This document shows, piece by piece, positions 1-55,705 of a stretch of DNA of 55,705 bases (the stretch's first letter is position 1; each line of letters opens with the position of its first letter). The notes below the pieces were generated by a model, which was not told the DNA's origin, did no database searches, and saw only the letters and a list, made by a program, of their open reading frames with translations. The stretch comes from Patescibacteria group bacterium (GTDB lineage Bacteria > Patescibacteriota > Patescibacteriia > Magasanikbacterales > GWA2-37-8). The stretch is taken from the NCBI GenBank assembly GCA_022710645.1, contig JAKLGL010000001.1, positions 473,296-529,000 of the forward strand, in the 5' to 3' direction. Both the position numbers and the translations under genes were made by a program.

Positions 1-89
1 GGGCTATGGGCCCTAGTTTTACGAACCGCTTTTAGTCCGTTAAAATTGCAAGTGATAGTATAACAATAATTAACAATAAAGTCAATAAG

Positions 90-98
90 TGTTATAAT
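90..98 (+). promoter_or_regulatory. candidate extended -10 promoter (TGtTATAAT) for the MgtC-family gene
   Basis: tgttataat at 90-98, 27 nt upstream of ATG 125; no convincing -35. Confidence 0.3.
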
Positions 99-124
99 AA
101 CGGTAAATATTAAACTTTAAATAT

Positions 125-550
125 ATGCAATTTATAGATCAAACTTCGATAATTCAATCTTTAATTTACTTTGGTCAAATATTTTTGGCTGTTCTTTTGG
201 GAGGTCTGGTGGGAATACAAAGGGAAAAAATAGGAAAAGCTGCCGGAGTTCGCACTTATGCCTTAGTTACTGGAGGTGCGGCTTTATTTACCTTAATATC
301 CACTGTAATTTTCCCAGACGATCCGGCTAGAATTGCAGCTCAAATTGTCGTGGGTATAGGCTTTTTGGGTGCTGGAGCCATTTTACACAAAGATGACAAG
401 ATTTCAGGACTCACTACCGCCGCAGGTCTATGGATGATGGCAGCTGTCGGTATGGCTGTGGGATTACAACAATATTTACTGGCTTTTTTAGTTTCTCTCT
501 TAGTAGTTTTGGTTTTGATGTTTAATGAAGAAAAGTTTTTGAAAAAATAG
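125..550 (+). CDS. MgtC/SapB family membrane protein
   Basis: 141 aa ORF with family-typical motifs: GIQREKIGKAAGVRTY, GIGFLGAGAIL, GLTTAAGLWMMAAVGMAVG; 4-5 hydrophobic helices. Confidence 0.85.
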   Translation: MQFIDQTSIIQSLIYFGQIFLAVLLGGLVGIQREKIGKAAGVRTYALVTGGAALFTLISTVIFPDDPARIAAQIVVGIGFLGAGAILHKDDKISGLTTAAGLWMMAAVGMAVGLQQYLLAFLVSLLVVLVLMFNEEKFLKK

Positions 551-563
551 AAAACAGGATTAT

Positions 564-595
564 AAAAACACCTCGATTAAACCGAGGTGTTTTTA
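564..595. terminator. bidirectional rho-independent terminator hairpin between convergent genes
   Basis: aaaaacacctcg-attaaac-cgaggtgttttt; 8-bp GC-containing stem (568-575/583-590) flanked by an A-run and a T-run. Confidence 0.7.
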
Positions 596-1108
596 TAATC
601 CATTTTTCAAAAAAATATTCCCTAACCAAAAAAGTGTCAAAACGTAAAGTAAATCAAAATGAATTCTTTTTAACCAATTCAATAAAAAAATCAAAAAAAC
701 AAACGGATAAGCTAAAACAATAAAAGGGTTTTTAAAAACTTTACGATTAGCACTCTGTAATAAAGATTGAGCGTCGCCAGTGGATGGAATCGCTTGTAGG
801 CCTATGGTTAAACCGAGCCAAAGATAAAGCGTATTTTGCCAAACCAACCAAGGTGATTTGATCAAAGAAAACAGAATCAACGTGGTTAAAGAATTGATAA
901 AGAAAGGTCCGAAGCTTATCAAAAAATTTTGAAAAAAACTTTCAGGTTCATCATGGGTTACAAATCCGGCAATTTTACTTTTCGGATTGAAAGAATATAG
1001 TTTTATTTTATGAATTTTTATTCCGCCAAAAATACAAAATAACGCATGAGACAATTCATGTATTATCACTCCAGGCGCCATGGACAAACGAAAAAAGAAG
1101 TCCATCAT
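593..1108 (-). CDS. membrane-embedded HExxH putative zincin peptidase (DUF3267-like)
   Basis: 171 aa; HELSH motif near the N-terminus followed by several hydrophobic helices. Confidence 0.6.
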   Translation of the reverse strand: MMDFFFRLSMAPGVIIHELSHALFCIFGGIKIHKIKLYSFNPKSKIAGFVTHDEPESFFQNFLISFGPFFINSLTTLILFSLIKSPWLVWQNTLYLWLGLTIGLQAIPSTGDAQSLLQSANRKVFKNPFIVLAYPFVFLIFLLNWLKRIHFDLLYVLTLFWLGNIFLKNGL

Positions 1109-2346
1109 ATTTCGTATGAATTAAACAAAAAAGTCAGGCCGGCAAAAATCCAAAACAAAAATGATAAATCATTTTTGAAATATGGCACATCCACCAAACC
1201 GTGCACTAGAAAAACCAGCCAAACACTTACCATAATAGCACTCCACATTCTATTTTTTTGTTTTAATAAAAAACTTTCTCGCCAGAGTGATATAAAAATA
1301 AAAAGAAATGAAACCAAACCAAATAAACCGATTTCCGACCAAAAATTCAAAATGATGTTGTGCGGATAAATAAGCGGTTCCATCACCACATTAGCCAAAG
1401 GCTTTTGAATATCGCTATAAAAACGACGCAATCCAGCACCCAAAACAAAATGAGTTGGTGAAGAAAAAAGATATTCTTGCGTTGTTTGCCATAAAATCAA
1501 TCTATTTTTGCCAGCCCGATCGGAAAAAGTAACAACCTCACGTGCCATAGGCAAAAAAGCCAAAACCAATATCCCCGCCGCGACCAGCGCAATCACCGAT
1601 TTTTTATAACCCATCAAAAACAAAAACAGAATAATTCCGGCAGCAATAGCCAACCAGGCACCTTGAGAAAAAGAAAACACAATTGCCAAAAAATTTAAAA
1701 CCAAAGCGGTAATCGCAAAATTTCGTTTTTTATTTTCATACTTATTTTGCAAATACCAAACTAAAACCAAATTTATCAAAAATATCATTTCCAAAAACAA
1801 TCCTACGGCATTGGGTGAAGTAAAAAACGCGGTCACGCGCCTACCCGGCCACATAGCCCACTGCTGTGTATATATCCCCCAACCCGTAAACATTTGGAAA
1901 ATCGATAAAACAGAAACAGGTATAGAACACCCTATTAACCCCCAAACCACATCTTCGATTTCAAATCTGCGAGCTATAATAATATAAAACAACACTACCG
2001 GTTCCAAAAAATAAGCACGCCAAATACCGAGTCCTTTCAAAAATCCGGGGTTATTAAAAACACCAACGAGGGCAAACGCTAAAAACAAAAAAATCGCCAA
2101 ATTAAAATATCTTTTCTCTTTCCAAAAACCAAAAAGTATATTTTTATCTTCTTTGAAAAATTTTATCAGCCAAATAAAAGCCCAAATAAGAAAAACCCCT
2201 TCAAGTAAAGTGCTTGGTAAACCAAAAAAAGTAAATCGCAAACTATAAAAAGGCAAAAACAATAATAACAACCAGAAACCGACGCGAAAATTTTTCCAAC
2301 TTAAAAAAGCATAGAAAGCAAAAAGCGCAACAAATAAAAGATTCAT
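1105..2346 (-). CDS. O-antigen ligase/polymerase-like (Wzy_C-type) polytopic membrane protein
   Basis: Track ORF is 1105..2409. The internal Met at 2346 (MNLLFVALF) removes the overlap with the upstream gene, whose stop is at 2348. More than 10 TM helices; motifs SQGAWLAIAAG and YPHNIILNFWSEIGLFGL are typical of the family. Confidence 0.7.
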   Translation of the reverse strand: MNLLFVALFAFYAFLSWKNFRVGFWLLLLFLPFYSLRFTFFGLPSTLLEGVFLIWAFIWLIKFFKEDKNILFGFWKEKRYFNLAIFLFLAFALVGVFNNPGFLKGLGIWRAYFLEPVVLFYIIIARRFEIEDVVWGLIGCSIPVSVLSIFQMFTGWGIYTQQWAMWPGRRVTAFFTSPNAVGLFLEMIFLINLVLVWYLQNKYENKKRNFAITALVLNFLAIVFSFSQGAWLAIAAGIILFLFLMGYKKSVIALVAAGILVLAFLPMAREVVTFSDRAGKNRLILWQTTQEYLFSSPTHFVLGAGLRRFYSDIQKPLANVVMEPLIYPHNIILNFWSEIGLFGLVSFLFIFISLWRESFLLKQKNRMWSAIMVSVWLVFLVHGLVDVPYFKNDLSFLFWIFAGLTFLFNSYEI

Positions 2347-2347
2347 A

Positions 2348-3283
2348 TTAAAACAAAAGAGAATATTGTAAGAAAATAAAAATAAAATAAACGGCGGATA
2401 AACAAGCACCTTCCTTTGCCGTCATCTTCTTTCCGGTTCGATAGAAAATACCGAACATCGTTATAATAATCACAAAAGTCAAAGCAAGTAAAAAATATTC
2501 TTTATTTAAAAGAATATTCATAGGCGCCAAAGAGCAAACAACTCCCAAAATAAAAACATTGGCTGCGGCCGAACCCATCAAATTACTTACCGACAATTCA
2601 CTGCTTTTTTTTCTCCAAGCTTTCAAAGAAACGGTTATTTCCGGTAAATTGGTTCCCAAAGAAAAGACCAACAAACCGATAATAAACGGAGAAACATGAA
2701 AAATATCTAACAAATAACGAGTTAAACGAACAATCAAACCGGAAGAAACAACCAGTAAAACAAAACCGGCTACCATTAAAAAAAGTTCTTTGGCTACGAT
2801 TTGTCGATCAACTATTTCTAACATCGGCAATTCCGGACTTTTATTTTTCAAATAAAAAAACCAAATCAACAATAAATAAGCGCCGATCATGATAAACCCA
2901 TCATAAATGGAAAGAATTCCATCCAAACTTAATAATATCGGCAATAAAAGCAAAAATGATAAAGATAATAAACTTTTAAATTCTCCATCGGTCTTTATTT
3001 CTCGATGTAACATTAGGCTTGTACCCAAAATAAGACCTATAATTACCAAAATACCTCCAAATAAAGTACCTGCCGAAATTTCCGGAATCTTTTCAGCTAT
3101 TGAATTGATACCGACAGACATCTCCGGCAAACTGGTGAATAAACCCAAAACTATACCGAGGAAAAAAACTTTTAACCCCAACTTATTCCCTATTTGTCTC
3201 AAATTCAACACTACGAGATCGGCTCCATATCCGAGCATGATAAATAATAAAATTATTGCTAATAAAGCCAAAAAAATGTTCAT
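2348..3283 (-). CDS. Ca2+/cation antiporter (CaCA, YrbG-like Na+/Ca2+ exchanger)
   Basis: 311 aa with two alpha-repeat motifs: GLFTSLPEMSVGI and GTNLPEITVSL; polytopic. Confidence 0.8.
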   Translation of the reverse strand: MNIFLALLAIILLFIMLGYGADLVVLNLRQIGNKLGLKVFFLGIVLGLFTSLPEMSVGINSIAEKIPEISAGTLFGGILVIIGLILGTSLMLHREIKTDGEFKSLLSLSFLLLLPILLSLDGILSIYDGFIMIGAYLLLIWFFYLKNKSPELPMLEIVDRQIVAKELFLMVAGFVLLVVSSGLIVRLTRYLLDIFHVSPFIIGLLVFSLGTNLPEITVSLKAWRKKSSELSVSNLMGSAAANVFILGVVCSLAPMNILLNKEYFLLALTFVIIITMFGIFYRTGKKMTAKEGACLSAVYFIFIFLQYSLLF

Positions 3284-3391
3284 AAAATTTAATTTTTATA
3301 CAAATATCTTACCAAATCCGACCTTGCTTGTCTAATTTTGATTGTCCTATACGACCAATTCTGTTAAAATACAATAACTAACCAAAAACAT

Positions 3392-4159
3392 ATGAAAATA
3401 GGATTAGCTCTGGGCGGAGGTGGGGCGCGAGGATTGGCACACATTGGTGTACTGAAAGCTCTGGAAAAAAACAATATAAAAATAGACATTGTGTCCGGCA
3501 CCAGTATGGGTGCGATTATCGGGGCTTTTTATTGTGCCGGCATACCTATAGATTATTTGGAACGTCTGGCTATTTCCACAGATTGGAAAAAGCTTTATTC
3601 TTTACTTGACCCAAAATTAAAAGATGGTTTGCTTGGTGGAGAAAAATTAATTTCTTTTCTCAAAGAAGAACTTGGGGATCCAGATTTTAAAAATCTGAAA
3701 AAACGATTTTTTGCGACAGCAACCGACTCAACCACGGCGGAAATAAAAATTTTCAGTTCTGGAAAAGTTGTTCCGGCGTTGCGCGCCAGTTCTTCATTAC
3801 CGATAATTTTTAATCCTGTAAAAAACAAAAACAATGTTTTGATAGACGGTTGTTTTTCCATGCCAGTACCGGTAGCACCTTTGATAAAGGCCGGGGCTGA
3901 TTTGATAATTGCCATAAATCTTGACGCTGATTATTTTAGTGAAAAAAAAGGAACAACTAACCTCTTTAATACCATAAACAAAAGCTTACTTTTACTTCGC
4001 CATCATTTGGCCGCGGCAAATTGCGCAAACGCGCAGATAATTATAAAACCAAAGGTTGGTAAATACGGTTGGTATGATTTTTTCAAAGCCAAAGAAATAA
4101 TCGATGCGGGAGAAACTGAAACTAAAAAAATAATCCATAAACTAAAAAGCGGCTTGTAA
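3392..4159 (+). CDS. patatin-like phospholipase
   Basis: GLALGGGGARGLAHIGV oxyanion motif, GTSMG (GxSxG) nucleophile elbow, downstream DGC (DG) motif. Confidence 0.9.
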   Translation: MKIGLALGGGGARGLAHIGVLKALEKNNIKIDIVSGTSMGAIIGAFYCAGIPIDYLERLAISTDWKKLYSLLDPKLKDGLLGGEKLISFLKEELGDPDFKNLKKRFFATATDSTTAEIKIFSSGKVVPALRASSSLPIIFNPVKNKNNVLIDGCFSMPVPVAPLIKAGADLIIAINLDADYFSEKKGTTNLFNTINKSLLLLRHHLAAANCANAQIIIKPKVGKYGWYDFFKAKEIIDAGETETKKIIHKLKSGL

Positions 4160-4176
4160 GCCGCTTTTTCTTTTTT
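4145..4176 (+). terminator. rho-independent terminator overlapping the patatin stop codon
   Basis: aaaagcggctt-gt-aagccgctttt followed by a T-rich tract. Confidence 0.6.
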
Positions 4177-4224
4177 CCCCCCTACCTAAGCTTGGCTTGG
4201 TGAGGGGCTTCGCTTTATAATTCA

Positions 4225-4476
4225 CTAGAATAACATTTCCTTAATTTTAACACCCGGTACTTTTTTAAGAATACGTTTTATCTTATCGCTCGCTTTAGCT
4301 CCGCCAAAAACTTGCAGAATTATCAAACCATTCACAGCACAAGTTTTTTCATCGACTTCGTGCAAACCAATACGTAGTTTAATACTGCAACCGCAATCGG
4401 TCAAAGCTTTTTGCAACATTTGGGAACTTTTGACACGATTATCCACATAAACACCTAAAATGTTAAATTTAGCCAT
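4225..4476 (-). CDS. small ACT-fold protein, TM1266-like (putative iron-only hydrogenase system regulator family)
   Basis: 83 aa. The pattern ILGVYVDNR...LRIGLH...GLIILQVFGG...KKVPGVKIKE resembles the TM1266 family by eye. The family call is tentative; coding status is more likely. Confidence 0.45.
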   Translation of the reverse strand: MAKFNILGVYVDNRVKSSQMLQKALTDCGCSIKLRIGLHEVDEKTCAVNGLIILQVFGGAKASDKIKRILKKVPGVKIKEMLF

Positions 4477-4487
4477 ATATTTGAATA

Positions 4488-5099
4488 TTATTTACACATA
4501 TTTGTTTGGCATTCGGTTTTATCTTTACCGGAAAGATAATCGCATGATGCACAAAGATTGCCATTGCCAAATTTATTCATCATTTCGGATAAATCACTAA
4601 AATTGATATTACCTGGTATTGCAAACAAAGATTTATCTTCGTTCCATTTATCACAATCCATATCAATTTCCGTATCCAAATCAATTTGCATATTTTGATC
4701 TTGAACATCTGAGAAATCTTCACTGTTTTCTTTTGATTCTATTTTCATTTTTGTTCCTTTATTTGTTCCGTCTTCATTCCAAAAATAGGTATAATCATCA
4801 ATATTTATCATGTGATTTACAATGTCTTTTTGCCCGGACATTTTTGTCACTCCGTCCATTCTCATTTTTTCTCCGCTAATATATAGAGTATTTTTTTGTT
4901 CAAAACCTTCTGTATTAACTTGATATTCACATTTAACCGCTTCGCCTTTTTTCATCAAATCTCGAAATGTACCCATGAACTTTCCTTCCGTTTGTTTGGT
5001 CTGATTATTGGCCTCATTTTTATTTTCCTCTTTTTTGCCACAACCAGCAAAAACCACTAAAGAAAGAACTAGACAACAAACCAAAATTGTTTTTCGCAT
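4488..5099 (-). CDS. lipoprotein of unknown function
   Basis: Signal peptide with lipobox MRKTILVCCLVLSLVVFAGCG; acidic, Cys-containing mature part. Confidence 0.75.
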   Translation of the reverse strand: MRKTILVCCLVLSLVVFAGCGKKEENKNEANNQTKQTEGKFMGTFRDLMKKGEAVKCEYQVNTEGFEQKNTLYISGEKMRMDGVTKMSGQKDIVNHMINIDDYTYFWNEDGTNKGTKMKIESKENSEDFSDVQDQNMQIDLDTEIDMDCDKWNEDKSLFAIPGNINFSDLSEMMNKFGNGNLCASCDYLSGKDKTECQTNMCK

Positions 5100-5149
5100 A
5101 ATTTTTTAAATTAAATAATTAATTATTTTTTATATTTTAACATATTTTT

Positions 5150-5656
5150 TTAATATTTGCGACTGTCATAGGCCCAGTGAAGTAAAGCTTGTCTTTGTCG
5201 GCGATGGCAACTGTAATCTTTCGGTCTGCAGTGATTTTTAACCGCACTAGCATGGCGAATAAAGGCTTTCCAACGTTTTATTTGTCTTGTGTCGTCTTCG
5301 TGCCGACGCCCCATATAATAACGACAATACCATTGAAACCAGCCACGCGGATCATCCGGATGTATCCAGCCGTTTTGACGCCAGACCGACAAAGGTTGCG
5401 AGGCGTTGACTTTGAAAAAATTCAATTTGGCATCATGTTTTTGCGAACAGAGTTTGGCTTTGGCAAACCAGGTTTTAGGAAATTCTTTTTTACAGTCCGT
5501 CATATATCTCCCACCAAAAACTCCCAGCTCCAACATTTCTTTCGGAGTTAATTGCGGCTTAAAATCAGAATCAAAATTCTTGCCTGTCGGTGCGGACAAA
5601 ACATATCTATAATTTTTCTGCATCTTGTCATTAACTACAACCTTTTTCCCTGACAT
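5150..5656 (-). CDS. conserved-looking W/R/H-rich protein of unknown function
   Basis: 168 aa; distinctive GWIHPDDPRGWFQWYCRYYMGRRHEDDTRQIKRW segment. It is the last gene of a tight minus-strand operon (5-nt gap to the upstream gene). Confidence 0.7.
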   Translation of the reverse strand: MSGKKVVVNDKMQKNYRYVLSAPTGKNFDSDFKPQLTPKEMLELGVFGGRYMTDCKKEFPKTWFAKAKLCSQKHDAKLNFFKVNASQPLSVWRQNGWIHPDDPRGWFQWYCRYYMGRRHEDDTRQIKRWKAFIRHASAVKNHCRPKDYSCHRRQRQALLHWAYDSRKY

Positions 5657-5661
5657 ACAAT

Positions 5662-6093
5662 TTAAATAATTTTAGAAACATCGCTGTTTAAAATAATCGG
5701 TTGCATTGCTTCAATTTCATCTTTATAACCCATTTCCGGAATAGGATTCATTAAAAATATTTTTTTATTCATGACGTGTGCAAAACCCATCTCCAAAAAA
5801 GAATTGCCACCAACATACCCTTTAGTCCCTTTTTTATCAAAATTAACAACCAAAATAGCATCCGTGTTTTGAATTATTTTCCAATATCTACGAATAGCGT
5901 CAGAATCTATAACTCTTTGTGAAAACGAACCGCCTTCTTTTTCTTTTTTAATTTGTTCTGAAGTAATTTCTTCTTTTAAAATCATTTTAGCTGTTGGAGG
6001 CAAATCGACTTCAAAACCCATTTTTTCCAATTTTTCCCCGACATCTTTCATCTCTTGGGCAAAATCTAAACTGCCGACAATGGATATTTTCAT
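5662..6093 (-). CDS. nucleoside 2-deoxyribosyltransferase-fold (NDT/Rcl-like) protein, paralogue 2
   Basis: 143 aa: MKISIVGS..., TDAILVVNFDKKG, YVGGNSFLEMGFAHVMNKKIF; clearly alignable with the neighbouring 133-aa ORF. Confidence 0.65.
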   Translation of the reverse strand: MKISIVGSLDFAQEMKDVGEKLEKMGFEVDLPPTAKMILKEEITSEQIKKEKEGGSFSQRVIDSDAIRRYWKIIQNTDAILVVNFDKKGTKGYVGGNSFLEMGFAHVMNKKIFLMNPIPEMGYKDEIEAMQPIILNSDVSKII

Positions 6094-6099
6094 AAAAAG

Positions 6100-6501
6100 T
6101 TAATTAATACTACTAACGTCCCCATTTAATATTACTGGCTGCATGGCTTCTATTTCATCTGAATAACTAATTTGTGGGATCGCATTGAGTAAAAATATTT
6201 TTTTATTTAATACATGCGCAAAAGCCATCTCTATCAAACTGTTTCCGCCAATATAATTTTTAATATTATTTTTATCATAATTTAAAACCAGAACAGCGTC
6301 AGTTTTTTTGATTTCTTCAAAATATCCCCGAATTAAATCCAACTCTATTTTTTCTGCCTTATTTTCCATGGACATAGTACCAGCCGCATGTTTTTCTAAA
6401 TTTGCAGGAACAATCACCTTGTGGCCAAGGGTTTCTAATTGTTTTTGCATTGACACCATCTCCTTGGCAAAAGCCATACTGCCGCAAATTGTAATTTTCA
6501 T
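6100..6501 (-). CDS. nucleoside 2-deoxyribosyltransferase-fold (NDT/Rcl-like) protein, paralogue 1
   Basis: 133 aa: MKITICGS..., TDAVLVLNYDKNN, YIGGNSLIEMAFAHVLNKKIF. The Asp and Glu positions resemble the NDT catalytic pattern. Confidence 0.65.
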   Translation of the reverse strand: MKITICGSMAFAKEMVSMQKQLETLGHKVIVPANLEKHAAGTMSMENKAEKIELDLIRGYFEEIKKTDAVLVLNYDKNNIKNYIGGNSLIEMAFAHVLNKKIFLLNAIPQISYSDEIEAMQPVILNGDVSSIN

Positions 6502-6505
6502 AAAA

Positions 6506-6994
6506 TTATTTTTTAATCTTCAAAATCTTTTCCGAAAAATTTTTATTGACCGGATGTAAATAACGGACAAAAAACCAACCCAACATCATCCACAAAAATC
6601 CATGCCATAAATCTATATGTCCACCTAGATTGGCAAAATTATCACTATAATCCCAAGCGCGGTGCTGTAAAACCGAAACAGTAAAGATTCCGCCAACATA
6701 TTCTACGATAGAAAGTATCAAGCCGGACAAAAACAAAAGAGAAGCGTGTCCTCTGCTTTCCAAAAATTTTTTAAACCCTATCAAAACCAAAGCACCAAAA
6801 CCGTAAATTGGCGCCAATGGAATTGGCAACAAAAAACTTTTGAACATTCCACCAAATTCTAATCTACCATCAATAAACGAACTATACCAAGTATCCAATA
6901 TCCAGCCCAAAAAACTGTAAAGGATAAAATAAAAAAGAATCGTTTCTACGATTTTCAAATCAACGGCTTTGGTTTTTTCTATTAGTTTAAACAT
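6506..6994 (-). CDS. putative ABC-transporter type IV membrane protein (CmpB/DUF1113 family)
   Basis: 162 aa: FILYSFLGWILDTWY, PIYGFGALVL, AWDYSDNFANLGGHIDL are family-typical. Confidence 0.8.
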   Translation of the reverse strand: MFKLIEKTKAVDLKIVETILFYFILYSFLGWILDTWYSSFIDGRLEFGGMFKSFLLPIPLAPIYGFGALVLIGFKKFLESRGHASLLFLSGLILSIVEYVGGIFTVSVLQHRAWDYSDNFANLGGHIDLWHGFLWMMLGWFFVRYLHPVNKNFSEKILKIKK

Positions 6995-6999
6995 TTGGA

Positions 7000-7167
7000 T
7001 TATTTTGTTTGCCTTGCTCTTTTCATACCAATAACAACAAAAGCCAAACCCAGCACGGTAAACGCCGTGTTTTTAAAATCCCAACCAAAGATATATGCCA
7101 AGGCGTTTGTCAAAACCATAACAAATCCAACTATCGCCATGACGAGGCCTAAAACCTTGTAATTCAT
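7000..7167 (-). CDS. small two-helix membrane protein (55 aa), absent from the ORF track because it is under 60 aa
   Basis: ATG at 7167-7165, TAA at 7002-7000. Translation MNYKVLGLVMAIVGFVMVLTNALAYIFGWDFKNTAFTVLGLAFVVIGMKRARQTK. Ends 5 nt before the next gene in the same operon. Confidence 0.4.
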   Translation of the reverse strand: MNYKVLGLVMAIVGFVMVLTNALAYIFGWDFKNTAFTVLGLAFVVIGMKRARQTK

Positions 7168-7268
7168 ATTTAAATCAATATTTTATACTATAATAATATA
7201 ACAAAAACACCCTGTTGTATAGGAACTATTGATTTTTTAGCCAAAATGTGGTATTTTACGTCTACTCT

Positions 7269-7355
7269 GGAAGGATGGCCGAGCGGTTTAAGGCAACAGT
7301 CTTGAAAACTGTCGTCCATGAAAGTGGACCGTGAGTTCGAATCTCACTCCTTCCG
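7269..7355 (+). tRNA. tRNA-Ser (anticodon UGA)
   Basis: Folded by hand: acceptor ggaagga/tccttcc, anticodon stem acagt/actgt with loop cTTGAaa, long variable arm gtcca/tggac, T-arm gtgag-ttcgaat-ctcac. Confidence 0.9.
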
Positions 7356-7398
7356 CGCCAGAATTTAGACTCCGGCATTTTGCACGGAGTTTTAAAAT

Positions 7399-7487
7399 GG
7401 AGAGGTCGCATAGCTGGTCTAGTGCGCTGGTCTCGAAAACCGGTAGACCGCAAGGTCTCGGGAGTTCGAATCTCCCCCTCTCCGCCA
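7399..7487 (+). tRNA. tRNA-Ser (anticodon CGA), CCA encoded
   Basis: Acceptor ggagagg/cctctcc, anticodon loop cTCGAaa, long variable arm, T-arm gggag-ttcgaat-ctccc, 3' gCCA. Confidence 0.9.
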
Positions 7488-7521
7488 AGTTTTACATTCT
7501 AAATAAACTATTTTAACTTTT

Positions 7522-8004
7522 ATGAACGAGAAAAAAGAAACTCTCTCCGTAGAAGCTTTAAGCGAATTTTTGGAAAAAGCAAATATAAACACCTACGCCA
7601 ATGAAAAGGCGGAAAAGGTTGACTCTTTGCGTCCCGGATCGCGTGATTATCATTTTGAAAATGGAGATTTAATTTACCACGATACTTATTTTGGTGGAAA
7701 AAAATTTCTCGGTGAAGAAGTGGTTTATAAAAACAATATTCCGGTTTGGGGTATGAACTATTACGGATTTACACTCAACGAATCTGTCAGTGAAAATTTA
7801 TTTGATTCTATCTTACGTCCAGCTCTTATGTCCGGTTCTGGCGATAACATACCAGTTCGGGGTCCGAAAGAGTTTATCAACGGCGAATGGAAATATACTT
7901 TTACCGCCCAAGGCGATCTCTCCAATTTTACCGGTATTGAAGAAATCTCAAAAAACGGTGTGGTTGTTTGCCGATTACACTGCCACGGAGGATATATTGA
8001 ATAA
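7522..8004 (+). CDS. DUF5680-like protein
   Basis: 160 aa: YHDTYFGGKKFLGEEVV...PVWGMNYYG...RGP...F.G.EEI...HGGYI matches my recollection of the DUF5680 pattern. Confidence 0.7.
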   Translation: MNEKKETLSVEALSEFLEKANINTYANEKAEKVDSLRPGSRDYHFENGDLIYHDTYFGGKKFLGEEVVYKNNIPVWGMNYYGFTLNESVSENLFDSILRPALMSGSGDNIPVRGPKEFINGEWKYTFTAQGDLSNFTGIEEISKNGVVVCRLHCHGGYIE

Positions 8005-8032
8005 ATATAATCCCCTTTTTCCGCTAAACAAT

Positions 8033-8070
8033 AAAACATTCTCCGCCTCGGCGGAGAATGTTTTTGTTTT
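8033..8070. terminator. bidirectional terminator between convergent genes
   Basis: aaaacattctccgc-ctcg-gcggagaatgtttt, a 14-bp stem, followed by tttgtttt. Confidence 0.75.
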
Positions 8071-10981
8071 ATCCCCTTTTTATCCACTTACCAACCAGAG
8101 CCAGAGCGGTTTTGAATATAGCACCCTTGTTCTTGAATAAAACGCCAAAAAATAATGCCGAAAAACCGCCAAGCGTAGCTGTAATATAATTACCTGCCGT
8201 TTCCTTGCTATTGTTTTCACTGTTTAACTCCTGGTTTTGGGTTAAACCCCCTGTTCTGGTCTTTGTAATATCTGTTTGTCCCCTGGGCCAGACCTGCCAA
8301 CCCGCTTTTCCGACTTCCAATATACCAACAACTTCGATCATGTCTCCAACTTTGAAATTTTTCTTATCTATCCCCGTATTCTTTTTCAAATAAACAACTA
8401 TTTCATCATTACCATCATCAAGATAAAAATAATTTGATTTGATACTTGTTATCTCTCCAGACAATTTTACTAATGCGCCGAGATTTTCTTCATTCAACTC
8501 TTCCAATGTGGTGGAAACAAAATTTATTTGCGCATTGTTTTCCAAAATAACAAAATCCGCTTTGGTTTTTGTTTTTAATCTTTGTACGCCTTGCGCGTTG
8601 CTTATCTCTCCTTTTACTTTTATTACATCACCAACTTTCAGTTGCGGCCAATCTTTTTTGAAATTATAAATTTGAATTCCGGATTCTCCGTCCGTAACAT
8701 ACATATATTGAGTTCCAAAAATATTTGGCAAGACGACAACTGTTCCCTGTGTAATAACTAAATCTCCGACTTCACTCTCACGAACTTCGGATAAATTTTT
8801 TATCAGATAACCTTTACCCGAGCTTTTCACACTCGAGAGAGATACCTCGTTTTGTTTTTCCAATAATTTTCCCGGATTTATTTCCGTCGTCCAAAACCAG
8901 GCTCCGTCAAAAAAACAATAACTCTTGCCTTCCGGGGCTTTTTCATATTTTACCAAATCAACCGTCTCGTCATTTTCATCAAGTAAAAAAATTTTATCCT
9001 CCGTATTGGTCAAGGTCAGTTTGGTAACTTCCTGATACAAAATCAAAAAACTTTTCGGCTCTATCTTTACCGCTTCCGGAATAGTATAAATTTTGTTATT
9101 TTTATTTTTTAACTTCCAACCGGACAAATCCACACCTGTTTCGTCCATATTATAGAGTTCAATAAACTCTCCTTTATCCGTGCCTTCGGGATTGGGTAAA
9201 ACTTCGCTTATTATTACCTGGCGTTTTGGTAAATTTTCCAAATAATCCACCTTTATTTCTATGGTTTTATCCACAGAATCTCCCAAAGAACTGGTAACAA
9301 CGAGTTTTGCGGTAAAAATTCCAGAGGTTGCAAATATTTTGCTTATTTCTTCACCAGTTAAGGTAGAATTATCGCTAAAGTTCCACAAAAAACCAAGTGT
9401 TCCACCACGACTATCAGAGCTCTCTGAAGCGTCAAAAATAACAATTTCGCCAATTTCAGCGGTTTTTGGATATTTAATATCCACAGTTATCCCCAAGTTG
9501 TCCACATTTACATATTTATTAGTCAAACCAGGCGTAATTTCCGCTGTCCATAGCCAATTTCCTTTATCGTCTCGCATATAACTCTGACCCTCAAAAGCCT
9601 TATTATAGTTTATCTTATCAACTATTTTTCCGCTAGAGTCAGCCAATTTTACCTCTTCCAGGGTAGAATTGTTGAGCGCAATACCTGTTTTTTCTCTTTT
9701 ATACACAGCTATTTCTCCAGCCCCTAAGTTACCTGACAATACATACTTTTTAACTAAATCCGATATAGTCCAACCTGACAAATTAACAGTTTCTGTCCCC
9801 GTATTTCTGATTTCTATAAATTCATCTGCCGTGTCGGAACCTACGGGATCGGGGTAAATCTCATTTAAGACAATCTTGTCACTAGTTTGAGCTAAAACCG
9901 TCAAAATCGGGATTTCTAATACTACCGGCGGAATATATGTTCCTCCTCCGCCAATATTAACTACCGGCGCAGTAATAATGTTGGTGCTGTTTTTGGTTAA
10001 ACTGGTCGTGATCGCCCAATCCAGATTATTGTCCGTATCTTGACCGTCCTTTTTTCTGGCCAAACTTTGTCCGGATTCTGGAATCAAATCTCCATTATAG
10101 ATTATTTTATCCATTTCTTCCCCTTTATCATTTCTCAAAATCACACTATCGCCTGAATTATTCAAAAAACTTCGCGTATCCAAATCAAACAAAAACCAAG
10201 CGTTGGCAGAAATAATTCCATTGATCGATTTGCAACCAGAAGTTGATGTCGCTCCCCGTTCGTCACAAAGATAACCTCCGGTTAAATCAAGCGAGGTTGT
10301 ACTATTATTATAAAATTCCACCCATTCATTTTCATCACCCTGTGGCGCACAAGCAAATTCATTGATTTTTATATTTTGCCAAAGAGTTGAAGTGTCTATG
10401 ATTGGCGTAGATGTAGGAGTTGTGGTTGGAGGATCGCTCGGGATTGTTCCAGTCGAAAAAATACTGTTTATTAAACCAACGGTATTTGCACTTATGTGTT
10501 CAGCCCAATTGTCCGCGCTATAATCGCTCAAATATGGATTTTTTCTTTCCAAAGAATAATCGGGCGCGGAAATATAAGTAAATTGCTCTATAAAATTACT
10601 ATCTGCGTCTTTGATTCCGATTTCTTCTCCGCTTTCATTTAGTGTGCTCCAAGAAGAATCAAAAACAGAACCCAAAAAACCAGTGTATTTCTCCAGAAAT
10701 TTATCAGCATCTTGACAAATAACGGCATATTCGCCGGGATCTACAATTGAATCAGTGGTGCTAACAGATAAACCGTGGTTGGTGCTTTGTTCCCAAAATT
10801 TCCATTGTAAAATATCTACAGCTTCGCTACCTTTATTATATATTTCCACCCATTCATAACCGTTACTTTCATAAGCGCCGATTTCATTGATAACAATATC
10901 ACTGTTGGCGGCCATTAAAAAATTAAAAATAAAAAAACTACCAAAAAAGATAACCCAAATAAATAAAACTTTGTGTTTCAT
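8069..10981 (-). CDS. large secreted/anchored protein: 4 lamin-tail domains + PKD domain + 2 OB-fold modules + C-terminal TM
   Basis: 970 aa. Signal peptide MKHKVLFIWVIFFGSFFIFNFLMA. LTD motifs: VINEIGAYESNGYEWVEIYN, IKINEFACAP..NEWVEFYN, IVLNEIYPDP..DEFIEIRN, VIISEVLPNP..GEFIELYN. PKD-like: IFDASESSD...FLWNFSD. Two OB-like modules of the VKVKGEIS..G..Q type. Hydrophobic C-terminal helix. Confidence 0.85.
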   Translation of the reverse strand: MKHKVLFIWVIFFGSFFIFNFLMAANSDIVINEIGAYESNGYEWVEIYNKGSEAVDILQWKFWEQSTNHGLSVSTTDSIVDPGEYAVICQDADKFLEKYTGFLGSVFDSSWSTLNESGEEIGIKDADSNFIEQFTYISAPDYSLERKNPYLSDYSADNWAEHISANTVGLINSIFSTGTIPSDPPTTTPTSTPIIDTSTLWQNIKINEFACAPQGDENEWVEFYNNSTTSLDLTGGYLCDERGATSTSGCKSINGIISANAWFLFDLDTRSFLNNSGDSVILRNDKGEEMDKIIYNGDLIPESGQSLARKKDGQDTDNNLDWAITTSLTKNSTNIITAPVVNIGGGGTYIPPVVLEIPILTVLAQTSDKIVLNEIYPDPVGSDTADEFIEIRNTGTETVNLSGWTISDLVKKYVLSGNLGAGEIAVYKREKTGIALNNSTLEEVKLADSSGKIVDKINYNKAFEGQSYMRDDKGNWLWTAEITPGLTNKYVNVDNLGITVDIKYPKTAEIGEIVIFDASESSDSRGGTLGFLWNFSDNSTLTGEEISKIFATSGIFTAKLVVTSSLGDSVDKTIEIKVDYLENLPKRQVIISEVLPNPEGTDKGEFIELYNMDETGVDLSGWKLKNKNNKIYTIPEAVKIEPKSFLILYQEVTKLTLTNTEDKIFLLDENDETVDLVKYEKAPEGKSYCFFDGAWFWTTEINPGKLLEKQNEVSLSSVKSSGKGYLIKNLSEVRESEVGDLVITQGTVVVLPNIFGTQYMYVTDGESGIQIYNFKKDWPQLKVGDVIKVKGEISNAQGVQRLKTKTKADFVILENNAQINFVSTTLEELNEENLGALVKLSGEITSIKSNYFYLDDGNDEIVVYLKKNTGIDKKNFKVGDMIEVVGILEVGKAGWQVWPRGQTDITKTRTGGLTQNQELNSENNSKETAGNYITATLGGFSALFFGVLFKNKGAIFKTALALVGKWIKRG

Positions 10982-11110
10982 ACCCTCCTTAGAAATAAAT
11001 TATGAAAAAATTATAGCATATTTTGGAAGCTCTTTCCATCGCCTGGCTTGTCTTGACTTATTTGACCGATTTTTATATAATTCCCGTATAAGTAAAGCTA
11101 ATTTACGAGT

Positions 11111-11503
11111 ATGGCTAATAAGAAAACCCCTTTCTCTCAAGAGTTTATTGAAAACATCAAAAAACAACTTTTGGAAGAAAAAGACAAAACAGAAAAAGAG
11201 TTAAACAAGTTTACTACCAAAAACCCTCATGTTAGCGGAGATTTTGAAAGCAATTTTCCCGATTACGGCGATAAAGAAGACGAAAACGCCGCCGAAGTTG
11301 CCGATTATATCACCAACAAACCACTTGAAGAATCATTGGAAAAAAACTTGCGCGATGTCATCAAAACACTCGAACGTATAGACAAAGGTGATTATGGTAT
11401 TTGCAAATATTGTGGCAAGCCCATAGAAGAAAAACGTCTTTTAGCTCGTCCGGTGAGTTCCGCTTGTATCGAATGTAAGAAAACTATTACTCAGGAACTC
11501 TAA
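11111..11503 (+). CDS. DksA/TraR-family C4 zinc-finger protein
   Basis: 130 aa; CKYCGKPIEEKRLLARPVSSACIECK four-Cys finger at the C-terminus, acidic coiled N-terminal part. Confidence 0.85.
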   Translation: MANKKTPFSQEFIENIKKQLLEEKDKTEKELNKFTTKNPHVSGDFESNFPDYGDKEDENAAEVADYITNKPLEESLEKNLRDVIKTLERIDKGDYGICKYCGKPIEEKRLLARPVSSACIECKKTITQEL

Positions 11504-11509
11504 AAATTT

Positions 11510-11950
11510 ATGTTCAAAGGAGACCGCCGATCGCTTTTATTTTTGTTCGGCGGTTTTTTTATTTTACTGGATTTATTATTCAAACAACTGGCTTTGTTTG
11601 TTTTTCCAAGTCCAGTTTTTATTTTTGGCAAGGTAGGTTGGGCGCCGACTCTCAACCCGGGGATAGCTTTTAGTATTCCCTTATCAAATATTTTGATTAT
11701 CATTTTAACTTTGATAACTCTTTGTTTTTTTTCTTATCTTATCGCCATTGAAAAAAACAAAAATTCTCGCTTCGGTTTAATCGTGGCGACTTTTGGCGCT
11801 ATCTCCAATTTAATTGATAGAATTTTTTATCAAAATACGATAGATTATTTACAAGTTTATATCAGCGTATTCAATCTGGCTGATGTTCTGATTGTTGTTG
11901 GTATAGGTATTTATCTTTTAACTTTAAAACAATGTCATTCTGAGCGCTAG
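11510..11950 (+). CDS. lspA: lipoprotein signal peptidase II
   Basis: 146 aa; NPGIAFS, GAISNLIDRIFY..TIDYL, FNLADVLIVVG motifs; 4 TM helices. Confidence 0.9.
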   Translation: MFKGDRRSLLFLFGGFFILLDLLFKQLALFVFPSPVFIFGKVGWAPTLNPGIAFSIPLSNILIIILTLITLCFFSYLIAIEKNKNSRFGLIVATFGAISNLIDRIFYQNTIDYLQVYISVFNLADVLIVVGIGIYLLTLKQCHSER

Positions 11951-12010
11951 CGAAGAACCTGTAAACAGCAATAACCTTTCTTGCAGATCCTTCATTGCAT
12001 TCAGGATGAC
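11934..12010. repeat. palindromic intergenic element (GTCATTCTGAGCG...ATTCAGGATGAC type)
   Basis: Left arm gtcattctgagcgctagcgaagaacctg (11934-11961) is an imperfect reverse complement of the right arm cagatccttcattgcattcaggatgac (11984-12010). The left arm supplies the last lspA codons. Confidence 0.6.
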
Positions 12011-12030
12011 AATGTTTGCCATTTATTATT

Positions 12031-13548
12031 ATGTTTTACAAACTCCCCTCCGCCTCCATCGTTGGTCTGGATTGTCTGCCGGTGGAAGTGGAAATTGATT
12101 TGAATAAAGGACAAACCGCTTTTAACATTGTCGGCTTGGCTGACACTTCCATCAAAGAAGCCAAAGATCGTATTCATTCCGCTCTCAAAAATTCCGGTTT
12201 TAAATATCCGTTTAATTTTCGAGTGGTAATAAATTTGGCACCCGCAGATTTAAGTAAAGAAGGTCCGCTTTATGATTTGCCGATGGCTGTCGGTCTTATA
12301 GTTTTGAGCAATGGTTGGAATTTGGATTTATCCGATAGTTTTATGGTCGGAGAATTGGCACTTGATGGAAAAGTTCGTCATACGGCCGGAATATTATCTC
12401 TGGCTCTTTATGCCAAAGCAAATAATTTCAAAAGAATGTTTGTTCCCGAAGATGACGCGCCGGAAGCGGCTATGGTTTCGGATTTAGAAATTTATCCGGT
12501 AAATAATCTGACTCAACTGATTTCTCATCTTCAAGGAGAAGTTTTGATAACCCCTATTAAAAACCGTCAATTCAAAGATGATTACGTCATTCCACAATAT
12601 GAAATGGATATGGCGCTAATAAAAGGACAAGAATTTGCCAAACGCGCTTTGGAAATTGCCGCAGCCGGTGGACATAATATCTTGATGAGTGGACCTCCGG
12701 GTTCAGGAAAAACATTACTCGCCAAATCTCTACCTTCGGTTTTACCATCTCTGACCAATGAAGAATCTCTGGAAGTTACCAAAATTTATTCTGTCGCCGG
12801 CATGCTCCAAAAAAATTTGGTTCGTGAGCGTCCTTTTCGTAGTCCGCATCATACAGTTTCCAATGTCGCGCTCGTCGGTGGCGGTAGATATCCGCGACCC
12901 GGAGAAATATCACTTTCTCATCGTGGAGTTTTGTTCTTGGATGAATTTCCCGAATTTCCTCGCACGGTTTTGGAAAGTTTGCGTCAACCGCTAGAAGACG
13001 GCACAGTCACAGTTTCTCGTGCCGCCGGTACATTATCTTTTCCCGCTCGTTTTATTCTCGTAGCTTCGCAAAACCCTTGTCCATGCGGTTATCTCGGTGA
13101 TCCAGACCATGATTGTACTTGCACTCCCAATCAAATAATAAATTACAAAAAGAAAATCAGCGGACCGCTTCTTGACCGCATTGATTTACACATTGAAGTT
13201 CCAAGATTAAATTTTGAAAAACTTAGCTCTGAACGATTAGGCGAAAGCTCGGCTACTATTCGCACACGTGTGGAAGAAGCTCGTCAAAAACAAACGGAAA
13301 GGTTCAAAAATTCGCCGGTAAAAACCAATGCGGAAATGCGTAATCAAGAAATCAAAGAATTTTGTCGGTTGGATGAATCGTCGCTCGAACTTCTCAAAAC
13401 CGCAGTGGAACAAATGAAGCTTTCCGCCCGATCATATAACCGCTTACTAAAATTATCCCGAACCATCGCCGACCTGGCTGGAAGTGAAAATATAGAGTTG
13501 CAACATTTAGCGGAAGCGATACAATATAGACATAAGGAACAAGAATGA
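12031..13548 (+). CDS. comM: Mg-chelatase-like AAA+ protein YifB/ComM
   Basis: Track ORF starts at 12016; Met at 12031 (MFYKLPSASIVG) is the family-typical start. GPPGSGKTLLAK Walker A, VLFLDEFPEF Walker B, CPCGY...C.C zinc motif. Confidence 0.9.
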   Translation: MFYKLPSASIVGLDCLPVEVEIDLNKGQTAFNIVGLADTSIKEAKDRIHSALKNSGFKYPFNFRVVINLAPADLSKEGPLYDLPMAVGLIVLSNGWNLDLSDSFMVGELALDGKVRHTAGILSLALYAKANNFKRMFVPEDDAPEAAMVSDLEIYPVNNLTQLISHLQGEVLITPIKNRQFKDDYVIPQYEMDMALIKGQEFAKRALEIAAAGGHNILMSGPPGSGKTLLAKSLPSVLPSLTNEESLEVTKIYSVAGMLQKNLVRERPFRSPHHTVSNVALVGGGRYPRPGEISLSHRGVLFLDEFPEFPRTVLESLRQPLEDGTVTVSRAAGTLSFPARFILVASQNPCPCGYLGDPDHDCTCTPNQIINYKKKISGPLLDRIDLHIEVPRLNFEKLSSERLGESSATIRTRVEEARQKQTERFKNSPVKTNAEMRNQEIKEFCRLDESSLELLKTAVEQMKLSARSYNRLLKLSRTIADLAGSENIELQHLAEAIQYRHKEQE

Positions 13549-13553
13549 TATTG

Positions 13554-13585
13554 TCATTCCCGCCTCCGAGCGGGAATTCAGGATA
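13554..13585. repeat. second copy of the GTCATTC...ATTCAGGAT palindromic element family; perfect hairpin
   Basis: gtcattcccgc-ctccga-gcgggaattcaggat; stem attcccgc/gcgggaat. Shares the 5' tgtcattc and 3' attcaggat ends with the element at 11934. Confidence 0.55.
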
Positions 13586-13629
13586 TTAAATTAATAAATT
13601 TATTAAATACCTAATATTTTAAAAATATT

Positions 13630-13887
13630 ATGACTAAAATAAAAAACTTTTTTAAACTTTATCTTGGAGAAATTTTAATAATTATCGGTATTTTTATTTT
13701 TTCTTCTAATATATTAAATTTTTCTTCTTATCCTATCACAAAAAAAGGTCTTGGCTGTACAGCGGGTAAGCATTGTGACCCTGTTTATGCTGTAGAATAT
13801 AATTACGACCAAACAACTCAAAAAAAAGTATCTTTTGGAAGCACACTGATTGTTGTTGGGTTGTTAATAAAAAAACCAAAAAACTAA
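13630..13887 (+). CDS. small membrane protein, unknown function
   Basis: 85 aa with hydrophobic helices near the N-terminus and at the C-terminus; very AT-rich. Confidence 0.5.
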   Translation: MTKIKNFFKLYLGEILIIIGIFIFSSNILNFSSYPITKKGLGCTAGKHCDPVYAVEYNYDQTTQKKVSFGSTLIVVGLLIKKPKN

Positions 13888-13902
13888 GCAATCTTTTAAA
13901 AT

Positions 13903-13937
13903 AAAAAAACAAGTTAGTTTTGAACTTGTTTTTTTAT
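13903..13937. terminator. bidirectional terminator
   Basis: aaaaaaacaagtt-agttttg-aacttgttttttt. Confidence 0.7.
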
Positions 13938-13944
13938 TTAAAAA

Positions 13945-14931
13945 CTATTCTTCATTTTTTATATCGTCTGTGGGAAAAACCTGCGCTTGAATTGGTTTAG
14001 ATGCAGGATAATATTCTAAAACCTTTTCTACTTCATTTACTGTTGCATCCATATTAATAACTCCATCTATTTTCTTTAATTTCTGAATTAATCTAACCTT
14101 TAATACATCCGTATAATGTAACCTTATTTTATTATCTCTGTACTGCTCTAAAAATTTTTCATCTTTAATGGTGGCCTTTAGTATTTGTTCGCCAGTTCCA
14201 CCTAATCTAAATGACCACTGTCTTGGATCTGCGTCAAAACTACCCCGTTTAGGGCTAACAAATACATCCGTGCTATTAATAACTTCTTCTTCTACAGCCA
14301 GAGATAGAAGATGAGCCTCAGAATAATTTTTTAAACTCTTGGCAATGCTTTTTCCGAATACTTCTTTGGTGCTTTCTTTTTCGTCTTGGATATAACACTC
14401 CACACTTTCAATATTGTCGCTCTCTAGCGGCTTACCATAAGCACCATAAACAAAGTTCTGTATTTTGTAATTTGAAAATAATTGGTGTACTTTGCTATTT
14501 ACTGTAAAAGTATTTCCATCTTCTCCGGTATATCTGACTTCGTTAGGCTTTAGTTGTTCTACAGTTTTTGGTTTACCTTTCAATTTTTTAATTAACCAAA
14601 CCAAACTTCCACCTGTTCCAACAGCTCCGCCGCTTATTATTCCGATCCACTCTAACAATTCTTTGATTTCTCTAACATTTTCATTATTAACAAAATCTAT
14701 TATCTGTTGGAAATTGTTTTGTGCAAACAAAACAATATCAACAATAAAAGAACCCTTTTGAAAAGGTTTAACATTAACGGCAACATCTTTGCCTCCAGGA
14801 TTAAGAATTTTATTTGATTCTTTAATTAATTCTCCAACTGAAAGTAAAATTGGAGCTAACTCAAAAACATCAAAACCATCGCTAATATTTTTACCTTCTA
14901 ACCTATAAATAAAGTTTACCTTTTGAGACAT
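13945..14931 (-). CDS. orphan 328-aa protein with a central Gly-rich hydrophobic segment
   Basis: Long ORF with its own terminator (13903-13937) and its own upstream gap. WIGIISGGAVGTGGSLVWLI is a hydrophobic stretch. No motif I recognise. Confidence 0.75.
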   Translation of the reverse strand: MSQKVNFIYRLEGKNISDGFDVFELAPILLSVGELIKESNKILNPGGKDVAVNVKPFQKGSFIVDIVLFAQNNFQQIIDFVNNENVREIKELLEWIGIISGGAVGTGGSLVWLIKKLKGKPKTVEQLKPNEVRYTGEDGNTFTVNSKVHQLFSNYKIQNFVYGAYGKPLESDNIESVECYIQDEKESTKEVFGKSIAKSLKNYSEAHLLSLAVEEEVINSTDVFVSPKRGSFDADPRQWSFRLGGTGEQILKATIKDEKFLEQYRDNKIRLHYTDVLKVRLIQKLKKIDGVINMDATVNEVEKVLEYYPASKPIQAQVFPTDDIKNEE

Positions 14932-15010
14932 ATTTTATTTTTATATTTATATTATACACTATTTTAAAAAAATTAGAAAGAAAATGTTTTGTTTAAAAAC
15001 AAAACAACTA

Positions 15011-15037
15011 AAAAATAAGGCTGCTAACCTTATTTTT
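15011..15037 (-). terminator. terminator hairpin ending the six-gene minus-strand operon
   Basis: aaaaataagg-ctgctaa-ccttattttt, 10 nt downstream of the 117-aa ORF stop. Confidence 0.55.
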
Positions 15038-15046
15038 AATTTATTA

Positions 15047-15400
15047 TTATTTATTAGAGTCTTTCATTGCACTTAATGGTGAAGTATTAACCTCACCGGT
15101 TTCCGTATCCGTATAAGTTACCACGCACTCCTTCCAAAAATCATTATCATAAGTAACACCCATTACATTATTCCATTTTTTCATTACTCCGGATGAAAGC
15201 GATTTACAATTTTCTTGTTTTAATTTTAATTCCTCTATAGTATTTTTTAAATCTTGTTGTTGTTTTTCCTCTTGTAGTTGAACCCTTTGTTGTTTTTCGA
15301 TAGAATTTTGTTTATTTACCTGACTTATATAAATAAAAGTACCCAATATTAAAAAACCGAATAAAATACTAACTGGTAATATTAATTTTTGCTTATCCAT
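15047..15400 (-). CDS. N-terminally anchored coiled-coil protein (117 aa)
   Basis: TM helix LILPVSILFGFLILGTFIYI, then a Gln/Glu/Lys-rich coiled coil, then a Cys-containing C-terminal module. Confidence 0.7.
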   Translation of the reverse strand: MDKQKLILPVSILFGFLILGTFIYISQVNKQNSIEKQQRVQLQEEKQQQDLKNTIEELKLKQENCKSLSSGVMKKWNNVMGVTYDNDFWKECVVTYTDTETGEVNTSPLSAMKDSNK

Positions 15401-15433
15401 ATTTTAAAATTATTTATATTATAAAATTTTAGG

Positions 15434-15604
15434 TTATTTATTTTCTTTATAAAGTTTATATCCAATAAAACCACAACAAATAATAACTCCCCAATCAATT
15501 ATTTTCCACGTTGAAAAAGTCCAGTAAGACATTAGTCCTATAAAAACTATTCCCGCTAAAATCATCAAAATAATTCCGTAGTTTTTAAAAGTTTTTTTAT
15601 CCAT
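15434..15604 (-). CDS. small two-TM membrane protein (56 aa)
   Basis: Track ORF 15434..15664 overlaps the upstream gene. The Met at 15604 (MDKKTFKNYGIILMILAGIVFIGLMSYWTFSTWKIIDWGVIICCGFIGYKLYKENK) leaves an 8-nt gap. Confidence 0.55.
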   Translation of the reverse strand: MDKKTFKNYGIILMILAGIVFIGLMSYWTFSTWKIIDWGVIICCGFIGYKLYKENK

Positions 15605-15612
15605 ATTTTTAT

Positions 15613-16101
15613 TTAAATAAAAAATCCTGAAATTATTATAAAACACAAAAACACCCCTAAACAACCTGCTGTTTTACCGTTTTTTCCAAGATAGTTATTA
15701 ATATCATCTCCAAATTTTCCAACAAAGTCTATTCTGACTCTTCTTAATTTATTTTCTATCGCACGTTCACTAATATTGATAAGCTCTTCATAAAATTTAG
15801 AAGACACATCTTTGGGAATATTGTTTGTTTTAAGATTTTCTTCCATATTAGCTTTGGTTTTTTCCCAGTCTTCGATATAAGCGGAGTGTGTCCTGGCATA
15901 TTGAAAGCGATTATTACAGAGCTTTCTAAGTTCTTCGGCCTGTTTAAGCTCTTCTATAATCATTGTTTTTTCAAGATTTACTAACACTTCTTGTTCTTCT
16001 TTTGTAAACTCTTCAAATCTTTTTTGATCTTGTTCTGGTTTGTCTATAATATCTTCTCTAATGTCTTTTAAAAAATCATATTTATACTCTGTCATATTCA
16101 T
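15613..16101 (-). CDS. tail-anchored acidic coiled-coil protein (162 aa)
   Basis: Charged helical N-terminal 140 aa; C-terminal helix TAGCLGVFLCFIIISGFFI. Confidence 0.7.
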   Translation of the reverse strand: MNMTEYKYDFLKDIREDIIDKPEQDQKRFEEFTKEEQEVLVNLEKTMIIEELKQAEELRKLCNNRFQYARTHSAYIEDWEKTKANMEENLKTNNIPKDVSSKFYEELINISERAIENKLRRVRIDFVGKFGDDINNYLGKNGKTAGCLGVFLCFIIISGFFI

Positions 16102-16106
16102 TTTAT

Positions 16107-16652
16107 TTATTTAATTAAAAGTTCCCAATTATTTAAATAGAATTTTAAATCAATGGTTTTTTCAAAGTTGTCGTGAAAATCAAAAACTCTTTTATCATTA
16201 TGGTCAAGCCAAATAAAAAAATTATAATCATTTTTTTTGTTTAGCTTTTTATAACTACAGATATTGAACAAATCTTTTATTGGAACAATTAAATAATCAA
16301 TTTCCATCTCCATTTTAATATTACCCACAGTTATATTGTGTAAAACAAAAACAAAAAAATCAACTTTGTTTTTTGTATTAAAGATATCTTTTTTATTAAT
16401 ACTAAACCACGCGCTTCCGCCGGTGCCGTATCTTTTTATTTCTGCTTTCGTCGGCGAATAAGTTCTACTACCTTTTACTTGAATTGTTTTTGGGGTATTA
16501 TTTTTTAAATCAAGAAGAAGCAAGTCTATATTTTTCATTTGAACATTTAAAGGAAAAAATATCTCGAACTCTTTTTTGTTAAGTTGTTGTTTTATTTTAT
16601 CCGAGACTAAAAGCTCATCTACATTTAAAGCCCAAAGGTTTTTAATTCCCAT
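16107..16652 (-). CDS. PD-(D/E)xK nuclease-fold protein (181 aa)
   Basis: The Met at 16652 (MGIKNLW) avoids overlap with the upstream ORF. NIDLLLLD...TIQVKGSR resembles the D...(E/Q)xK core of restriction-endonuclease-like or Hjc-like proteins. Confidence 0.6.
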   Translation of the reverse strand: MGIKNLWALNVDELLVSDKIKQQLNKKEFEIFFPLNVQMKNIDLLLLDLKNNTPKTIQVKGSRTYSPTKAEIKRYGTGGSAWFSINKKDIFNTKNKVDFFVFVLHNITVGNIKMEMEIDYLIVPIKDLFNICSYKKLNKKNDYNFFIWLDHNDKRVFDFHDNFEKTIDLKFYLNNWELLIK

Positions 16653-16656
16653 ATTT

Positions 16657-17025
16657 TTATCTAAATAACTTTTTAAACCAGTTCCAAAAACTGTTATTTT
16701 CTTTAATCTCTTGCTTGCATCTTTTAGCAACAATAGTTAAAGCGTTTACAACTTCTTCTAAGTGACTATCTATAATACTATTAGGAATATGGAAGGTGTC
16801 AAAATTATTTTTTTTATAAGACCAGTAACTTCTATCAAAATCTGAATAAATTTGATTTGGGTTTGTAAAATGCTGTAATCCGTCAACTTCAATATTTATT
16901 TTTGCTTCGGGTATAGAAATATCAACAGTTTTATAACCATCACTATCATCTTCCAATTTACATTTAATACCCCTGTCCATTAAGGCATTGTACAAACTAG
17001 TTACTTGAGGTGTTACTCTATACAT
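16657..17025 (-). CDS. DUF559/Vsr-like endonuclease-fold protein (122 aa)
   Basis: KTVDISIPEAKINIEVDGLQH...DFDRSYW...FHIP matches the DUF559 pattern (vDF...IEvDG..H...D..R...). Confidence 0.65.
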   Translation of the reverse strand: MYRVTPQVTSLYNALMDRGIKCKLEDDSDGYKTVDISIPEAKINIEVDGLQHFTNPNQIYSDFDRSYWSYKKNNFDTFHIPNSIIDSHLEEVVNALTIVAKRCKQEIKENNSFWNWFKKLFR

Positions 17026-17030
17026 AAAAT

Positions 17031-17543
17031 TTAAATTTTTATTTTAGATTCTATTTTTTCGTCTATTTTTTTACTCATTTCTTTTAAAAAGGACTTATTT
17101 ATAATGGAGCCATTTGAGAGCTTTGCATCATATTTAAAATTAATTATTATTTCTTTGGCCTGCAGCAATGTTTCATCAAAATCAGGTACATATATTTCTT
17201 CGCCTAATTTTTTACTAAAATCAAGGCTTGGCCTTTTTATTTTGTTTTCAAATTCTTGCTGAATTATCAATTTACTTTCTTCATTTAAATCGTTAAAAAT
17301 CTGATCAAGCTCATGATTTGTTGGGTGGTTTGTGTTTTTATCTAAAAGATAAAATATTTTTAAAACTAATTCAAAACAAAAAGCTTCTATAAATATTTTT
17401 GCTTGCGTGCTTCGAACGAATATCTCCATTCCTTGAGGATTACGTTTTTCATCAATTATTTCTAAAACAGTCAAAAACGATTTAAAACTGAAAACTCTAT
17501 CCTTCATTTGTTGTTGTATTGTTGGTGGACTTTGATCAATCAT
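17031..17543 (-). CDS. all-alpha protein, weakly HEPN-like (170 aa)
   Basis: AFCFELVLKIFYLL....HPTNHELDQIFNDL resembles the HEPN helix pattern (A.E..LK....H.L..L). No clear Rx4-6H motif, so the family call is tentative. Confidence 0.45.
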   Translation of the reverse strand: MIDQSPPTIQQQMKDRVFSFKSFLTVLEIIDEKRNPQGMEIFVRSTQAKIFIEAFCFELVLKIFYLLDKNTNHPTNHELDQIFNDLNEESKLIIQQEFENKIKRPSLDFSKKLGEEIYVPDFDETLLQAKEIIINFKYDAKLSNGSIINKSFLKEMSKKIDEKIESKIKI

Positions 17544-17628
17544 ACATCAAATTGCGTGATCTCTTTTTGTTTCCTGTATTTTCATTTTACTCCCCTTTCT
17601 CCAACATTTCAACTCAACTTTTAAATAC

Positions 17629-17660
17629 AAAAAACCCTGGAATTTCTTCCAAGGTTTTTA
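17629..17660 (-). terminator. terminator of the SLT gene, separating it from the downstream operon
   Basis: aaaaaccctgg-aatttctt-ccaaggttttt (one mismatch in the stem). Confidence 0.5.
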
Positions 17661-17665
17661 TTTTT

Positions 17666-18355
17666 TTATCTCAATTTTCTCGCACAAGACCAGGCTCTCC
17701 AACTTCCATCTTTCAATCTTTTATCAATCGCCCATTTGGTTGCAGATTTATAGTCCATTTTTTCCGCATTGGTCATATTTTTGTGGATACTATTGATTTG
17801 CCAAAGACCCACATCATAAGAACCGTTTTTGTTTACACCGATAGCATCAGGTTGCCAACGACTTTCACAATTAATGATAATCTCGGCTTCTTTGATACTA
17901 AGACCGGCTTTTTTGATTTCATTTAATACCCAAAGTTTCATTTCTTCCTCTTCGGCCAAAGCTTCAGCTTCAGCGTCAGACATATCTATAGGAGCGTTGC
18001 TGTTCATAGCCAAGCGAACTACTTTGGACTTTTGGGTAATATACTGTTTTTCCTCATAGTTCAAAACTAGGTCGTTTTCTCCACTAACAGCTAACCAAGC
18101 TTTTTGCTCTTCTATTTCAGCTAATTTTTTTTCGCTTAAAACCACCGGTATATATTCAGAAAGATTGGTTTTTTGGCTAAAAACAGGCAAAATAATATGA
18201 TCGTCAGTCAATAAAGAGTAACTTTTTACCGTAGAAGTAGCGCAATCTACATAAAACGGGTTGACTAAAACCGAAATAATGGCTAAAATAAGCACAATGT
18301 GTGCGGTTTTGGTGATTTTACTAATATCTGTCTTTAATGTATTGATAGATTCCAT
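17666..18355 (-). CDS. membrane-anchored lytic transglycosylase (SLT domain)
   Basis: 229 aa with an N-terminal anchor; NCESRWQPDAIGVNKNGSYDVGLWQINS contains the catalytic E-S and the GLMQIN-type motif. Confidence 0.85.
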   Translation of the reverse strand: MESINTLKTDISKITKTAHIVLILAIISVLVNPFYVDCATSTVKSYSLLTDDHIILPVFSQKTNLSEYIPVVLSEKKLAEIEEQKAWLAVSGENDLVLNYEEKQYITQKSKVVRLAMNSNAPIDMSDAEAEALAEEEEMKLWVLNEIKKAGLSIKEAEIIINCESRWQPDAIGVNKNGSYDVGLWQINSIHKNMTNAEKMDYKSATKWAIDKRLKDGSWRAWSCARKLR

Positions 18356-18515
18356 AAGTCTGAATTAAAAACGATACCCATTAGAGTATCGCTGCAATAT
18401 ATTAACACAAAAGTATAGCACAAAACCACCTTTTTGTCAAGGGGTCAAAAGTGCGGTATAATATAAAACAATCGGGTTTTTTACCTTAATTTAAACAATA
18501 TTTTAACTTTTACAT

Positions 18516-21353
18516 ATGCCTGCTCCAGGGCTTCGTGAACGTAAAATTTACGGTACGGTTGGCCAAAACAAGGAAGACAATGGGGGTTTACACCGTCCAC
18601 CCAAAAAAAAGTGGTTAAAAAAAATAATCACGGCTTTAATCTATTTAACTTTGTTCGGTTTTGTCGGAGCAACGATTTTTGTATTGTATATTTCCAAAGA
18701 ATTGCCTGATCCGGAAAAAATTTCCGAGCGTCAAGTGTCCCAAAGCACCAAAATCTATGATCGCACTGGCTCCAAACTTCTCTACGAGGTATATCAAGAT
18801 CAAAAACGAACAGTGGTGGATCTCAAAGATATTTCACCTTGGGTTATCAAGTCTACCATTATAATAGAAGACAAACATTTTTACGAACATAGCGGTATTC
18901 GAGTAACCAGTATTATTCGCGCTCAAATCAGCAACCTACTCGGCAGTTCCAGCGGTCGCGGAGGCGCATCAACTCTGACTCAACAACTCATCAAAAATAC
19001 TTTGGTCGGAGACGAATATTCTTATTATCGCAAAATCAAAGAGGCTATTCTCGCCATACGCTTGGAACAAAAATTCAGTAAAGATCAAATTCTGAAAATG
19101 TATTTGAATGAAATTCCTTACGGTTCCACCAATTATGGTATTGAAGCGGCTGCGCAAAGCTATTTGAAAAAAAGTTCTCGTGATTTAACTATCGCCGAAT
19201 CAGCCATGCTCGCCGCCATACCGCAACGCCCCAGTAGATATCTCAATGATTTTGAAGCTCTCAAGTCTCGTCGCGATTATATTTTGAAACTTTTACGAGA
19301 TGACAATCAGATAACAAATAAAGAATACGAAGATGCTATAAATGAAGAGGTAAAACTTACCAAAACTTCCGGCATTTTAGCCGCGCCTCATTTTGTTTTG
19401 TATATCAAACAACTTTTGGCCGATAAATACGGAGAAAAAACCGTAGACAGCGGCGGTTTCAAAGTTATAACTACTTTGGATTTGGATAAACAGTTGATGG
19501 CGGAAAAAATAGTTAAGGAACAAGGAGATAAGTTCGCCAAAGAAGCTAATGCCAATAATGCCGCGCTCGTAGCTATAGACCCGAAAAATTCTCAAATTCT
19601 TTCTATGGTTGGTTCACGCGATTTTGAAAACGACGAAATAAACGGTCAATACAACGTAGCGGTTTTGGGGAAAAGACAACCAGGTTCATCTTTTAAACCT
19701 TTGGTTTATACTTATGCTTTTGAAAAAGGATACACTCCGAGCACTGTGCTTTATGATGTTTTGACCAATTTTGATCGCCGTGAGGGTAGCGAATATATTC
19801 CGGAAAATTATGATGGTAAAGAACACGGGCTGGTCACTCTACGTAAAGCTTTGCAAGGGTCACTCAATATCCCGGCGGTTAAACTTTTATATCTAACCGG
19901 TCTCAAAGACACAATTGAATTTGCCAAGCGTTTCGGTTATACCACTTTTACCGGCGATTATGGTTTGAGTTTAGTGCTCGGTGGCGGAGAAGTAAATTTG
20001 CTTGAACATACCAATGCTTATGCCACTCTGGCTGACAATGGAGTTTATCACGAACCGGTTTCTATTTTGAAAATTATAGATAACACCGGAAAAATAATTG
20101 AGGAATGGAAACCCAACGACGGAAGTAAAGCTGTGGAACCGGAAATAGCCGCAACTATTACCAATGTTTTGAGTGATGACGACTCTCGCGCTTATATTTT
20201 CGGACGCAATAGCACTTTAACATTACCGGATAGGCCTGTAGCTGCCAAAACCGGAACTACCAACGACAACAAAGATGCCTGGACAGTCGGCTATGTACCA
20301 AGTCTTGCCGTAGGTGTTTGGGTAGGCAACACCAAACCGTCACCTATGAAAGCCGGAGGAAATAAATTGGCCGGTGTTATTTTCCAACAGTTTATGAAAG
20401 AAGCTCTTTCCGGAACCGAACCGCAAACATTCCCTCCTTTACCTGAAAATACAACTGACAAACCCATACTTAACGGTTCGGATGGAGGTATCATGGTAAA
20501 ACTTAATCGTTTAAACGGAAAAGTTGCCACGTCTTCCACTCCGCCGGAGCTTATCGAAACACACCTGTATCTTCCGCCTCACGATATTTTATATTATGTA
20601 AATAGAGAAGACCCGCGCGGTCCGGCGCCAAGCGATCCAAGTGTTGATTCCCAATACCAAAATTGGGAAGACGCCTTGCTAGAATGGACACAACGTCAAC
20701 AAGCTGCCGGAATTACTGTAGATTTTTCCGAACCGCCAAGCGAATATGACACCAACTATAATCCCGAACTTTCTCCAAAAATAAATTTGATTTATCCTAC
20801 CGACGGTCTTATTCTCAACAATCGTCAACTGGAAATAAAAGTAAATGCCTCTGCTCCTCGCGGAGTTACTCAGGTTTTTTATTATTTAGATAATAATCGT
20901 TTAGGGTCAAGTAATGAATATCCTTTTTCTTTAAACATATTTTTATCCAAAGTCGATAATGGCGAACACACACTCAAAGCCGTAGCACTGGATGATCAAG
21001 GAAACGCCGGCAGTGAAGAAATAAAAATATTTTTAATGGCCGAGCAAGAACCTCCGAGTTTTGAATTTAAAGATATTTCACCGTTAACTTTGTCTGTTGG
21101 TGATTATCCTTATAAAGTCGGAGTAAAACCTTTTCGTTGGGATAATGCCAAAAATATTCAAATTTATTTGGAAGGATTTGGAACTAAAAAATTGATTTAT
21201 ACTTTTGATAAAAATGACCAAATGGAAAACGGCGTCTTATCTTTTACTTGGAAAAAAACTCCGGGAACGGGAGCTTGGACTTTGCGCGGAATTCTCACTG
21301 ATAACGAAGGAAAAACTTTTGAAAGCAGTTTAGAAATAATCGCCACACCTTAA
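18516..21353 (+). CDS. class A penicillin-binding protein (GT51 transglycosylase + transpeptidase) with a ~200-aa Ig-like C-terminal extension
   Basis: EDKHFYEHSGI, GASTLTQQL, RKIKE (GT51 motifs); SSFKP, SLN, KTGTT (transpeptidase motifs); N-terminal TM anchor. Confidence 0.95.
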   Translation: MPAPGLRERKIYGTVGQNKEDNGGLHRPPKKKWLKKIITALIYLTLFGFVGATIFVLYISKELPDPEKISERQVSQSTKIYDRTGSKLLYEVYQDQKRTVVDLKDISPWVIKSTIIIEDKHFYEHSGIRVTSIIRAQISNLLGSSSGRGGASTLTQQLIKNTLVGDEYSYYRKIKEAILAIRLEQKFSKDQILKMYLNEIPYGSTNYGIEAAAQSYLKKSSRDLTIAESAMLAAIPQRPSRYLNDFEALKSRRDYILKLLRDDNQITNKEYEDAINEEVKLTKTSGILAAPHFVLYIKQLLADKYGEKTVDSGGFKVITTLDLDKQLMAEKIVKEQGDKFAKEANANNAALVAIDPKNSQILSMVGSRDFENDEINGQYNVAVLGKRQPGSSFKPLVYTYAFEKGYTPSTVLYDVLTNFDRREGSEYIPENYDGKEHGLVTLRKALQGSLNIPAVKLLYLTGLKDTIEFAKRFGYTTFTGDYGLSLVLGGGEVNLLEHTNAYATLADNGVYHEPVSILKIIDNTGKIIEEWKPNDGSKAVEPEIAATITNVLSDDDSRAYIFGRNSTLTLPDRPVAAKTGTTNDNKDAWTVGYVPSLAVGVWVGNTKPSPMKAGGNKLAGVIFQQFMKEALSGTEPQTFPPLPENTTDKPILNGSDGGIMVKLNRLNGKVATSSTPPELIETHLYLPPHDILYYVNREDPRGPAPSDPSVDSQYQNWEDALLEWTQRQQAAGITVDFSEPPSEYDTNYNPELSPKINLIYPTDGLILNNRQLEIKVNASAPRGVTQVFYYLDNNRLGSSNEYPFSLNIFLSKVDNGEHTLKAVALDDQGNAGSEEIKIFLMAEQEPPSFEFKDISPLTLSVGDYPYKVGVKPFRWDNAKNIQIYLEGFGTKKLIYTFDKNDQMENGVLSFTWKKTPGTGAWTLRGILTDNEGKTFESSLEIIATP

Positions 21354-21366
21354 GACCCTCTGACTC

Positions 21367-21407
21367 TTGACAAAACCGACTGTTTGGCTTATGCTAAACA
21401 GTCGGTT
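21367..21407 (+). promoter_or_regulatory. sigma70-type promoter (TTGACA-17-TATGCT) with an embedded 12-bp inverted repeat
   Basis: TTGACA at 21367-21372, 17-nt spacer, TATGCT at 21390-21395. The inverted repeat aaccgactgttt (21374-21385) / aaacagtcggtt (21396-21407) brackets the -10. Confidence 0.55.
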
Positions 21408-21429
21408 CTTTAATTAATGGGGGAAAACC

Positions 21430-21612
21430 ATGGACATCATCTGGCTTGCTCAGGAAATTTTTAAAAAGACCGTTGAAAACGGTATTGCCTTTTTTCAAAA
21501 CGCCCAGGACAAGCCAGTGGCTCTCGTCTGGGTTCTGATCGGGTTGGTTCTAACTGTCACTGTGGTGATGGCCAACCATGATCATCGCAAAAACAAAAAC
21601 CCGCCGGAATAG
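21430..21612 (+). CDS. small C-terminally anchored protein (60 aa)
   Basis: ORF follows the promoter and a ggggg RBS-like run; hydrophobic helix VALVWVLIGLVLTVTVVM. Confidence 0.5.
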   Translation: MDIIWLAQEIFKKTVENGIAFFQNAQDKPVALVWVLIGLVLTVTVVMANHDHRKNKNPPE

Positions 21613-21626
21613 GCGGGCTTTTTTAT
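21598..21626 (+). terminator. rho-independent terminator
   Basis: cccgcc-ggaata-ggcggg followed by cttttttatt; the stop codon lies in the loop. Confidence 0.7.
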
Positions 21627-21690
21627 TTACCCTGTGAAATGGCACTTAGTGCCGATTTTACCTCATGGTAAAATTATTTCACAGGGTAAA
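21626..21690. other. 65-nt three-way-junction palindromic element between dnaN and the small gene
   Basis: Outer 15-bp stem tttaccctgtgaaat (21626-21640) / atttcacagggtaaa (21676-21690) encloses two hairpins: ggcac-tta-gtgcc and attttacc-tcat-ggtaaaat. Confidence 0.5.
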
Positions 21691-21692
21691 TT

Positions 21693-22823
21693 TTATTGTC
21701 TTATCGGCATTACAATATACAAATAATTCGAATCTTCTTTACTGGTTAAAAGACAAGGACTATCGGCATTAATCATTTTTATTTCTCCGCTTTGCCCTTC
21801 CATATTGGAAAGTCCTTCGAGTAAATATCTGTGATTCAATAAAATATTGTTTTTTTCTCCGGTAATTTGACTTTCCACTTCAGATTTATATTCGCCGGTT
21901 TGAGTGGAGGTGGAAGAAATGTTTATCAAACCTTTTTCCGGATTCATTTCCACACTTATGGCGTTTACACCCGCAGTAGTAAACAAACTGGCGGCTTTTA
22001 TTTCTTTGATAAATTTATTAACTTCAAACTCCGCCGTGGTTTTAAAATCTTTGGGAATAATTTGCGGATAATCCGGATACTGTCCATCCACTAAACGTGA
22101 CACCAACTGCACACTGCCATAATGAAGAGCTATTTGATTATCGCCGATAAGCAAACGAGCGTTTTTTTCTTCACTTATTTCCCCTGTTCCGGCACTCAAA
22201 ATATGCATTATTTCATTGGCAGCTCGCCCTGGTACTATTATTTTTAACGGTTCTTCAATACTTTGCTCAAGCGATAATTTTTTTTCAGCCAAACGATAAC
22301 TATCAGTAGCCGCTAAAGTTAAAATTTTATCCCCATTTACATTAAATCCGAAAAATACACCTGCCAATTCCGGTCTAATATCGCTTTTGGCCGCAGAAGA
22401 AGCGACTTCGGAAAGTCCTTTTTTAAAGTCTCTTGCAGACAAAGCAAATCCTTTACCTTCATTCATGGAAGGAATAACCGGAAATTCGTCAGCCGGCGAT
22501 CCTTTGATACGAGTAGCACTACGTCCGCAAACTACCGATAATTCATTTTCTTTCAATTCAAAATCTATTTTTTCTTCGGTCATCAAATTAACAAAATCCA
22601 AAAGAGTTCTGCCGGGAACGGTAAAAATACCCGGTTCGTCAACTATAGCTCTGACATTGGCCACTATAGCCAATTCCAAATTAGTGGAAGATATTTCCAC
22701 TTTTTGAGCTTCGGCTCTCAATAGTACATTACTTAAAATCGGTAAATTCACATTTTTGGTCGCCAACCCGGCCACCAACGAAAGAGCTTGGGCTAAATTG
22801 TCTTTGGTACAAGAAAATTTCAT
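21693..22823 (-). CDS. dnaN: DNA polymerase III beta sliding clamp
   Basis: 376 aa; MKFSCTKDNLAQALSLV...PILSNVLL start typical of DnaN; lies 22 nt downstream of dnaA. Confidence 0.97.
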   Translation of the reverse strand: MKFSCTKDNLAQALSLVAGLATKNVNLPILSNVLLRAEAQKVEISSTNLELAIVANVRAIVDEPGIFTVPGRTLLDFVNLMTEEKIDFELKENELSVVCGRSATRIKGSPADEFPVIPSMNEGKGFALSARDFKKGLSEVASSAAKSDIRPELAGVFFGFNVNGDKILTLAATDSYRLAEKKLSLEQSIEEPLKIIVPGRAANEIMHILSAGTGEISEEKNARLLIGDNQIALHYGSVQLVSRLVDGQYPDYPQIIPKDFKTTAEFEVNKFIKEIKAASLFTTAGVNAISVEMNPEKGLINISSTSTQTGEYKSEVESQITGEKNNILLNHRYLLEGLSNMEGQSGEIKMINADSPCLLTSKEDSNYLYIVMPIRQ

Positions 22824-22845
22824 ATTAAAATTAAAATCAACCTCC

Positions 22846-24243
22846 TTAGCTATTATAAATTTTTTGTTTGATAAGTTCTATCTCTTGTCGCAACTTCATG
22901 TCTTTTTCAATTTCGGTTTTTATTTTTTCATGAGCGTGCATCGCGGTGGTATGGTCGCGACCGCCGAGTTCTTCACCGATAGAAGGATATGACATTTTCA
23001 AATCTTCTCTCAACATATACATGATAATCTGACGAGGAAAAGATAGTTTCTTTTCACGGCTTTTTCCCAAGAGGTCGTTAAGCGCCACATTATAAAATCC
23101 GCCGACCACTTCCGTTATTTGTTTGGGGGTAATCATCTTTTGACCTTGAGATGCCTCCACACTGCTCAAAATATTTTTGATTGATTCCGGAGTCGGTGTC
23201 ATATTTTTGAGCTGATGAAAAACTATGATTTTATTTAATGCGCCTTCCAACTCACGAATATTGCTTTGAACCGTAGACGCTATCAAAAATAAAGATTTTT
23301 CGCTTAATTCAAAATTCTTTTCTTCGCACTTCTTTTTCAAAATAGCCGCGCGAGTTTCAAAATCAGGAGAAGAGATGTCCGCAATCATACCCCATTCAAA
23401 ACGAGATTTTAAACGATCTTCAAGCATCGGTATGGCTTTTGGCGGTCTGTCGGAAGTTAAAACAACTTGTTTATTTTGTTGATGTAATTCGTTGAAGGTA
23501 TGAAAAAAAGATTCTTGAGTTCTATCTTTGCCGGCAATAAATTGGATATCGTCTATCAAAAGCAAATCTACATTACGATAACGATTTTGAAATTCTTTAG
23601 CCTTACCTTCTTGAACCGATTGAATAAAATCGTTGGAAAATTTTTCCGCGCTTACATAAACTATGTTGGCCGCGGGATTGTTTTTCAAAATAGAATTTCC
23701 AATAGCTTGTAATAAATGTGTTTTTCCCAAACCCACTCCGCCATAAATAAAAAGCGGATTATATGATTCACCCGGTTTACTAACTACTGCTTGTGCGGCA
23801 GCATAAGCCAATTCGCTTCCTTTTCCAACCACATAACTTTCAAAAACATATTTTGGATTCAAAGTAAAAGAAGAACCGGTATTGTTTTGATTTTTTAATT
23901 TATTACTAAAATTTTCCAAAACTGTTTCTTGTTTGTTTTCCAGATTGGCTTTGGCCGGGGCGCTAAAATCTATTTCATGTTCAACTACATTTTTGATATT
24001 ATCTATTTTATATTCCAATCTTTTTACAGGTCTCTCGGTAATTCTTTCCAAAGATTTTATTATCATTACGTGATATTTTTTCTCAAGCCAAGCTTTGGCA
24101 AAAGTATTGGGAACGCAAATCACCACTTGTCCGTCATTAATTGCCACAATACCGGTATTTTTAAACCAAGTTATAAAATTAGCTTTTGAAATGGAAAGCT
24201 CCAACTCAGCAAGTACTGCCTGCCAAACTTCGGTATTATTCAT
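22846..24243 (-). CDS. dnaA: chromosomal replication initiator DnaA
   Basis: GGVGLGKTHLLQAIGN Walker A, LLIDDIQF Walker B, C-terminal GGRDHTTAMHAHEKI DNA-binding signature. Confidence 0.97.
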   Translation of the reverse strand: MNNTEVWQAVLAELELSISKANFITWFKNTGIVAINDGQVVICVPNTFAKAWLEKKYHVMIIKSLERITERPVKRLEYKIDNIKNVVEHEIDFSAPAKANLENKQETVLENFSNKLKNQNNTGSSFTLNPKYVFESYVVGKGSELAYAAAQAVVSKPGESYNPLFIYGGVGLGKTHLLQAIGNSILKNNPAANIVYVSAEKFSNDFIQSVQEGKAKEFQNRYRNVDLLLIDDIQFIAGKDRTQESFFHTFNELHQQNKQVVLTSDRPPKAIPMLEDRLKSRFEWGMIADISSPDFETRAAILKKKCEEKNFELSEKSLFLIASTVQSNIRELEGALNKIIVFHQLKNMTPTPESIKNILSSVEASQGQKMITPKQITEVVGGFYNVALNDLLGKSREKKLSFPRQIIMYMLREDLKMSYPSIGEELGGRDHTTAMHAHEKIKTEIEKDMKLRQEIELIKQKIYNS

Positions 24244-24335
24244 AATATTAAATTTTGTTTTATTTTAGATAAATTTGCGTTTATCTAATAATAACAGTAT
24301 TTTAACGTTTTTTTAATTATTTACCGTGTACAAGT

Positions 24336-24365
24336 TGTGGAAAAACTGTGGATAACTGTGGATAA
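24336..24365. promoter_or_regulatory. three DnaA boxes in the dnaA-rpmH intergenic region
   Basis: tgtggaaaa (24336-24344), tgtggataa (24347-24355), tgtggataa (24357-24365); the last two are the exact reverse complement of TTATCCACA. Confidence 0.7.
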
Positions 24366-24376
24366 CTTTTATACCC

Positions 24377-24405
24377 TTGACTTTCTCCTTTTTTTGCTAT
24401 ATATT
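24377..24405 (+). promoter_or_regulatory. rpmH promoter TTGACT-17-TATATT
   Basis: TTGACT at 24377-24382, 17-nt spacer, TATATT at 24400-24405, 29 nt upstream of the rpmH ATG. Confidence 0.5.
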
Positions 24406-24434
24406 AATCATAACTTAACTTAACCTTATCTTTT

Positions 24435-24611
24435 ATGCCTAAAAGAACGTTTCAACCAAACAAAAGAAAAAGAGCAAAAACACATGGTTTTTTGACCAAA
24501 ATGAAATCCGCCGGCGGTCGCTCAGTGCTTTCCCGCAGACGATCAAAAGGACGTAAAAAACTCACTGTTTCCGATGAAAAACAAGGTAAAAGAACCAGAA
24601 AAACCAGATAA
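24435..24611 (+). CDS. rpmH: 50S ribosomal protein L34 (58 aa, absent from the ORF track)
   Basis: Translated by hand: [58 protein letters not shown]; canonical L34 N-terminus; upstream of rnpA. Confidence 0.9.
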
Positions 24612-24618
24612 ATCTCTT

Positions 24619-24653
24619 AATCCGTCCCGATTTTACATCGGGACGGATTTTTT
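24619..24653 (+). terminator. hairpin after rpmH (terminator or attenuator before rnpA)
   Basis: aatccgtcccga-ttttaca-tcgggacggatt followed by tttt. Confidence 0.7.
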
Positions 24654-24701
24654 GAAAAAGATGACTTGTTTTTGTTTTTTTGTTAAAATTAAATAATCAA
24701 T

Positions 24702-25085
24702 ATGTTACCAAAAGAAAATCGTTTAACAAAAATTCGCGACTTTAATCTGCTTTTTAAATATGGAGTCTATATTTCCGGACGTCTTTTGGATTTAAAGTTG
24801 CTAAAATTAGCCAAAATTTCTGATTATTTTCCAAAAAAAGAAGATCCTCAATATTTTAAAAACCAATTACTCGTAGGCATTAGCGTTGGAATCAAAATTT
24901 CTAAAAAAGCGGTTGTTAGAAATAAAATCAAAAGACAAATTAGAGAAATTTTACGCTTATCTCTGCAAAAAAACGAGATTATGCCTGGATATTATTTATT
25001 GTTTATTGCAAAGAAAGAAGCGGTTGGAAAGGAAAATCTTGAACTTGAAAAAGAAGTAAAAAGCTTGTTAGGAAAGATTCGTTAA
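24702..25085 (+). CDS. rnpA: RNase P protein component
   Basis: 127 aa, basic; [14 protein letters not shown] start and [14 protein letters not shown] (RNR-like motif); conserved position after rpmH. Confidence 0.9.
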
Positions 25086-25095
25086 TTTCATAGCC

Positions 25096-25356
25096 ATGTT
25101 TTTTATTAAAAAAATCTTATTTATTCCCCGCCTCCCCTTCCTTTGGCTGATTCGCTTATATCAACACACCCTTTCTCCTGATCATGGACCGTTAAAAAAT
25201 GTATTTCCTCACGGCTATTGCCGTTTTTATCCGACTTGTAGCGAATATTCGTATCAAGTTATAAAAAAACAAGGCCTTCTTATCGGCCTGCTAAAATCTT
25301 TTTGGCGAATTTTACGTTGTAATCCCTGGAATGCTGGCGGGGTTGACTTGCCATAA
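25096..25356 (+). CDS. yidD: membrane protein insertion efficiency factor YidD
   Basis: [11 protein letters not shown]....[18 protein letters not shown]...G.....[11 protein letters not shown]. Confidence 0.9.
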
Positions 25357-25364
25357 AGTCTTTA

Positions 25365-25405
25365 TTGACAAAAACCGACGGTTCCTATATAATAGGCCGT
25401 CGGTT
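25365..25405 (+). promoter_or_regulatory. sigma70 consensus promoter (TTGACA-17-TATAAT) with an embedded inverted repeat related to 21367-21407
   Basis: TTGACA at 25365-25370, 17-nt spacer, TATAAT at 25388-25393. Inverted repeat aaccgacgg (25373-25381) / ccgtcggtt (25397-25405). Same ttgacaaaa(a)ccgac...gtcggttcttt frame as the 21367 copy. Confidence 0.55.
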
Positions 25406-25442
25406 CTTTTTATTTTAAATTCTTTTTTATAAGAGGTGAAAA

Positions 25443-25826
25443 ATGGCAAATGTGACAAATGCAAATGTTTTTTTCTATGAAAATGGAGGGTTTGTGCCTT
25501 ACAACAGAGTTATTCATTCAGAAAAAGTTTCTAAATTCCTGGGATATTTTGTCTTGGGAGAAAAAAGAAAGCTTTTTATCGCCGGTCCGAACTTGGAGCA
25601 TAACTACCTGATGCAAGAAGCGGAAAAATATTTTTTGAATCTGGTATCCCCGCCTTTTCTTTGTGGTCAGGCCTACAACGGTTGTATTCTTGACGATAAA
25701 GATGTTTGTTTTTCACACCAATCGGATAATTACCAGTTTCAAAATAAGCTGGAAAAAAATCCGAAAGTGGTGGTGGAAATCTTTGGGCTGAAAGATGTAA
25801 CCAGCCCGAACAGCATCGAAAGTTAA
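25443..25826 (+). CDS. hypothetical protein (127 aa)
   Basis: ORF preceded by aagaggtg RBS; no recognisable motif. Confidence 0.65.
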   Translation: MANVTNANVFFYENGGFVPYNRVIHSEKVSKFLGYFVLGEKRKLFIAGPNLEHNYLMQEAEKYFLNLVSPPFLCGQAYNGCILDDKDVCFSHQSDNYQFQNKLEKNPKVVVEIFGLKDVTSPNSIES

Positions 25827-25841
25827 TACCTCAGCCTATGT

Positions 25842-25869
25842 AATCTCCGATAAACTCGGAGATTTTTTT
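25842..25869. terminator. bidirectional terminator
   Basis: aatctccga-taaac-tcggagatt followed by ttttt. Confidence 0.7.
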
Positions 25870-26089
25870 ATTCTATTTCCAAGGTTTTTTCTCGCGAAGT
25901 AAAACCACTGATTATTTTTATCTGGCTTTTTTTCTTTTTCATTTCTTTACTCAAAAATTTTATCAATTCTTCATTGGCCTTATTATCTACTGCCGGCGCG
26001 GTAATTTTTATTTTCAAAATTCCATTTGCCATTTCTTCACAAATTTTATTTACCGAAGATTTTGGAATAACTTTTATTTTTAAAATCAT
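25868..26089 (-). CDS. DUF167 (YggU-like) protein
   Basis: 73 aa: KVIPKSS.N......G.LKIKITAPAVDNKANEELIKFLSK...K...I.I.SG.TSR.K. Confidence 0.85.
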   Translation of the reverse strand: MILKIKVIPKSSVNKICEEMANGILKIKITAPAVDNKANEELIKFLSKEMKKKKSQIKIISGFTSREKTLEIE

Positions 26090-26091
26090 AT

Positions 26092-26925
26092 TTATCCTCT
26101 TATTTTTTTCAATAATTTCAAATCTTCTATCACTAAATCATATTCTGTTTCCAAAATAAAATTTATATCTTTCAATTTTATATTTTTTATCATGGCTTCA
26201 AAACCCTTTTTTCCAATCAATCCATACCCGATATGTTCGTGTCTGTCTTTATGCGAACCAAATTCAGTCAAGGAATCGTTACCATGTATTAATTTCAAAT
26301 TTTCCAAACCGATAATTTTATCAAATTTTTCCAAAGTTTTTTCCACTGCTTTTTCATCGCGTAAATCATAACCGCTGGCAAAAGCATGTTGAGTATCAAA
26401 ACAAACACCAATTTTATATTTTTTTAATTTTGGATGATGAATAATCTCGGCTATTTCTTCAAAAGTGTCCCCGATAATTTCTCCACTACCGGCGGAAATC
26501 TCCACTAAAAATTTTGTTTTTCCTTTATAGTCTTTCAACATTTCCGCCAAACATTGAACCACTTGCGCGCAACCCAGATCGTGACCGAGATCTTTATAAC
26601 TCCCAAGATGCGTCATCAAATATTTTGCTTGGAGCAAACTTGCTCTTTCCAGTTCCTCGCGAACTACGGAAATTGACGAATGTTTGATACGAGGATTACC
26701 TGAAGCAAAATTTATAAAAAACGGCGTGTGGACATACCATTCTTTCAAGTCATACATTTTTACACCGTCTAAAAATTGTCGCACCGCTGTTTCGTTTATT
26801 TCCGGCACAAAACCGCCTTGCGGAGATCGTGTAAATATTTGAAAAACCTCACAACCAATGTCAGCTGCGTTTTTGGGGGCATTTTGTATTCCGCCACCGA
26901 CTGAAACATGAGCGCCAAATAACAT
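26092..26925 (-). CDS. nfo: endonuclease IV (AP endonuclease, TIM-barrel)
   Basis: FGAHVSVGGG, QIFTRSPQGG, HTPFFINFAS, CFDTQHAFASGYD, HGNDS...GSHKDRHEHIG. Confidence 0.92.
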   Translation of the reverse strand: MLFGAHVSVGGGIQNAPKNAADIGCEVFQIFTRSPQGGFVPEINETAVRQFLDGVKMYDLKEWYVHTPFFINFASGNPRIKHSSISVVREELERASLLQAKYLMTHLGSYKDLGHDLGCAQVVQCLAEMLKDYKGKTKFLVEISAGSGEIIGDTFEEIAEIIHHPKLKKYKIGVCFDTQHAFASGYDLRDEKAVEKTLEKFDKIIGLENLKLIHGNDSLTEFGSHKDRHEHIGYGLIGKKGFEAMIKNIKLKDINFILETEYDLVIEDLKLLKKIRG

Positions 26926-27033
26926 ATAATAATATTAAATATATTATTAAGTATATATTATTTTGGCTTTTTGTAAAATAAACCAAAAACCAACGCTTTT
27001 AGGCGTTGGTTTTAATATGATTGATACTGATTC

Positions 27034-28314
27034 TTATTTTATTATCTCCGTCTTTAAAAATTCTATAACTTTTCTATTTTGAATGGTTCCTATAATACTT
27101 TCCAAGACATCAGGACGTTTGAGATTTTCCAAAACCTTTTCATCGTGCGCGTATGTTTTTTTGATAAGTTCCATTTCTTTATCCAAATCTTCTTTTTCAA
27201 CTTTGATATTATTATCAACCGCAATTTGTCGAGAAATTAAAGCGGCTTTAACTCTTTTATTGGCCTGTTCTTCAAAATCTTTAAAAATCTGTTCTTCAGT
27301 CTTTTTGATATCTTTGAGATATTGTTCCATTTCTATACCATGGTGTTCCAAATCATGTTTAAGTTCATAAAACATTTTTCTTTTTTCAGAATCTATCAAA
27401 ATCTGAGGAATTTCTCCAAATTCGCTTTTATCGATCATTTGTTCCAAAATATTAGCTTCCAATCTTTGGTTTTCTTTCATTTCAGCTTCTTTCATCATAT
27501 TGTCTTTCAATAATTCTTTCAATTTTTCCGCACTTTCTTGTCCTAGCTTTTTTGCAAATTCATCATTGAGTTCCGGTAGAATCAATTCAAAAACTTCATT
27601 AACTTTGATTTTAAAATCAACATCTTTATCAGCTAAATGTTTTTGATAATGATTTTTAGGAAAACGTAAACTAAATTCCTTAGTGTCGTCTTTTTTTACA
27701 CCTATCAATTGATCTTTGAGGCCGGGAATATAATGTTCTTCATTTAAATAAACATGGTGATTTTTGGCTTGACCTCCTTCTACCGCCACTCCACCGATAA
27801 ACATATCCATATCTATCAAAACTTTATCTTCTTTTGTTGATTCTCCTTCTTTAATCTTTTCTTGCATCTGCATTTTTTTCAAATCAGTCAAAACTTTTTC
27901 CATTTCTTCTTCAGTAACTTCAACTTTTTTATTTTCAACTTTTATTTTTTTCAAATCAACCAATTTTACTTTCGGCAATAAAGCTATTTCAGCTTTATAT
28001 ATTATATCGTTACCGGGAACCATTTTTTCCACAGTGATTTTTGGCATACCGACAGTATCCAATTTTTCTTCTTTGATAATTTCAAAAAAAGTCTTTTGGA
28101 TTATACTTTCCAAAGCTTCTTCTAAAATTTTTACTTCACCTAATTGTTGTTTAATAGATTCATATGGAGCCTTACCCGGACGAAAACCTTTTACAGCTGC
28201 TCTTTCAGATAATCTATTTGCGGCTTCTTTTAAATCTTCTTCATATTCTTTTGGTTCAACGGTAATTGTTAATTCTACTTCTGTATTTTTTATATTTTTC
28301 TTTTCATGTTTCAT
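27034..28314 (-). CDS. tig: trigger factor
   Basis: 426 aa; N-terminal ...AAVKGFRPGKAPYESIKQQLG ribosome-binding-domain signature; PPIase-like middle; acidic/Lys-rich C-terminus. Confidence 0.95.
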   Translation of the reverse strand: MKHEKKNIKNTEVELTITVEPKEYEEDLKEAANRLSERAAVKGFRPGKAPYESIKQQLGEVKILEEALESIIQKTFFEIIKEEKLDTVGMPKITVEKMVPGNDIIYKAEIALLPKVKLVDLKKIKVENKKVEVTEEEMEKVLTDLKKMQMQEKIKEGESTKEDKVLIDMDMFIGGVAVEGGQAKNHHVYLNEEHYIPGLKDQLIGVKKDDTKEFSLRFPKNHYQKHLADKDVDFKIKVNEVFELILPELNDEFAKKLGQESAEKLKELLKDNMMKEAEMKENQRLEANILEQMIDKSEFGEIPQILIDSEKRKMFYELKHDLEHHGIEMEQYLKDIKKTEEQIFKDFEEQANKRVKAALISRQIAVDNNIKVEKEDLDKEMELIKKTYAHDEKVLENLKRPDVLESIIGTIQNRKVIEFLKTEIIK

Positions 28315-28461
28315 AGGAAATAATTTAAATTTTTCTTTTAATTTAGATAAATTTTAGTATAAAAGATTTATTTTGTCAATTATAAGTTTTTGATTTTTAA
28401 AAAAGTTATTTATTATATGGTATATAAAGTATATATAGAAGATAATAATACTAATAAGGGG

Positions 28462-28720
28462 TGTGGATAGAGTGGATAATTGAATTTTTTGTTATATATT
28501 AGCCAAAATAGATGTTAATAATTTTTTAAAAAGCTGTTGATTAAATGTTTGAAAGAAGTGAATAATAAATTTGAATATTTTAATCAGATGTTGATAAATA
28601 GAGAAAAGGTGTAAAAATTGTTGATAAATAGTGTAGTTATACCAGTTTTAAACACAGTTTTTCCACTGGGATAAATTGTGGATATTTTGTTAATAAAGAT
28701 ATACACATAGTTGTGGATAA
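28462..28720. promoter_or_regulatory. cluster of DnaA-box-like 9-mers and TGTTGATAAATAG repeats in a 470-bp AT-rich gap
   Basis: tgtggatag 28462-28470, agtggataa 28471-28479, tgtggatat 28677-28685, tgtggataa 28712-28720 (perfect). tgttgataaatag appears at about 28589 and 28619, with a variant at 28545. Confidence 0.5.
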
Positions 28721-28745
28721 TACAAAAATTTAGCTAAAGTTAAAT

Positions 28746-28777
28746 AAAAACACCCCGAATTCAATCGAGGTGTTTTT
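28746..28777 (-). terminator. hppA terminator; near-copy of the hairpin at 564-595
   Basis: The minus strand reads aaaaacacctcgattgaattcggggtgttttt. Confidence 0.7.
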
Positions 28778-28792
28778 ATTAACTATTTCTTT

Positions 28793-30784
28793 TTAAATAA
28801 GTAATCCAACAATTAGAAGAGCAACAATGTTAGCAACTTTAATCATGGGATTTATAGCCGGACCGGCAGTATCTTTATAAGGATCACCAACAGTATCGCC
28901 AGTTACGGCTGATTGATGAGCAAAAGATCCTTTACCGCCATAATTTCCAAGCTCAATATATTTTTTAGCATTATCCCAAGCTCCTCCTCCTGTAGTCATG
29001 GAAATAGCCACAAAAATACCTGTGACTATTGTTCCCATTAATAATCCTCCGAGAGCCTCTATTCCCAAGAACCAACCAACTAAGAAAGGAACAATTACCG
29101 GGAGTAAAGCAGGAATGGTCATTTGAGAAATAGCACCTTTGGTTACTATATCTACGGCTTTAGAATAGTCAGGTTTACCGGTTCCTTCCATAATTCCGGC
29201 AATTTCTTTAAATTGACGACGGACTTCCTCAACTACTTTTTCCGCTACCTTGCCCACAGCTTCCATCAAGTTGGCACCAAAAAGATAAGGTAATAAACCA
29301 CCAATAAATAAACCGACTAATACTTTCGGATTATTTATCATAAATTCATAAGAGTCTCCGACTTTGTGGGTAAAATCTGCAAATAAAACAAGAGCGGCCA
29401 AAGCGGCTGAACCGATGGCATATCCTTTGGTTACAGCTTTGGTGGTATTTCCGACAGCATCAAGAGGATCGGTAATATCGCGAACTTCTTTGGAAAGTTC
29501 GGCCATTTCAGCGATACCGCCGGCATTATCAGTGATAGGTCCGAAAGCATCTATAGTAACAATGATACCGGCAAGCGACAACATAGAAACAGCTGCGATA
29601 GCGATACCAAATAATTCACCGAGAGAATAAGAAATCAAAATAGCGGCCATAATAAAGATAACCGGAAGAGCGGTAGATTTCATAGAAACAGCCAAACCGG
29701 AAATAATATTTGTTCCATGACCGGTGGTTGATGCTTTAGCAATTCTTTGTACAGGACCGAATTTTGTAGAAGTATAATAATCGGTTAACCACATTAATAT
29801 TCCGGTTAAAACCAAACCAACCAAAGAAGCTAAGAAGATGTTGATAAAACCGTAATTTAAATCACTGGCCAACCATTTTGTAACCGGATAAAAACCGATT
29901 AAAGCCAAAATAGCGGTTGCAATTAAACCTTTATATAAAGCTTTCATGATTTTTTTGTCTTCTCCGACTTTGACAAAAAAAGTGCCAAAGATAGAAGCTA
30001 CAAGAGAAACACCGCTTAAAACAAAAGGATATAACATTATTTTTGTGTTTCCAGGGAAAAGCAAAGTAACCAAAACCATGGCGGCGATTATTGTTACTAC
30101 ATATGTTTCAAACAAATCAGCGGCCATACCAGCACAATCACCGACGTTATCACCAACGTTGTCGGCAATAACAGCCGGATTTCTTGGATCGTCTTCAGGA
30201 ATGCCTTTTTCAACTTTACCAACCAAATCAGCTCCAACATCGGCAGCTTTGGTGAAAATACCTCCGCCGATTCTGGCAAATACGGAAATCAAAGAAGCTC
30301 CGAAAGCCAAACCTATTAAAGAAGAAACATTTTGAGTTATGAGATAAAAAACCGAGACAGATAAAAGTCCTAAACCGGCTACCAATAAACCGGTTATTGA
30401 ACCTCCGCGTACTGCCATATTAAAAGCAGAAGCAAAACCTTTTTTTGCAGCTTCGGCTGTTTTGACGTTGGCGCGAACGGAAATATTCATACCTATAATA
30501 CCGGCAATGGCGGAAAATAAAGCTCCGACTAAAAATCCGGCAGCAGTAATCCAATTTAATAAAAATCCCAAAAGCAAAGCTACGATTACAGCTACTATGG
30601 CCACTGTTCTGTATTGACGATTAAGATATGCTACGGCGCCCTCTTGAATGGCGCGGGCAATAGCTTTCATACGATCATCGCCTCCGGGTTGTTTGTTTAC
30701 CCAAAGAATCAAAATACCGCCGAACAATACCGCTAACAAAGACGGTAGAACGGCGAAAAGCAGAGTGATAACGTTTGCACTCAT
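28793..30784 (-). CDS. hppA: membrane-bound H+/Na+-translocating pyrophosphatase
   Basis: 663 aa polytopic; [52 protein letters not shown] and [18 protein letters not shown] signatures. Confidence 0.95.
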
Positions 30785-30963
30785 AAAAATTAAATTAATT
30801 AAAAATAAATAAATGTTAAATAATTTTAGTTAAAACGATTTTTAACGGTTTAAACAAAAAAGAAGTTTTTAACTCCCCATATTTAACCGCCGACCTATGG
30901 TTAATCGTTTTTGGAGGACAACCCGCCAATTGATGGGGGTTTACTTTATCCTTCAAATATAAT

Positions 30964-32316
30964 ATGCTAATAGAGCTAACAAGTCAAGTTATGAAATATA
31001 AAGTCCTGTTGAAAATTTTACACGGACTCATTTTTATTAAAAGGGTTTTTTGGGTTACAGGTAGCCAAATTTTTGGTTTGTTTAGCAGTGGAATTTTATC
31101 TTTATGGAAATTTTTTGGTTATTTTGGCTATAAATTTGGTATTTTGTTGCGCGGAGCCGGACTAAGATCGGAAAGCCTATGGTTTTTGAGACGGGATAAT
31201 TTGCAAATAGTTCTATTTATCTCTCTTTTTATAATCTGTTTGCCACAAACAAAGCTTTTTGGCAAAGAAGACACCTTTATCCCAGGACAACGAAGTTTGG
31301 CTTATCAAATTTTTGGTCCGGGGGAACAATATAAAAGAGGTTTTGAAGAGGTTTATCCTGAAACATCGGCTGTTCCCGAAAGCCAAGTGGCAACTTGGAG
31401 AATTGGTACTGTCGGGCAACAATATGGCTCTTCCCTTTCCAATTTGGGAAATGAAGTAAGCAACGGATCCTTGGTTGTTTTAAACAATACTTTGTTGGTA
31501 AAGCCGATAATTTTACCTGGTAGTGTCAGTGTTGGTGTTAGAAAAAATATTGTTGATTATAAAATTGAAGAAGGAGATTCTTTGGGTGGTATTGCTTATC
31601 GTTTTGGTGTGAGTGTAAATACTCTGTTATGGGAAAATAATTTAACTCTTAAATCTGTTTTAAAGCTCGGTCAAGTTATAAAAATTTTACCAGTTACGGG
31701 TTTAACACATACAATCAAAAAAGGAGACACTTTAAAGAAAATAGCTAGCACCTATAAAGCCGATGCTGTTGAAATAGCCGAATTTAACGGACTGGAAGAA
31801 GACGGGTCCAATCTAAAAATCGGAGAAAAAATTATTATACCAAACGGAGTTAAACAAGTTGTTCAGTCCAGCTCAGGTTATTATGTTTCAGCGAGACCAA
31901 GTTCGGGAATAACTCCACCATCTTCTTCTCAATCTCCAAGTACCAAAGGTTTTGTTTGGCCTTCAGCTGCAAAATACATTACTCAATATTATAGTTGGTT
32001 ACATCACGGTTTGGATATAGCCGGACCGAAAAATTCCGCTACTTATGCGGCAAAAGCAGGTACGGTTGAAGTTGCTCAATGCGGTTGGAATAGCGGCTAT
32101 GGTTGTTATATTATTATCAATCATGGCGGAGGTGTAAAAACTCTTTATGGTCACCATAATGAATTGTTGGTAAAACCCGGTGATTATGTAGAAGCCGGAC
32201 AAACTATCGGTTTAATGGGTAATACCGGAAAAGTCAGGGGTGTAACCGGTATTCACCTGCATTTTGAAGTAATTGTTAATGGGGCTAGAAAAAATCCTCT
32301 TGTTTACGTGCGTTAA
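30964..32316 (+). CDS. LysM-LysM-M23 peptidoglycan metalloendopeptidase
   Basis: Two LysM repeats (YKIEEGDSLGGIAYRFGV, HTIKKGDTLKKIASTY). M23 motifs HHGLDIA, GNTG, HLHFEV. The start is uncertain; Met at 30994 is an alternative. Confidence 0.9.
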   Translation: MLIELTSQVMKYKVLLKILHGLIFIKRVFWVTGSQIFGLFSSGILSLWKFFGYFGYKFGILLRGAGLRSESLWFLRRDNLQIVLFISLFIICLPQTKLFGKEDTFIPGQRSLAYQIFGPGEQYKRGFEEVYPETSAVPESQVATWRIGTVGQQYGSSLSNLGNEVSNGSLVVLNNTLLVKPIILPGSVSVGVRKNIVDYKIEEGDSLGGIAYRFGVSVNTLLWENNLTLKSVLKLGQVIKILPVTGLTHTIKKGDTLKKIASTYKADAVEIAEFNGLEEDGSNLKIGEKIIIPNGVKQVVQSSSGYYVSARPSSGITPPSSSQSPSTKGFVWPSAAKYITQYYSWLHHGLDIAGPKNSATYAAKAGTVEVAQCGWNSGYGCYIIINHGGGVKTLYGHHNELLVKPGDYVEAGQTIGLMGNTGKVRGVTGIHLHFEVIVNGARKNPLVYVR

Positions 32317-32368
32317 TCTTGCCAAAAGGTTTACTTTTGTTTATAATGAAGTCCGAAGTATTAATTAT

Positions 32369-32440
32369 GGTCCGATGGCCAAGCAGTAAGGCGAGGGTCT
32401 GCAAAACCCTTATGCGTGGGTGCAAATCCCACTCGGACCT
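32369..32440 (+). tRNA. tRNA-Cys (anticodon GCA)
   Basis: Acceptor ggtccga/tcggacc with discriminator U; anticodon stem agggt/accct with loop cTGCAaa; T-arm gtggg-tgcaaat-cccac. Confidence 0.85.
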
Positions 32441-32444
32441 CGAT

Positions 32445-32475
32445 ATCCCGCCCTTTAAAATGGCGGGATTTGTGT
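32445..32475 (+). terminator. hairpin after tRNA-Cys
   Basis: atcccgcc-ctttaaaat-ggcgggat followed by a T-rich tract. Confidence 0.55.
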
Positions 32476-32533
32476 CTTTATTTTCTGTTTGTCTTTTTCC
32501 GAAATTACAGGTAGAATAAAGGAAATAAAATAT

Positions 32534-35233
32534 ATGCAAAAATTAGTAATTATAGACGGCAACGCCATCATTCATCGTGCTTATCACGCTATTCCCCCGC
32601 TTACGGCCAAGGACGGTAAAATGGTAAACGCCGTTTATGGCTTTACTTCAATGTTGCTCAAAGTTTGGAAAGATTTGAAACCGGAATATATAGCCGTGTG
32701 TTTTGATGTGGCCGGAGGAACTTTTCGTCATGAAAAATTTGAAAAGTATAAAGCCACTCGCGTTAAAGCGGATCAAGAATTATATGATCAAATTCCAATG
32801 GTTCATAAAGTCGTAGAAAATTTTAATTTGCCGATTTTTGAAATGAAAGGTCATGAAGCGGACGATGTCATAGGCGCGATAGTCTCATCTTCCGAAGTTC
32901 TCAAAAAAAGAAAAACAGCAGAATTAGAAGTTGTGATAGTAACCGGCGATATGGACACAGTTCAACTTATTGCTCCCGGAGTCAAGGTTTTATCTTTGCG
33001 TAAAGGGTTAAGCGATACTTTTTTGTATGGAGAAAAGGAAGTAATAGAGCGCTACGGTTTTACTCCACAAATGATGGTTGATTATAAAGCGCTTCGTGGA
33101 GATACTTCAGACAATATTCCCGGCGTGCCCGGCATAGGTGAAAAAACTGCCACCGAGCTTATCCAAAAAATCGGCGGAATAAAAGAAATTTATAAACGCT
33201 TGGAAAAAGATCGTGAAGAAATGGAAAAAGAATTTAAACCTGGAGTTATTAAAAAATTAACCGAAGGTAAACAAAGCGCGGAAATGAGTTTTGAGTTGGC
33301 GACAATAGAAAAAGAAATTCCCGGTTTTAATTTTGATTTAAAAAAATGTTTGGCTTCCGATAATTTTGATCGTGTGAAAATCACGGAACTTTTCAAAGAA
33401 CTGGAATTTGTTTCTTTGCTGAAAAGATTGCCGGGTCAAACCGAAGAAACAAAAGAAGTGTTATCAAAACCCAAAAACAAAAAAGAAAGTTTCATTTTTA
33501 ATGAAATAAAAACAAAAAAAGAATTAAAAGAAGTTTTTGAAGAAATTGAAAAAAATAAAAATTTTGGCGCTAAAATTTTGTCAGCCAATAATGATATTTT
33601 CAAAAAAAACATCGCCGGATTGATTTTGGGTTCGCAAAACAAGTTTTATTTTGTCGGTAAAGAATTATTTTTGGAAACAAAATCATTGTTTGAAAACGAA
33701 AAAATTGAATTTTGGGGGCATGATTTGAAAAAGACGATTAAAACCCTGTTTTTATTTGATTTTAGCGTAAAAAATCGTTTATTTGATGTGATGATTGCCG
33801 CTTATCTTTTGTCCCCCGGTTCGCGTAATCATGAAATCGGTCAAATAATTTTTACTGAATTGGGTGTGGAAACTCAAAATCTATCATCTGTTCAAGGAAA
33901 TTTGTTCGGCGCTGATCCAAAGAATGAAGCAAAAGAATTGTGGTTGCTCGGACAAACCGTGGAAAATTTTAAAAAACAACTGGAAGAAGCGGACAATTTG
34001 AAATTGTTGGAAACCCTGGAAATGCCGCTTAGTTTAATTTTGGCGGAAATGGAATTAAACGGAGTCGCCGTGGATACGAAAAAATTGAAAGAGATGTCCG
34101 ATTTTGCTAAACAAGAAGTGGAAAAAATAAAAAATAATATTTTCAAAATGGCCGGTTGCGAATTCAACGTTTCTTCCACGCAACAATTGCGAGAAGTGCT
34201 CTTTGAAAAAATGAAAATTCCGGTAACGGGAATCAAAAAAGGAAAAACAGGATTATCCACTTCAGCTGAAGAATTGGAAAAATTACACGGTGTGCATCCG
34301 ATAATTGAGGAAATAGAAAATTATAGAGAAATAACCAAATTACAAAATACATATATAGATGTTTTACCGACTTTGATAAATCCGGAAACAAAAAGGATTC
34401 ACACTACGTTTAATCAAGCGGTAACTGCCACCGGTCGACTTTCTTCATCTGATCCTAATTTGCAAAACATTCCCATTCGTACTGAATTAGGCAGGGAAAT
34501 TCGTCAAGCTTTTGTGGCAACAGAAAAAAATATTTTAATGTCCGCCGATTATTCACAGATTGAACTGCGTATCGTCGCCTCTCTCGCGCAAGATAAAAAA
34601 ATGATTGATATTTTTGAACGTGATTTGGATATACACAAAGCCACGGCTGCAGCTATCAATAATGTGCCGATAGATAAAGTAACCAAAGAAATGCGTCGCG
34701 CGGCCAAAGCTATAAATTTTGGAATTTTGTATGGCATGGGTTCTTACGGTTTGAGCTGGAGAGCGGAAATAACTCAATACCAAGCGAAATTGTTTATCGA
34801 TAAATATTTTCAACAGTTTTCCGGAGTAAAAAAATATTTGGACAACACTATAGAATTCGTCAAAGAAAAAGGTTATGCCGAAACTCTTTTTGGTCGTCGT
34901 CGTTATATCCCCGAGCTTCTTTCCGGAAACAGACAATTACAAAATGCCGCCGAAAGAATGTCTATAAACCACCCTGTTCAAGGCACGGCCGCGGATTTGA
35001 TGAAAATGGCGATGATAGCCGTAGAAAAGAAATTAAAAGAATGGCCGAAAGAAAAACAAAATAAAGTAAAAATGATTTTACAGGTGCATGATGAATTGGT
35101 TTTCGAGCTTTCCGAGGATATAAAAGAAGAGTTGGAACAAACAATAAAGGAAGCGATGGAAAAAGTTTGTGTTTTGCGTGTGCCTATAAAAGTTGACGTT
35201 AATTTCGGTAAAAGTTGGGGGGAAATGAAATAA
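32534..35233 (+). CDS. polA: DNA polymerase I
   Basis: The Met at 32534 (MQKLVIIDGNAIIHRAYH) is the family-typical start; the track ORF begins at 32489. 5'-nuclease motifs are present. Pol motifs: DYSQIELRI, RRAAKAINFGILYGM, QVHDELVFE. Confidence 0.95.
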   Translation: MQKLVIIDGNAIIHRAYHAIPPLTAKDGKMVNAVYGFTSMLLKVWKDLKPEYIAVCFDVAGGTFRHEKFEKYKATRVKADQELYDQIPMVHKVVENFNLPIFEMKGHEADDVIGAIVSSSEVLKKRKTAELEVVIVTGDMDTVQLIAPGVKVLSLRKGLSDTFLYGEKEVIERYGFTPQMMVDYKALRGDTSDNIPGVPGIGEKTATELIQKIGGIKEIYKRLEKDREEMEKEFKPGVIKKLTEGKQSAEMSFELATIEKEIPGFNFDLKKCLASDNFDRVKITELFKELEFVSLLKRLPGQTEETKEVLSKPKNKKESFIFNEIKTKKELKEVFEEIEKNKNFGAKILSANNDIFKKNIAGLILGSQNKFYFVGKELFLETKSLFENEKIEFWGHDLKKTIKTLFLFDFSVKNRLFDVMIAAYLLSPGSRNHEIGQIIFTELGVETQNLSSVQGNLFGADPKNEAKELWLLGQTVENFKKQLEEADNLKLLETLEMPLSLILAEMELNGVAVDTKKLKEMSDFAKQEVEKIKNNIFKMAGCEFNVSSTQQLREVLFEKMKIPVTGIKKGKTGLSTSAEELEKLHGVHPIIEEIENYREITKLQNTYIDVLPTLINPETKRIHTTFNQAVTATGRLSSSDPNLQNIPIRTELGREIRQAFVATEKNILMSADYSQIELRIVASLAQDKKMIDIFERDLDIHKATAAAINNVPIDKVTKEMRRAAKAINFGILYGMGSYGLSWRAEITQYQAKLFIDKYFQQFSGVKKYLDNTIEFVKEKGYAETLFGRRRYIPELLSGNRQLQNAAERMSINHPVQGTAADLMKMAMIAVEKKLKEWPKEKQNKVKMILQVHDELVFELSEDIKEELEQTIKEAMEKVCVLRVPIKVDVNFGKSWGEMK

Positions 35234-35234
35234 T

Positions 35235-36194
35235 ATGATTATTTTTATTCATGGCGAAGATACTTTTCGCAGTCGTCAATTTTTGAAAGAACAAATAGAT
35301 GAATTTAAAAAACGTCGAGATCCGAACGGGCTCAATGTCGTGTTTATTGACGGAAAAAATGAAAAAGGAGATAAAATTTTTCAAGAAATAACAGCTTCTC
35401 CTTTTTTGGCTGAACGTAAAATGGTTGTTATAAAAAATATCTTGAGTTCTAAAGATGATAAACTTTTTGAAAAATTGATTGAAGCTATAAAAAATAAAAG
35501 TTTTCCGGAAGTAAATGTGGTGGTTTTTTTTCAGGAAGAAGAAATCGGTAAAAGCAAGATTGTTGGCGAACTTTTAAATTTGTTAAAAAAAGAAAAGTTT
35601 GTTTATGAGATGTCAGCTCTTTCTCAAAATGATTTGCGTATTTGGGCGGAGAAAGAAATTAAAAATCGCGGAGGAAAAATAAATGTACATGCCCTGATTA
35701 GTTTGCTCCAAGTTTGTGATAATGACAGTTGGTTTTTAGATTCGTTGATTGATCAACTGGTGGCTTATAAAAACGGCGCGGAGATAGAAAGTGCCGATGT
35801 GGCTTTGTTTGCCGAAGAAAAATTTGAAGATAATATTTTTGCTTTGGCCGAAGCCGTGGTTTATGGAGATAAAACAAAAGCTTTGAAAATGATTAATGAG
35901 CAAAGAAAAAACGGAGCCGAGGATTTTTATTTGTTTTCTATGATTTTGAGACAATTTAGGATTTTGACCCAAGCGAAAGATTTTTTAATGAAAAATCCCG
36001 GAGCTTCGGCGGAAACAACAGCCAAAGAAATTAAGCAAAAACCTTTTGTTATAAAAAAAACGTGGAATCTTCTTTCCAAAGATTTTTCTTGGTTTGAAAG
36101 ATCTTACCGTTTAATGCTGGAAACGGATCTAAATTTTAAAAGCGGAATTTCAGATTTTGAAACACTTTTTGATCTGATGGTAGAAAAAATTTAA
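35235..36194 (+). CDS. holA: DNA polymerase III delta subunit
   Basis: 319 aa; MIIFIHGEDTF..R start and helical C-terminal domain typical of HolA; begins 1 nt after the polA stop. Confidence 0.75.
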   Translation: MIIFIHGEDTFRSRQFLKEQIDEFKKRRDPNGLNVVFIDGKNEKGDKIFQEITASPFLAERKMVVIKNILSSKDDKLFEKLIEAIKNKSFPEVNVVVFFQEEEIGKSKIVGELLNLLKKEKFVYEMSALSQNDLRIWAEKEIKNRGGKINVHALISLLQVCDNDSWFLDSLIDQLVAYKNGAEIESADVALFAEEKFEDNIFALAEAVVYGDKTKALKMINEQRKNGAEDFYLFSMILRQFRILTQAKDFLMKNPGASAETTAKEIKQKPFVIKKTWNLLSKDFSWFERSYRLMLETDLNFKSGISDFETLFDLMVEKI

Positions 36195-36200
36195 CGATTT

Positions 36201-36236
36201 AAAAACATCCCGACAATTAATCGGGATGTTTTTTAT
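36201..36236. terminator. bidirectional terminator (holA / rpsT)
   Basis: aaaaacatcccga-caattaa-tcgggatgttttt. Confidence 0.75.
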
Positions 36237-36245
36237 TTGGAAAAT

Positions 36246-36533
36246 TTATTTCTTTTTTGTTTTTTTAACTTCCTTTGTTTCGTTTTTGGCGTTGATTTTG
36301 GCCATTAAACGAGAAATTTTACGACCGGCTGTTTTCTTTTTTATGGCGCCGGTTTTGGCCGCTTTGTCCAAAGCTTTTTGAGCTAAAGAAACCATTTTTT
36401 TAGCTTCTTCCACAGATTCGGCGGTTAAAACTTTTTTGATAGCTTGTTTAAAAGCGTCTTTTTTGGCTTTGTTCCAAGCGGTTCTTTTGATAGCTTGTCG
36501 CAAAGCTTTTCGAGCATTATCTTTATTTGGCAT
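36246..36533 (-). CDS. rpsT: 30S ribosomal protein S20
   Basis: 95 aa, very basic: MPNKDNARKALRQAIKRTAWNKAKKDAFKQAIKK. Confidence 0.9.
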   Translation of the reverse strand: MPNKDNARKALRQAIKRTAWNKAKKDAFKQAIKKVLTAESVEEAKKMVSLAQKALDKAAKTGAIKKKTAGRKISRLMAKINAKNETKEVKKTKKK

Positions 36534-36598
36534 AAAATATAAATTAGTAAAATTGAGAGCTGAAGAAATAATAAGGGATTTTGGCTAATTTGTCAAGC

Positions 36599-37669
36599 CT
36601 ATTCTTCTAAATTCGGCTTGTCTATCAAAATTGGTTCAATCCCCTTTTCTCCGCCGGTAATTTTCACTATATCTTTATCTATTTTATTAAATTCTTTATA
36701 ACCGGTGTTGTAAGTGCCAACCACAGTTGATAGTTGAGTCCCGATTTTTTTGTAATATTCATCAAAAGCCAAAAGATGTTTTCCTAGGTCCTCTACTCTG
36801 TTGCGAATTTCTTTGGCTGTTTCTTCTATTTTCAAAGCGCGGAGTCCTTGCATCACAGTTTGTAAATAAGCCAAGAAAGAAGTTGGAGATACTATAATTA
36901 CATGTTTTTCTTTGAAAGCGTATTCTATCAAACTGTTGGTATTGGTTTTGAGAGCGCCAACCTGGTTGATAAGTAAATCGTAATAAATTCCCTCCGACGG
37001 AATGAACATAAAAGCAAAATCCATAGTCCCCTCTTTCGGTTTGATATATTTACTGGTTTCATCAATACGTTTTTTGAGATCGCTTTTAAAAGTGTTTTCC
37101 AAGATTTCGCGCGCGGCCGGATCTTTTTCCGCTACGGCTTTGTTATAATTTTCCAAACTAAATTTGGAGTCAATTGGTATGATTTTGTCTTTTACAAAAA
37201 CCACGGCATCCACGATATCATCGTCTTTGAATTTATATTGCATTTGGAAACTTTCCGGAGGTAAAACATTTTTTAAAACATTTTCCAAAAAATATTCTCC
37301 CAAGATCCCGCGTTGTTTGGGGTTGGTCAAAATACTTTCCAAACTTTCCAACTGTTCCGCAAATCCGACTATCTGTTTATTTGTTTCATCAAGTTTGGTT
37401 AATTTTTCCGTGACCTCGGTTACTGTTTTTAAACTTTGCGCAAATTGGGACTGAACGGTTTTATTGATATTGTTTTGCGATTCCAAAAAGTTTTTATTGG
37501 TATCGTTAATTTTTTGATCAATCAGGTTTTGCATTCCTTCTAGTTGTTTTTGCAAAAGTAGCAGGGCAGTAGTGTCTTCGGGCCCGTTTTTTGATTGAAA
37601 CTTGAATATAAGATAGATAATTGCCAAAAATATGGCAACCAAGAGAAAAACCAGTAAGTATTGGAGCAT
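36599..37669 (-). CDS. rmuC: DNA recombination protein RmuC
   Basis: 356 aa; N-terminal TM, long coiled coil, C-terminal DFAFMFIPSEGIYYDL...VIIVSPTSFLAYL nuclease-like domain. Confidence 0.9.
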   Translation of the reverse strand: MLQYLLVFLLVAIFLAIIYLIFKFQSKNGPEDTTALLLLQKQLEGMQNLIDQKINDTNKNFLESQNNINKTVQSQFAQSLKTVTEVTEKLTKLDETNKQIVGFAEQLESLESILTNPKQRGILGEYFLENVLKNVLPPESFQMQYKFKDDDIVDAVVFVKDKIIPIDSKFSLENYNKAVAEKDPAAREILENTFKSDLKKRIDETSKYIKPKEGTMDFAFMFIPSEGIYYDLLINQVGALKTNTNSLIEYAFKEKHVIIVSPTSFLAYLQTVMQGLRALKIEETAKEIRNRVEDLGKHLLAFDEYYKKIGTQLSTVVGTYNTGYKEFNKIDKDIVKITGGEKGIEPILIDKPNLEE

Positions 37670-37778
37670 ATAAATATATTTAGTATTGTTAGTATATACT
37701 ACTATTTAGGGTTTGTAAAAGCTTGCCAAAGTTAATATTTTAATATACAATTTCTTTACTTTTCTCCGGTATTAATTG

Positions 37779-37983
37779 GCCCCCATAGTTCAACGGATAC
37801 CCGCCCGACTCGCCTGACGCCCTCATAGTTCAACGGATAGAACAGGTCCGTCCTAAGGACAAGATGTGTGTTCAATTCATGCTGAGGGCACACTAAACGA
37901 GTCAGGCGGGCGGGGAACGTTCCGTCCTACCTGTCCGCTTCTGGCAGAAGGATAAAATAGGGGTTCAATTCCCTCCAGGGAGA
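37779..37983 (+). other. composite tRNA-like region: partial tRNA copy + inverted repeat + orphan T-arm surrounding tRNA-Arg
   Basis: 37779-37799 repeats the first 21 nt of the tRNA-Arg at 20/21 identity. The inverted repeat cccgccc..gcctgac (37800-37818) / gtcaggcgggcggg (37901-37914) brackets the tRNA. gaac (37915-37918) would close the D-stem of the partial copy. A T-arm-like aggggttcaattccctc lies at 37959-37975, but no matching acceptor 3' strand exists. Confidence 0.5.
37819..37890 (+). tRNA. tRNA-Arg (anticodon CCU)
   Basis: Acceptor gccctca/tgagggc, D-arm gttc-aacggata-gaac, anticodon loop gtCCTaa, T-arm gtgtg-ttcaatt-catgc (two G-U pairs), discriminator A. Confidence 0.8.
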
Positions 37984-38048
37984 CAAAAGCATATTATTAT
38001 TAAAATTAATTAAAAATTGTAAAATTGAAAATTGAAAATTTTCGATAT

Positions 38049-38119
38049 GGGCCTATGGTTTAGTGGTAGAACAGGGCATTCGCATTGCTCAGACGGCAGT
38101 TCGATTCTGCCTAGGTCCA
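38049..38119 (+). tRNA. tRNA-Ala (anticodon CGC)
   Basis: Acceptor gggccta/taggtcc with the G3:U70 identity pair; anticodon loop ttCGCat; T-arm ggcag-ttcgatt-ctgcc. Confidence 0.9.
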
Positions 38120-38128
38120 CAAAATCTT

Positions 38129-38148
38129 TGTGGATAAACTGTGGATAA
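38129..38148. promoter_or_regulatory. two tandem perfect DnaA boxes
   Basis: tgtggataa at 38129-38137 and at 38140-38148. Confidence 0.6.
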
Positions 38149-38216
38149 GTCATTATTTTGGCTAAAATTAGCCAAAAAGTAAGATTAAATTTAATCTAAA
38201 ATACAACTCTAAAAAA

Positions 38217-38232
38217 TGTTTCACGTGAAACA
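38217..38232. promoter_or_regulatory. parS site 1 (perfect palindrome TGTTTCACGTGAAACA)
   Basis: Exact 16-mer; fits the ParB/Spo0J parS consensus tGTTNCACGTGAAACa. Confidence 0.8.
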
Positions 38233-38267
38233 TTTTTTATTTTATCTAAAATTTAATTTAACAAAAT

Positions 38268-38283
38268 TGTTTCACGTGAAACA
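38268..38283. promoter_or_regulatory. parS site 2
   Basis: Exact TGTTTCACGTGAAACA. Confidence 0.8.
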
Positions 38284-38390
38284 AATTTAATAAATGTTCA
38301 ATTTTAAAGTAGGCGTTTATTTATAATAAGCTGTGGACTATAAGATTTTTAGAAATAGGGGTCAGAAGAACAAAATTACTATTAGAAAAT

Positions 38391-38406
38391 TGTTTCACGT
38401 GAAACA
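38391..38406. promoter_or_regulatory. parS site 3
   Basis: Exact TGTTTCACGTGAAACA. Confidence 0.8.
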
Positions 38407-38425
38407 ATTTTAGGAGTAGGCAGAT

Positions 38426-38441
38426 TGTTTCACGTGAAACA
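38426..38441. promoter_or_regulatory. parS site 4
   Basis: Exact TGTTTCACGTGAAACA. Confidence 0.8.
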
Positions 38442-38762
38442 ATTTATTAATTTTGGCTAAGATTAGCGAAATTAAATACAATATTGAATACTAAAATTGT
38501 TCAATGTTGTATTTAATAGCGATAATTTTTAATAGTGTTATTAATATTTTTTAAATAAAAAAATTAATCAATAAATAAAGTTTAAAATAGTTTATTTAAA
38601 AATTAAGTTAGTTTTGGTTTTTATAAATAAAAAATTTTATTAGTTTTATTCAAAAATTCAAGACCCTATTCAGTGCTGGTCTGATCAAAAATTTTAAAAT
38701 TATTTATTTTGTTTTTTTCGCTAAAATAAAAAGATATCCACATCGTCTTTATCACAAAAATA

Positions 38763-38771
38763 TGTTATAAT
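38763..38771 (+). promoter_or_regulatory. candidate extended -10 (TGtTATAAT) upstream of the surface-cluster operon
   Basis: tgttataat at 38763-38771, about 115 nt upstream of ATG 38885. Confidence 0.35.
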
Positions 38772-38884
38772 AATGATGCGTAAACAAGTGAGGGTTAAAT
38801 ACGCGGTTTAATCATTTTTAGTTTTATTTTAATAATAAAAAGATAAATAAAAAACCTTTTATTTATTAATATTTTTAATTCACT

Positions 38885-41182
38885 ATGCAAAACGAACGAG
38901 TTTTTAGAGCATTGGATATTTGCTCTTACGTTTTATTGCTGGTAAATATGGTTTTGATGCCATTGTTTATCAGTAAAAGTTTGGTAAATTTTTATGTCAT
39001 ACCAAAACAGTATGTTTTTATCGGTTTAGTTCTGGTAAATTTATTGCTTTATGCGGCAAAATTGATTTTTTCCAAAAAATTGACTTATACAAAATCTTTT
39101 CTGGATCTTCCTCTTTTAGGTCTTTTGGGTGTTTTTCTTTTGTCTTCCATTTTTTCCGCCAATTCCATAGATTCTTTTTTTGGTCGTAGTGAATATTTTG
39201 TCATGAACTTTTTCTTTCTGCTTTTTTTGGTTTTATTTTATTTTATCATCAACAACACGATCAAAACATTTAAAAGTTGGTCGGGGATTGTGGATGCGCT
39301 TATTTATACGGGAGGAACTACTGCTTTGGTTTTTTTGTTGAAAGTTATTTTTAAGTTGGATTTGTTGAACTACATTGTTCCAGGCGCATGGAACACTATA
39401 GATAAAATAAATACACCTTTCGGTTTTTGGTTGATCATCGTATTTATGTTGGCTGCCGGACAAATTATCAAGAAAAACGTTTCTTTAGGCAAAGCCTTGT
39501 CTTACTTTTTTGTTTCTTTGCTCTCCTTTGTTTGTTTGATAATGTTGAGCTTTAATATTTTATGGTGGATATTTTTACTTGGGTTGGTACTGCTTCTTTT
39601 GATCGGTGTAAGTTTTGTTACCGAAGTCAGGGTAGGTTGGGTTTCGGCTTTATTTGCTTTCTTGGTGGTAGTTGTTATCTTTTTAGCTTTTGGATCTCCG
39701 AAATATTTGCAAACTCAGGTGCCGGCCGAAGTAGCTTTGGGTTATAAACCGTCTTGGGTTGTTTCTTATAAAACGGTTTTATCCGGAGTAAAAGAGTTTG
39801 CTTTAGGTAGTGGTTTAGGTACTTTTAATGTTGATTTTTCCAAATTTCGCAGTGCTGATTTTAATAATGATGCTTGGGCTTGGTCTTTACGATTTTCTCA
39901 ACCGTTCTCAACCGTTTATGCTATTTTTGCCGAGACCGGTATTTTGGGGTTGTTAACATTTATTTTTGTTTTGCTTTATATCTTGGGTCATATATTTTCT
40001 TTGTGGGTGCGCAATAAAACCGATCACTTCCTAAATCATTTTTCAGACAAAGATGATTTTGACAAAATAGATTTCTTTTTGGCAGTAGCTGCTTGGTTGG
40101 TTTTGACAATTGCGATGGCCTTTTCTTTTCACGGTCCGGTTTTGTGGTGGCTTTGGTTTGTCTTGCTTGGTTTAATGACTGTTGGTTTATCTTTTGTTAA
40201 TTCCGATGTTTTAACGGATTATGAATGGGAAATTAGTGATAACCCTCAATACAGCTTGTCTTTTTCTTTTGTGCTTATAGTTATTATGGCCGGAATCACA
40301 ATGGTCGGAGTTATCGGAGCCAGAATGTATATTGCTGAAAAAGTTTATGCGCAGGCTTTAACCTCTCAAAATTATCAAGAAGCTCAAAATAATTTAACTA
40401 AAGCTTTAGGTCAAAGACCGAATTCAGATCTTTATCACGCTGCTTTAGCCCAGGTTTATTTGATGCAGGCTGTGACTTTAGCTTCTACTCCTAATCCGGA
40501 CATGCAAACAATTTCCGGTTATGTGGCTGTAGCGGTAAACGAAGCAAAAAAAGCAACGGAAATATCTCCAAAGTCGGTAGCTATTTGGGAAAATCTGGCC
40601 ATCATGTATGAAAATGCCGCTTCACTTGTTCCTGAAGCTCGCGAATGGGCTATTAAATCTTGGAAACAAGCCAGAGAATTGGAACCGACCAATCCGGTGT
40701 TAGCTTGGCGTTTAGGAAATAATAATTTGTTAGCCAACAAAAACGATGAAGCTTTAAAAAATTACAAAGAAGCGATAACTTTGAAAGCTGATTATTTGGA
40801 TGCCCATATGTCGCTTGCCAGAGTTTATGAAGCGCAAAATAAAGTCGGTGAAGCGGTTGATGTTTATAAAAACGCATTTAATCTTGGATCTTCCAATGCA
40901 ACGTTTTTATTTGACTTCGGTCGTTTGCTTTATAATCGCAACAAAGATGAAGATAGAAACGATGCGGAAAAATTATGGTTGGCAGCGGTTAAAATTCAAC
41001 CGAATTATTCTAATGCTTTATACTCTCTTGGTTTATTGTATGAAAATAAGGGAGATAAAACCACAGCTTTGCAATATTATTATAAAGTTAAAGATTTGAA
41101 TCCTGACAACAAAGATATCATCGCTAAAATAAAAAGCTTGGTTGGCGCTCCGAAACCGGTTGAAACGGAAAAAAAGAAATAA
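38885..41182 (+). CDS. polytopic O-antigen-ligase-like (Wzy_C-type) membrane protein fused to C-terminal TPR repeats
   Basis: 765 aa; about 12 TM helices and a GSGLGTF motif. At least 5 TPR-like units follow (ALKNYKEAITLKADYLDAHMSLARVYEAQNK..., NALYSLGLLYENKGDKTTALQYYYKVKDLNPDN). Confidence 0.85.
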   Translation: MQNERVFRALDICSYVLLLVNMVLMPLFISKSLVNFYVIPKQYVFIGLVLVNLLLYAAKLIFSKKLTYTKSFLDLPLLGLLGVFLLSSIFSANSIDSFFGRSEYFVMNFFFLLFLVLFYFIINNTIKTFKSWSGIVDALIYTGGTTALVFLLKVIFKLDLLNYIVPGAWNTIDKINTPFGFWLIIVFMLAAGQIIKKNVSLGKALSYFFVSLLSFVCLIMLSFNILWWIFLLGLVLLLLIGVSFVTEVRVGWVSALFAFLVVVVIFLAFGSPKYLQTQVPAEVALGYKPSWVVSYKTVLSGVKEFALGSGLGTFNVDFSKFRSADFNNDAWAWSLRFSQPFSTVYAIFAETGILGLLTFIFVLLYILGHIFSLWVRNKTDHFLNHFSDKDDFDKIDFFLAVAAWLVLTIAMAFSFHGPVLWWLWFVLLGLMTVGLSFVNSDVLTDYEWEISDNPQYSLSFSFVLIVIMAGITMVGVIGARMYIAEKVYAQALTSQNYQEAQNNLTKALGQRPNSDLYHAALAQVYLMQAVTLASTPNPDMQTISGYVAVAVNEAKKATEISPKSVAIWENLAIMYENAASLVPEAREWAIKSWKQARELEPTNPVLAWRLGNNNLLANKNDEALKNYKEAITLKADYLDAHMSLARVYEAQNKVGEAVDVYKNAFNLGSSNATFLFDFGRLLYNRNKDEDRNDAEKLWLAAVKIQPNYSNALYSLGLLYENKGDKTTALQYYYKVKDLNPDNKDIIAKIKSLVGAPKPVETEKKK

Positions 41183-41195
41183 TAAATTAAAAAGT

Positions 41196-41855
41196 ATGAT
41201 TGACGGCTCAATCTTCAAAAATATAAATAAAACAATCAGAATCGGTTTGATTGCGTTAGTTTTGATTTTACCGATTTCTGTGTTGGCAGCCATGTCTTCC
41301 ACCAATTATTATATTTATGCGGATTCGGTGGAGACTGGCGGGGGATTGAGCAGTGGCGGTCTTTATGATTTAGAAGATACTTTGGGTGAAGGAGTCATTT
41401 CACAAGCGAGCGGAGCGACTTACAACATTAACGCCGGTTACCAAGCTATGGTTTTGGGCTCTCTCTCGATGAATATAAATGACAATTCTATAGATCTTGG
41501 AGATTTGAATGTTTCCACTATTATTTCTGCCAGCACTACAGTGACAGTAACGACCGACGCACAAACAGGCTACACTATGTCGATTCAAAATGCCGTTTGG
41601 ACAGGAAATCCTTTGGCTGATGTTGTCGGAGGATCGGTAGATATAGGTCAAGAAGAATACGGAATAGCCGTGAGCGGAAGCGACGCTTTTTTTGGAGATG
41701 ATCGCGTCGTAACTTCTACGCAAATTTTGGCAACAAAAAATTCTCCGGCTACAGGCAGTCAAACAGTTGTTACTTTTAAAGCCGCCATTAGTCCGAGTAC
41801 AATTTCCGGTTCCAGAAGTCAAGCGGTGACCATTGGAGTTTCTGCAAATTTTTAA
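41196..41855 (+). CDS. secreted beta-rich protein, WxL-domain-like in pattern
   Basis: The track ORF starts at 41142 inside the previous gene; the Met at 41196 (MIDGSIF) follows its stop. Signal anchor IGLIALVLILPISVLA. IDLGDLNVS...TVTVTTDAQTGYTMSIQ and ...ISGSRSQAVTIGVSANF recall WxL surface proteins, but no literal WxL motif is present. Confidence 0.8.
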   Translation: MIDGSIFKNINKTIRIGLIALVLILPISVLAAMSSTNYYIYADSVETGGGLSSGGLYDLEDTLGEGVISQASGATYNINAGYQAMVLGSLSMNINDNSIDLGDLNVSTIISASTTVTVTTDAQTGYTMSIQNAVWTGNPLADVVGGSVDIGQEEYGIAVSGSDAFFGDDRVVTSTQILATKNSPATGSQTVVTFKAAISPSTISGSRSQAVTIGVSANF

Positions 41856-41856
41856 T

Positions 41857-42747
41857 ATGAAAAAAATAATTTTTTTCATTATTTGTTTGTTGTTTACTGG
41901 ATCTTTTTTGGAAGTTCGAGCTTTTACGGTTTCTCCGGTAAAACAGATTGTGACTTTGGAACAAGGTACGGGAAGAAATGTTAAAATTAAAATTCGCAAC
42001 ACAGAAAGGAATACGGCAAAATATAAAATTTCCGTAGTCGGAGTAAAACAAGACGATCAAGGATATCCGGTTTACGGCACAAATATAGAAGAAGCGGAAA
42101 AATGGGTAAGAAGCGAACAAGAAGTTTTGGAAATCGGACCAGGAAAAGAAATTGAAGCAAGTTTTAAAATAAATATTCCCAAAGGTACTTATCCGGGATC
42201 GCATTATGTGGGACTTAGCGCAGAACCGATGTTATTAGGAGATGAAAATAAAAATTTTATTGGTAAATTAATTTCTCTTTTGTTGATAGAAGTTTCGGGA
42301 ACGGTTAATGAAACTTTGAGTATAACAAAATGGTCCGGTGAAAAAAGTTTTTATTTAAGTTTGGAAAAATTAAAATTAAATGTCGGTTTAAAAAACGATG
42401 GAAATACCGAGTTGCCAATTAAAGGCAAAATACGATTGTATAATTGGTTGGATAAAAAAACAGCCGAAGGAGATGTTTTTTTAGGAAATACTATTTTACC
42501 GCAAGCCCAAAGAACCACGGAGGTATTATTGCCAGATTTTAATAATTGGCAATTGCCAGGAATATATAGAGCGCAGTTGGATTTAGTTTATGGTCGCACG
42601 GGACAAAAAATTTCAGTGCAATATGCTTTTTGGTATATATCGATTTATTGGTTGATTGCCATCGGATTGATTTTATCGATTGTTATTTGGACTTTGATTA
42701 AAAAAATAAAAAATAAAAGGGAAGAAGAAACACCGTTTAAAATTTAG
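41857..42747 (+). CDS. signal peptide + two Ig-like modules + C-terminal TM/basic tail (DUF916/DUF3324, CscA-like architecture)
   Basis: The Met at 41857 is 1 nt after the upstream stop. MKKIIFFIICLLFTGSFLEVRA signal peptide. FTVSPVKQIVTLEQG...VKIKIRN start. C-terminal helix WLIAIGLILSIVIWTLI followed by KKIKNKREEE. Confidence 0.85.
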   Translation: MKKIIFFIICLLFTGSFLEVRAFTVSPVKQIVTLEQGTGRNVKIKIRNTERNTAKYKISVVGVKQDDQGYPVYGTNIEEAEKWVRSEQEVLEIGPGKEIEASFKINIPKGTYPGSHYVGLSAEPMLLGDENKNFIGKLISLLLIEVSGTVNETLSITKWSGEKSFYLSLEKLKLNVGLKNDGNTELPIKGKIRLYNWLDKKTAEGDVFLGNTILPQAQRTTEVLLPDFNNWQLPGIYRAQLDLVYGRTGQKISVQYAFWYISIYWLIAIGLILSIVIWTLIKKIKNKREEETPFKI

Positions 42748-42762
42748 CTTGCTTGTCGCTAA

Positions 42763-43776
42763 ATGTATATGAATTCAACAAGGGGGAAAAATTTAAAAAA
42801 TATTTTTTACATCGGAATCATAATCGCGACATTATTTTTGTATAAAAACATAGCACAAACAGAAACACAAACCGGAAATATAAACGTAAACATGAACGTT
42901 GTCGCAAGCAGTACTCCTCCCGGAGGCGGACCGTCTGTTTCCGTGCCCTTTATTTATGATGTTAGAAGTAGTACGACAATGACTTCTGCGAAAATTGTTT
43001 GGAAAGTTAATGATTATGGTTATGGTTTAAACACTACAAGCGTGACGTATAGTATTGATTATTTTTTTGCAAATACAGCGCCGGCTATTGTTTCGGGCAC
43101 GGAATTTATAGCTGATATTTCAGGATTGCAATCCGATACGGTTTATAATTTTAGAATTCTTGCCAGAAATAATAGTTTTGTAGACGCCGTACCGGTGCAA
43201 AGCCAGTTTAAAACTCAAAAAGGAAATGTATTAAATAGTTTGACGATTTTGGCTAAACCGGAAAAAAGAGTTCCTAAAACAGGTGGTAATTTTGGCGCTA
43301 CAGCCAGTTTAATTTTTTATGATACGGTTTCAAATACTATTTTAATGAGCACCTCTACAATTTTGAGTTCTTCAGGAACAACCACTATATATAATGTAGA
43401 AGTTCCACTTATAACCAATTCGGCTGTGATTTTAAAAACGAATGCTCATTTAGCCAAAAGACTAAACGGAGTAAATACAAATGTTACGGATTTAACTTTG
43501 GATTTTACTGAAAACGGTATTGTTTATTTGTTAGCCGGAGATATGGCCGGAGATTTGCAAAATCCGACTGCGCAAAATCCGTTTACCCAGTTTTTACAGA
43601 GTGTTCACCAAGACGAGTTTGTGGATATTTTAGATATTTCATCCGTAGTTTCCAAATTCAACGATCAAACGGCGGGGGAAAGAGCCAATCTGAACGGTGA
43701 TAGTATCGTAGACGCTCAAGATATTAGTGTTGTTCTTGGAAATTGGAACAAAGAAGGAGACATTATTGTTAAATAA
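42763..43776 (+). CDS. anchored FN3-domain protein with C-terminal dockerin-like module
   Basis: FN3 pattern IYDVRSSTTMTSAKIVWKV...GLQSDTVYNFRILARN. C-terminal duplicated Ca-binding-like segments AGDMAGD...FVDILDISSVVSKF and NLNGDSIVDAQDISVVLGNW. Confidence 0.85.
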   Translation: MYMNSTRGKNLKNIFYIGIIIATLFLYKNIAQTETQTGNINVNMNVVASSTPPGGGPSVSVPFIYDVRSSTTMTSAKIVWKVNDYGYGLNTTSVTYSIDYFFANTAPAIVSGTEFIADISGLQSDTVYNFRILARNNSFVDAVPVQSQFKTQKGNVLNSLTILAKPEKRVPKTGGNFGATASLIFYDTVSNTILMSTSTILSSSGTTTIYNVEVPLITNSAVILKTNAHLAKRLNGVNTNVTDLTLDFTENGIVYLLAGDMAGDLQNPTAQNPFTQFLQSVHQDEFVDILDISSVVSKFNDQTAGERANLNGDSIVDAQDISVVLGNWNKEGDIIVK

Positions 43777-43850
43777 AGTTTATTTTACAATTTTTAGTTT
43801 TTGAATGATTTTTGAAAATTAAAAATTAAAAATTAAAAAATTAGACAAAT

Positions 43851-46433
43851 ATGTTTTTCAAAACAAAAATTTATATAGCGAGTTTGGTGGCGGGTTTGTT
43901 TTTTTCCGCGCCGGCTTTAGCAGCTACTTTTCATTTGTCTCCTTCGTCCGGAACTTTGATAAAAAATTGTAACAAAACAATCGAGGTGTTGATGGATGTC
44001 GATTCCCTAAAACAGAGCAATGCCGCCCAGATATATATAGATCATGATTTTATTTCCGGAGAAAGTGTTTCTCTGTCCGGAGCTGGTTTGTTTGCCAGCT
44101 ATGGAATTCCAACTCCTTTATCATCCGGTAGAATCGGTCTTTACGGATATACCAATAATATTTCCGGAACAGATAGAGTTTTTGCCAGAGTAACACTCAG
44201 AAGCGGTAATGTCGGAGCAATCAGAAATTTAAACATTCATTTTAACAACGCTGAATCCGTAACTTCCAAAATCGCCGATTTGGATAGTAATAATATTTTG
44301 ACAGGAGTTATTTCCGGCAGTTATACCGTTGTTGACGGATATTGCGAAACAGTTCCTCCATATTTGAGTAATATGAATCCGGCAGCGGACAAGCCTAACC
44401 ATCCGGTAGGGGATAATATTATTTTTGATTTAAAAGACGATAGTTCGGGAGTAAATATTGCGACTCTGGGAATTACTTTAAAACAAAACGGAACAGATGT
44501 TCCCTTTAATTTAACTACTACAAAAGTTAATCCCGGAGATGATAAAATTTATGCTATCACTATTGATCCGACAAGTGATTTAATCCGTGAAGTTAGAGTA
44601 GATGTTACTGTTACCGCTCAAGACAAGGCCGGTAATGTTATGAACCGTTCTTATAGTTTCAATGATTTAACTTGCGAACAACTCGGTTGTTTTGCCGCTC
44701 CGGTTGTTACTTCGACAGTAACAACCACTTGTCCTGAATGTAATTTTGTTTGTGAAGCCGGAACCACTACGGTGACTTCGACAGTCACTACTACACTGAC
44801 ACAAACGCTTTCTCTGCAAAATAACATAATGCCGATACATTTTTATTTGGATAATCGCGCGGTCGAAGCGACGATTTTTGGCGATGATGAAATTAGCGCT
44901 CTCGGTGGAACGGTTTTTACAGTGGCGGCTGATACTTTAAATTTGAACGAGTCAATTAATTCCGCTAAATTAATTTTAGAAGGTCGTGAATATCCGATGT
45001 TTTATGATAACAGTTTGAAAATGTATTCAACGGATATTTCCGATTTGGTAACCGCCGGATTTTATCAAGCGAGTTTACAGGTTAATTACGGTGCTGATCA
45101 AAATATAATTTCTAATTTTACCATCTCAGTTTTGAATCGCGGTTATGTGAATTTGAAAACCGCCAAAACAACCAGTCCTTTTTCCGGAGTGATGGTTTCT
45201 TTACAAAGGCTGGTCGATGGTGAATATTCTTTGATTAAAAAAATAAATACTGACGATAACGGAACTTACGGTTTCGTGGTGCCAAACGGAAATTATCGTC
45301 TTGTTTTTGAAGCTCCGAATTTTGATACAACTTATACCAGCGGTTTTTCCGTAGAGAATAATATTATTAATCGTACCCATACTTTTATAGAATCGGTTAG
45401 TTTACTTGATCCTGAAATTAGTTTAACGGAAAAAGCCGATTATCTTGCGGGTATTGTCGGAGGTAGAGGTCAAGAAATTATAGAATTAACCAACGATCCT
45501 CAGGTAGAAAAAGCTATACAAAATTATGCTGCGCCCATAGCTCTTGGTGCTGCCTTGGCGGCCACGGCTCCGGCATTATCTTTGATAAATTTATTATCTT
45601 ATTTGAGATTTTTATTCTTGCAACCTATTTTATTACTCGGTTTGCGTCGTCGCAAGAAATGGGGAGTCGTTTATGATTCTTTGACAAAATTACCGGTTGA
45701 TTTGGCAGTAATTCGTTTGCTTGATGCCAATACCAATAAAATTGTTCAATCTCGTGTAACAGACGCAAAAGGCAGGTATGTATTTTTGGCCAATCCCGGG
45801 ACTTATCGTTTGGTTGTTGAAAAACAAAAATTTATTTTTCCTTCTAAAATTTTACAAGATTTTAAAGAAGACACCACTTTCTTGGATATTTATCATGGAG
45901 AAATTATTCACGTTGATGAAAACTATACCATTATTGCCGCCAACATTCCGCTTGATACCGCAGGAGCTGAGGAAAAAACTCCTCGACGCATTATCATTGA
46001 TAAACACTGGAGAAGTTTTCAAAATTTTGTAGCATCATTGTCCGTGGCCGCCGGTATATTGTCGGTTATAATCACTCCGACTTGGTGGACAGTGCTTTTA
46101 TTGTTATCGCAAATTTTACTTTACTATTTATTCAAGCGTGTAGCTATACCGAAAAAACCGAAAAGCTGGGGTATTGTTTATGACAGAGACACCAAAAAAC
46201 CGGTTGGTAGAACTATAGCCAGATTGTTCAGTAAACAATTCAATAAATTGGTTTCTACGGAAATCACTGACAATTCCGGACGCTACTCTTTCATGGTCGG
46301 TCCGAGCGATTATTATGTGACTTTTGAAAAGACAGGTTATCAAAAAGCCACAACGCCGGATATCAAGATAAAAGAAAAAGACGAAGTTATAAAAGTGGAC
46401 ACAGCCATGGAAAAAACTAAAGAAAATTTTTAA
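43851..46433 (+). CDS. cohesin-like domain protein with Ig-like region, Thr-rich linkers, TM blocks and three CarboxypepD_reg-like domains
   Basis: 860 aa. Signal peptide ...FFSAPALA. Cohesin-like ATFHLSPSSGTL...IEVLMDVDS...NAAQIYIDHD...GSYTVV. Domains of the DDNGTYGFVVPNGNYRLVFEAPNF, DAKGRYVFLANPGTYRLVVEKQKF and DNSGRYSFMVGPSDYYVTFEKTGY type. Two hydrophobic blocks. Confidence 0.9.
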   Translation: MFFKTKIYIASLVAGLFFSAPALAATFHLSPSSGTLIKNCNKTIEVLMDVDSLKQSNAAQIYIDHDFISGESVSLSGAGLFASYGIPTPLSSGRIGLYGYTNNISGTDRVFARVTLRSGNVGAIRNLNIHFNNAESVTSKIADLDSNNILTGVISGSYTVVDGYCETVPPYLSNMNPAADKPNHPVGDNIIFDLKDDSSGVNIATLGITLKQNGTDVPFNLTTTKVNPGDDKIYAITIDPTSDLIREVRVDVTVTAQDKAGNVMNRSYSFNDLTCEQLGCFAAPVVTSTVTTTCPECNFVCEAGTTTVTSTVTTTLTQTLSLQNNIMPIHFYLDNRAVEATIFGDDEISALGGTVFTVAADTLNLNESINSAKLILEGREYPMFYDNSLKMYSTDISDLVTAGFYQASLQVNYGADQNIISNFTISVLNRGYVNLKTAKTTSPFSGVMVSLQRLVDGEYSLIKKINTDDNGTYGFVVPNGNYRLVFEAPNFDTTYTSGFSVENNIINRTHTFIESVSLLDPEISLTEKADYLAGIVGGRGQEIIELTNDPQVEKAIQNYAAPIALGAALAATAPALSLINLLSYLRFLFLQPILLLGLRRRKKWGVVYDSLTKLPVDLAVIRLLDANTNKIVQSRVTDAKGRYVFLANPGTYRLVVEKQKFIFPSKILQDFKEDTTFLDIYHGEIIHVDENYTIIAANIPLDTAGAEEKTPRRIIIDKHWRSFQNFVASLSVAAGILSVIITPTWWTVLLLLSQILLYYLFKRVAIPKKPKSWGIVYDRDTKKPVGRTIARLFSKQFNKLVSTEITDNSGRYSFMVGPSDYYVTFEKTGYQKATTPDIKIKEKDEVIKVDTAMEKTKENF

Positions 46434-46440
46434 TTTTTTG

Positions 46441-46471
46441 TTGCCATTCTGTGTTAAAAATAGAATGGCAA
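46441..46471 (+). terminator. hairpin between the cohesin gene and the giant ORF (weak terminator, no T-run)
   Basis: ttgccattct-gtgttaaaaat-agaatggcaa. Confidence 0.35.
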
Positions 46472-46495
46472 AGTTAATTAAAAATTAACAAATAT

Positions 46496-49400
46496 ATGTT
46501 TAAAAAATTTATAATAGCCTTTTTGGTGGTTGGTATAGTTTCCATAACCGCGGTTGTTTGGTCTGCTAGTCCACCGCCGATTATTTCTTACCAAGGTAAA
46601 TTATTGGTTGGCGGAAATCCCGCTACCACAACATTGCCGATGGTTTTTGAAATTTATGATGCTTTATCCGGGGGTACATTATTATATACAGCATCTGGAA
46701 CACTGCCTGTCACATCGACTATTGATGTTTTACCTGTGCGCGGTTTGTTTACCGTGAATCTTGGTGATACTGGCACCAATCCTATTGATCAGGAGATTTT
46801 CAAAAACAATACCGATTTGTACATGCAGGTGACTATAAACGGAGAAACACTTTCTCCTCGTAAAAGAATTTCTTCAGCGCCGTATGCCATGAATTCTAAA
46901 TATTTGGATGGTAATTTTGCCACATCTTCTCCCACTACCACCAAATATATTCCCATCTCCGATACATTTGGAAATTTTGAACTGCGAGATGTTACTTCTA
47001 CCAACTTATATATAATAGGAAATGTAACAGCCAATACGGTTTCCGCCACAGCTTTTACATTAAACGGCGATACTATCACATCTTGGCCGACCGGTGGGGG
47101 ATCTTTACCAACTGGCATTAGCGGTCAACTCTTGATTCACAATGGATCGGATTGGATAGCCGGTAACACCTTTACCACCACCACGATTGTCAGAGATATT
47201 TTACCTGATATGACCGGAGGGTTGGGAAATGTGAGTTTGTATTCTCTTGGTAATACAACTTCACGTTTTGCGGAAGGTTGGTTTGAAAATATTTATTTGG
47301 GAAGTTCTACTTGGAAATTTAGTCAAGACGGAAGTGGAAATTTAAATATTTTGAACAACGGCACTTCAAATGGTTTATATATCGCAGCTAATGGAAATGC
47401 CGGTATCGGAGATGCTAACGTTTCGACAAAGTTTTTAATAGATAATCCGCAAGACGAAATTGAATTAATAAACGACAATAGCATGCCGAATTTTATAGCT
47501 CCATCATATGATATCGTGGTTGTGGGGGATGTGGCCTATACTATAAAAGAGACGGATTTTTCTATTTATGATATCAGTGATAGGACCAATCCTATTTTAA
47601 TTTCTTCAACCAGCTCTCTTGCCAACGCTGCTTGTTTGGAAATTTCGGGAAATTTTGCGTATATCGGCGATAGAGATACAGGATCTGGAGCTCACTTTGC
47701 TATAATTGATTTTACCAGTTCAACTGATATGCAAATGGCGGTTTATGCGTCATTGGGAGGAGATCCTCGAAATTCCAAGGTGGTTGGAAATATGCTTTAT
47801 TTGGTTTCGCCGGGAGGTAGTGGCGAACAGCTTATTAAAGTGGATATTACCAACCCATATGCGCCTTCAGCTGTTGGAAGTATAAATTTGATCGGAACAG
47901 AAGGTAAAGACATAGATGTTAGCGGAGGATATGCATATGTTGCCGAGGATAATTATTTGGAAATAATAGATGTAAATTCTTTTGTTACTACCTCAGTAGC
48001 TTCTATTTATGCAAATTCGGATGTGAAGATTTCCGGAAATTATGCCTATATGGCTGAATCGGGCGGGGGATTAAGAATTTTGGATATTTCCACTCCACTT
48101 TCTCCGGTTGATGTTGGTTTAGTAGAATCTGATTATGGAAAAGTTTGGAAGATAAAAGTAGTAGGTAATTATGTTTATGCTACAATTGATGGTCGAGGAG
48201 TAGAAGTCTTTGATGTTTCAAATCCGACAACTCCTTTTTCAGTAGCTTTTTATGATACCAGTTTTGGTCCTCAAAATATTGATGCGGACACCAATAGGTA
48301 TATATATGTAGATGCGCCAAAGCCAACTTTGATTTTACGATTTAATCCTGTAGTTGGAGGCGCGGCTCCTTATGCAGCTATATTCAACGGGGGTAAAGTT
48401 GGTATTGGTACCACGACTCCCGGACAGAATCTTTCCGTGGTAGGAAATATCGGTGCCACCAAAGGAATATATTTGGGATATGATAGTGAGCCTATAAATA
48501 CCGGGTATGGTTTATATAGCAGGGGAGGACAGTTATATTGGGACGGTTCGCCTGTTGGAGGATCTTCTTTGCCATCTGGTTCAACTTACGGCGATATGAT
48601 GTATTGGGACGGAGGTAATTGGCAAGCAAGCGGTATTCTTCGTTTAAATCCTTCCTATACTAATATTTCAATGGACGGAAACACTAATTATGGTAATAAT
48701 AGTGTTGCTTTCGGCTACGGAAATACTAATTACAGTTATACAGGTGCTGTTTTTGGTTATGGAAATTCAATTTATAGTGGAACCAGTTACGCATCTATTT
48801 TGGGAGGACAATATAATACTATTAGTAATAATTCTCCTTACTCATCTATAGTAGGAGGAAACGGAAATTCTGTTTCAGCTTGGGCTCAAGGTGCGGTGAT
48901 TGCAGGTGGTTTGTATAATTCAATAGGTTGGAGCTCCTCACAATCTTTTATTGGTGGGGGTGCCTATAATAGTACAGCTGGGCAGTCTCCTTTTATTGGA
49001 GGAGGTTATTCAAATTATGCGGCCAATAATTATGCTTCTATAGTTGGTGGTTATGACAATACTGCATCTGGCCAATATTCTACACTTGGTGGTGGCTATC
49101 AAAATAATGCTTCTGGGTATATGTCTGTAGTTGGTGGTGGTAGCGGCAATGTACCTACAGCAAATTATTCCGGTATTTTTTCCGGTCAAAACAACACTGC
49201 ATCTGGCCAATATTCTTTTATCGGTGGTGGTGGAGGAAATTATACTTCTGCTGATTATTCAGCTGTAGTCGGAGGTTATAGTAATCAAGCTACCGGCCAA
49301 TATTCTTTTGTGGGCGGTGGTTATGGAAACAACGCGGCTGGTAATTATTCTTCGGCTTTTGGTTATGGAACAGTAGTAGGAGGTAGTAATTCTTTTGGTA

Positions 49401-52400
49401 TAAACCTAAACACTTCCGGTTTTACTCTCAGCCAAGCCAACACTATGGCTATTATGAACGGTTATGTCGGTATCGGTACCACTACTCCTGCTTATCCTTT
49501 GACCGTCCAAGGTAATGTAAATATTACCGGACAATATTTGATAAATGGTGTTCCATTAAGCGGAGGAAGTAGCCAGTGGAGTACTGTTGGAAACAATATT
49601 TCAAATAGCAATTCCGGTAACGTGGTTATCGGTACGGACCAAACGATTTTAGGAATGACTCCTGAAAGTATCACTGATATGGTAGCAAACAGTCGCTATA
49701 ATAAGGGGCTTTTTGTTGTAAACAACATACTTTATTTTTGTGACTATAACAGCGGTTTGCGAATTTACAGTTTAAATTCCACCACTCCGGAACTTCTCGG
49801 TACTTATAATTACGGAGGAGGAATGTATCCTTTATCAAATGTTTATGTTTCCGGGAAATATGCTTACCTGACTTATGGTTATTTTTTTGTGATAGTTGAT
49901 ATTTCTGACCCTGCTAACCCTGTTTATCAAAGCAGTGCTTTTTCTAGCGGTAGTTCTGCCGGCTATAAAGACGTGGTAGCAGAAGGTAAATATGCATATG
50001 TTGTCGGTAGTGAAGGGTTTAAATTAATAGATATTTCCAATCCGAAAATTCCGGTGATTGTCCGTAATATCACTTCTTTAAATACAGGTTTCAATATAAA
50101 AATTTCCGGTGACTATGCTTATATAGCAGACGGTTCAGCCGGCTTGAAAATTTTTGATATTCGAGATGTAAATAATATTTTTCAAGTAGGCAGTTATCCT
50201 TCCGGAGGCACAATGAGTGCTCTTGAAATAAGAGGTGACTATGCTTTTATCGCCGATGGTTTAACTGGAGGGGCTTTTATATTAGATATTAAAAATAAAA
50301 CCAGCCCCGCGTTTGTTTCCAGTTTTCCCAGTGTTTTTAGAGCAGATGATATAGCGGTAAATGATAATTATGTATTTGTCGCAGCTGCAGCCGGAGGTGT
50401 TAGAATTTACAATATAGAAAATATTAATTCTCCGCTTTGGGTAAATACCATAGCGACTTGGAATGCATATGGTTTAAATATGTATGGAACTAAGTTATTA
50501 GTGGCTTTATACAGATCTCCAAATCAATTGTATATTTATCAACTTCAAGGATTAAAAGCAAATTCAGCCAAAATAGCCACAGCGGAAATTGACAGGTTGT
50601 CTGTTTTTGGTGATGCTGATTTCAATGGAAAAATTACTGTTAGAAATTCTTTAACAGTAGGTAAAGAAGGAATTATTTCTATGGGTCCGATACAGTCGGG
50701 CTACGGAGTTTATTTAAACTCTTCAACTCCGGCTACAACAAGTTATGCATTGTATAATCTTGGAGGTAATCTTTATTGGAACGGATCACCGGTTGGAGGA
50801 TCTGGTTCACTGCCTTTTGGTTCAATTGGTCAAACAATGCGTTATGGTAATTCTGGTTGGGAAGCGACCAACAATGTTTTTGTTTCTTCTTCTGGATATG
50901 TTGGTATTAATACAACAACCCCTAACTATCCTTTGAGTGTGCAAGGTGACATAAATATAACTGGACAGTATAGAATAAACGGAGTGCCGTTGAGTGTCGG
51001 GGGAGGAGTTCCGGCCGGATCAAACACTCAGATTCAATTCAACGATTCCGGTTCGTTTGGAGCTACTTCAACTTTTGTTTGGGATAATATAAACGGAAGA
51101 TTGGGGATAGGAACGTCAACTTCAAACTCTAAATTAACTTTAGATAATGATGGTGGAATTTTAGCTATAGGAAATTTTGGTAGTGGAAATACAGTTATAC
51201 CATCAGGTGCTGGAACAAGATTAATTTGGTTACCTTATCAAGGTGCTTTTAGAGCTGGTTATAGTAATGGAACTGTTTGGGATTATAGTAATATAGGGTC
51301 ATTTTCTGTAGCGTTTGGTTCTGGTAATAGAGCAAGTGGATATGCGTCAGCTGTTTCTGGTGGTAGTTTAGGAGTTGCTTCTGCGTATTATTCTTTGGTA
51401 GGTGGTGGTCTGCAAAATACTGCTAGTGAAAGATTTTCTGCAGTAGTTGGCGGTAATGCTAATACTGCTGCAGCAACTTCTTCTTTTGTTGGTGGTGGGT
51501 ATTTTAATAGAACGTATGGAATGTATTCATCTGTTGTAGGTGGTTATAGTAATATAGCTTCTGGAGATTCTTCTTTTGTGGGAGGAGGGCAATATAATGA
51601 TGTGAGCGGATCCAGTTCTGTGGCTCTTGGTAATAAAATGATTGTTTCCGGAAATTATTCTTTTGGCGTTAATGTTAGTAATACTTATGCATTTTTAAAT
51701 CAAGATAATACAATAGCTTTACTTGGCGGAAACACTGGTGTTGGTACTACTACACCGAGCTATCCTTTGAGTGTACAAGGTGATATAAATATAACTGGAC
51801 AGTATAGAATAAACGGAACACCTTTGAGTGTTGGCGGATCTTTACCTTCCGGAGTAATTGGTCAAACACTTATAAATGCCGGTGGTTCAACATGGAATCC
51901 TACCAACACTTTGTTTGTAAACGGTAACGGAGTAAGTATTGGATTTTTAAGTACTAGTACGGAAAGATTATTGTCTGTTCATGGTGACGCAGTAATCAAC
52001 GATCAATTGATTTCCAATCAAGAAGGCGGTTTATATTTTGGTCGTACTAGACTCTCGGAAAATATTTGGAATATTGGAAGTACTACTATTTGGGTAACTT
52101 CTACAGCTAAAATGACAGATCAAAATAGAAATTGGAGTTCTGTAGCCATGTCTTCTAATGGTCAATATCAATCAGCAGCAGTGTATAATGGATACGTTTA
52201 TATTTCCTCAGATTATGGAAATACTTGGGCGACTAGCACGGCAGCCGGCTCCAGAAGATGGAACGGAATTTTTATGTCTTCAGACGGTAAATACCAAACC
52301 GGAGTTGTTGGTTCTGGTTATATCTACACCTCATCTGATTATGGTAATACATGGGCGGAAAAAAAGAATGATTCAACAAGAGATTGGCGTTCAGTTTCTA

Positions 52401-55400
52401 TGTCTTCAGATGGTAAATATCAATCTGCGGTTGCAAATGGAGAATATATTTATGTTTCATCTGATTATGGAAATACTTGGACAAATAAAGAGTCTATAAT
52501 TAAAAATTGGGTTTCTGTGGCCGTTTCTTCAGATGGTAAGCGTCAGGCTGGAGCTGTTAGTAGTGGTTATATCTATCTTTCCTCAGATTATGGAAATACT
52601 TGGACGACTAGCACGGCAGCTGGTTCTAGAAGTTGGTACGGCTTATCCATGTCTTCAGATGGAAAATACATTTCCGCTATAATAACAGTAGGACAATTTT
52701 TAGTCTCTTCTGATTACGGAAATAGTTGGACCACTGTTTCTCCAAGTGCAAACTGGAGATCTATTACTATGTCAGCTGACGGTAAATATCAAACAGCTGG
52801 CGCTTATAGCCCTGCTGTTAATAGAATTTATGTTTCAGATGATTATGGAAGAAATTGGTATTTGAAATCTTTTTCTGGTGCGGCTGAATATCGTGGTATG
52901 GCTATGTCAGCTGACGGTAAATATCAAACAGCCGTTAATTATGGAGGTTATATTCAAACTAATGTTGCAGGTTCGTATTCTTTTGGGAATATTGGTGTTG
53001 GTACAACTACTCCTGGTTATGAATTAACTGTTCAAGGAAATATTAATTTTACAGGAAATATTTATCAAAACGGTTCATTGTTTTCCGGTGGAGGCGGTGG
53101 GACTCCAGGAGGTTTAGATGGGGAAATCCAATTTAATAATTCCGGTTCATTTGGTGCTACGTCCAGTTTCTTTTGGGATAAAATAAATGGAAGATTGGGG
53201 ATAGGAACTTCAACTCCTGGTTTTAAATTAACCATGAATAATGATGGCGGCATATTGGCTATAGGTAGCGGAGACGGTTTATTTAATCAGCAGGGAGCAG
53301 ATTTGGCTGTTACCGGTACTGGCACTAGAATGATTTGGTATCCAAAAAAAGGAGCTTTTAGGGCCGGCGGAGTTATTGATCCAAGTACTATAGGATTTCC
53401 GACAAATAATATAGATCAGTGGGATGATGATAATATTGGAGCTTTGTCTTTTGCAGCTAATTTGAGTAATATGGCTCGTGGCGGAGGCTCAACAGCTTTT
53501 GGTTTGGTAAATAATGCTTTGGGAGACATTTCTTTTGTCGGAGGTACTAACAATACTTCAAGCGGGTTTGCTTCTGTAGCTTTTGGTCGCGGTAATATTT
53601 CTTCTGCCACAAGTTCAGCAGTTTTTGGTACGGCCAATGAATCTTCTGGAGAAAATTCTTTTGTGACAGGTTTTTTAAACACTGCAAGTGGCAATAATTC
53701 TTTTGTAGGTGGTACGTACTCTTCAGCTCCTGGAGAAGATTCTTTTGCTTATGGTCAATATGCCATAGCTTACGGCTCCAGGTCTTTTTCTTTGGGAAGT
53801 TACACTCAAGCAGCTACAGGGTCGGTTGCTATTGGTAGTGGATCATTTTTAAACCCAACATGGGCAAGTGGCTTACAGTCTGTAGCTATCGGTAGTCCGT
53901 CACAAGCCAGCGGTTATCAAGCTGTAGCTATCGGTTATGGTGCTGGAGGTCATGCGACAGGTTCTATTGCTTTGGGAAATGTTGGAATTCGTGCCGGAGC
54001 TAATTATTCAATTGGTTTAAATGCAAGTTCGTCTTTGTTTAACATGTATACTCCGAATGTTATCGCATTAATGGGTGGAAACGTGGGTATTGGTACTACT
54101 TCTCCATTATTGAAATTATCAGTAAAAACAACCAACCCTCAAGATGGTATCGGTGTTTTTGATAATAATAACCGATTGGTTGCTGGTTTTGGTGCAGATC
54201 AATTTGGTTCTGGAGCTTTTGGAATATTTAATGGCACAAACAGAGTGATTACTTTGGATGGTGCTTCATATTCATATATTAATTCTGGAAATTTTGGTAT
54301 CGGTACTTCCACCCCGTCTTCAATGCTCACTATCCTTGGTAACGGTTCCACTGACCTCTTTTCTGTAGGTACTTCCACCAGTCGAGAATTATTAGCCGTC
54401 ACTGCTTCTGGTTCAGTTAAATTTATGAACGGAATGTTGGTTGTTGATACTACTGCTTTAAATACTGCCCGTTTAGCAGGCAGCGCTCTTGGTACAAGTG
54501 TCCTTATCGAAGCCGGTCTTGGTCAAGATGATTTCTTCTATCCGTTATTACCTGAAGGTACCAGTTGGAATGGGGGAGATTTAATCTTAAACCCTGGCGG
54601 TATGTTTGATTGGTATGGTGGTAACGGTCTCAATATCCGTCGTGGTAATGTATATATCGCCAGCTCCAGTTACGCTGCCAACGGTGGTAGGGTGGTTGTA
54701 GGAGATGGTACGGTCTTACCAGCCCAAAGATTTACTTTGGAAGGTGGTATATATAGTTATTCCTCATTTGGTTTAAATAAAGATACAATGGATGATTCTT
54801 TCTTAGTTGAAAACGCCGCTCAATTTATCTGGCATCCTAAATCCGCTTCTTTACGCGCCGGCTTCTTTACTGATACTTCAACTGTAGCAGAATCTAACTT
54901 AGGTAACTATTCCTTTGGTCTCGGTTATGATGTCACAGCTTCTGGCAACTATTCTTACGCTTTTGGTAGAAATATGGATGTTAGCGGTGTTGGCTCTTTC
55001 GGTATTAACCTTAAATCTTTCTCCAAAACACTGTCTCAAGACAATACCCTGGCTATTTTTGGCGATTATGTAGGTATCAACACTTCCACCCCGGGTTCCA
55101 CTTTTGTGGTTCAAGGTGATGCAGAAATTTATGGTAATTTTACAGTTTGTGTTTCTCCCGGAGTTTGCGGTTATGTCAGTTCCACCGATGGTAGTTGGTA
55201 CACTTCTTCAGATATCAGTTTAAAGAAAAACATTACTGATTTTACCGGAGGTTTGGACAAAGTTTTGGCTATGCGTCCGGTCGGTTATGAATTTAATAAT
55301 GAAGCTGATGCTAACGGCACCTCTCATATCGGTTTCATCGCCCAAGAAATGGAACAAATCTTACCGCAAATCGTTGGTTCAAACAAAGTCGGTCTCAAAT

Positions 55401-55705
55401 CCATTTCTTACGCCAATCTTACTCCTATCTTAGTGCAAGCTATCAAAGAGCAACAAGCCCAAATCGATGCTCTCAAAACTGCCACTGCTACTCTAACCGT
55501 AGAAAACAGCAGTAATCAAATCCTCTATACCGTAGATATCGGTATGGATATCGCCGGTCGACCCCTACTTAATGTCGCCTCCATTATTGGCGCTAACAAC
55601 AAATGGGAGATAGATATCAACGGCACACTCATCACCAAAATCACCACTGCTTCAGGAGAAGAAAAGAAACTTTACGGTATGAGTTCGGAGAATGTGGAGA
55701 TAACG
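46496..55705 (+). CDS. giant modular surface protein, 3' partial (more than 3070 aa; runs off the window)
   Basis: Read codon by codon from ATG 46496: there is no TAA, TAG or TGA in this frame through base 55705 (9210 nt = 3070 codons). It is absent from the track only because no stop lies inside the window. N-terminal anchor MFKKFIIAFLVVGIVSITAVVWSA. Coherent repeat and domain structure throughout. Confidence 0.9.
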   Translation, partial: MFKKFIIAFLVVGIVSITAVVWSASPPPIISYQGKLLVGGNPATTTLPMVFEIYDALSGGTLLYTASGTLPVTSTIDVLPVRGLFTVNLGDTGTNPIDQEIFKNNTDLYMQVTINGETLSPRKRISSAPYAMNSKYLDGNFATSSPTTTKYIPISDTFGNFELRDVTSTNLYIIGNVTANTVSATAFTLNGDTITSWPTGGGSLPTGISGQLLIHNGSDWIAGNTFTTTTIVRDILPDMTGGLGNVSLYSLGNTTSRFAEGWFENIYLGSSTWKFSQDGSGNLNILNNGTSNGLYIAANGNAGIGDANVSTKFLIDNPQDEIELINDNSMPNFIAPSYDIVVVGDVAYTIKETDFSIYDISDRTNPILISSTSSLANAACLEISGNFAYIGDRDTGSGAHFAIIDFTSSTDMQMAVYASLGGDPRNSKVVGNMLYLVSPGGSGEQLIKVDITNPYAPSAVGSINLIGTEGKDIDVSGGYAYVAEDNYLEIIDVNSFVTTSVASIYANSDVKISGNYAYMAESGGGLRILDISTPLSPVDVGLVESDYGKVWKIKVVGNYVYATIDGRGVEVFDVSNPTTPFSVAFYDTSFGPQNIDADTNRYIYVDAPKPTLILRFNPVVGGAAPYAAIFNGGKVGIGTTTPGQNLSVVGNIGATKGIYLGYDSEPINTGYGLYSRGGQLYWDGSPVGGSSLPSGSTYGDMMYWDGGNWQASGILRLNPSYTNISMDGNTNYGNNSVAFGYGNTNYSYTGAVFGYGNSIYSGTSYASILGGQYNTISNNSPYSSIVGGNGNSVSAWAQGAVIAGGLYNSIGWSSSQSFIGGGAYNSTAGQSPFIGGGYSNYAANNYASIVGGYDNTASGQYSTLGGGYQNNASGYMSVVGGGSGNVPTANYSGIFSGQNNTASGQYSFIGGGGGNYTSADYSAVVGGYSNQATGQYSFVGGGYGNNAAGNYSSAFGYGTVVGGSNSFGINLNTSGFTLSQANTMAIMNGYVGIGTTTPAYPLTVQGNVNITGQYLINGVPLSGGSSQWSTVGNNISNSNSGNVVIGTDQTILGMTPESITDMVANSRYNKGLFVVNNILYFCDYNSGLRIYSLNSTTPELLGTYNYGGGMYPLSNVYVSGKYAYLTYGYFFVIVDISDPANPVYQSSAFSSGSSAGYKDVVAEGKYAYVVGSEGFKLIDISNPKIPVIVRNITSLNTGFNIKISGDYAYIADGSAGLKIFDIRDVNNIFQVGSYPSGGTMSALEIRGDYAFIADGLTGGAFILDIKNKTSPAFVSSFPSVFRADDIAVNDNYVFVAAAAGGVRIYNIENINSPLWVNTIATWNAYGLNMYGTKLLVALYRSPNQLYIYQLQGLKANSAKIATAEIDRLSVFGDADFNGKITVRNSLTVGKEGIISMGPIQSGYGVYLNSSTPATTSYALYNLGGNLYWNGSPVGGSGSLPFGSIGQTMRYGNSGWEATNNVFVSSSGYVGINTTTPNYPLSVQGDINITGQYRINGVPLSVGGGVPAGSNTQIQFNDSGSFGATSTFVWDNINGRLGIGTSTSNSKLTLDNDGGILAIGNFGSGNTVIPSGAGTRLIWLPYQGAFRAGYSNGTVWDYSNIGSFSVAFGSGNRASGYASAVSGGSLGVASAYYSLVGGGLQNTASERFSAVVGGNANTAAATSSFVGGGYFNRTYGMYSSVVGGYSNIASGDSSFVGGGQYNDVSGSSSVALGNKMIVSGNYSFGVNVSNTYAFLNQDNTIALLGGNTGVGTTTPSYPLSVQGDINITGQYRINGTPLSVGGSLPSGVIGQTLINAGGSTWNPTNTLFVNGNGVSIGFLSTSTERLLSVHGDAVINDQLISNQEGGLYFGRTRLSENIWNIGSTTIWVTSTAKMTDQNRNWSSVAMSSNGQYQSAAVYNGYVYISSDYGNTWATSTAAGSRRWNGIFMSSDGKYQTGVVGSGYIYTSSDYGNTWAEKKNDSTRDWRSVSMSSDGKYQSAVANGEYIYVSSDYGNTWTNKESIIKNWVSVAVSSDGKRQAGAVSSGYIYLSSDYGNTWTTSTAAGSRSWYGLSMSSDGKYISAIITVGQFLVSSDYGNSWTTVSPSANWRSITMSADGKYQTAGAYSPAVNRIYVSDDYGRNWYLKSFSGAAEYRGMAMSADGKYQTAVNYGGYIQTNVAGSYSFGNIGVGTTTPGYELTVQGNINFTGNIYQNGSLFSGGGGGTPGGLDGEIQFNNSGSFGATSSFFWDKINGRLGIGTSTPGFKLTMNNDGGILAIGSGDGLFNQQGADLAVTGTGTRMIWYPKKGAFRAGGVIDPSTIGFPTNNIDQWDDDNIGALSFAANLSNMARGGGSTAFGLVNNALGDISFVGGTNNTSSGFASVAFGRGNISSATSSAVFGTANESSGENSFVTGFLNTASGNNSFVGGTYSSAPGEDSFAYGQYAIAYGSRSFSLGSYTQAATGSVAIGSGSFLNPTWASGLQSVAIGSPSQASGYQAVAIGYGAGGHATGSIALGNVGIRAGANYSIGLNASSSLFNMYTPNVIALMGGNVGIGTTSPLLKLSVKTTNPQDGIGVFDNNNRLVAGFGADQFGSGAFGIFNGTNRVITLDGASYSYINSGNFGIGTSTPSSMLTILGNGSTDLFSVGTSTSRELLAVTASGSVKFMNGMLVVDTTALNTARLAGSALGTSVLIEAGLGQDDFFYPLLPEGTSWNGGDLILNPGGMFDWYGGNGLNIRRGNVYIASSSYAANGGRVVVGDGTVLPAQRFTLEGGIYSYSSFGLNKDTMDDSFLVENAAQFIWHPKSASLRAGFFTDTSTVAESNLGNYSFGLGYDVTASGNYSYAFGRNMDVSGVGSFGINLKSFSKTLSQDNTLAIFGDYVGINTSTPGSTFVVQGDAEIYGNFTVCVSPGVCGYVSSTDGSWYTSSDISLKKNITDFTGGLDKVLAMRPVGYEFNNEADANGTSHIGFIAQEMEQILPQIVGSNKVGLKSISYANLTPILVQAIKEQQAQIDALKTATATLTVENSSNQILYTVDIGMDIAGRPLLNVASIIGANNKWEIDINGTLITKITTASGEEKKLYGMSSENVEIT
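47506..48350 (+). other. LVIVD-repeat beta-propeller module 1 of the giant protein
   Basis: Repeats of the type GDVAYTIKETDFSIYDISDRTNP, GNFAYIGDR, GGYAYVAEDNYLEIIDV, GNYAYMAESGGGLRILDISTPLSP, GNYVYATIDGRGVEVFDVSNPTTP. Confidence 0.65.
48671..49410 (+). repeat. Gly-rich Hep_Hag/YadA-head-like repeat block 1
   Basis: Degenerate ~14-aa units: SIVGGYDNTASGQYSTLGGGYQNNASGYMSVVGGGSGN..., ASGQYSFIGGGGGN, ATGQYSFVGGGYGN. Confidence 0.6.
49700..50555 (+). other. LVIVD-repeat beta-propeller module 2
   Basis: GKYAYLTYGYFFVIVDISDPANPV, GKYAYVVGSEGFKLIDISNPKIPV, GDYAYIADGSAGLKIFDIRD, GDYAFIADGLTGGAFILDIKNKTSP, DNYVFVAAAAGGVRIYNIENINSP. Confidence 0.7.
51299..51680 (+). repeat. Hep_Hag-like repeat block 2
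   Basis: SVAFGSGNRASGYASAVSGG..., SLVGGGLQNTASERFSAVVGGNANTA, SSFVGGGYFN, SSVVGGYSNIASGDSSFVGGGQYN. Confidence 0.6.
52130..52965 (+). repeat. BNR/Asp-box beta-propeller module (about 41-aa period)
   Basis: Six Asp-boxes, SSDYGNTW (x4), SSDYGNSW and SDDYGRNW, alternate with W.SV.MSSDGKYQ half-blades. Confidence 0.75.
53441..54025 (+). repeat. Hep_Hag-like repeat block 3
   Basis: STAFGLVNNALGDISFVGGTNNTSSGFASVAFGRGNISSATSSAVFGTANESSGENSFVTGFLNTASGNNSFVGGTYS... Confidence 0.6.
55205..55477 (+). other. Peptidase_S74-type intramolecular chaperone auto-processing domain (phage tail-fibre/endosialidase type)
   Basis: WYTSSDISLKKNITDF..GLDKVLAMRPVGYEFNNE......HIGFIAQEMEQILPQIV....LKSISYANLTPILVQAIKEQQAQIDALK, with the S-D-x-x-x-K Ser/Lys dyad spacing. 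Confidence 0.75.

Follow-up and report, generated by a model that had tools for sequence, protein, structure and literature searches.

The window analysed here, meaning the whole stretch of DNA at its full length of 55,705 nt, lies in a Candidatus Magasanikbacteria genome (563 kb) and carries a cluster of five genes, g1 to g5, all on the plus strand and separated in order by gaps of 13, 1, 15, and 74 nt (Table 1). These recomputed coordinates and gaps agree with a preliminary description of the DNA, in which five co-oriented genes with short gaps had been recognized. The order g1–g5 is kept in at least 17 loci (L001–L004 and L006–L018, of which L002 and L003 are identical), among which the identity of g3 falls to 28–31%. 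Chance adjacency of the five genes is excluded, because synteny persists to 28% identity and the upstream flank of the cluster is different in L002; the earlier view of a conserved surface-assembly unit is thus borne out across genomes. The search for related loci from one family alignment reached Magasanikbacteria only, and relatives of the cluster also occur in Falkowbacteria. Scanning for promoters and terminators was uninformative in this AT-rich DNA.

Table 1. Coordinates of the g1–g5 cluster, its protein segments, and the downstream neighbour
Feature	Nucleotides	Residues	Strand	Remarks
g1	38885..41182		+	765 aa ORF
g1 membrane part		1-484	+	~11 hydrophobic segments (hydropathy)
g1 conserved large loop		287-364	+	
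g1 C-terminal TPR repeats		~490-750	+	TPR_11, E 3e-21 (Pfam)
g2	41196..41855		+	219 aa, counted from ATG
g2 N-terminal extension	41286..41456	31-87	+	AAMSSTNYxIYADS..GGG..Y.LEDTLGE..Y.I.AGYQAM
g2 pilin domain	41457..41852	88-219	+	Ig-like beta domain, chaperone-usher pilin type
g3	41857..42747		+	296 aa ORF
g3 TM helix	42643-42729	263-291	+	AF2
g4	42763..43776		+	337 aa ORF
g4 candidate donor strand	42871..42900	37-46	+	TGNINVNMNV, after signal peptide
g4 dockerin	43543..43743	~261-327	+	two duplicated segments
g5	43851..46433		+	860 aa ORF
g5 N-terminal module	43923..44381	25-177	+	proposed dockerin partner
g5 C-terminal module	44835-46421	~329-857	+	three CarboxypepD_reg domains
Inverted repeat	46441..46471		+	ttgccattct...agaatggcaa; in the 62-nt spacer after g5
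Giant tail-fibre-like ORF	46496..55705		+	>3070 aa, extends beyond the window

The second gene, g2, encodes a Sec-exported pilin of the PamT family with the chaperone-usher pilin fold. Following a signal peptide that runs to about residue 31, the protein consists of an N-terminal extension and a pilin domain predicted with high confidence (AF2 pLDDT 96-98). It matches the NCBIfam model NF058579 (CPR_pilus_PamT) with E 1.6e-13, and all 36 of its relatives do so as well (best 5.6e-55). Homology clearly places g2 within this family; it is not a PamT equivalog, since its 50.6 bits fall far short of the cut-off of 240. Against Pam_pilin_C (NF058581) g2 reaches 17.9 bits, below the cut-off of 55, and 29 of the 36 relatives match that model (best 2e-43). 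The closest folds in the PDB (Foldseek) are mostly FimA, the pilin domains of CsuE and PapG, CfaB, TasA, and PapE, all of them weak matches at E 3e-3 or worse, and PDB sequence searches with g2 and with its profile gave no match. It had been suggested that the segments of g2 follow the WxL-domain pattern. This identity is ruled out: the Pfam WxL model (PF13731) is matched at E<=1 by none of the 36 relatives nor by g2 itself, no W-x-L motif occurs in g2, g4, or g5, and no WxL chain is found among the top 50 fold matches of g2. A phage-tail origin was likewise discarded, Foldseek against BFVD having returned just weak matches to uncharacterised phage proteins.

The 57-residue extension is the best conserved part of g2, with a mean column entropy of 1.46 bits compared with 1.85 bits in the folded domain. 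AF2 predicts no stand-alone fold for it (pLDDT ~45), and positions 11-95 of the PamT model cover it; the extension is a candidate interface or donor segment. Its presence is at odds with the published account of PamT, which is described as having no linker strand.

The third gene, g3, encodes a WxLIP/CscA-type protein that is anchored in the membrane and whose two domains have the fold of chaperone-usher chaperones. Its AF2 model (pLDDT 79) shows a pair of beta-sandwich domains between a signal peptide and a C-terminal transmembrane helix, with a basic tail after the helix, as the CscA-like architecture ascribed to it at the outset demands. Foldseek against the PDB ranks the WxLIP structures 9i25_C and 9i1y first (E 5e-13), in a match that spans both domains, and then RbmA, CsuC, CfaA, and FimC, with E 2e-9 to 4e-8 for the last three. 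At the sequence level, g3 alone had no match in the PDB, whereas the family profile has EfmWxLIP1 of E. faecium as its top match (E 6e-4); the same profile search revealed no relation to chaperone-usher chaperones. PF06030 (DUF916) scores 21.6 bits against g3, below the threshold of 27.3 bits, and is matched by 31 of 65 relatives (best 3.4e-9); DUF3324 was not detected by sequence in the family. Both sequence and structure link the g3 family to the WxLIP/CscA proteins of enterococci and lactic acid bacteria. The g3 family has 2908 representatives at E<=1e-3, and no Pam chaperone model in NCBIfam matches it. Full-length homologues (E ~1e-53) are present in Pam-type operons of other CPR bacteria (L019, L023, L024, and L025), where they adjoin PamT-like proteins and two-domain pilins matching Pam_pilin_C.

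The fourth protein is secreted and has no transmembrane segment of its own. It has a strand near the N-terminus, then an FN3 domain and a central beta region, and it ends in a dockerin. The strand (residues 37-46) alternates polar and hydrophobic residues, is followed by a Gly/Pro-rich spacer, and is shared by every g4-like or fused protein (NINVQ.., GVNVRVVV, TVNINALV). It aligns with 'DQVNVEGSI' and 'NDQVGIDAIV' downstream of a pilin-NTD-like domain in L023_766 and L024_766, a position that in the two-domain pilins of L019 and L023 is occupied by the linker segment (DQVTVSATV). On this basis the g4 strand is taken as a candidate Pam donor strand. Both domains that had been read into g4, FN3 and a dockerin, withstand closer scrutiny. 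The FN3 assignment is weak in the window protein itself (E 0.0064), and a homologue passes the Pfam threshold with 27.9 bits. The dockerin assignment is confirmed by profile comparison: eight of the ten PDB matches of the g4 C-terminal profile are dockerins, among them CipA type II X-dockerins (5g5d_B, E 4.8e-5; 2b59_B, 8e-5; 3kcp_A, 2.9e-4), and Pfam Dockerin_1 gives E 0.0093 for the g4 segment and passes its threshold in the L024 homologue (28.2 bits against 22.9 bits). The second of its duplicated segments contains the canonical loop NLNGDSIVDAQD, and the first is degenerate and carries an insert. In addition, g4 is homologous to the N-terminus and FN3 portion of L019_464, a protein that has the published PamR architecture, in which an N-terminal strand is followed by FN3 domains (two in L019_464) and by a transmembrane helix at the C-terminus; through this homology, g4 is probably a PamR-like terminator or stalk.

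In g5, a signal peptide is followed by an N-terminal beta module, a Big_5 domain (E 0.0064), a Thr/Cys-rich linker, and a conserved C-terminal module with CarboxypepD_reg matches (E 1.5e-20). Hydropathy analysis indicates four hydrophobic segments, with those of the C-terminal module at residues 560-596 and 723-766. This module is kept in all loci (E ~1e-120) and also in L021, L023, and L024. The N-terminal module is homologous to the N-termini of the g5-like proteins of L023 and L024 (hhalign probability 98.4-98.7%). Of the cohesin-bearing polytopic membrane protein first envisaged, the membrane segments stand and the cohesin is unconfirmed by profile searches: Pfam finds no cohesin in g5, PDB searches with two profiles of the g5 N-terminus returned none, and the Cohesin model (PF00963) reaches only E 0.03 and 15 bits (threshold 24.1) in the L023 g5-like N-terminus, which is homologous to that of g5 (hhalign probability 98.4%).

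A joint between g4 and g5 is nonetheless suggested by comparative gene architecture. Seven loci encode a single fused protein that combines g4 positions 10-160 with g5 positions 336-866, and these fusions have neither the dockerin part of g4 (160-341) nor the N-terminal part of g5 (1-335). Since exactly these two portions are missing from the fused forms, g4 and g5 probably dock non-covalently, dockerin to g5 N-terminal module, which supports the joint postulated in the preliminary description.

The first gene, g1, occurs in every Magasanikbacteria locus and also in L025, and it is absent from L019, L023, and L024. It had been described as a Wzy_C-type polytopic protein fused to TPRs; the polytopic and TPR portions hold, and the Wzy_C part does not. 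Wzy_C (PF04932) gave no Pfam match at E<=10 in g1 or seven orthologues, and the PDB sequence search with a profile of the transmembrane part was also without a match. By hhalign, the signature loop of g1 (residues 287-364) weakly resembles that of the window's own Wzy_C protein (probability 52.6%, E 1.4e-4), with 'PFS' where 'PHN' supplies the conserved His. The g1 protein is only weakly Wzy_C-like. It may serve the cluster as an accessory factor, pilin glycosylation being one lead for its role.

Downstream of g5, as originally noted, a giant tail-fibre-like gene follows directly. Its product has LVIVD repeats (x7, E 6.5e-46), BNR and YadA_head domains, and Peptidase_S74 at residues 2905-2960, and it has its own signal or anchor sequence. 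Of the distinct Magasanikbacteria loci, 11 extend far enough past g5 to show such a gene, and nine of these have a homologue there (L002, which also counts for L003; L008–L010; L012–L015; and L017). A homologue also lies after g5 in L021 and L024 and upstream in L025; L004 and L007 show a very short match, and L011 and L018 keep g1–g5 with no giant gene after g5. The giant gene is consequently a frequent, not an obligatory, neighbour of the cluster. In the spacer, the inverted repeat possibly marks a transcript end or an attenuator ahead of the giant gene; the terminator scan made no call there, no T-run following the repeat. In some relatives an extra gene lies between g5 and the giant gene.

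Pam pili are usher-less, chaperone-assisted donor-strand pili of CPR bacteria that were described in Ca. Mycosynbacter amalyticus in an unreviewed 2026 preprint (Troman et al., bioRxiv 10.64898/2026.03.03.709456). In that account, the major pilins PamA/B/E consist of an NTD, a linker donor strand, and a truncated-Ig CTD; PamT has a tip role and no donor or linker strand; PamR, with an N-terminal strand, FnIII domains, and a C-terminal transmembrane helix, is the proposed terminator; pam neighbourhoods centre on a tail-fibre-like protein; and Pam pilins occur mainly in Saccharimonadia and Microgenomatia. The g1–g5 cluster is best read as a divergent, reduced Pam-type pilus cluster rather than a new kind of system, a reading to which we assign a probability of roughly 0.68. 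The statement that its combination of parts is not a described system has therefore to be withdrawn: the Pam operon already brings together a pilin with a two-domain chaperone anchored in the membrane, an FN3-containing terminator/anchor, and a neighbour that resembles a tail fibre, and NCBIfam already models Pam components (NF058579 PamT and NF058581 Pam_pilin_C). The FimC/PapD-like two-domain chaperone with a C-terminal transmembrane helix is found in g3, judging from AF2, Foldseek, and operon homologues. The link of g3 and g4 to PamC, PamD, and PamR is indirect and runs via architecture and the operons of other CPR bacteria; a profile search for the pam operon gave 265 matches, and none of the 120 listed was named M. 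amalyticus. No two-domain pilin of the PamA/B/E type was found in the window: g2 apart, no ORF matched the g2 CTD profile or, at a cut-off as loose as E<=10, the two-domain pilins encoded in L019, L023, L024, and L025.

Under a Pam-type mechanism, exported g2 would be held at the membrane by g3, which would complete the incomplete Ig fold of g2. The g4 strand TGNINVNMNV would then displace g3 by donor-strand exchange, and g4, having no acceptor domain of its own, would end the chain in the manner proposed for PamR. Insertion of the g4 dockerin into the N-terminal module of g5 would anchor the assembly in the membrane. Because the window has no two-domain major pilin, the product may be a short tip-plus-stalk fibre or a fibre with pilins encoded elsewhere. 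We infer donor-strand complementation, the pairing of g4 with g2, and the identity of the dockerin partner; indirect signs of donor-strand exchange are the alternating-hydrophobic g4 strand and the conserved low-pLDDT extension of g2. Binding of the giant protein to this extension is speculation.

A rather unlikely variant makes g2 the polymerising subunit, with its extension donated to the next g2 in a homopolymeric thin pilus that g4 terminates and g5 anchors. Consistent with this, the extension contains ATYNINAGYQAMV, with alternating hydrophobic residues right before the pilin domain, it sits where the linker lies in two-domain pilins, and it is conserved above the fold despite its low pLDDT, as expected of a segment folding only in complex; moreover, g2 is the sole pilin gene of the cluster in all Magasanikbacteria loci (at least 13). 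The preprint, however, gives PamT a tip role and no donor strand (bioRxiv 10.64898/2026.03.03.709456), and the g2 extension is no substitute for a major pilin because loci with a two-domain pilin retain it. The frequent presence of the giant gene, together with the central place of its counterpart in pam neighbourhoods (bioRxiv 10.64898/2026.03.03.709456), could instead mean that g1–g5 are dedicated to exporting, anchoring, or maturing the giant adhesin and are not a pilus. This is quite unlikely, given that L011 and L018 keep the cluster without the giant gene, that a signal or anchor sequence of its own and an S74 chaperone domain of the self-processing kind are present in the giant protein, and that its gene is set apart from g5 by a hairpin and 62 nt of spacer or, in relatives, by an extra gene.

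The composite originally favoured, in which CscA/WxLIP would keep a WxL protein on the peptidoglycan in a Csc-type non-covalent cell-wall complex, joined to a cohesin-dockerin tether and involving no pilus, is very unlikely. WxLIP is indeed the nearest PDB relative of g3 by sequence and fold, PF06030 is matched by close to half of the g3 relatives, and the g4 dockerin is real; WxLIP is also predicted to insert a strand into its WxL partner (Hassan et al., 2023; PMC10599100), and the two systems may work alike. A WxL/Csc cluster, however, needs two WxL proteins, and the window is not such a cluster because none is present: g2 is of the PamT family, its relatives have no WxL domain, DUF3324 is undetected by sequence, and there is no LPXTG CscD-like protein, no LPxTG-like motif occurring in g1–g5 or the giant ORF. 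Least credible of all is a classical chaperone-usher pilus, or a set of unrelated surface proteins adjacent by accident. The folds of g2 and g3 are chaperone-usher-like, but no usher or PapD match was found in g1–g5 (Pfam and NCBIfam) and g3 is membrane-anchored, and the synteny described above contradicts accident.

The attachment of ultrasmall episymbiotic CPR bacteria to their hosts is largely unexplained, and no CPR-specific filament had a structure before the Pam pilus. The present analysis extends Pam-type machinery to Magasanikbacteria and Falkowbacteria, where the Magasanikbacteria form, if correctly read, would be a modular minimal version. It also flags a strongly conserved N-terminal segment in PamT-family proteins, and the occurrence of the terminator/anchor as one protein or as two joined by a dockerin provides a natural experiment on which parts are in contact. 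More tentatively, and less likely than not, Pam chaperones and WxLIP/CscA may constitute one ancient family of usher-less strand-complementing assembly factors in single-membrane bacteria. In the Magasanikbacteria form, a PamT-type tip would then be capped directly by a donor-strand terminator that is joined to its membrane base by the dockerin, and the extension of the tip would hold the giant adhesin. No link of WxL proteins to chaperone-usher pili or CPR bacteria was found in a literature search, and the preprint makes no mention of one. A single family would make the long-enigmatic WxL/Csc clusters kin to a pilus system and, if the link holds, supply them with a testable mechanism, namely strand complementation by a membrane-tethered chaperone.

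The cluster shares individual parts with several known systems. With the cellulosome of C. thermocellum (CipA-SdbA, PDB 2b59) it has in common the type II dockerin profile of CipA, matched by the g4 C-terminus (E 4.8e-5), and the presumed role of the dockerin in joining a secreted scaffold to a cell-bound protein; unlike there, no cellulosome context exists and the g5 module is not recognisably a cohesin by sequence. Chaperone-usher pili, both archaic (Csu; CsuC, CsuA/B) and class 5 (CFA/I; CfaA, CfaB), as well as FimC and FimA, resemble it in the folds of g3 and g2, in the presumed donor-strand logic, and in a putative terminator that accepts no further subunit, whereas here both usher and outer membrane are lacking, the chaperone is a tethered protein of the cytoplasmic membrane, and no sequence-level relation exists. 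In the WxL/Csc systems of Lactobacillales (PDB 9i1y and 9i25), WxLIP has the architecture of g3, is homologous to it at least in the N-terminal domain, and like g3 adjoins a small secreted beta-rich partner that is thought to be strand-stabilised. In the window, by contrast, WxL proteins, the dual W-x-L motif, and an LPXTG CscD are missing, DUF3324 is undetectable by sequence, the partner is a Pam-type pilin, and the host belongs to the CPR rather than to the Firmicutes. From the Pam pilus the cluster differs in having no two-domain major pilins (PamA/B/E), one chaperone rather than two, a polytopic TPR protein at its head, a g2 far under the PamT equivalog score, and a PamR-like part distributed over two proteins, one secreted and carrying FN3 and the dockerin, the other a multi-domain membrane protein of 860 aa; its lineage, too, is Magasanikbacteria with relatives in Falkowbacteria, not Saccharimonadia or Microgenomatia. 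It agrees with the Pam pilus in its PamT-family pilin, its two-domain chaperone with a C-terminal transmembrane helix, the lack of an usher, a putative terminator/anchor that carries FnIII behind its N-terminal strand, Sec signals on all parts, a tail-fibre-like neighbour, and restriction to CPR bacteria.

The five genes g1 to g5 share the plus strand of the Magasanikbacterales window, with intergenic gaps of 13, 1, 15, and 74 nt, and the preliminary description of a closely spaced, co-oriented set is thereby borne out; a giant open reading frame (ORF) for a tail-fibre-like protein follows g5. The cluster neighbourhood consists of housekeeping genes, with polA, holA, rpsT, rmuC, and two tRNAs upstream, and close homologues of the cluster carry the name Candidatus Magasanikbacteria. 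Conservation in other genomes, which the preliminary description had raised, was found: the order g1, g2, g3, (g4), g5 recurs in four contigs with g3 homologues (L001–L004) and in 13 GTDB genome loci recovered via a g2 motif, all Magasanikbacteria (L006–L018), while g3 identity across the syntenic loci drops to 28–31% and the upstream flank in L002 differs from that of the window. The arrangement is not a product of chance.

Coordinates of the cluster, the giant ORF, and the PF05635 genes of related loci
Feature	Sequence	Position	Strand	Description
g1	window	38885-41182	+	ORF, 765 aa
g2	window	41196-41855	+	ORF, 219 aa counted from ATG
g3	window	41857-42747	+	ORF, 296 aa
g4	window	42763-43776	+	ORF, 337 aa
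g5	window	43851-46433	+	ORF, 860 aa
giant ORF	window	start 46496	+	still open at window end after 3070 codons
PF05635 gene	L002	14699-15070
PF05635 gene	L003	9249-9620
PF05635 gene	L004	14732-15100
PF05635 gene	L024	11310-11675

Several other features of these sequences were recorded. The window probably spans the replication origin region, since dnaN and dnaA lie at 21.7–24.2 kb (21693–24243, minus strand) and cumulative GC skew reaches its minimum near 28–30 kb (profile over 24–30 kb). The G+C content falls to about 0.29 at 14001–18000, where there are several small minus-strand ORFs, and at 38001–40000, against about 0.35–0.40 elsewhere. The minus-strand gene at 8069–10981 encodes 970 aa with four lamin-tail domains, one PKD domain, and an OB-fold, a further large protein of the surface or nucleic-acid-binding kind that CPR bacteria typically have. 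Among the related loci, the records of L006, L007, L014, and L015 are titled 'uncultured Gammaproteobacteria bacterium' though they carry a CPR cluster, and L021 (P0103) is attributed to a Methylococcaceae MAG; these labels are probably taxonomic mislabels or the result of mis-binning.

The Pam pilus of CPR bacteria, for which cryo-EM structures from Candidatus Mycosynbacter amalyticus are available, is made without an usher: PamA, PamB, and PamE are two-domain pilins joined by donor-strand exchange, PamT is a single-domain tip pilin, PamC and PamD are FimC/PapD-like chaperones, each with a C-terminal transmembrane (TM) helix, and PamR is an RbmA-like terminator/anchor with an N-terminal strand, two FnIII domains, and a TM helix (10.64898/2026.03.03.709456). 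The NF058579 and Pam_pilin_C models derive from this 2026 preprint. Against NCBIfam release 20, g2 matches CPR_pilus_PamT (NF058579) at E 1.6e-13 and Pam_pilin_C weakly; its PamT score of 50.6 bits is far under the 240-bit equivalog cut-off. Its relatives match PamT in 36 of 36 cases (best 5.6e-55) and Pam_pilin_C in 29 (best 2e-43). The protein has no Pfam match. Residues 88–219 are modeled by AF2 as a very confident beta domain (pLDDT 96–98), and the best PDB fold matches, all with weak E-values (3e-3 and worse), are chaperone-usher pilins (FimA, the pilin domains of CsuE and PapG, CfaB, and PapE) and TasA. These profile matches identify g2 as a putative Pam-type pilin. The earlier view that its segments follow a WxL-domain pattern is rejected, as Pfam WxL matched none of 36 family members at E<=1 and a motif search of g2 found no W-x-L; its top 50 PDB fold matches include no WxL chain. 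Residues 31–87 (AAMSSTNYxIYADS...AGYQAM; window 41286–41456) are modeled with low confidence (pLDDT about 45), although no other part of the family is conserved so well (entropy 1.46 versus 1.85 bits); such a combination is to be expected of a stretch that takes up its fold only on meeting a partner. In PamT-family proteins the N-terminal extension, which AF2 leaves unfolded, surpasses the folded pilin domain in conservation, and the PamT of the preprint has no linker strand.

The neighbouring g3 is modeled by AF2 as two beta-sandwich domains with a TM helix at residues 263–291, and Foldseek places it closest in the PDB to the Enterococcus faecium WxLIP (9i25_C, 'bound to long WxL', and 9i1y; E 5e-13), followed by RbmA and then by the chaperones CsuC, CfaA, and FimC. 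A full HMMER scan with the g3 profile returned 2908 cluster representatives at E<=1e-3, and all of the 150 matches listed are similar in size, nearly all being aligned over almost their full length. PF06030 (WxLIP_PGBD, formerly DUF916) is matched by 31 of 65 distant members (best 3.4e-9), and a profile of these 65 has EfmWxLIP1 as its sole significant match among all PDB sequences (E 6e-4); DUF3324 was not detected by sequence in the family. The proposed likeness of g3 to CscA/WxLIP, the partner protein of Gram-positive WxL/Csc clusters, thus holds. In L019, L024, L025, and the Candidatus Falkowbacteria locus L023, a full-length family member (E about 1e-53) also lies beside a PamT-like gene and a gene for a two-domain pilin of 362–414 aa; the pilin C-terminal domains of L019, L023, and L024 match the g2 profile, the L025 pilin is homologous to these pilins, and the L019 pilin also matches Pam_pilin_C. 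Adjoining these genes and matching WxLIP, the family is at once a chaperone-like partner in Pam-type operons and a WxLIP homologue, and we infer that PamC and PamD belong to it. The preprint makes no mention of WxL or DUF916, and no link between Pam chaperones and WxLIP was found in the literature searched. In L019 (7970–10004), two paralogous proteins of 356 and 328 aa are encoded just upstream of the PamT-like gene; the 136 N-terminal residues that they share resemble a helix-turn-helix DNA-binding segment, and both may be regulators of the Pam-type operon there.

The signal peptide of g4 leads into a strand of alternating polar and hydrophobic residues (TGNINVNMNV); a spacer rich in Gly and Pro and then an FN3 domain come next. 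A homologue, L019_464, opens in the same way, carries a pair of FN3 domains, and ends in a TM helix, as the published PamR does. The strand aligns with 'DQVNVEGSI' and 'NDQVGIDAIV' in 766-aa g4-like proteins of L023 and L024, where these segments come after a pilin-NTD-like domain, just where the two-domain pilins of those loci have their linker segment; that linker is the likely counterpart of the Pam linker donor strand. The 766-aa proteins (L023 12947–15244; L024 6254–8551) start like a two-domain-pilin NTD (SDTMSR..K....HE..F), continue with the linker strand, three FN3 domains, and a canonical dockerin, and look like intermediates between pilin and terminator. The g4 C-terminus is a dockerin, as had been suggested: its profile matches the CipA type II X-dockerin (5g5d_B, E 4.8e-5; 2b59_B; 3kcp_A) and five other dockerins in the PDB, its loop NLNGDSIVDAQD is canonical, and Dockerin_1 of Pfam is above threshold in the L024 homologue (28.2 bits), the window segment alone giving E 0.0093. 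The g5 product starts with a signal peptide and an N-terminal beta module; Big_5 and a linker rich in Thr and Cys come next, then three CarboxypepD_reg domains, and the protein has four hydrophobic segments. The cohesin formerly assigned to it gave no signal for the N-terminal module in Pfam or PDB sequence searches, the one hint being a sub-threshold Pfam Cohesin match (E 0.03) in the homologous L023 module. In seven Magasanikbacteria loci a separate g4 is absent, and a fused protein of 965–1135 aa contains g4 positions 10–160 and g5 positions about 336–866; exactly g4 160–341, dockerin included, and g5 1–335 are omitted. The occurrence of split and fused forms speaks for an association of g4 with g5 through the parts that a covalent link makes dispensable.

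The polytopic g1 was earlier described as a Wzy_C-type protein fused to TPRs, and strong TPR repeats are indeed present, but Pfam detected no Wzy_C in g1 or seven orthologues. A bona fide Wzy_C/O-antigen-ligase family protein in the window (1105–2409, minus strand; E 1.2e-13, above the Pfam threshold) served as reference; in hhalign the two align over the signature loop with a probability of 52.6%, and g1 lacks the conserved His. No Magasanikbacteria locus is without g1, and L025 has it too; it is absent from L019, L023, and L024. Since PamA carries a probable O-linked sugar (10.64898/2026.03.03.709456), a role for g1 in pilin glycosylation is at most a lead. The giant ORF encodes LVIVD, BNR, and YadA-head repeats and a Peptidase_S74 self-processing domain, a set matching the 'tail fibre-like' neighbour of pam operons, which is central to the Pam gene neighbourhood (10.64898/2026.03.03.709456). 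Of 11 distinct loci whose downstream sequence is long enough to show it, 9 have a homologue after g5; the association is frequent and non-obligatory, as L011 (15318–20579) and L018 (14531–20639) keep g1–g5 with no giant gene downstream. In the relatives L002, L003, L004, and L024, g5 and the giant gene are separated by a small gene of PF05635 (23S_rRNA_IVP, Avd-like four-helix-bundle); the window lacks this gene and has in its place no more than 62 nt of spacer, which include an inverted repeat (hairpin).

In the proposed mechanism, g3 would chaperone g2 by strand complementation at the membrane, the N-terminal strand of g4 would then complete g2, ending the chain, and the g4 dockerin would tie the chain to g5. 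Unless g2 polymerises via its own extension, or major pilins come from genes elsewhere, this would yield a short tip-plus-stalk fibre. WxL, usher, LPXTG, and two-domain pilin are each absent from the window. A classical chaperone-usher system is rejected because there is no usher, and identity as a WxL/Csc cluster because there are no WxL proteins, although the chaperone g3 is a WxLIP homologue. Taken as a whole, the preliminary interpretation is supported in part. The cluster is related to the Pam pilus and would work alike, but it is without major two-domain pilins, a defining feature of that system, and differs further in its split, dockerin-jointed anchor and in being led by a TPR membrane protein.

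Follow-up and report, generated by a model that had tools for sequence, protein, structure and literature searches.

Bacteria of the Patescibacteria (CPR) possess small genomes and live in dependence on other cells, and little is known of the means by which they recognise and hold a host. The window analysed here, a whole stretch of 55,705 nucleotides from such a bacterium, appears to stop coding after position 46433, where the list of its open reading frames has no entry longer than 113 aa. A sequence-only reading had taken this 9-kb desert to be one giant gene for a fibre-like surface structure, which raises the question of whether the gene is real and what its product would do for such a cell. 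The desert is here confirmed to be one real gene, and we put at roughly 0.7 the probability that it is a functional chromosomal gene encoding a secreted, cell-attached homotrimeric mosaic adhesin fibre of ~3,250 residues.

A Single Giant Gene

46496..55705, plus strand: open reading frame of 3070 codons, 3′ incomplete, predicted full length ~3241-3249 aa (no stop, coding potential, five assemblies, P0001 extension)

Translation of positions 46496-55705 on the plus strand yields 3070 codons with zero stops, starting at the first start codon (ATG 46496) after the nearest upstream in-frame stop (TAA 46475). From the base composition, the probability of such a stop-free run is ~1e-91; the other five frames hold 150-259 stops each, and their longest open runs span 66-117 codons. 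Scored with codon usage learnt from 11 other genes of the window, which themselves score 0.26-0.60, the frame reaches +0.288 bits per codon and is positive in ten of ten 1-kb blocks (0.19-0.32), whereas the other five frames are all negative, so that a single gene indeed explains the desert. Its absence from the list had been ascribed to the lack of a stop within the window, and this holds, since the lister drops frames that run off the source. The product is rich in the residues that had been noted (G 14.4, S 12.0, N 8.5, T 7.9 and Y 5.9%). The gene is present at 100% nucleotide identity in five other assemblies, over 2.3-8.4 kb (maximally 8353 nt), and every available contig terminates within it. 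Near-identical internal repeats were ruled out as the cause of these breaks, because the internal DNA repeats (D1-D4) are merely 60-81% identical. A promoter and terminator scan of positions 46200-46700 detected nothing.

The N-Terminal Leader and N-Domain

46496..46570, plus strand: N-terminal leader MFKKFIIAFLVVGIVSITAVVWSAS, a Sec signal peptide or signal anchor as read from the sequence
46571..46915, plus strand: conserved N-domain, aa 26-140 (~115 aa), a beta-sandwich (family alignments A1/A2, profile, AF2)
46916..47485, plus strand: Gly/Thr/Asn-rich segment, aa 141-330, found in 7/141 relatives

The protein begins with the hydrophobic leader that had been recognised before, and relatives show the same leader, then a small-residue site and the N-domain; cleavage of the leader is presumed. 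The AF2 model of the N-domain is a beta-sandwich (pLDDT 81.9), for which the PDB holds no match at E<=1e-3, and no paralogue of the family occurs elsewhere in the window. The same was reported for the N-domain of the mosaic adhesive trimer (MAT) fibres of Bdellovibrio, namely a beta-sandwich without PDB homologue (Caulton et al., 2024; PMC10769870). The corresponding family model, NF053851 (Bdello_MAT_N), matched 21 of 24 family members with a best E of 7.6e-7, all below the cut-off, and the present protein with 17-19 bits (E 1e-3 to 4e-3; cut-off 60) over only ~27 residues. The N-domain thus appears remotely similar to that of the MATs, at a sub-cut-off level of sequence likeness. The segment that follows (aa 141-330) gave no family match above noise and is presumed to form fibre shaft.

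Propellers, Head Blocks and Capping-Loop Motifs

47486..48370, plus strand: LVIVD beta-propeller 1, aa ~331-625 (PF08309, 5 stretches, E 2.6e-34)
48563..49450, plus strand: YadA/UspA1-like head repeat block 1, aa ~690-985 (UspA1 head, PDB 3pr7, E 3.3e-16, aa 848-947)
49613..50695, plus strand: LVIVD beta-propeller 2, aa ~1040-1400 (PF08309, 4 stretches, E 1.1e-29)
51158..51730, plus strand: YadA/UspA1-like head block 2, aa ~1555-1745 (UspA1, PDB 3ntn, E 2e-5, aa 1632-1811)
51893..52990, plus strand: BNR/Sortilin-Vps10-type beta-propeller, aa ~1800-2165 (PF15902, E 1.1e-15; PF15899, E 5.2e-13)
53258..54085, plus strand: YadA-like head block 3, aa ~2255-2530 (PF05658, 41.9 bits; BpaC, PDB 7o23; Hep_Hag, PDB 3s6l)
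54332..55072, plus strand: pre-S74 segment, aa 2613-2859, found in 8/141 relatives

The modular architecture that had been proposed is borne out by several domain families and a recurring motif that map along the protein. PF08309 matched with 153.9 bits over 7 stretches, above its curated threshold, while the third propeller is recognised by PF15902 (57.9 bits, cut-off 33) and PF15899 (48.1 bits, cut-off 27) and contains six strict Asp-boxes of the SSDYGNTW type within DNA repeats of ~126 nt (D2-D4). The head regions are covered by PF05658 (YadA_head, 28.1-41.9 bits, cut-off 25) and by structure-database matches that also include CbpF, and the first block carries DNA repeats with a period of 45 nt (D1). 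The pre-S74 segment had no family match; presumably it is a distal beta-helix or a short head block.

The motif between the modules occurs as follows, each copy resting on the motif count:

48401..48436, plus strand: capping-loop motif 1, GIGTTTPGQNLS (also by consensus)
49469..49504, plus strand: capping-loop motif 2, GIGTTTPAYPLT
50903..50938, plus strand: capping-loop motif 3, GINTTTPNYPLS
51104..51139, plus strand: capping-loop-like motif 4, GIGTSTSNSKLT, without the proline
51737..51772, plus strand: capping-loop motif 5, GVGTTTPSYPLS
52994..53029, plus strand: capping-loop motif 6, GVGTTTPGYELT
53198..53233, plus strand: capping-loop motif 7, GIGTSTPGFKLT
54086..54121, plus strand: capping-loop motif 8, GIGTTSPLLKLS
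54296..54331, plus strand: capping-loop motif 9, GIGTSTPSSMLT
55073..55108, plus strand: capping-loop motif 10, GINTSTPGSTFV, 45 aa ahead of the S74 serine and placed by alignment with the tail fibre 8jov

All eight GIGT-type sites of the sequence-only reading were recovered (nt 48401, 49469, 50903, 51737, 52994, 54086, 54296 and 55073), but the total is 10, with 51104 and 53198 in addition. This compares with 0.32 copies expected and at most 4 in 5000 shuffles; for the strict form of the motif, 9 copies stand against 0.005 expected. The motif had been described as a linker, and it does recur between modules, but the role of a capping loop on the beta-helices of S74-type fibres suits it better than that of a flexible linker. 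The beta-helices of MAT fibres carry capping loops of the form V-G-G/N-pi-x-x-P-x-x-x-L, as does that of MyRF (PMC10769870), and GIGTTTPxxxL agrees with the P-x-x-x-L consensus of both, so that by analogy with these proteins the motif may play the same structural role here.

The C-Terminal Chaperone and End-Module

55184..55486, plus strand: Peptidase_S74 intramolecular chaperone domain, aa 2897-2997 (PF13884)
55505..55705, plus strand: C-terminal end-module (own HMM; aa 3004-3152 in the complete protein), of which the window end leaves only the start
55650..55705, plus strand: terminal 56 nt of the window; contig L091 opens with the same 56 nt and then continues into an alternative tail (assembly-graph branch)

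The S74 domain was matched by PF13884 with 50.7 bits in the whole protein and 54 bits in the database fragment P0001 (cut-off 22). Its SDxxxK dyad is intact (SDISLK, with Ser2905 at codon 55208-55210 and Lys2910 at codon 55223-55225) and aligns with SDERLK of 8jov, SDRRIK of 6f45 and ADLRAK of MyRF (7dc3), and the GFIAQE motif is aligned as well. The domain does not lie at the extreme C-terminus: 252 residues come after it, and all 14 of 14 S74-bearing close relatives likewise continue for 200-550 residues. These residues comprise a coiled coil, the end-module and, outside the window, an acidic E/T/S/P tail. The AF2 model of the end-module is a beta-sandwich (pLDDT 84.5), for which Foldseek returned phage tailspike and tail-fibre tips together with H-type lectins, although these matches are weak (TM 0.3-0.5).

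P0001 prolongs the frame by 179 residues to ~3249 aa, and relatives with the same end point conserve its tail. Behind the shared 56-nt junction there are two alternative tails, which may represent end-module alleles, and either of them could form the 3′ end of this gene. No contig matched the exact product of P0001, and the DNA of the 3′ end was not recovered, because genome and metagenome scans with the C-terminal piece gave only relatives at <=68% identity and not the same strain. A mis-join would be possible only in the last 0.4-1.2 kb.

A Large Family in Its Genomic Setting

The N-domain profile matches 71,879 protein clusters, so the family is very large; it is mostly undescribed, and the gene is not a one-off. 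Full-length orthologues were taken from an exhaustive profile search, since shorter queries gave only proteins near the query length. Proteins of this size had been called rare in small genomes, which does not apply here: among the 141 closest relatives 101 have at least 1000 aa, 39 at least 2000 aa and 12 at least 3000 aa, and the size is therefore normal for the family. The end-module is found in 66 of these 141, always C-terminal and always behind an S74 or G2-like chaperone module. The label “G2-like” is tentative, because a Pfam scan upstream of the end-module in four relatives gave a single near-threshold Peptidase_G2 match (L088, 24.3 bits, cut-off 25) and no Pfam match in the other three. 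Full-length relatives keep the order N-domain, S74, end-module, and the family plan, as read from the sequences, conserves the N-domain and a C-terminal cassette of chaperone and end-module and varies the interior between them. A literature search on Patescibacteria/CPR together with S74 or intramolecular chaperones found no link.

The gene is chromosomal and not a phage gene. The window contains dnaA, dnaN, PBP1, polA, holA, rmuC, H+-PPase and trigger factor, and BacA, aaRS, ThiI, IscS and NifU lie beyond the tail of L091; relatives of the N-terminal region carry the names Magasanikbacteria or Patescibacteria. No phage or injection-system genes were found in either flank (46 kb upstream, 10 kb downstream), and tblastn with the N-domain and the end-module against 50,697 phage records gave no match. 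The supposed surface-assembly cluster upstream turned out to comprise membrane and secreted proteins, none of which was recognised as assembly machinery.

Comparison with Known Fibres

The closest counterparts are the S74 subgroup of the B. bacteriovorus MAT fibres (e.g. Bd3182), which likewise proceed from a signal peptide to a beta-rich N-domain (~130 aa in MAT), although the sequence likeness is remote and below the family cut-off. Shared features are beta-helix segments with recurring P-x-x-x-L capping loops, an SDxxxK-type S74 domain and a mosaic, swappable interior (PMC10769870), and in both cases the owner is a small bacterium living on other cells. However, the present protein is ~3 times longer than the MATs (~1000 aa), carries three beta-propellers and YadA-type head blocks, and has ~250 residues (coiled coil, lectin-like sandwich, acidic tail) after S74, where MAT S74 proteins end; moreover, its host is a CPR bacterium, presumed to be without an outer membrane. 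With the S74 tail fibres and tailspikes of phages (K1F endosialidase, T5 pb1, S16 gp37; PDB 3GW6, 4UW8, 6F45) it shares the Ser/Lys pair, GFIAQE, a capping loop just upstream, the logic of a trimeric fibre and an end-module like fibre tips, but it is encoded among chromosomal housekeeping genes, has a Sec leader, lacks a virion context and carries S74 internally. The building principle would be that of phage tail fibres and MAT fibres, while the internal S74 and the embedded propellers are new features.

Trimeric autotransporter adhesins (YadA, UspA1, BpaC) have the same head repeats and a beads-on-a-string modular build, but are anchored C-terminally, whereas anchoring here would be N-terminal and trimerisation presumably driven by S74; no YadA_anchor beta-barrel was matched in the whole protein or in P0001. 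The ICA domain of MyRF combines an S74-type domain with an upstream beta-helix bearing the same capping motif, yet MyRF is a eukaryotic membrane-bound transcription factor of unrelated biology. Finally, the giant surface proteins of Omnitrophota and other predators or symbionts are likewise very large, modular and extracellular, belong to ultra-small host-dependent bacteria and have genes in which assemblies break (10.1101/2023.11.21.568195), but reach 5,000 to 85,000 aa and have other domain sets (dockerin, TSP3, transmembrane-rich), in contrast to the ~3.2 kaa and S74 fibre type seen here.

A Proposed Fibre and Its Alternatives

The earlier suggestion of a fibre-like surface structure gains from the Peptidase_S74 domain, the YadA/UspA1 head repeats and the fit of the capping loops to those of MAT and MyRF; from here on we infer trimerisation, surface location, self-cleavage and ligand, as well as host attachment. 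The leader would pass the chain through Sec, and the N-domain would anchor the fibre on the cell surface, as proposed for MATs. The C-terminal S74 region would nucleate and proof-read trimerisation, starting at the C-terminal end, and would then cut itself at Ser2905, which would free a fragment of ~345 residues (S74, coiled coil, end-module and tail). In the mature fibre, ligands would be bound by nine propellers, three at each level, and by several head blocks, and with these the small cell could grip a partner cell or a polymer surface. Some observations count against this scheme: S74 is internal, unlike in characterised S74 proteins, and shedding the end-module would be odd if it were a receptor-binding tip; the propellers might have an enzymatic or structural role instead of an adhesive one; the CPR envelope architecture is poorly known, and no anchoring partner was found.

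A variant with a smaller, though appreciable, share of the probability keeps the fibre, but has the S74/G2-like module act purely as an internal trimerisation clamp, or cleave and yet stay bound, so that the lectin-like end-module would be the distal receptor-binding tip and the acidic tail a spacer or solubiliser. The fold of the end-module resembles distal domains of phage tail fibres and tailspikes and H-type lectins, and its presence in 66 of 141 relatives makes no other C-terminal element of the family as conserved; two alleles behind one junction are what a swappable tip would produce, and non-S74 MATs of Bdellovibrio terminate in beta-sandwich tips (PMC10769870). However, both residues of the catalytic Ser/Lys dyad are retained, and all characterised S74 proteins shed whatever lies C-terminal to that Ser (PMC10769870). 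A receptor tip would also be expected to vary between members, yet the end-module is the conserved part, and the Foldseek matches to such tips are weak.

It is rather improbable that the protein is not mainly an adhesin but a secreted or surface-bound enzyme complex that degrades polysaccharides or cell walls, or an S-layer-like envelope component, with catalytic or scaffolding propellers. The BNR propeller weakly matches a “glycosylhydrolase” NCBIfam model, besides Sortilin/Vps10, and endosialidases and depolymerases were the first proteins in which S74 was recognised. Large proteins of predatory bacteria have also been tied to cell-wall degradation (10.1101/2023.11.21.568195). Against this, no catalytic family was matched above its cut-off, the modules that dominate the protein (YadA head, LVIVD, capping-loop beta-helix) are those of adhesins or fibres, and conserved ends around an interior that varies are what marks a family built on binding specificity.

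A tail fibre of a prophage, a tailocin or an extracellular contractile injection system would account for the S74 domain, for the tail-fibre-like folds and for the many S74 matches named “tail fiber domain-containing protein”, but is very unlikely given the housekeeping flanks, the two domains unmatched in phage records, the Sec-type leader, which virion proteins lack, and the ~72,000 N-domain clusters, in each of which the domain directly follows the leader. Equally slight is the chance that a chimeric assembly or a pseudogene in decay mimics a long frame: all available contigs end inside this repeat-rich gene and the window ends at a branch with two continuations, but five independent assemblies show the identical sequence over as much as 8353 nt, the repeats are too diverged for mis-joining, the stop-free codons show a uniform coding bias, and the domain order is that of full-length relatives.

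Implications

With the adhesin fibre as the preferred reading, the gene connects a CPR chromosome with a fibre principle, S74/MAT, that experiments have established in phages and Bdellovibrio, and it makes testable predictions: the protein should trimerise, be cut at S2905 and bind through its propellers and head blocks. The family may prove more important than the single gene, with ~72,000 N-domain clusters and the cassette in most full-length close relatives. The family offers a handle for annotating a large share of the “hypothetical” large surface proteins of CPR genomes, and a candidate determinant of host range. Genes of this kind systematically go missing or are cut short, since assemblies break within them and lists of open reading frames drop open-ended frames. 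More speculatively, these proteins might form a vast undescribed class of surface organelle, cell-anchored, phage-fibre-like trimeric “grappling” fibres of CPR/Patescibacteria, perhaps also of other ultra-small symbionts, with a MAT-like N-domain, a freely shuffled interior and a conserved cassette of S74/G2-type autoproteolytic chaperone, lectin-like sandwich and acidic tail. If so, the cassette could serve as a novel device for maturation or export, or else as a lectin that is set free, and the alternative tails at one junction would reflect cassette swapping within populations. The fibres, instead of or beside type IV pili, would then set the host range of episymbiotic CPR.

The Open Frame and Its 3' End

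The fibre gene, the large open frame at 46496-55705 (+) that runs past the end of the window, is real. Translation gives 3070 codons without a stop, a run for which base composition predicts a probability of ~1e-91, so that the apparent desert of reading frames is a single gene, as the sequence-only reading had proposed. Over the same 9.2 kb each of the remaining five frames is interrupted by 150-259 stops and stays open for at most 66-117 codons at a stretch; going upstream, the first in-frame stop is a TAA at 46475, and no start earlier than ATG 46496 follows it. When each frame was scored with the codon usage of eleven other genes in the window against base composition, the open frame averaged +0.288 bits per codon and was positive in all ten 1-kb blocks (0.19-0.32), while all five alternative frames were negative and the training genes themselves scored 0.26-0.60. 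Past 46433 the ORF lister reports no frame above 113 aa, since those running off the source are dropped; the gene had therefore been hidden for want of a stop within the window, as was suspected. The composition is likewise as described, being rich in Gly (14.4%), Ser (12.0%), Asn (8.5%), Thr (7.9%) and Tyr (5.9%).

At least five further contigs, drawn from independent JGI, ENA and Logan assemblies, also encode the 860-aa protein next to the fibre gene, and all of them stop within the fibre gene, 763 to 2784 residues in. At the DNA level they match the window with 100% identity across the entire shared length (up to 8353 nt), so that the first 8.3 kb of the gene are reproducible. Repeats inside the gene are only 60-81% identical at the DNA level, too diverged to be the source of contig breaks or mis-joins; CPR (Patescibacteria) assemblies that break within a surface-protein gene have precedent (PMC6851277). 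The exact 3' DNA was not found in the public collections searched. P0001, a database protein fragment of 422 aa beginning at an internal Met (residue 2828 of the fibre product), agrees with the final 243 residues of the window frame at 100% identity and extends them by 179, and relatives with the same type of tail (L086-L089, 61-68% identity) end at the equivalent position, so that a full length of 3249 aa is predicted. A second continuation is given by L091, a contig of 33.9 kb that shares its sample with contig L002 and has similar coverage; its first 56 nt equal window positions 55650-55705, in frame. Past this junction, L091 1-572 encodes an end-module (the conserved C-terminal domain) and a tail that share only ~53% identity with the P0001 tail; a product ending in this way would have 3241 aa. 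The shared 56-nt junction with two tails indicates that the window ends at a branch of the assembly graph, and the tails are either strain alleles or alternative C-terminal cassettes, or else paralogues with a common S74 region.

Modular Architecture of the Product

The N-terminal hydrophobic leader and the modular build with a recurring motif, both noticed earlier, are borne out by the predicted anatomy.

Modules of the predicted fibre product (residues)
1-25: leader (MFKK, 18 hydrophobic residues, SAS)
26-140: conserved N-domain
141-330: no assigned module
~331-625: LVIVD propeller 1, five stretches
636: capping motif
~690-985: YadA/UspA1-like head block 1 (PDB 3pr7, E 3.3e-16)
992: capping motif
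~1040-1400: LVIVD propeller 2
1470, 1537: capping motifs
~1555-1745: head block 2 (UspA1 3ntn)
1748: capping motif
~1800-2165: BNR/Sortilin-Vps10 propeller, six strict SSDYGNTW-type Asp-boxes
2167, 2235: capping motifs
~2255-2530: head block 3 (PF05658 above cut-off; BpaC, Hep_Hag)
2531, 2601: capping motifs
2613-2859: no assigned module
2860: capping motif
2897-2997: Peptidase_S74
to ~3003: short coiled-coil-like stretch
3004-3152: end-module
3153-3249: acidic tail (E 26%, T 16%, S 12%, P 10%)

All eight GIGT-type sites listed previously are present, and two more (nt 51104 and 53198) had been overlooked. The resulting 10 copies compare with 0.32 expected from shuffling, and the strict form G[IVL][GN][TS]xxPxxx[LFIVM] occurs 9 times against 0.005. 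In the solved fibre tips of the Bdellovibrio mosaic adhesive trimers (MAT), the edges of the trimeric beta-helix carry capping loops with the consensus V-G-G/N-pi-x-x-P-x-x-x-L, and the same loops lie upstream of the S74-type domain of MyRF (Caulton et al., PMC10769870). The motif (V/I)G(I/V)(G/N)T(T/S)(T/S)Pxxx(L/F) of the fibre product matches this consensus in its G/N-small-x-x-P-x-x-x-L core, and its final copy lies 45 residues ahead of the S74 serine, an arrangement also seen in the MAT protein Bd3182. On the strength of this pattern and the literature, the motif is read as a structural capping loop that would start each beta-helix or stalk segment, rather than as a flexible linker; its recurrence between modules stands, and the earlier name of linker gives way.

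The Peptidase_S74 domain, an intramolecular chaperone, scores 50.7-54 bits in Pfam (cut-off 22). SSDISLKKNI of the fibre product aligns to ASDERLKREI of a tail fibre (8jov), SSDRRIKKDI of phage S16 gp37 (6f45) and PADLRAKEHV of MyRF (7dc3), and GFIAQE aligns to GFIAQQ, GLIAQE and GVIAQE of solved S74-type proteins. The SDxxxK dyad, identified as the self-cleavage site by Caulton et al. and earlier phage work (PMC10769870), corresponds to Ser2905 and Lys2910. Unusually, 252 residues follow the domain, whereas in canonical S74 proteins it is terminal.

The Terminal Domains and Their Family

The predicted model of the N-domain is a beta-sandwich (pLDDT 81.9, >90 over residues 10-90) without a PDB match at E <= 1e-3, as was reported for the MAT N-domain, which has no structural homologue in the PDB (PMC10769870). 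The NCBIfam model Bdello_MAT_N matches the fibre protein weakly (E 1e-3 to 4e-3 over ~27 residues, with 17-19 bits where the cut-off is 60) and 21/24 members of the N-domain family, at best with E 7.6e-7. The fibre N-domain is thus read, judged by sequence, as a probable remote homologue of the MAT N-domain rather than as a member of its family. The end-module is also predicted as a beta-sandwich (pLDDT 84.5), lectin-like in fold, and its best PDB matches comprise the cyanophage Pam1 tailspike (E 6.5e-4), H-type lectins, pyocin and AP22 fibre tips and the C-termini of Klebsiella depolymerases. In a viral library it has 19 matches at E <= 1e-3, nearly all of them to minor tail proteins or tail fibre proteins; the structural matches are modest, with TM-scores of 0.3-0.5. 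Neither domain has a sequence match in 50,697 phage records.

Searched against 1.84 billion representative proteins, the N-domain profile finds 71,879 clusters at E <= 1e-3, of which 36,143 remain at E <= 1e-10. Family statistics were taken from the closest 141 new representatives with HMMs built in this analysis. In these the N-domain always occupies about residues 40-170, directly after the leader. Their median length is 1464 aa (longest 4591 aa), and 101 reach at least 1000 aa, 39 at least 2000 aa and 12 at least 3000 aa. The size of the fibre gene is therefore ordinary for its family, contrary to the supposed rarity of such proteins, and far below the 5,000-85,000 aa called "giant" in the literature (10.1101/2023.11.21.568195). 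S74 is present in 14 of the 141, in every case followed by 200-550 residues. The end-module, found in 66, lies close to the C-terminus in every case, with a Glu/Pro/Thr/Val-rich tail of 50-240 residues behind it; these 66 tails contain no transmembrane segment and no conserved terminal motif. It is preceded by S74 in 6 of the 66 and by another module (GRVPxKVTxENGxIxxGDxL...) in 61; the L088 copy scores just short of the Pfam threshold for Peptidase_G2, an autoproteolytic chaperone of the phi29 type.

Alternative module with end-module in relatives
L088: 2-1036
L007: 1965-2819
L071: 4723-5514
L127: 2474-3313
L020: 2628-3428

LVIVD blocks are common to 46-58 of the 141 relatives, and the BNR propeller to only one. 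The family is a mosaic, with conserved ends and a shuffled interior. Several Patescibacteria proteins of ~320-350 aa (P0096-P0099, P0101, P0104, P0108-P0110) carry the N-domain followed by a Cys-containing domain ending in "ACCK", which shows that small, non-fibre cargo can carry the N-domain too.

Genomic Context

The fibre gene is chromosomal. It belongs to a CPR bacterium, since those relatives of its N-terminal 335 residues that carry names (43-58% identity) are from MAGs of Candidatus Magasanikbacteria and "Patescibacteria group". The window covers part of a cellular chromosome near the origin (GC ~35%), with dnaA, dnaN, a class A PBP, H+-pyrophosphatase, trigger factor, polA, holA, rmuC, rpsT and five tRNAs: a tandem tRNA-Ser pair at 7269-7487 (+) with anticodons TGA and CGA, and tRNA-Cys, tRNA-Arg and tRNA-Ala elsewhere. 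That it adjoins the replication origin follows from dnaN and dnaA at 21693-24243 (-) and a switch of GC skew sign at ~28-32 kb; the fibre gene sits on the positive-skew arm. Beyond the L091 tail lie BacA, a class II aaRS, ThiI, IscS and NifU, and no phage genes are present there or in the window.

Five co-directional genes precede the fibre gene.

Genes upstream of the fibre gene (38885-46433, +)
38885-41182 (+): polytopic membrane protein with TPR repeats, 765 aa
within 38885-46433 (+): 237-aa protein
within 38885-46433 (+): 304-aa protein, weak WxL-interacting/Fn3-like similarity, C-terminal transmembrane segment
within 38885-46433 (+): 337-aa protein, dockerin-like end
within 38885-46433 (+): 860-aa protein, three CarboxypepD_reg domains, internal transmembrane segments

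Three of the five products have N-terminal leaders, and together they look like envelope proteins; contrary to the earlier label "surface-assembly cluster", a recognisable assembly machine is not among them. The six genes may form one operon. The 62-nt gap before the fibre start holds a hairpin at 46443-46469 (8-bp stem GCCATTCT/AGAATGGC, 11-nt loop); no T-run follows, and a terminator scan made no call. Elsewhere, 8069-10981 (-) encodes a 970-aa, probably extracellular, large protein with four Lamin-tail domains, a PKD domain and an OB-fold. A protein with a Wzy_C (O-antigen ligase-type) domain at 1105-2409 (-), together with the polytopic TPR protein, hints at surface glycan assembly in a small genome.

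Comparison and Proposed Mechanism

Among known systems, the S74 subgroup of Bdellovibrio MAT fibres comes closest, with phage S74 tail fibres next; the product shares the S74 domain, the dyad and the capping loops. Its head blocks are comparable to those of trimeric autotransporter adhesins (TAAs), but it lacks the anchor barrel and is thus not a TAA; no YadA_anchor, LPXTG or C-terminal transmembrane segment was detected. MAT-like proteins of 481-1001 aa have been listed from Micavibrio, Ca. Uabimicrobium, Ca. Omnitrophica and Dokdonia, with no Patescibacteria entry (Supplementary Table S3, PMC10769870), and full-text searches returned no literature tying CPR/Patescibacteria to S74 or intramolecular chaperones.

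By analogy with S74 proteins and MAT fibres, the chain would be exported by Sec and kept at the cell surface by the N-domain. The S74 region would nucleate trimerisation from the C- to the N-terminus, and self-cleavage at Ser2905 would free a fragment of ~345 residues. The end-module may be kept as the distal lectin tip of the mature fibre; its release as a pro-region is favoured, because the dyad is conserved and the end-module is the conserved, not the variable, part. The mature fibre, from which the end-module would then have been released, would be beaded, with three rings of three propellers and head blocks binding a partner cell or polymer. The proposal of a fibre-like surface structure is thus supported by its modules (head blocks and beta-helix segments of trimer type, S74, capping motif), and attachment to a partner is suggested by analogy. 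The fibre is not a categorically new system; its main value lies in the family-level architecture and in a handle for annotating CPR surface proteins.

What the first reader, a model, noticed from the sequence alone, without database searches (positions are those of the whole stretch)
55205..55477. Phage tail-fibre-type S74 intramolecular chaperone domain near the visible end of a chromosomal giant protein
The segment ...GSWYTSSDISLKKNITDFTGGLDKVLAMRPVGYEFNNEADANGTSHIGFIAQEMEQILPQIVGSNKVGLKSISYANLTPILVQAIKEQQAQIDALK carries the hallmarks of the Peptidase_S74 / endosialidase C-terminal intramolecular chaperone. These are the Ser-Asp-x-x-x-Lys dyad, the HIGFIAQE block, the Y..L.P.L..AI.E motif and a following coiled coil. 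In phage tailspikes and fibres this domain drives trimer folding and then cleaves itself off at the Ser. Here it implies that the giant protein is a trimeric, auto-processed fibre, possibly a domesticated phage-fibre module. Unusually, at least 76 further codons follow it before the window ends.
Basis: partly seen in the sequence, partly recalled or inferred. Interest (0 to 1): 0.7.

Follow-up and report, generated by a model that had tools for sequence, protein, structure and literature searches.

The report
Phage-type chaperone in giant cell fibre
A 3,248-residue surface-fibre gene next to the replication origin of an ultrasmall (Patescibacteria) bacterium carries a genuine phage-type self-cleaving folding domain. 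That domain is followed by a conserved, so far unnamed end-piece found in roughly 900 related protein clusters, so this is a cellular fibre built from phage-like parts, not a prophage gene.

Summary
Window 55208-55477 encodes a Peptidase_S74 intramolecular chaperone domain (Pfam 50.7 bits against a cut-off of 22). It has the S2905-D-x-x-x-K2910 dyad, the S74 fold and a terminal helix. It lies in a 3,248-aa ORF that starts at 46496 and ends 537 nt beyond the window.

The gene is chromosomal. The window holds dnaA, dnaN, polA and DnaA-box clusters. A related strain has ychF and type IV pilus genes downstream. A related 906-kb genome contig keeps the same gene order. The organism is a Candidatus Magasanikbacteria bacterium.

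Only the S74 region resembles phage families. The protein matches the logic of the Bdellovibrio "MAT" trimeric adhesive fibres.

The codons after S74 encode a conserved ~160-aa domain, then a 91-aa acidic tail. The domain has no Pfam, NCBIfam, PHROG or PDB sequence match. Its predicted fold resembles a phage fibre tip (lectin-like sandwich). It occurs in 897 protein clusters, always near the C-terminus. It directly follows an S74 domain (21 of the top 150) or a phi29-gp12-type G2 chaperone (114 of 150).

Self-cleavage and trimerisation are inferred, not shown. Verdict: real, cellular, and a new variant of a known kind.

The parts
46496..55705 (+). Giant fibre gene, aa 1-3070 of 3248. The ORF runs off the window; the stop codon lies 537 nt beyond the end.
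   Evidence: ORF walk. The C-terminal 178 aa come from P0001, which is 100% identical over the overlap. Four independent metagenome contigs are collinear with the window without indels, reaching 50594-54848.
46496..46564 (+). N-terminal signal peptide or signal anchor, MFKKFIIAFLVVGIVSITAVVWS, with a possible VWS/A signal-peptidase site.
   Evidence: Read directly from the sequence. Whether it is cleaved is not tested.
46565..46990 (+). Conserved N-terminal 'base' domain, aa 24-165.
   Evidence: Local jackhmmer finds it at the same position (about aa 25-200) in 104 sequences (proteins or locus ORFs). These include full-length carriers of the end-piece of both chaperone classes, and S74 proteins of Acidobacteriota, Phycisphaerae, Ignavibacteriales and Elusimicrobiota. 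It has no PDB sequence relative.
47510..48355 (+). First LVIVD-repeat (beta-propeller) region, about aa 339-620. Boundaries are approximate.
   Evidence: Pfam PF08309 scores E 6.5e-46 with 7 stretches over the whole protein. Fragment scans place repeats at aa 339-371 and aa 508-541.
49718..50695 (+). Second LVIVD-repeat region, about aa 1075-1400. Boundaries are approximate.
   Evidence: Pfam LVIVD hits in fragments 3 and 4. Regex repeats at aa 1167, 1208, 1250 and 1293.
52205..52858 (+). Six BNR/Asp-box repeats (SSDYGNTW) spaced about 42 aa apart. A six-bladed propeller is likely.
   Evidence: Pfam BNR_6 E 3.7e-10. Regex positions aa 1904-2121.
53864..53944 (+). YadA-head-type repeat. It is one of three Gly/Ser/Asn-rich beta-roll blocks, at about aa 700-990, 1590-1745 and 2340-2530.
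   Evidence: Pfam YadA_head at aa 2457-2483, E 9e-10 in the fragment scan. Weak LbR_Ice_bind beta-roll hits.
55073..55204 (+). Last copy of the recurring neck motif 'G(I/V)(G/N)T(T/S)TP..L.V.G' (10 copies in the protein), directly before the chaperone domain.
   Evidence: Regex map. PHROG tail-fibre profiles align from about here through S74.
55208..55477 (+). Peptidase_S74 intramolecular chaperone domain, aa 2905-2994. Predicted nucleophile Ser2905 (55208-55210), general base Lys2910 (55223-55225), predicted scissile bond Ser2905|Asp2906.
   Evidence: Pfam 50.7 bits against a cut-off of 22. PDB sequence alignments. AlphaFold2 model plus Foldseek hit to 7dc3 at E 6e-5. Cleavage itself is inferred.
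55478..55705 (+). First 76 codons of the conserved post-chaperone end-piece, aa 2995-3147. It consists of a beta stem with the near-invariant NKW.ID..G motif, then a lectin-like beta sandwich that lies beyond the window. A 91-aa acidic tail (aa 3158-3248) follows, also beyond the window.
   Evidence: phmmer against 1.84 billion representatives finds 897 clusters at E<=1e-3. Alignment A2. AlphaFold2 gives pLDDT above 94 for the sandwich. No match in Pfam, NCBIfam or PHROGs, and none by profile search of PDB sequences.

Best explanation
The gene encodes a chromosomal, Sec-exported giant surface fibre of a Candidatus Magasanikbacteria (Patescibacteria/CPR) bacterium. It is built on the same plan as the Bdellovibrio 'mosaic adhesive trimeric' (MAT) fibres. 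The plan is: signal peptide, conserved N-terminal base domain, a long mosaic body, and a C-terminal assembly cassette. Here the body consists of beta-roll/YadA-like blocks separated by neck motifs, with LVIVD and BNR propellers. In this protein the cassette is an S74 intramolecular chaperone. The inferred mechanism runs as follows. Three chains register through the S74 domain. The domain templates folding of the trimeric neck and stalk on its N-terminal side. The Ser2905/Lys2910 dyad then cuts the Ser2905|Asp2906 bond. This separates a mature fibre of about 2,880 aa from a 343-aa C-terminal fragment. The fragment consists of the chaperone, a conserved 160-aa fibre-tip-like domain (beta stem plus lectin-like sandwich), and a 91-aa acidic tail. 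I read the end-piece as part of the assembly pro-region, an extra trimerising or glycan-binding clamp that leaves with the chaperone. The reason is that across relatives it always sits on the C-terminal side of a self-cleaving chaperone, whichever of two unrelated chaperone types is used. What is shown: domain identities, the catalytic motif, predicted folds, chromosomal context, and the family-wide architecture. What is inferred: export, trimerisation, cleavage, the fate of the fragment, and an adhesive role toward a host cell.
For: S74 identity rests. Chromosomal context: dnaA, dnaN, tig, PBP1, H+-PPase, polA, holA, rmuC and five tRNAs are in the window. DnaA-box clusters and the GC-skew minimum lie at about 24-30 kb. 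Downstream are ychF, a methyltransferase, the pilNMCB cluster and ssb. The order rmuC-TPR-3 small genes-CarboxypepD_reg-S74 giant-208 aa-ychF is kept in GCA_036744835.1. Organism: P0121, which is 100% identical over the end-piece, is named Candidatus Magasanikbacteria. Phage similarity is limited to aa ~2850-3000, and the first 2,000 aa hit no PHROG family. The end-piece was not found in 2.9 million viral contigs. The full architecture exists in one uninterrupted 1,952-aa orthologue, P0126. It shares the N-terminus at 62% identity, the modules and the cassette. Among the top 150 carriers of the end-piece, S74 lies directly upstream in 21, a G2-type module in 114, and both occur in 8. The G2-type module profile hits the phi29 gp12 autochaperone 3gqh starting exactly at its post-cleavage residue D692, with invariant D-x-A-E. 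Six of 16 members hit PF11962, best E 1.3e-7. All 28 carriers of the end-piece with a complete S74 N-terminus keep S-x4-K, and 21 keep S-D. The precedent is in PMC10769870: MAT fibres have a signal peptide, a conserved ~130-aa N-domain and variable tips. Thirteen of 21 end in S74 with SDxxxK, and Bd3182 self-cleaves at S782, which S782A blocks.
Against: There is no experimental or structural evidence here for trimerisation or cleavage of this protein. The model is a monomer, and its stem region has pLDDT of only 52-85. The end-piece looks like a receptor-binding fibre tip. It is strongly conserved, with five invariant and 22 near-invariant columns. That is more than one might expect of a disposable pro-peptide, and it fits a role as the real adhesive tip, which cleavage would detach. 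Beta-propeller inserts are not typical of trimeric phage-like fibres. Homology of the N-domain to the Bdellovibrio MAT N-domain was not tested, because no Bdellovibrio sequence was at hand. The signal peptide has an 18-residue hydrophobic core and could be an uncleaved anchor.
Confidence: 0.6

Rival explanations
1. The S74 domain serves only as an internal trimerisation and folding module and does not cleave, or cleaves but stays bound. The lectin-like end-piece is then the true distal, target-binding tip of the fibre.
For: The end-piece model resembles phage fibre and tailspike tips and H-type lectins. PDB matches: 7eea E 5e-4 over 72 columns at 2.4 A; 3wmp E 0.014; 4mtm E 0.017. BFVD tail-fibre proteins match down to E 7e-7. 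The end-piece is highly conserved. MAT fibres that lack S74 end in beta-sandwich or lectin tips (PMC10769870). Eight relatives place S74 well inside the protein, upstream of another chaperone module.
Against: The Ser...Lys dyad is kept in 28 of 28 relatives, and the canonical S-D in 21. Every S74 domain studied so far (endosialidase, T5 pb1, MyRF, Bd3182) cleaves and the parts separate (PMC8326128, PMC10769870). The alternative upstream module keeps the D-x-A-E cleavage-site motif of phi29 gp12. So two unrelated self-cleaving domains occupy the same slot.
Confidence: 0.25
2. MyRF-like programmed release. The end-piece and acidic tail hold the C-terminus at the cell's own wall, with the lectin-like domain binding a wall glycan. 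S74 cleavage then frees that end of the fibre, or frees the whole fibre if the N-terminal signal peptide is also removed.
For: In MyRF the same domain lies internally and releases an N-terminal trimer from a C-terminal anchor (PMC3742440, PMC8326128). The fragment carries a glycan-binding-type fold and a Glu/Thr/Ser/Pro-rich, wall-spanner-like tail with net charge -26. In Bacteroidota, S74 is likewise followed by a terminal sorting domain.
Against: There is no transmembrane segment, LPXTG motif or known wall-binding domain after S74. The extreme C-terminus is not conserved beyond close orthologues. No binding data exist.
Confidence: 0.12
3. It is the tail-fibre gene of an integrated prophage or another mobile element.
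For: S74 and the preceding neck match 33 PHROG tail-fibre families, down to E 1e-24. The upstream 860-aa protein has a marginal 'phage_tail_N' Pfam hit at 28.3 bits.
Against: No phage gene lies within 46 kb upstream or 10 kb downstream. The locus sits about 18 kb from oriC. Gene order is conserved in a related species. The first 2,000 aa have no PHROG hit. The end-piece is absent from viral contigs. The phage_tail_N hit lies under a stronger CarboxypepD_reg match.
Confidence: 0.02
4. The giant ORF is an assembly chimera that joins a repeat-rich surface gene to an unrelated S74 gene end.
For: All four other contigs that carry the upstream gene stop inside the giant gene before nt 54849. The next contig, L165, starts at 55650. 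Nucleotides 54849-55649 are therefore covered by the window alone among the contigs read; the source of P0001 (from 54974) is hidden. Paralogous end-pieces exist in the same MAG.
Against: The orthologue P0126 and the ORF at the start of contig L085 carry body repeats, neck, S74 and end-piece in one ORF from independent assemblies. The 3,650-aa P0123 and the 3,049-aa ORF of L007 have the same layout. The reading frame is open throughout.
Confidence: 0.02

Closest known systems
Bdellovibrio bacteriovorus MAT (mosaic adhesive trimeric) fibres (Caulton et al. 2024, PMC10769870)
   Same: They are chromosomal cellular fibres. They share a signal peptide, a conserved beta-rich N-terminal domain of about 130-140 aa, a mosaic repetitive body, and an S74 domain with SDxxxK at the C-terminal end in most members. 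The producing organism lives by contacting other cells.
   Different: This protein is about three times longer (3,248 aa against about 1,000 aa). It has LVIVD and BNR propeller inserts. The organism is a Patescibacteria bacterium, which by general knowledge of the group (not tested here) has a Gram-positive-type envelope. S74 is not terminal: a conserved 160-aa tip-like domain and an acidic tail follow it. Homology of the N-domains was not tested.
Phage S74 C-terminal intramolecular chaperone domains (K1F endosialidase 3GW6/3GUD, T5 pb1 4UW8, tail fibre 8jov)
   Same: Same Pfam family, same S-D-x-x-x-K dyad, same fold with terminal helix, and a similar neck just upstream.
   Different: In phage families the domain is the very end of the protein. 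Here 254 residues follow it, and the gene is cellular.
Eukaryotic MyRF/MrfA ICA domain (7dc3; PMC8326128, PMC3742440)
   Same: It is the best structural match (E 6e-5). The S74-type domain is used internally by a cellular protein, and cleavage separates two functional parts.
   Different: In MyRF a transmembrane anchor follows the domain and the released part is a transcription factor. Here a soluble lectin-like domain and an acidic tail follow, and the other part is an extracellular fibre.
phi29 gp12 pre-neck appendage autochaperone (MEROPS/Pfam Peptidase_G2; 3gqh, 3suc, 6qz9)
   Same: In 114 of 150 sister proteins, a homologue of this unrelated self-cleaving chaperone occupies the slot that S74 occupies here. 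It keeps the D-x-A-E motif at the cleavage-site position.
   Different: It is not present in the window's protein. In phi29 it is terminal.
Bacteroidota 'tail fiber domain-containing proteins' with a T9SS C-terminal sorting domain
   Same: They are cellular S74 proteins in which another small beta-sandwich domain follows S74 at the extreme C-terminus (P0025, P0064, P0073, P0089). The N-terminal domain and YadA_head repeats are similar.
   Different: Their terminal domain is Por_Secre_tail. The end-piece here has no match to it, and the T9SS it serves belongs to outer-membrane-bearing Bacteroidota (general knowledge, not tested here).
H-type lectins (HPA 2ccv, HAA 4q56, SLL-2 3wmp) and phage tailspike/fibre C-terminal knobs (Pam1 7eea, AP22 gp53 4mtm, R2 pyocin 6cl6)
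   Same: They share the predicted fold of the beta sandwich that follows S74.
   Different: There is no detectable sequence similarity. Foldseek E-values are modest (5e-4 to 0.2). Glycan binding is untested.

Membership tests
Peptidase_S74 / intramolecular chaperone auto-processing domain (PF13884) | Profile match above the curated threshold | tested here: met
   50.7 bits against a gathering score of 22, E 2.2e-13.
Peptidase_S74 / intramolecular chaperone auto-processing domain (PF13884) | Ser-Lys dyad in the S-D-x-x-x-K arrangement at the N-terminal edge of the domain | tested here: met
   S2905-D-I-S-L-K2910. It aligns with the dyad positions of 8jov, 6f45 and MyRF 7dc3.
Peptidase_S74 / intramolecular chaperone auto-processing domain (PF13884) | Chaperone fold ending in a long helix | tested here: met
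   AlphaFold2 pLDDT above 95. Foldseek hits 7dc3 at E 6e-5 and also lists 3gud.
Peptidase_S74 / intramolecular chaperone auto-processing domain (PF13884) | Homotrimerisation and autoproteolysis at the Ser | not testable with these tools
   This needs expression of wild type against S2905A/K2910A, or at least a trimer prediction.
Phage tail fibre / prophage structural gene | Embedded among phage structural, lysis or integration genes | tested here: not met
   The flanks are dnaA-dnaN, polA, holA and rmuC upstream, and ychF, the pil cluster and ssb downstream. Synteny is kept in a related genome.
Phage tail fibre / prophage structural gene | S74 domain at the extreme C-terminus, as in phage families | tested here: not met
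   254 aa follow the domain. PHROG profiles end at S74.
MAT fibres (Bdellovibrio) | Signal peptide followed by a conserved beta-rich N-terminal domain of about 130 aa | tested here: inconclusive
   A hydrophobic N-terminus and a 142-aa domain are conserved at the same position in 104 sequences (proteins or locus ORFs). No Bdellovibrio MAT sequence was available to test homology.
MAT fibres (Bdellovibrio) | C-terminus is an S74 domain (SDxxxK) or an adhesive tip domain | tested here: met
   S74 with SDxxxK is present. Unlike MAT fibres, a tip-like domain follows it as well.
MAT fibres (Bdellovibrio) | Trimeric beta-helical body displayed on the cell surface | not testable with these tools
   The only indications are YadA_head and beta-roll profile hits and the repeated neck motifs.
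Trimeric autotransporter adhesins (YadA type) | C-terminal 12-stranded beta-barrel membrane anchor | tested here: not met
   No YadA_anchor hit. The C-terminus is S74, end-piece and acidic tail. Only the YadA_head repeat is shared.
T9SS cargo | Por_Secre_tail C-terminal sorting domain | tested here: not met
   No Pfam hit in the 254-aa tail even at E<=10. The domain is present in Bacteroidota S74 proteins.
Peptidase_G2 intramolecular chaperone (phi29 gp12 type) | G2 module with the D-x-A-E motif | tested here: not met
   No match anywhere in the six-frame translation of the window. It is present in sister proteins.
H-type lectin (PF09458) | Profile match, and the H-lectin beta-sandwich fold | tested here: inconclusive
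   No Pfam hit. Foldseek to 3wmp, 4q56 and 2ccv gives probability 0.97-1.0, but E of 0.014-0.16 and TM 0.46-0.49 normalised by target.

The most novel reading that the evidence does not exclude
The 160-aa end-piece may be an undescribed 'post-chaperone' module of giant surface fibres. Where carriers are named they are mostly Patescibacteria. Evolution has placed it downstream of two unrelated self-cleaving intramolecular chaperones, S74 and G2, and sometimes both in series. On this reading maturation is a two-product event. One product is a cell-bound fibre. The other is a trimeric, lectin-like particle (chaperone, tip-like knob and acidic tail) with its own job. That job could be anchoring to the producer's wall with MyRF-like programmed release, or acting as a diffusible host-glycan-binding factor. 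On this reading it would not be a disposable pro-peptide.
Probability: 0.25. Interest if true: 0.75.

Novelty: new variant of a known kind. Interest (0 to 1): 0.55.

Why it matters
All cultivated Patescibacteria (CPR) are ultrasmall episymbionts (PMC12206443). How they recognise and hold on to host cells is largely unknown (PMC12206443, PMC11665869).

This locus shows that one of them encodes, next to its replication origin, a 3,248-aa fibre assembled with phage-derived folding machinery. It belongs to a family of hundreds of giant proteins that share an N-terminal base domain and a C-terminal cassette of self-cleaving chaperone plus tip-like domain. The family gives concrete, testable candidates for host-contact structures.

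It extends the MAT-fibre idea from a predatory proteobacterium to the CPR. It also defines a domain family that is absent from Pfam, NCBIfam, PHROGs and the PDB.

The interchange of S74 and G2 chaperones at one slot is a clean natural experiment on what intramolecular chaperones do for extracellular fibres. The S74 call itself is ordinary. NCBI already names thousands of such proteins 'tail fiber domain-containing protein'.

Tried and rejected
- **Exact look-up of P0001.** It found nothing. P0001 is a 422-aa gene call from the internal ATG at 54974, so the giant gene is not stored as one product.
- **The word-indexed protein search.** It returned no protein longer than 699 aa, so it appears unable to return giant relatives. 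The representative search was needed to see them.
- **Scans of genome contigs and metagenome contigs with P0001.** Neither found the window's own contig. They gave orthologues at 61-68% identity and many S74 hits. The downstream sequence came instead from P0121 and contig L165.
- **The 'G2-like' label.** It looked shaky at first. One fragment scored 20.7 bits, below the cut-off of 25, and ten full proteins gave no hit. A profile of the module settled it in favour of homology, by hitting the phi29 gp12 autochaperone at its cleavage site, together with a per-member scan.
- **Cluster look-up of ten relatives.** It returned no organism names.
- **A conserved C-terminal '...P(V/I)E' sorting signal.** It holds only among close orthologues. 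It is absent in L006, L070, L126 and L019, so I rejected it.
- **The 'phage_tail_N' hit in the upstream 860-aa protein.** I judged it a shadow of the stronger CarboxypepD_reg match.
- **Literature searches for S74 or 'chaperone of endosialidase' together with CPR terms.** They found no prior description.
- **The viral-contig scan for the end-piece.** It relied on a single peptide pattern, so its negative result is weak on its own. The absence of any PHROG hit supports it.
Full report
**1. The observation**

It lies in one open frame that begins at ATG 46496 and runs off the window end, 3,070 codons in all.

Pfam finds four families in the whole product:
- LVIVD repeats: E 6.5e-46, 7 stretches.
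- Peptidase_S74 at aa 2905-2960: E 2.2e-13, 50.7 bits against a gathering score of 22.
- BNR/Asp-box repeats.
- YadA_head.

The dyad is S2905-D-I-S-L-K2910, at nt 55208-55225. A PDB sequence search aligns it with SDERLK of a phage tail fibre (8jov), with SDRRIK of a long-tail-fibre distal subunit (6f45), and with the corresponding position of the MyRF ICA domain (7dc3).

An AlphaFold2 model of aa 2882-3161, built on a 56-sequence alignment, has mean pLDDT 85 and above 95 across the S74 part. Its best PDB fold matches are the MyRF ICA domain (E 6e-5) and 3gud, 'a novel intramolecular chaperon'.

The 'coiled coil' is a predicted long terminal helix, aa 2972-2996. It belongs to the chaperone fold. 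The phage protein 8jov ends three residues after the equivalent helix.

**2. The end of the gene**

A database protein, P0001, is 100% identical to the last 244 residues encoded in the window. It is a 422-aa gene call from the internal ATG at 54974, and it continues for 178 residues to a stop codon. The full protein is therefore 3,248 aa.

After S74 come three elements:
- A stem of about 75 aa with a nearly invariant NKW.ID..G motif.
- A beta sandwich of about 80 aa ending in ...ITFDWMVLAKRK.
- A 91-aa tail that is 25% Glu, 18% Thr, 13% Ser and 11% Pro, with net charge -26.

None of this matches Pfam even at E<=10. It also matches nothing in NCBIfam, nothing in PHROGs, and no PDB sequence when searched as a profile.

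**3. Chromosome or prophage**

The window contains these cellular genes:
- dnaN (21693-22823) and dnaA (22846-24243).
- Trigger factor, a class-A penicillin-binding protein, and an H+-pyrophosphatase.
- polA, holA, rmuC and five tRNAs.

DnaA-box-like sites number 39, against 16.5 expected. They cluster at 24336-24365 and 28462-28720. The cumulative GC-skew minimum lies at about 28-30 kb. The window therefore spans oriC, and the giant gene lies about 18 kb away, co-oriented with replication.

The identical upstream 860-aa gene occurs on four other metagenome contigs. All are collinear with the window without indels, and all break inside the giant gene.

A contig from one of the same samples, L165, overlaps the window's last 56 nt with one synonymous difference, and its product P0121 matches P0001's C-terminal end wherever the two were compared. 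Downstream it carries a convergent 208-aa lipoprotein-like gene, ychF, a DNA methyltransferase, pilN, pilM, pilC, pilB and ssb.

A related genome, GCA_036744835.1 (906-kb contig), keeps the order rmuC, TPR membrane protein, three small genes, CarboxypepD_reg protein, S74 giant, 208-aa gene, ychF. Its giant, P0126, is 1,952 aa. It shares the N-terminus (62% identity over aa 1-183), the internal modules and the C-terminal cassette.

NCBI names the product identical to the end-piece 'hypothetical protein P5230_02345, partial [Candidatus Magasanikbacteria bacterium]'. That taxon lies in the Patescibacteria group.

Phage-family profiles hit only aa ~2850-3000. In 24 of the 25 best families, the match ends within about 25 positions of the profile's C-terminus. 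The first 2,000 residues hit no PHROG family.

The prophage reading is rejected. An assembly chimera is made unlikely by P0126, L085, P0123 and L007. Each carries body repeats, neck and S74 in one ORF, and the first three also carry the end-piece.

**4. What follows S74 is a family, not an oddity**

A full HMMER scan of 1.84 billion representative proteins with the 163-aa end-piece found 897 clusters at E<=1e-3 and 290 at E<=1e-10. Except in gene calls cut at the contig end (afterTail 1-2 aa), the match lies about 25-240 aa (one case 416) from the C-terminus of proteins up to 4,619 aa long.

I used local HMMs on the best 150 to ask what lies directly upstream of the end-piece:

| Directly upstream | Count of 150 |
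|---|---|
| A different 135-aa module | 114 |
| S74, as here | 21 |
| N-terminally truncated | 12 |
| Other | 3 |

In 8 of the 150, the order is S74, a spacer of about 120 aa, that same 135-aa module, then the end-piece.

The 135-aa module has an invariant D-x-A-E motif. Its profile hits the phi29 gp12 pre-neck-appendage autochaperone. The match to 3gqh starts at that chain's first residue, D692, in DFAEYFE (E 8.7e-4). From my own knowledge of the gp12 literature, not tested here, that residue is the one created by autocleavage. Six of 16 module copies also hit Pfam Peptidase_G2, best E 1.3e-7.

So the same end-piece follows either of two unrelated self-cleaving intramolecular chaperones.

All 28 carriers of the end-piece with a complete S74 N-terminus keep Ser-x4-Lys, and 21 keep Ser-Asp.

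Named carriers of the end-piece are as follows:
- Three Magasanikbacteria MAGs (four proteins).
- One Uhrbacteria MAG.
- An 'ACD' aquifer bacterium.
- One weak Flavobacterium hit.
- Two MAGs labelled Gammaproteobacteria (L006, L019). I did not verify those labels.

A scan of viral contigs found none.

In Bacteroidota cellular S74 proteins, S74 is likewise followed, about 80 aa later, by a terminal T9SS sorting domain.

**5. Fold of the end-piece**

A second AlphaFold2 model covers the end-piece alone (34 sequences). It gives pLDDT 91-97 for the sandwich and 55-84 for the stem.

Foldseek against the PDB gives these matches:
- Cyanophage Pam1 tailspike, 7eea: E 5.4e-4, 72 columns, 2.4 A.
- The H-type lectin SLL-2, 3wmp: E 0.014.
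- AP22 tail fibre gp53, 4mtm: E 0.017.
- Weaker hits to Helix lectins, R2 pyocin fibre and several tailspike C-terminal domains.

Against predicted viral structures, the best 20 matches have E between 7e-7 and 8e-4. The named ones are tail-fibre, tail or minor-tail proteins or carry a collagen triple-helix repeat; about half have no informative name. Lower in the list are entries annotated 'H-type lectin domain', 'gp53-like C-terminal domain' and 'K1 lyase C-terminal domain'.

The end-piece therefore looks like the distal tip of a phage fibre. It sits, however, on the C-terminal side of the chaperone. That is the opposite of the phage order.

**6. Architecture of the whole protein**

The layout, in order, is:
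- A signal peptide or anchor, aa 1-23.
- A 142-aa domain conserved at the same position in 104 sequences (proteins or locus ORFs), including both chaperone classes and S74 proteins of other phyla.
- Two LVIVD propeller regions.
- Three Gly/Ser/Asn-rich beta-roll or YadA-like blocks.
- Six Asp-box repeats.
- Ten copies of a 'GIGTTTP..L.V.G' neck motif.

This matches the plan described for Bdellovibrio MAT fibres: a signal peptide, an invariable ~130-aa N-domain thought to bind the producer's surface, a trimeric body and exchangeable C-terminal ends. Thirteen of 21 MAT fibres end in S74. Bd3182 self-cleaves at S782, and S782A abolishes the cleavage (PMC10769870).

**7. Mechanism**

Best supported: a Sec-exported fibre whose three chains are registered and folded from the C-terminal S74 domain. 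The domain then cuts Ser2905|Asp2906 and detaches a 343-aa fragment. The fragment is the chaperone, the tip-like domain and the acidic tail. I read the end-piece as part of the assembly cassette, because it always lies beyond a self-cleaving module.

Three rivals I cannot exclude:
- S74 does not cleave, or stays bound, and the knob is the real adhesive tip.
- The knob and tail anchor the C-terminus, and cleavage is a MyRF-like release step.
- The fragment is a second, free product.

Export, trimerisation, cleavage and adhesion are all inferences.

**8. Novelty**

The S74 call in a cellular fibre is not new. It is covered by MAT fibres, MyRF, and the NCBI name 'tail fiber domain-containing protein'.

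Three things appear to be undescribed, in Pfam, NCBIfam, PHROGs, PDB sequences and the searched literature:
- The conserved post-chaperone end-piece.
- Its combination with either S74 or G2 chaperones.
- The spread of this cassette across hundreds of giant proteins, whose named carriers are mostly Patescibacteria.

I class the finding as a new variant of a known kind, of moderate interest.

Noticed in passing
window 38885-46433: A conserved surface-protein gene cluster lies directly upstream of the giant gene. It has a 765-aa polytopic membrane protein with C-terminal TPRs and a 237-aa protein with an N-terminal anchor. Next comes a 304-aa secreted protein with weak WxL-interacting/Fn3 hits (below cut-off) and a C-terminal transmembrane anchor. 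It ends with a 337-aa secreted protein with a dockerin-like C-terminus and an 860-aa protein with CarboxypepD_reg domains and several hydrophobic, transmembrane-like segments. The same order precedes the orthologous giant gene in GCA_036744835.1 (L166). These may be partners for anchoring or assembling the fibre.
   Followed up: partly
window 21693-30960: The window spans the chromosomal replication origin region: dnaN (21693-22823, -), dnaA (22846-24243, -), DnaA-box clusters at 24336-24365 and 28462-28720, and the cumulative GC-skew minimum at about 28-30 kb. From about 30.9 kb onward most large ORFs are on the + strand; between about 21.7 and 30.8 kb they are on the - strand.
   Followed up: partly
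window 50594-54848; L001-L004: Every other public contig that carries the identical upstream gene ends inside the giant gene, at window positions 50594, 54502, 54506 and 54848. The next contig, L165, starts at 55650. The repeat-rich gene and its paralogous C-terminal cassette systematically break short-read assemblies, so such genes are probably under-counted.
   Followed up: partly
L090 3-569; L087 2-1261; L166 21310-25245: Paralogues exist. The same MAG (locus-tag prefix P5230) has a second product carrying the end-piece (P0211, 58% identical). Contig L087 has an end-piece 80% identical to this one, but behind a G2-type module instead of S74. The related genome L166 has two genes carrying S74 plus the end-piece, 5 kb apart.
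   Followed up: partly
P0125, P0128, P0145, P0170, P0193, P0207, P0221, P0233: Eight relatives carry both chaperone types in series: S74, then about 120 aa, then a G2-type module, then the end-piece. Most keep the Ser...Lys dyad. This predicts two successive autoproteolytic cuts in one protein.
   Followed up: no
L165 4087-9551: A type IV pilus gene cluster (pilN, pilM, pilC/T2SSF, pilB/T2SSE) lies 3.5-9 kb downstream of the giant gene in the near-identical strain. The fibre and the pilus, both candidate host-contact structures, are therefore chromosomal neighbours.
   Followed up: no
window 8069-10981 (- strand): There is a 970-aa protein with four Lamin Tail Domains, a PKD domain and an OB-fold nucleic-acid-binding domain. 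This is another large, probably extracellular protein (possibly a DNA-binding or uptake protein) close to the origin.
   Followed up: no
window 54974-55705 (P0001): The public protein record for this region is a 422-aa call from an internal ATG, not the 3,248-aa product. In addition, the word-indexed protein search never returned a protein longer than 699 aa. Annotation and search tools both hide giant genes like this one.
   Followed up: partly
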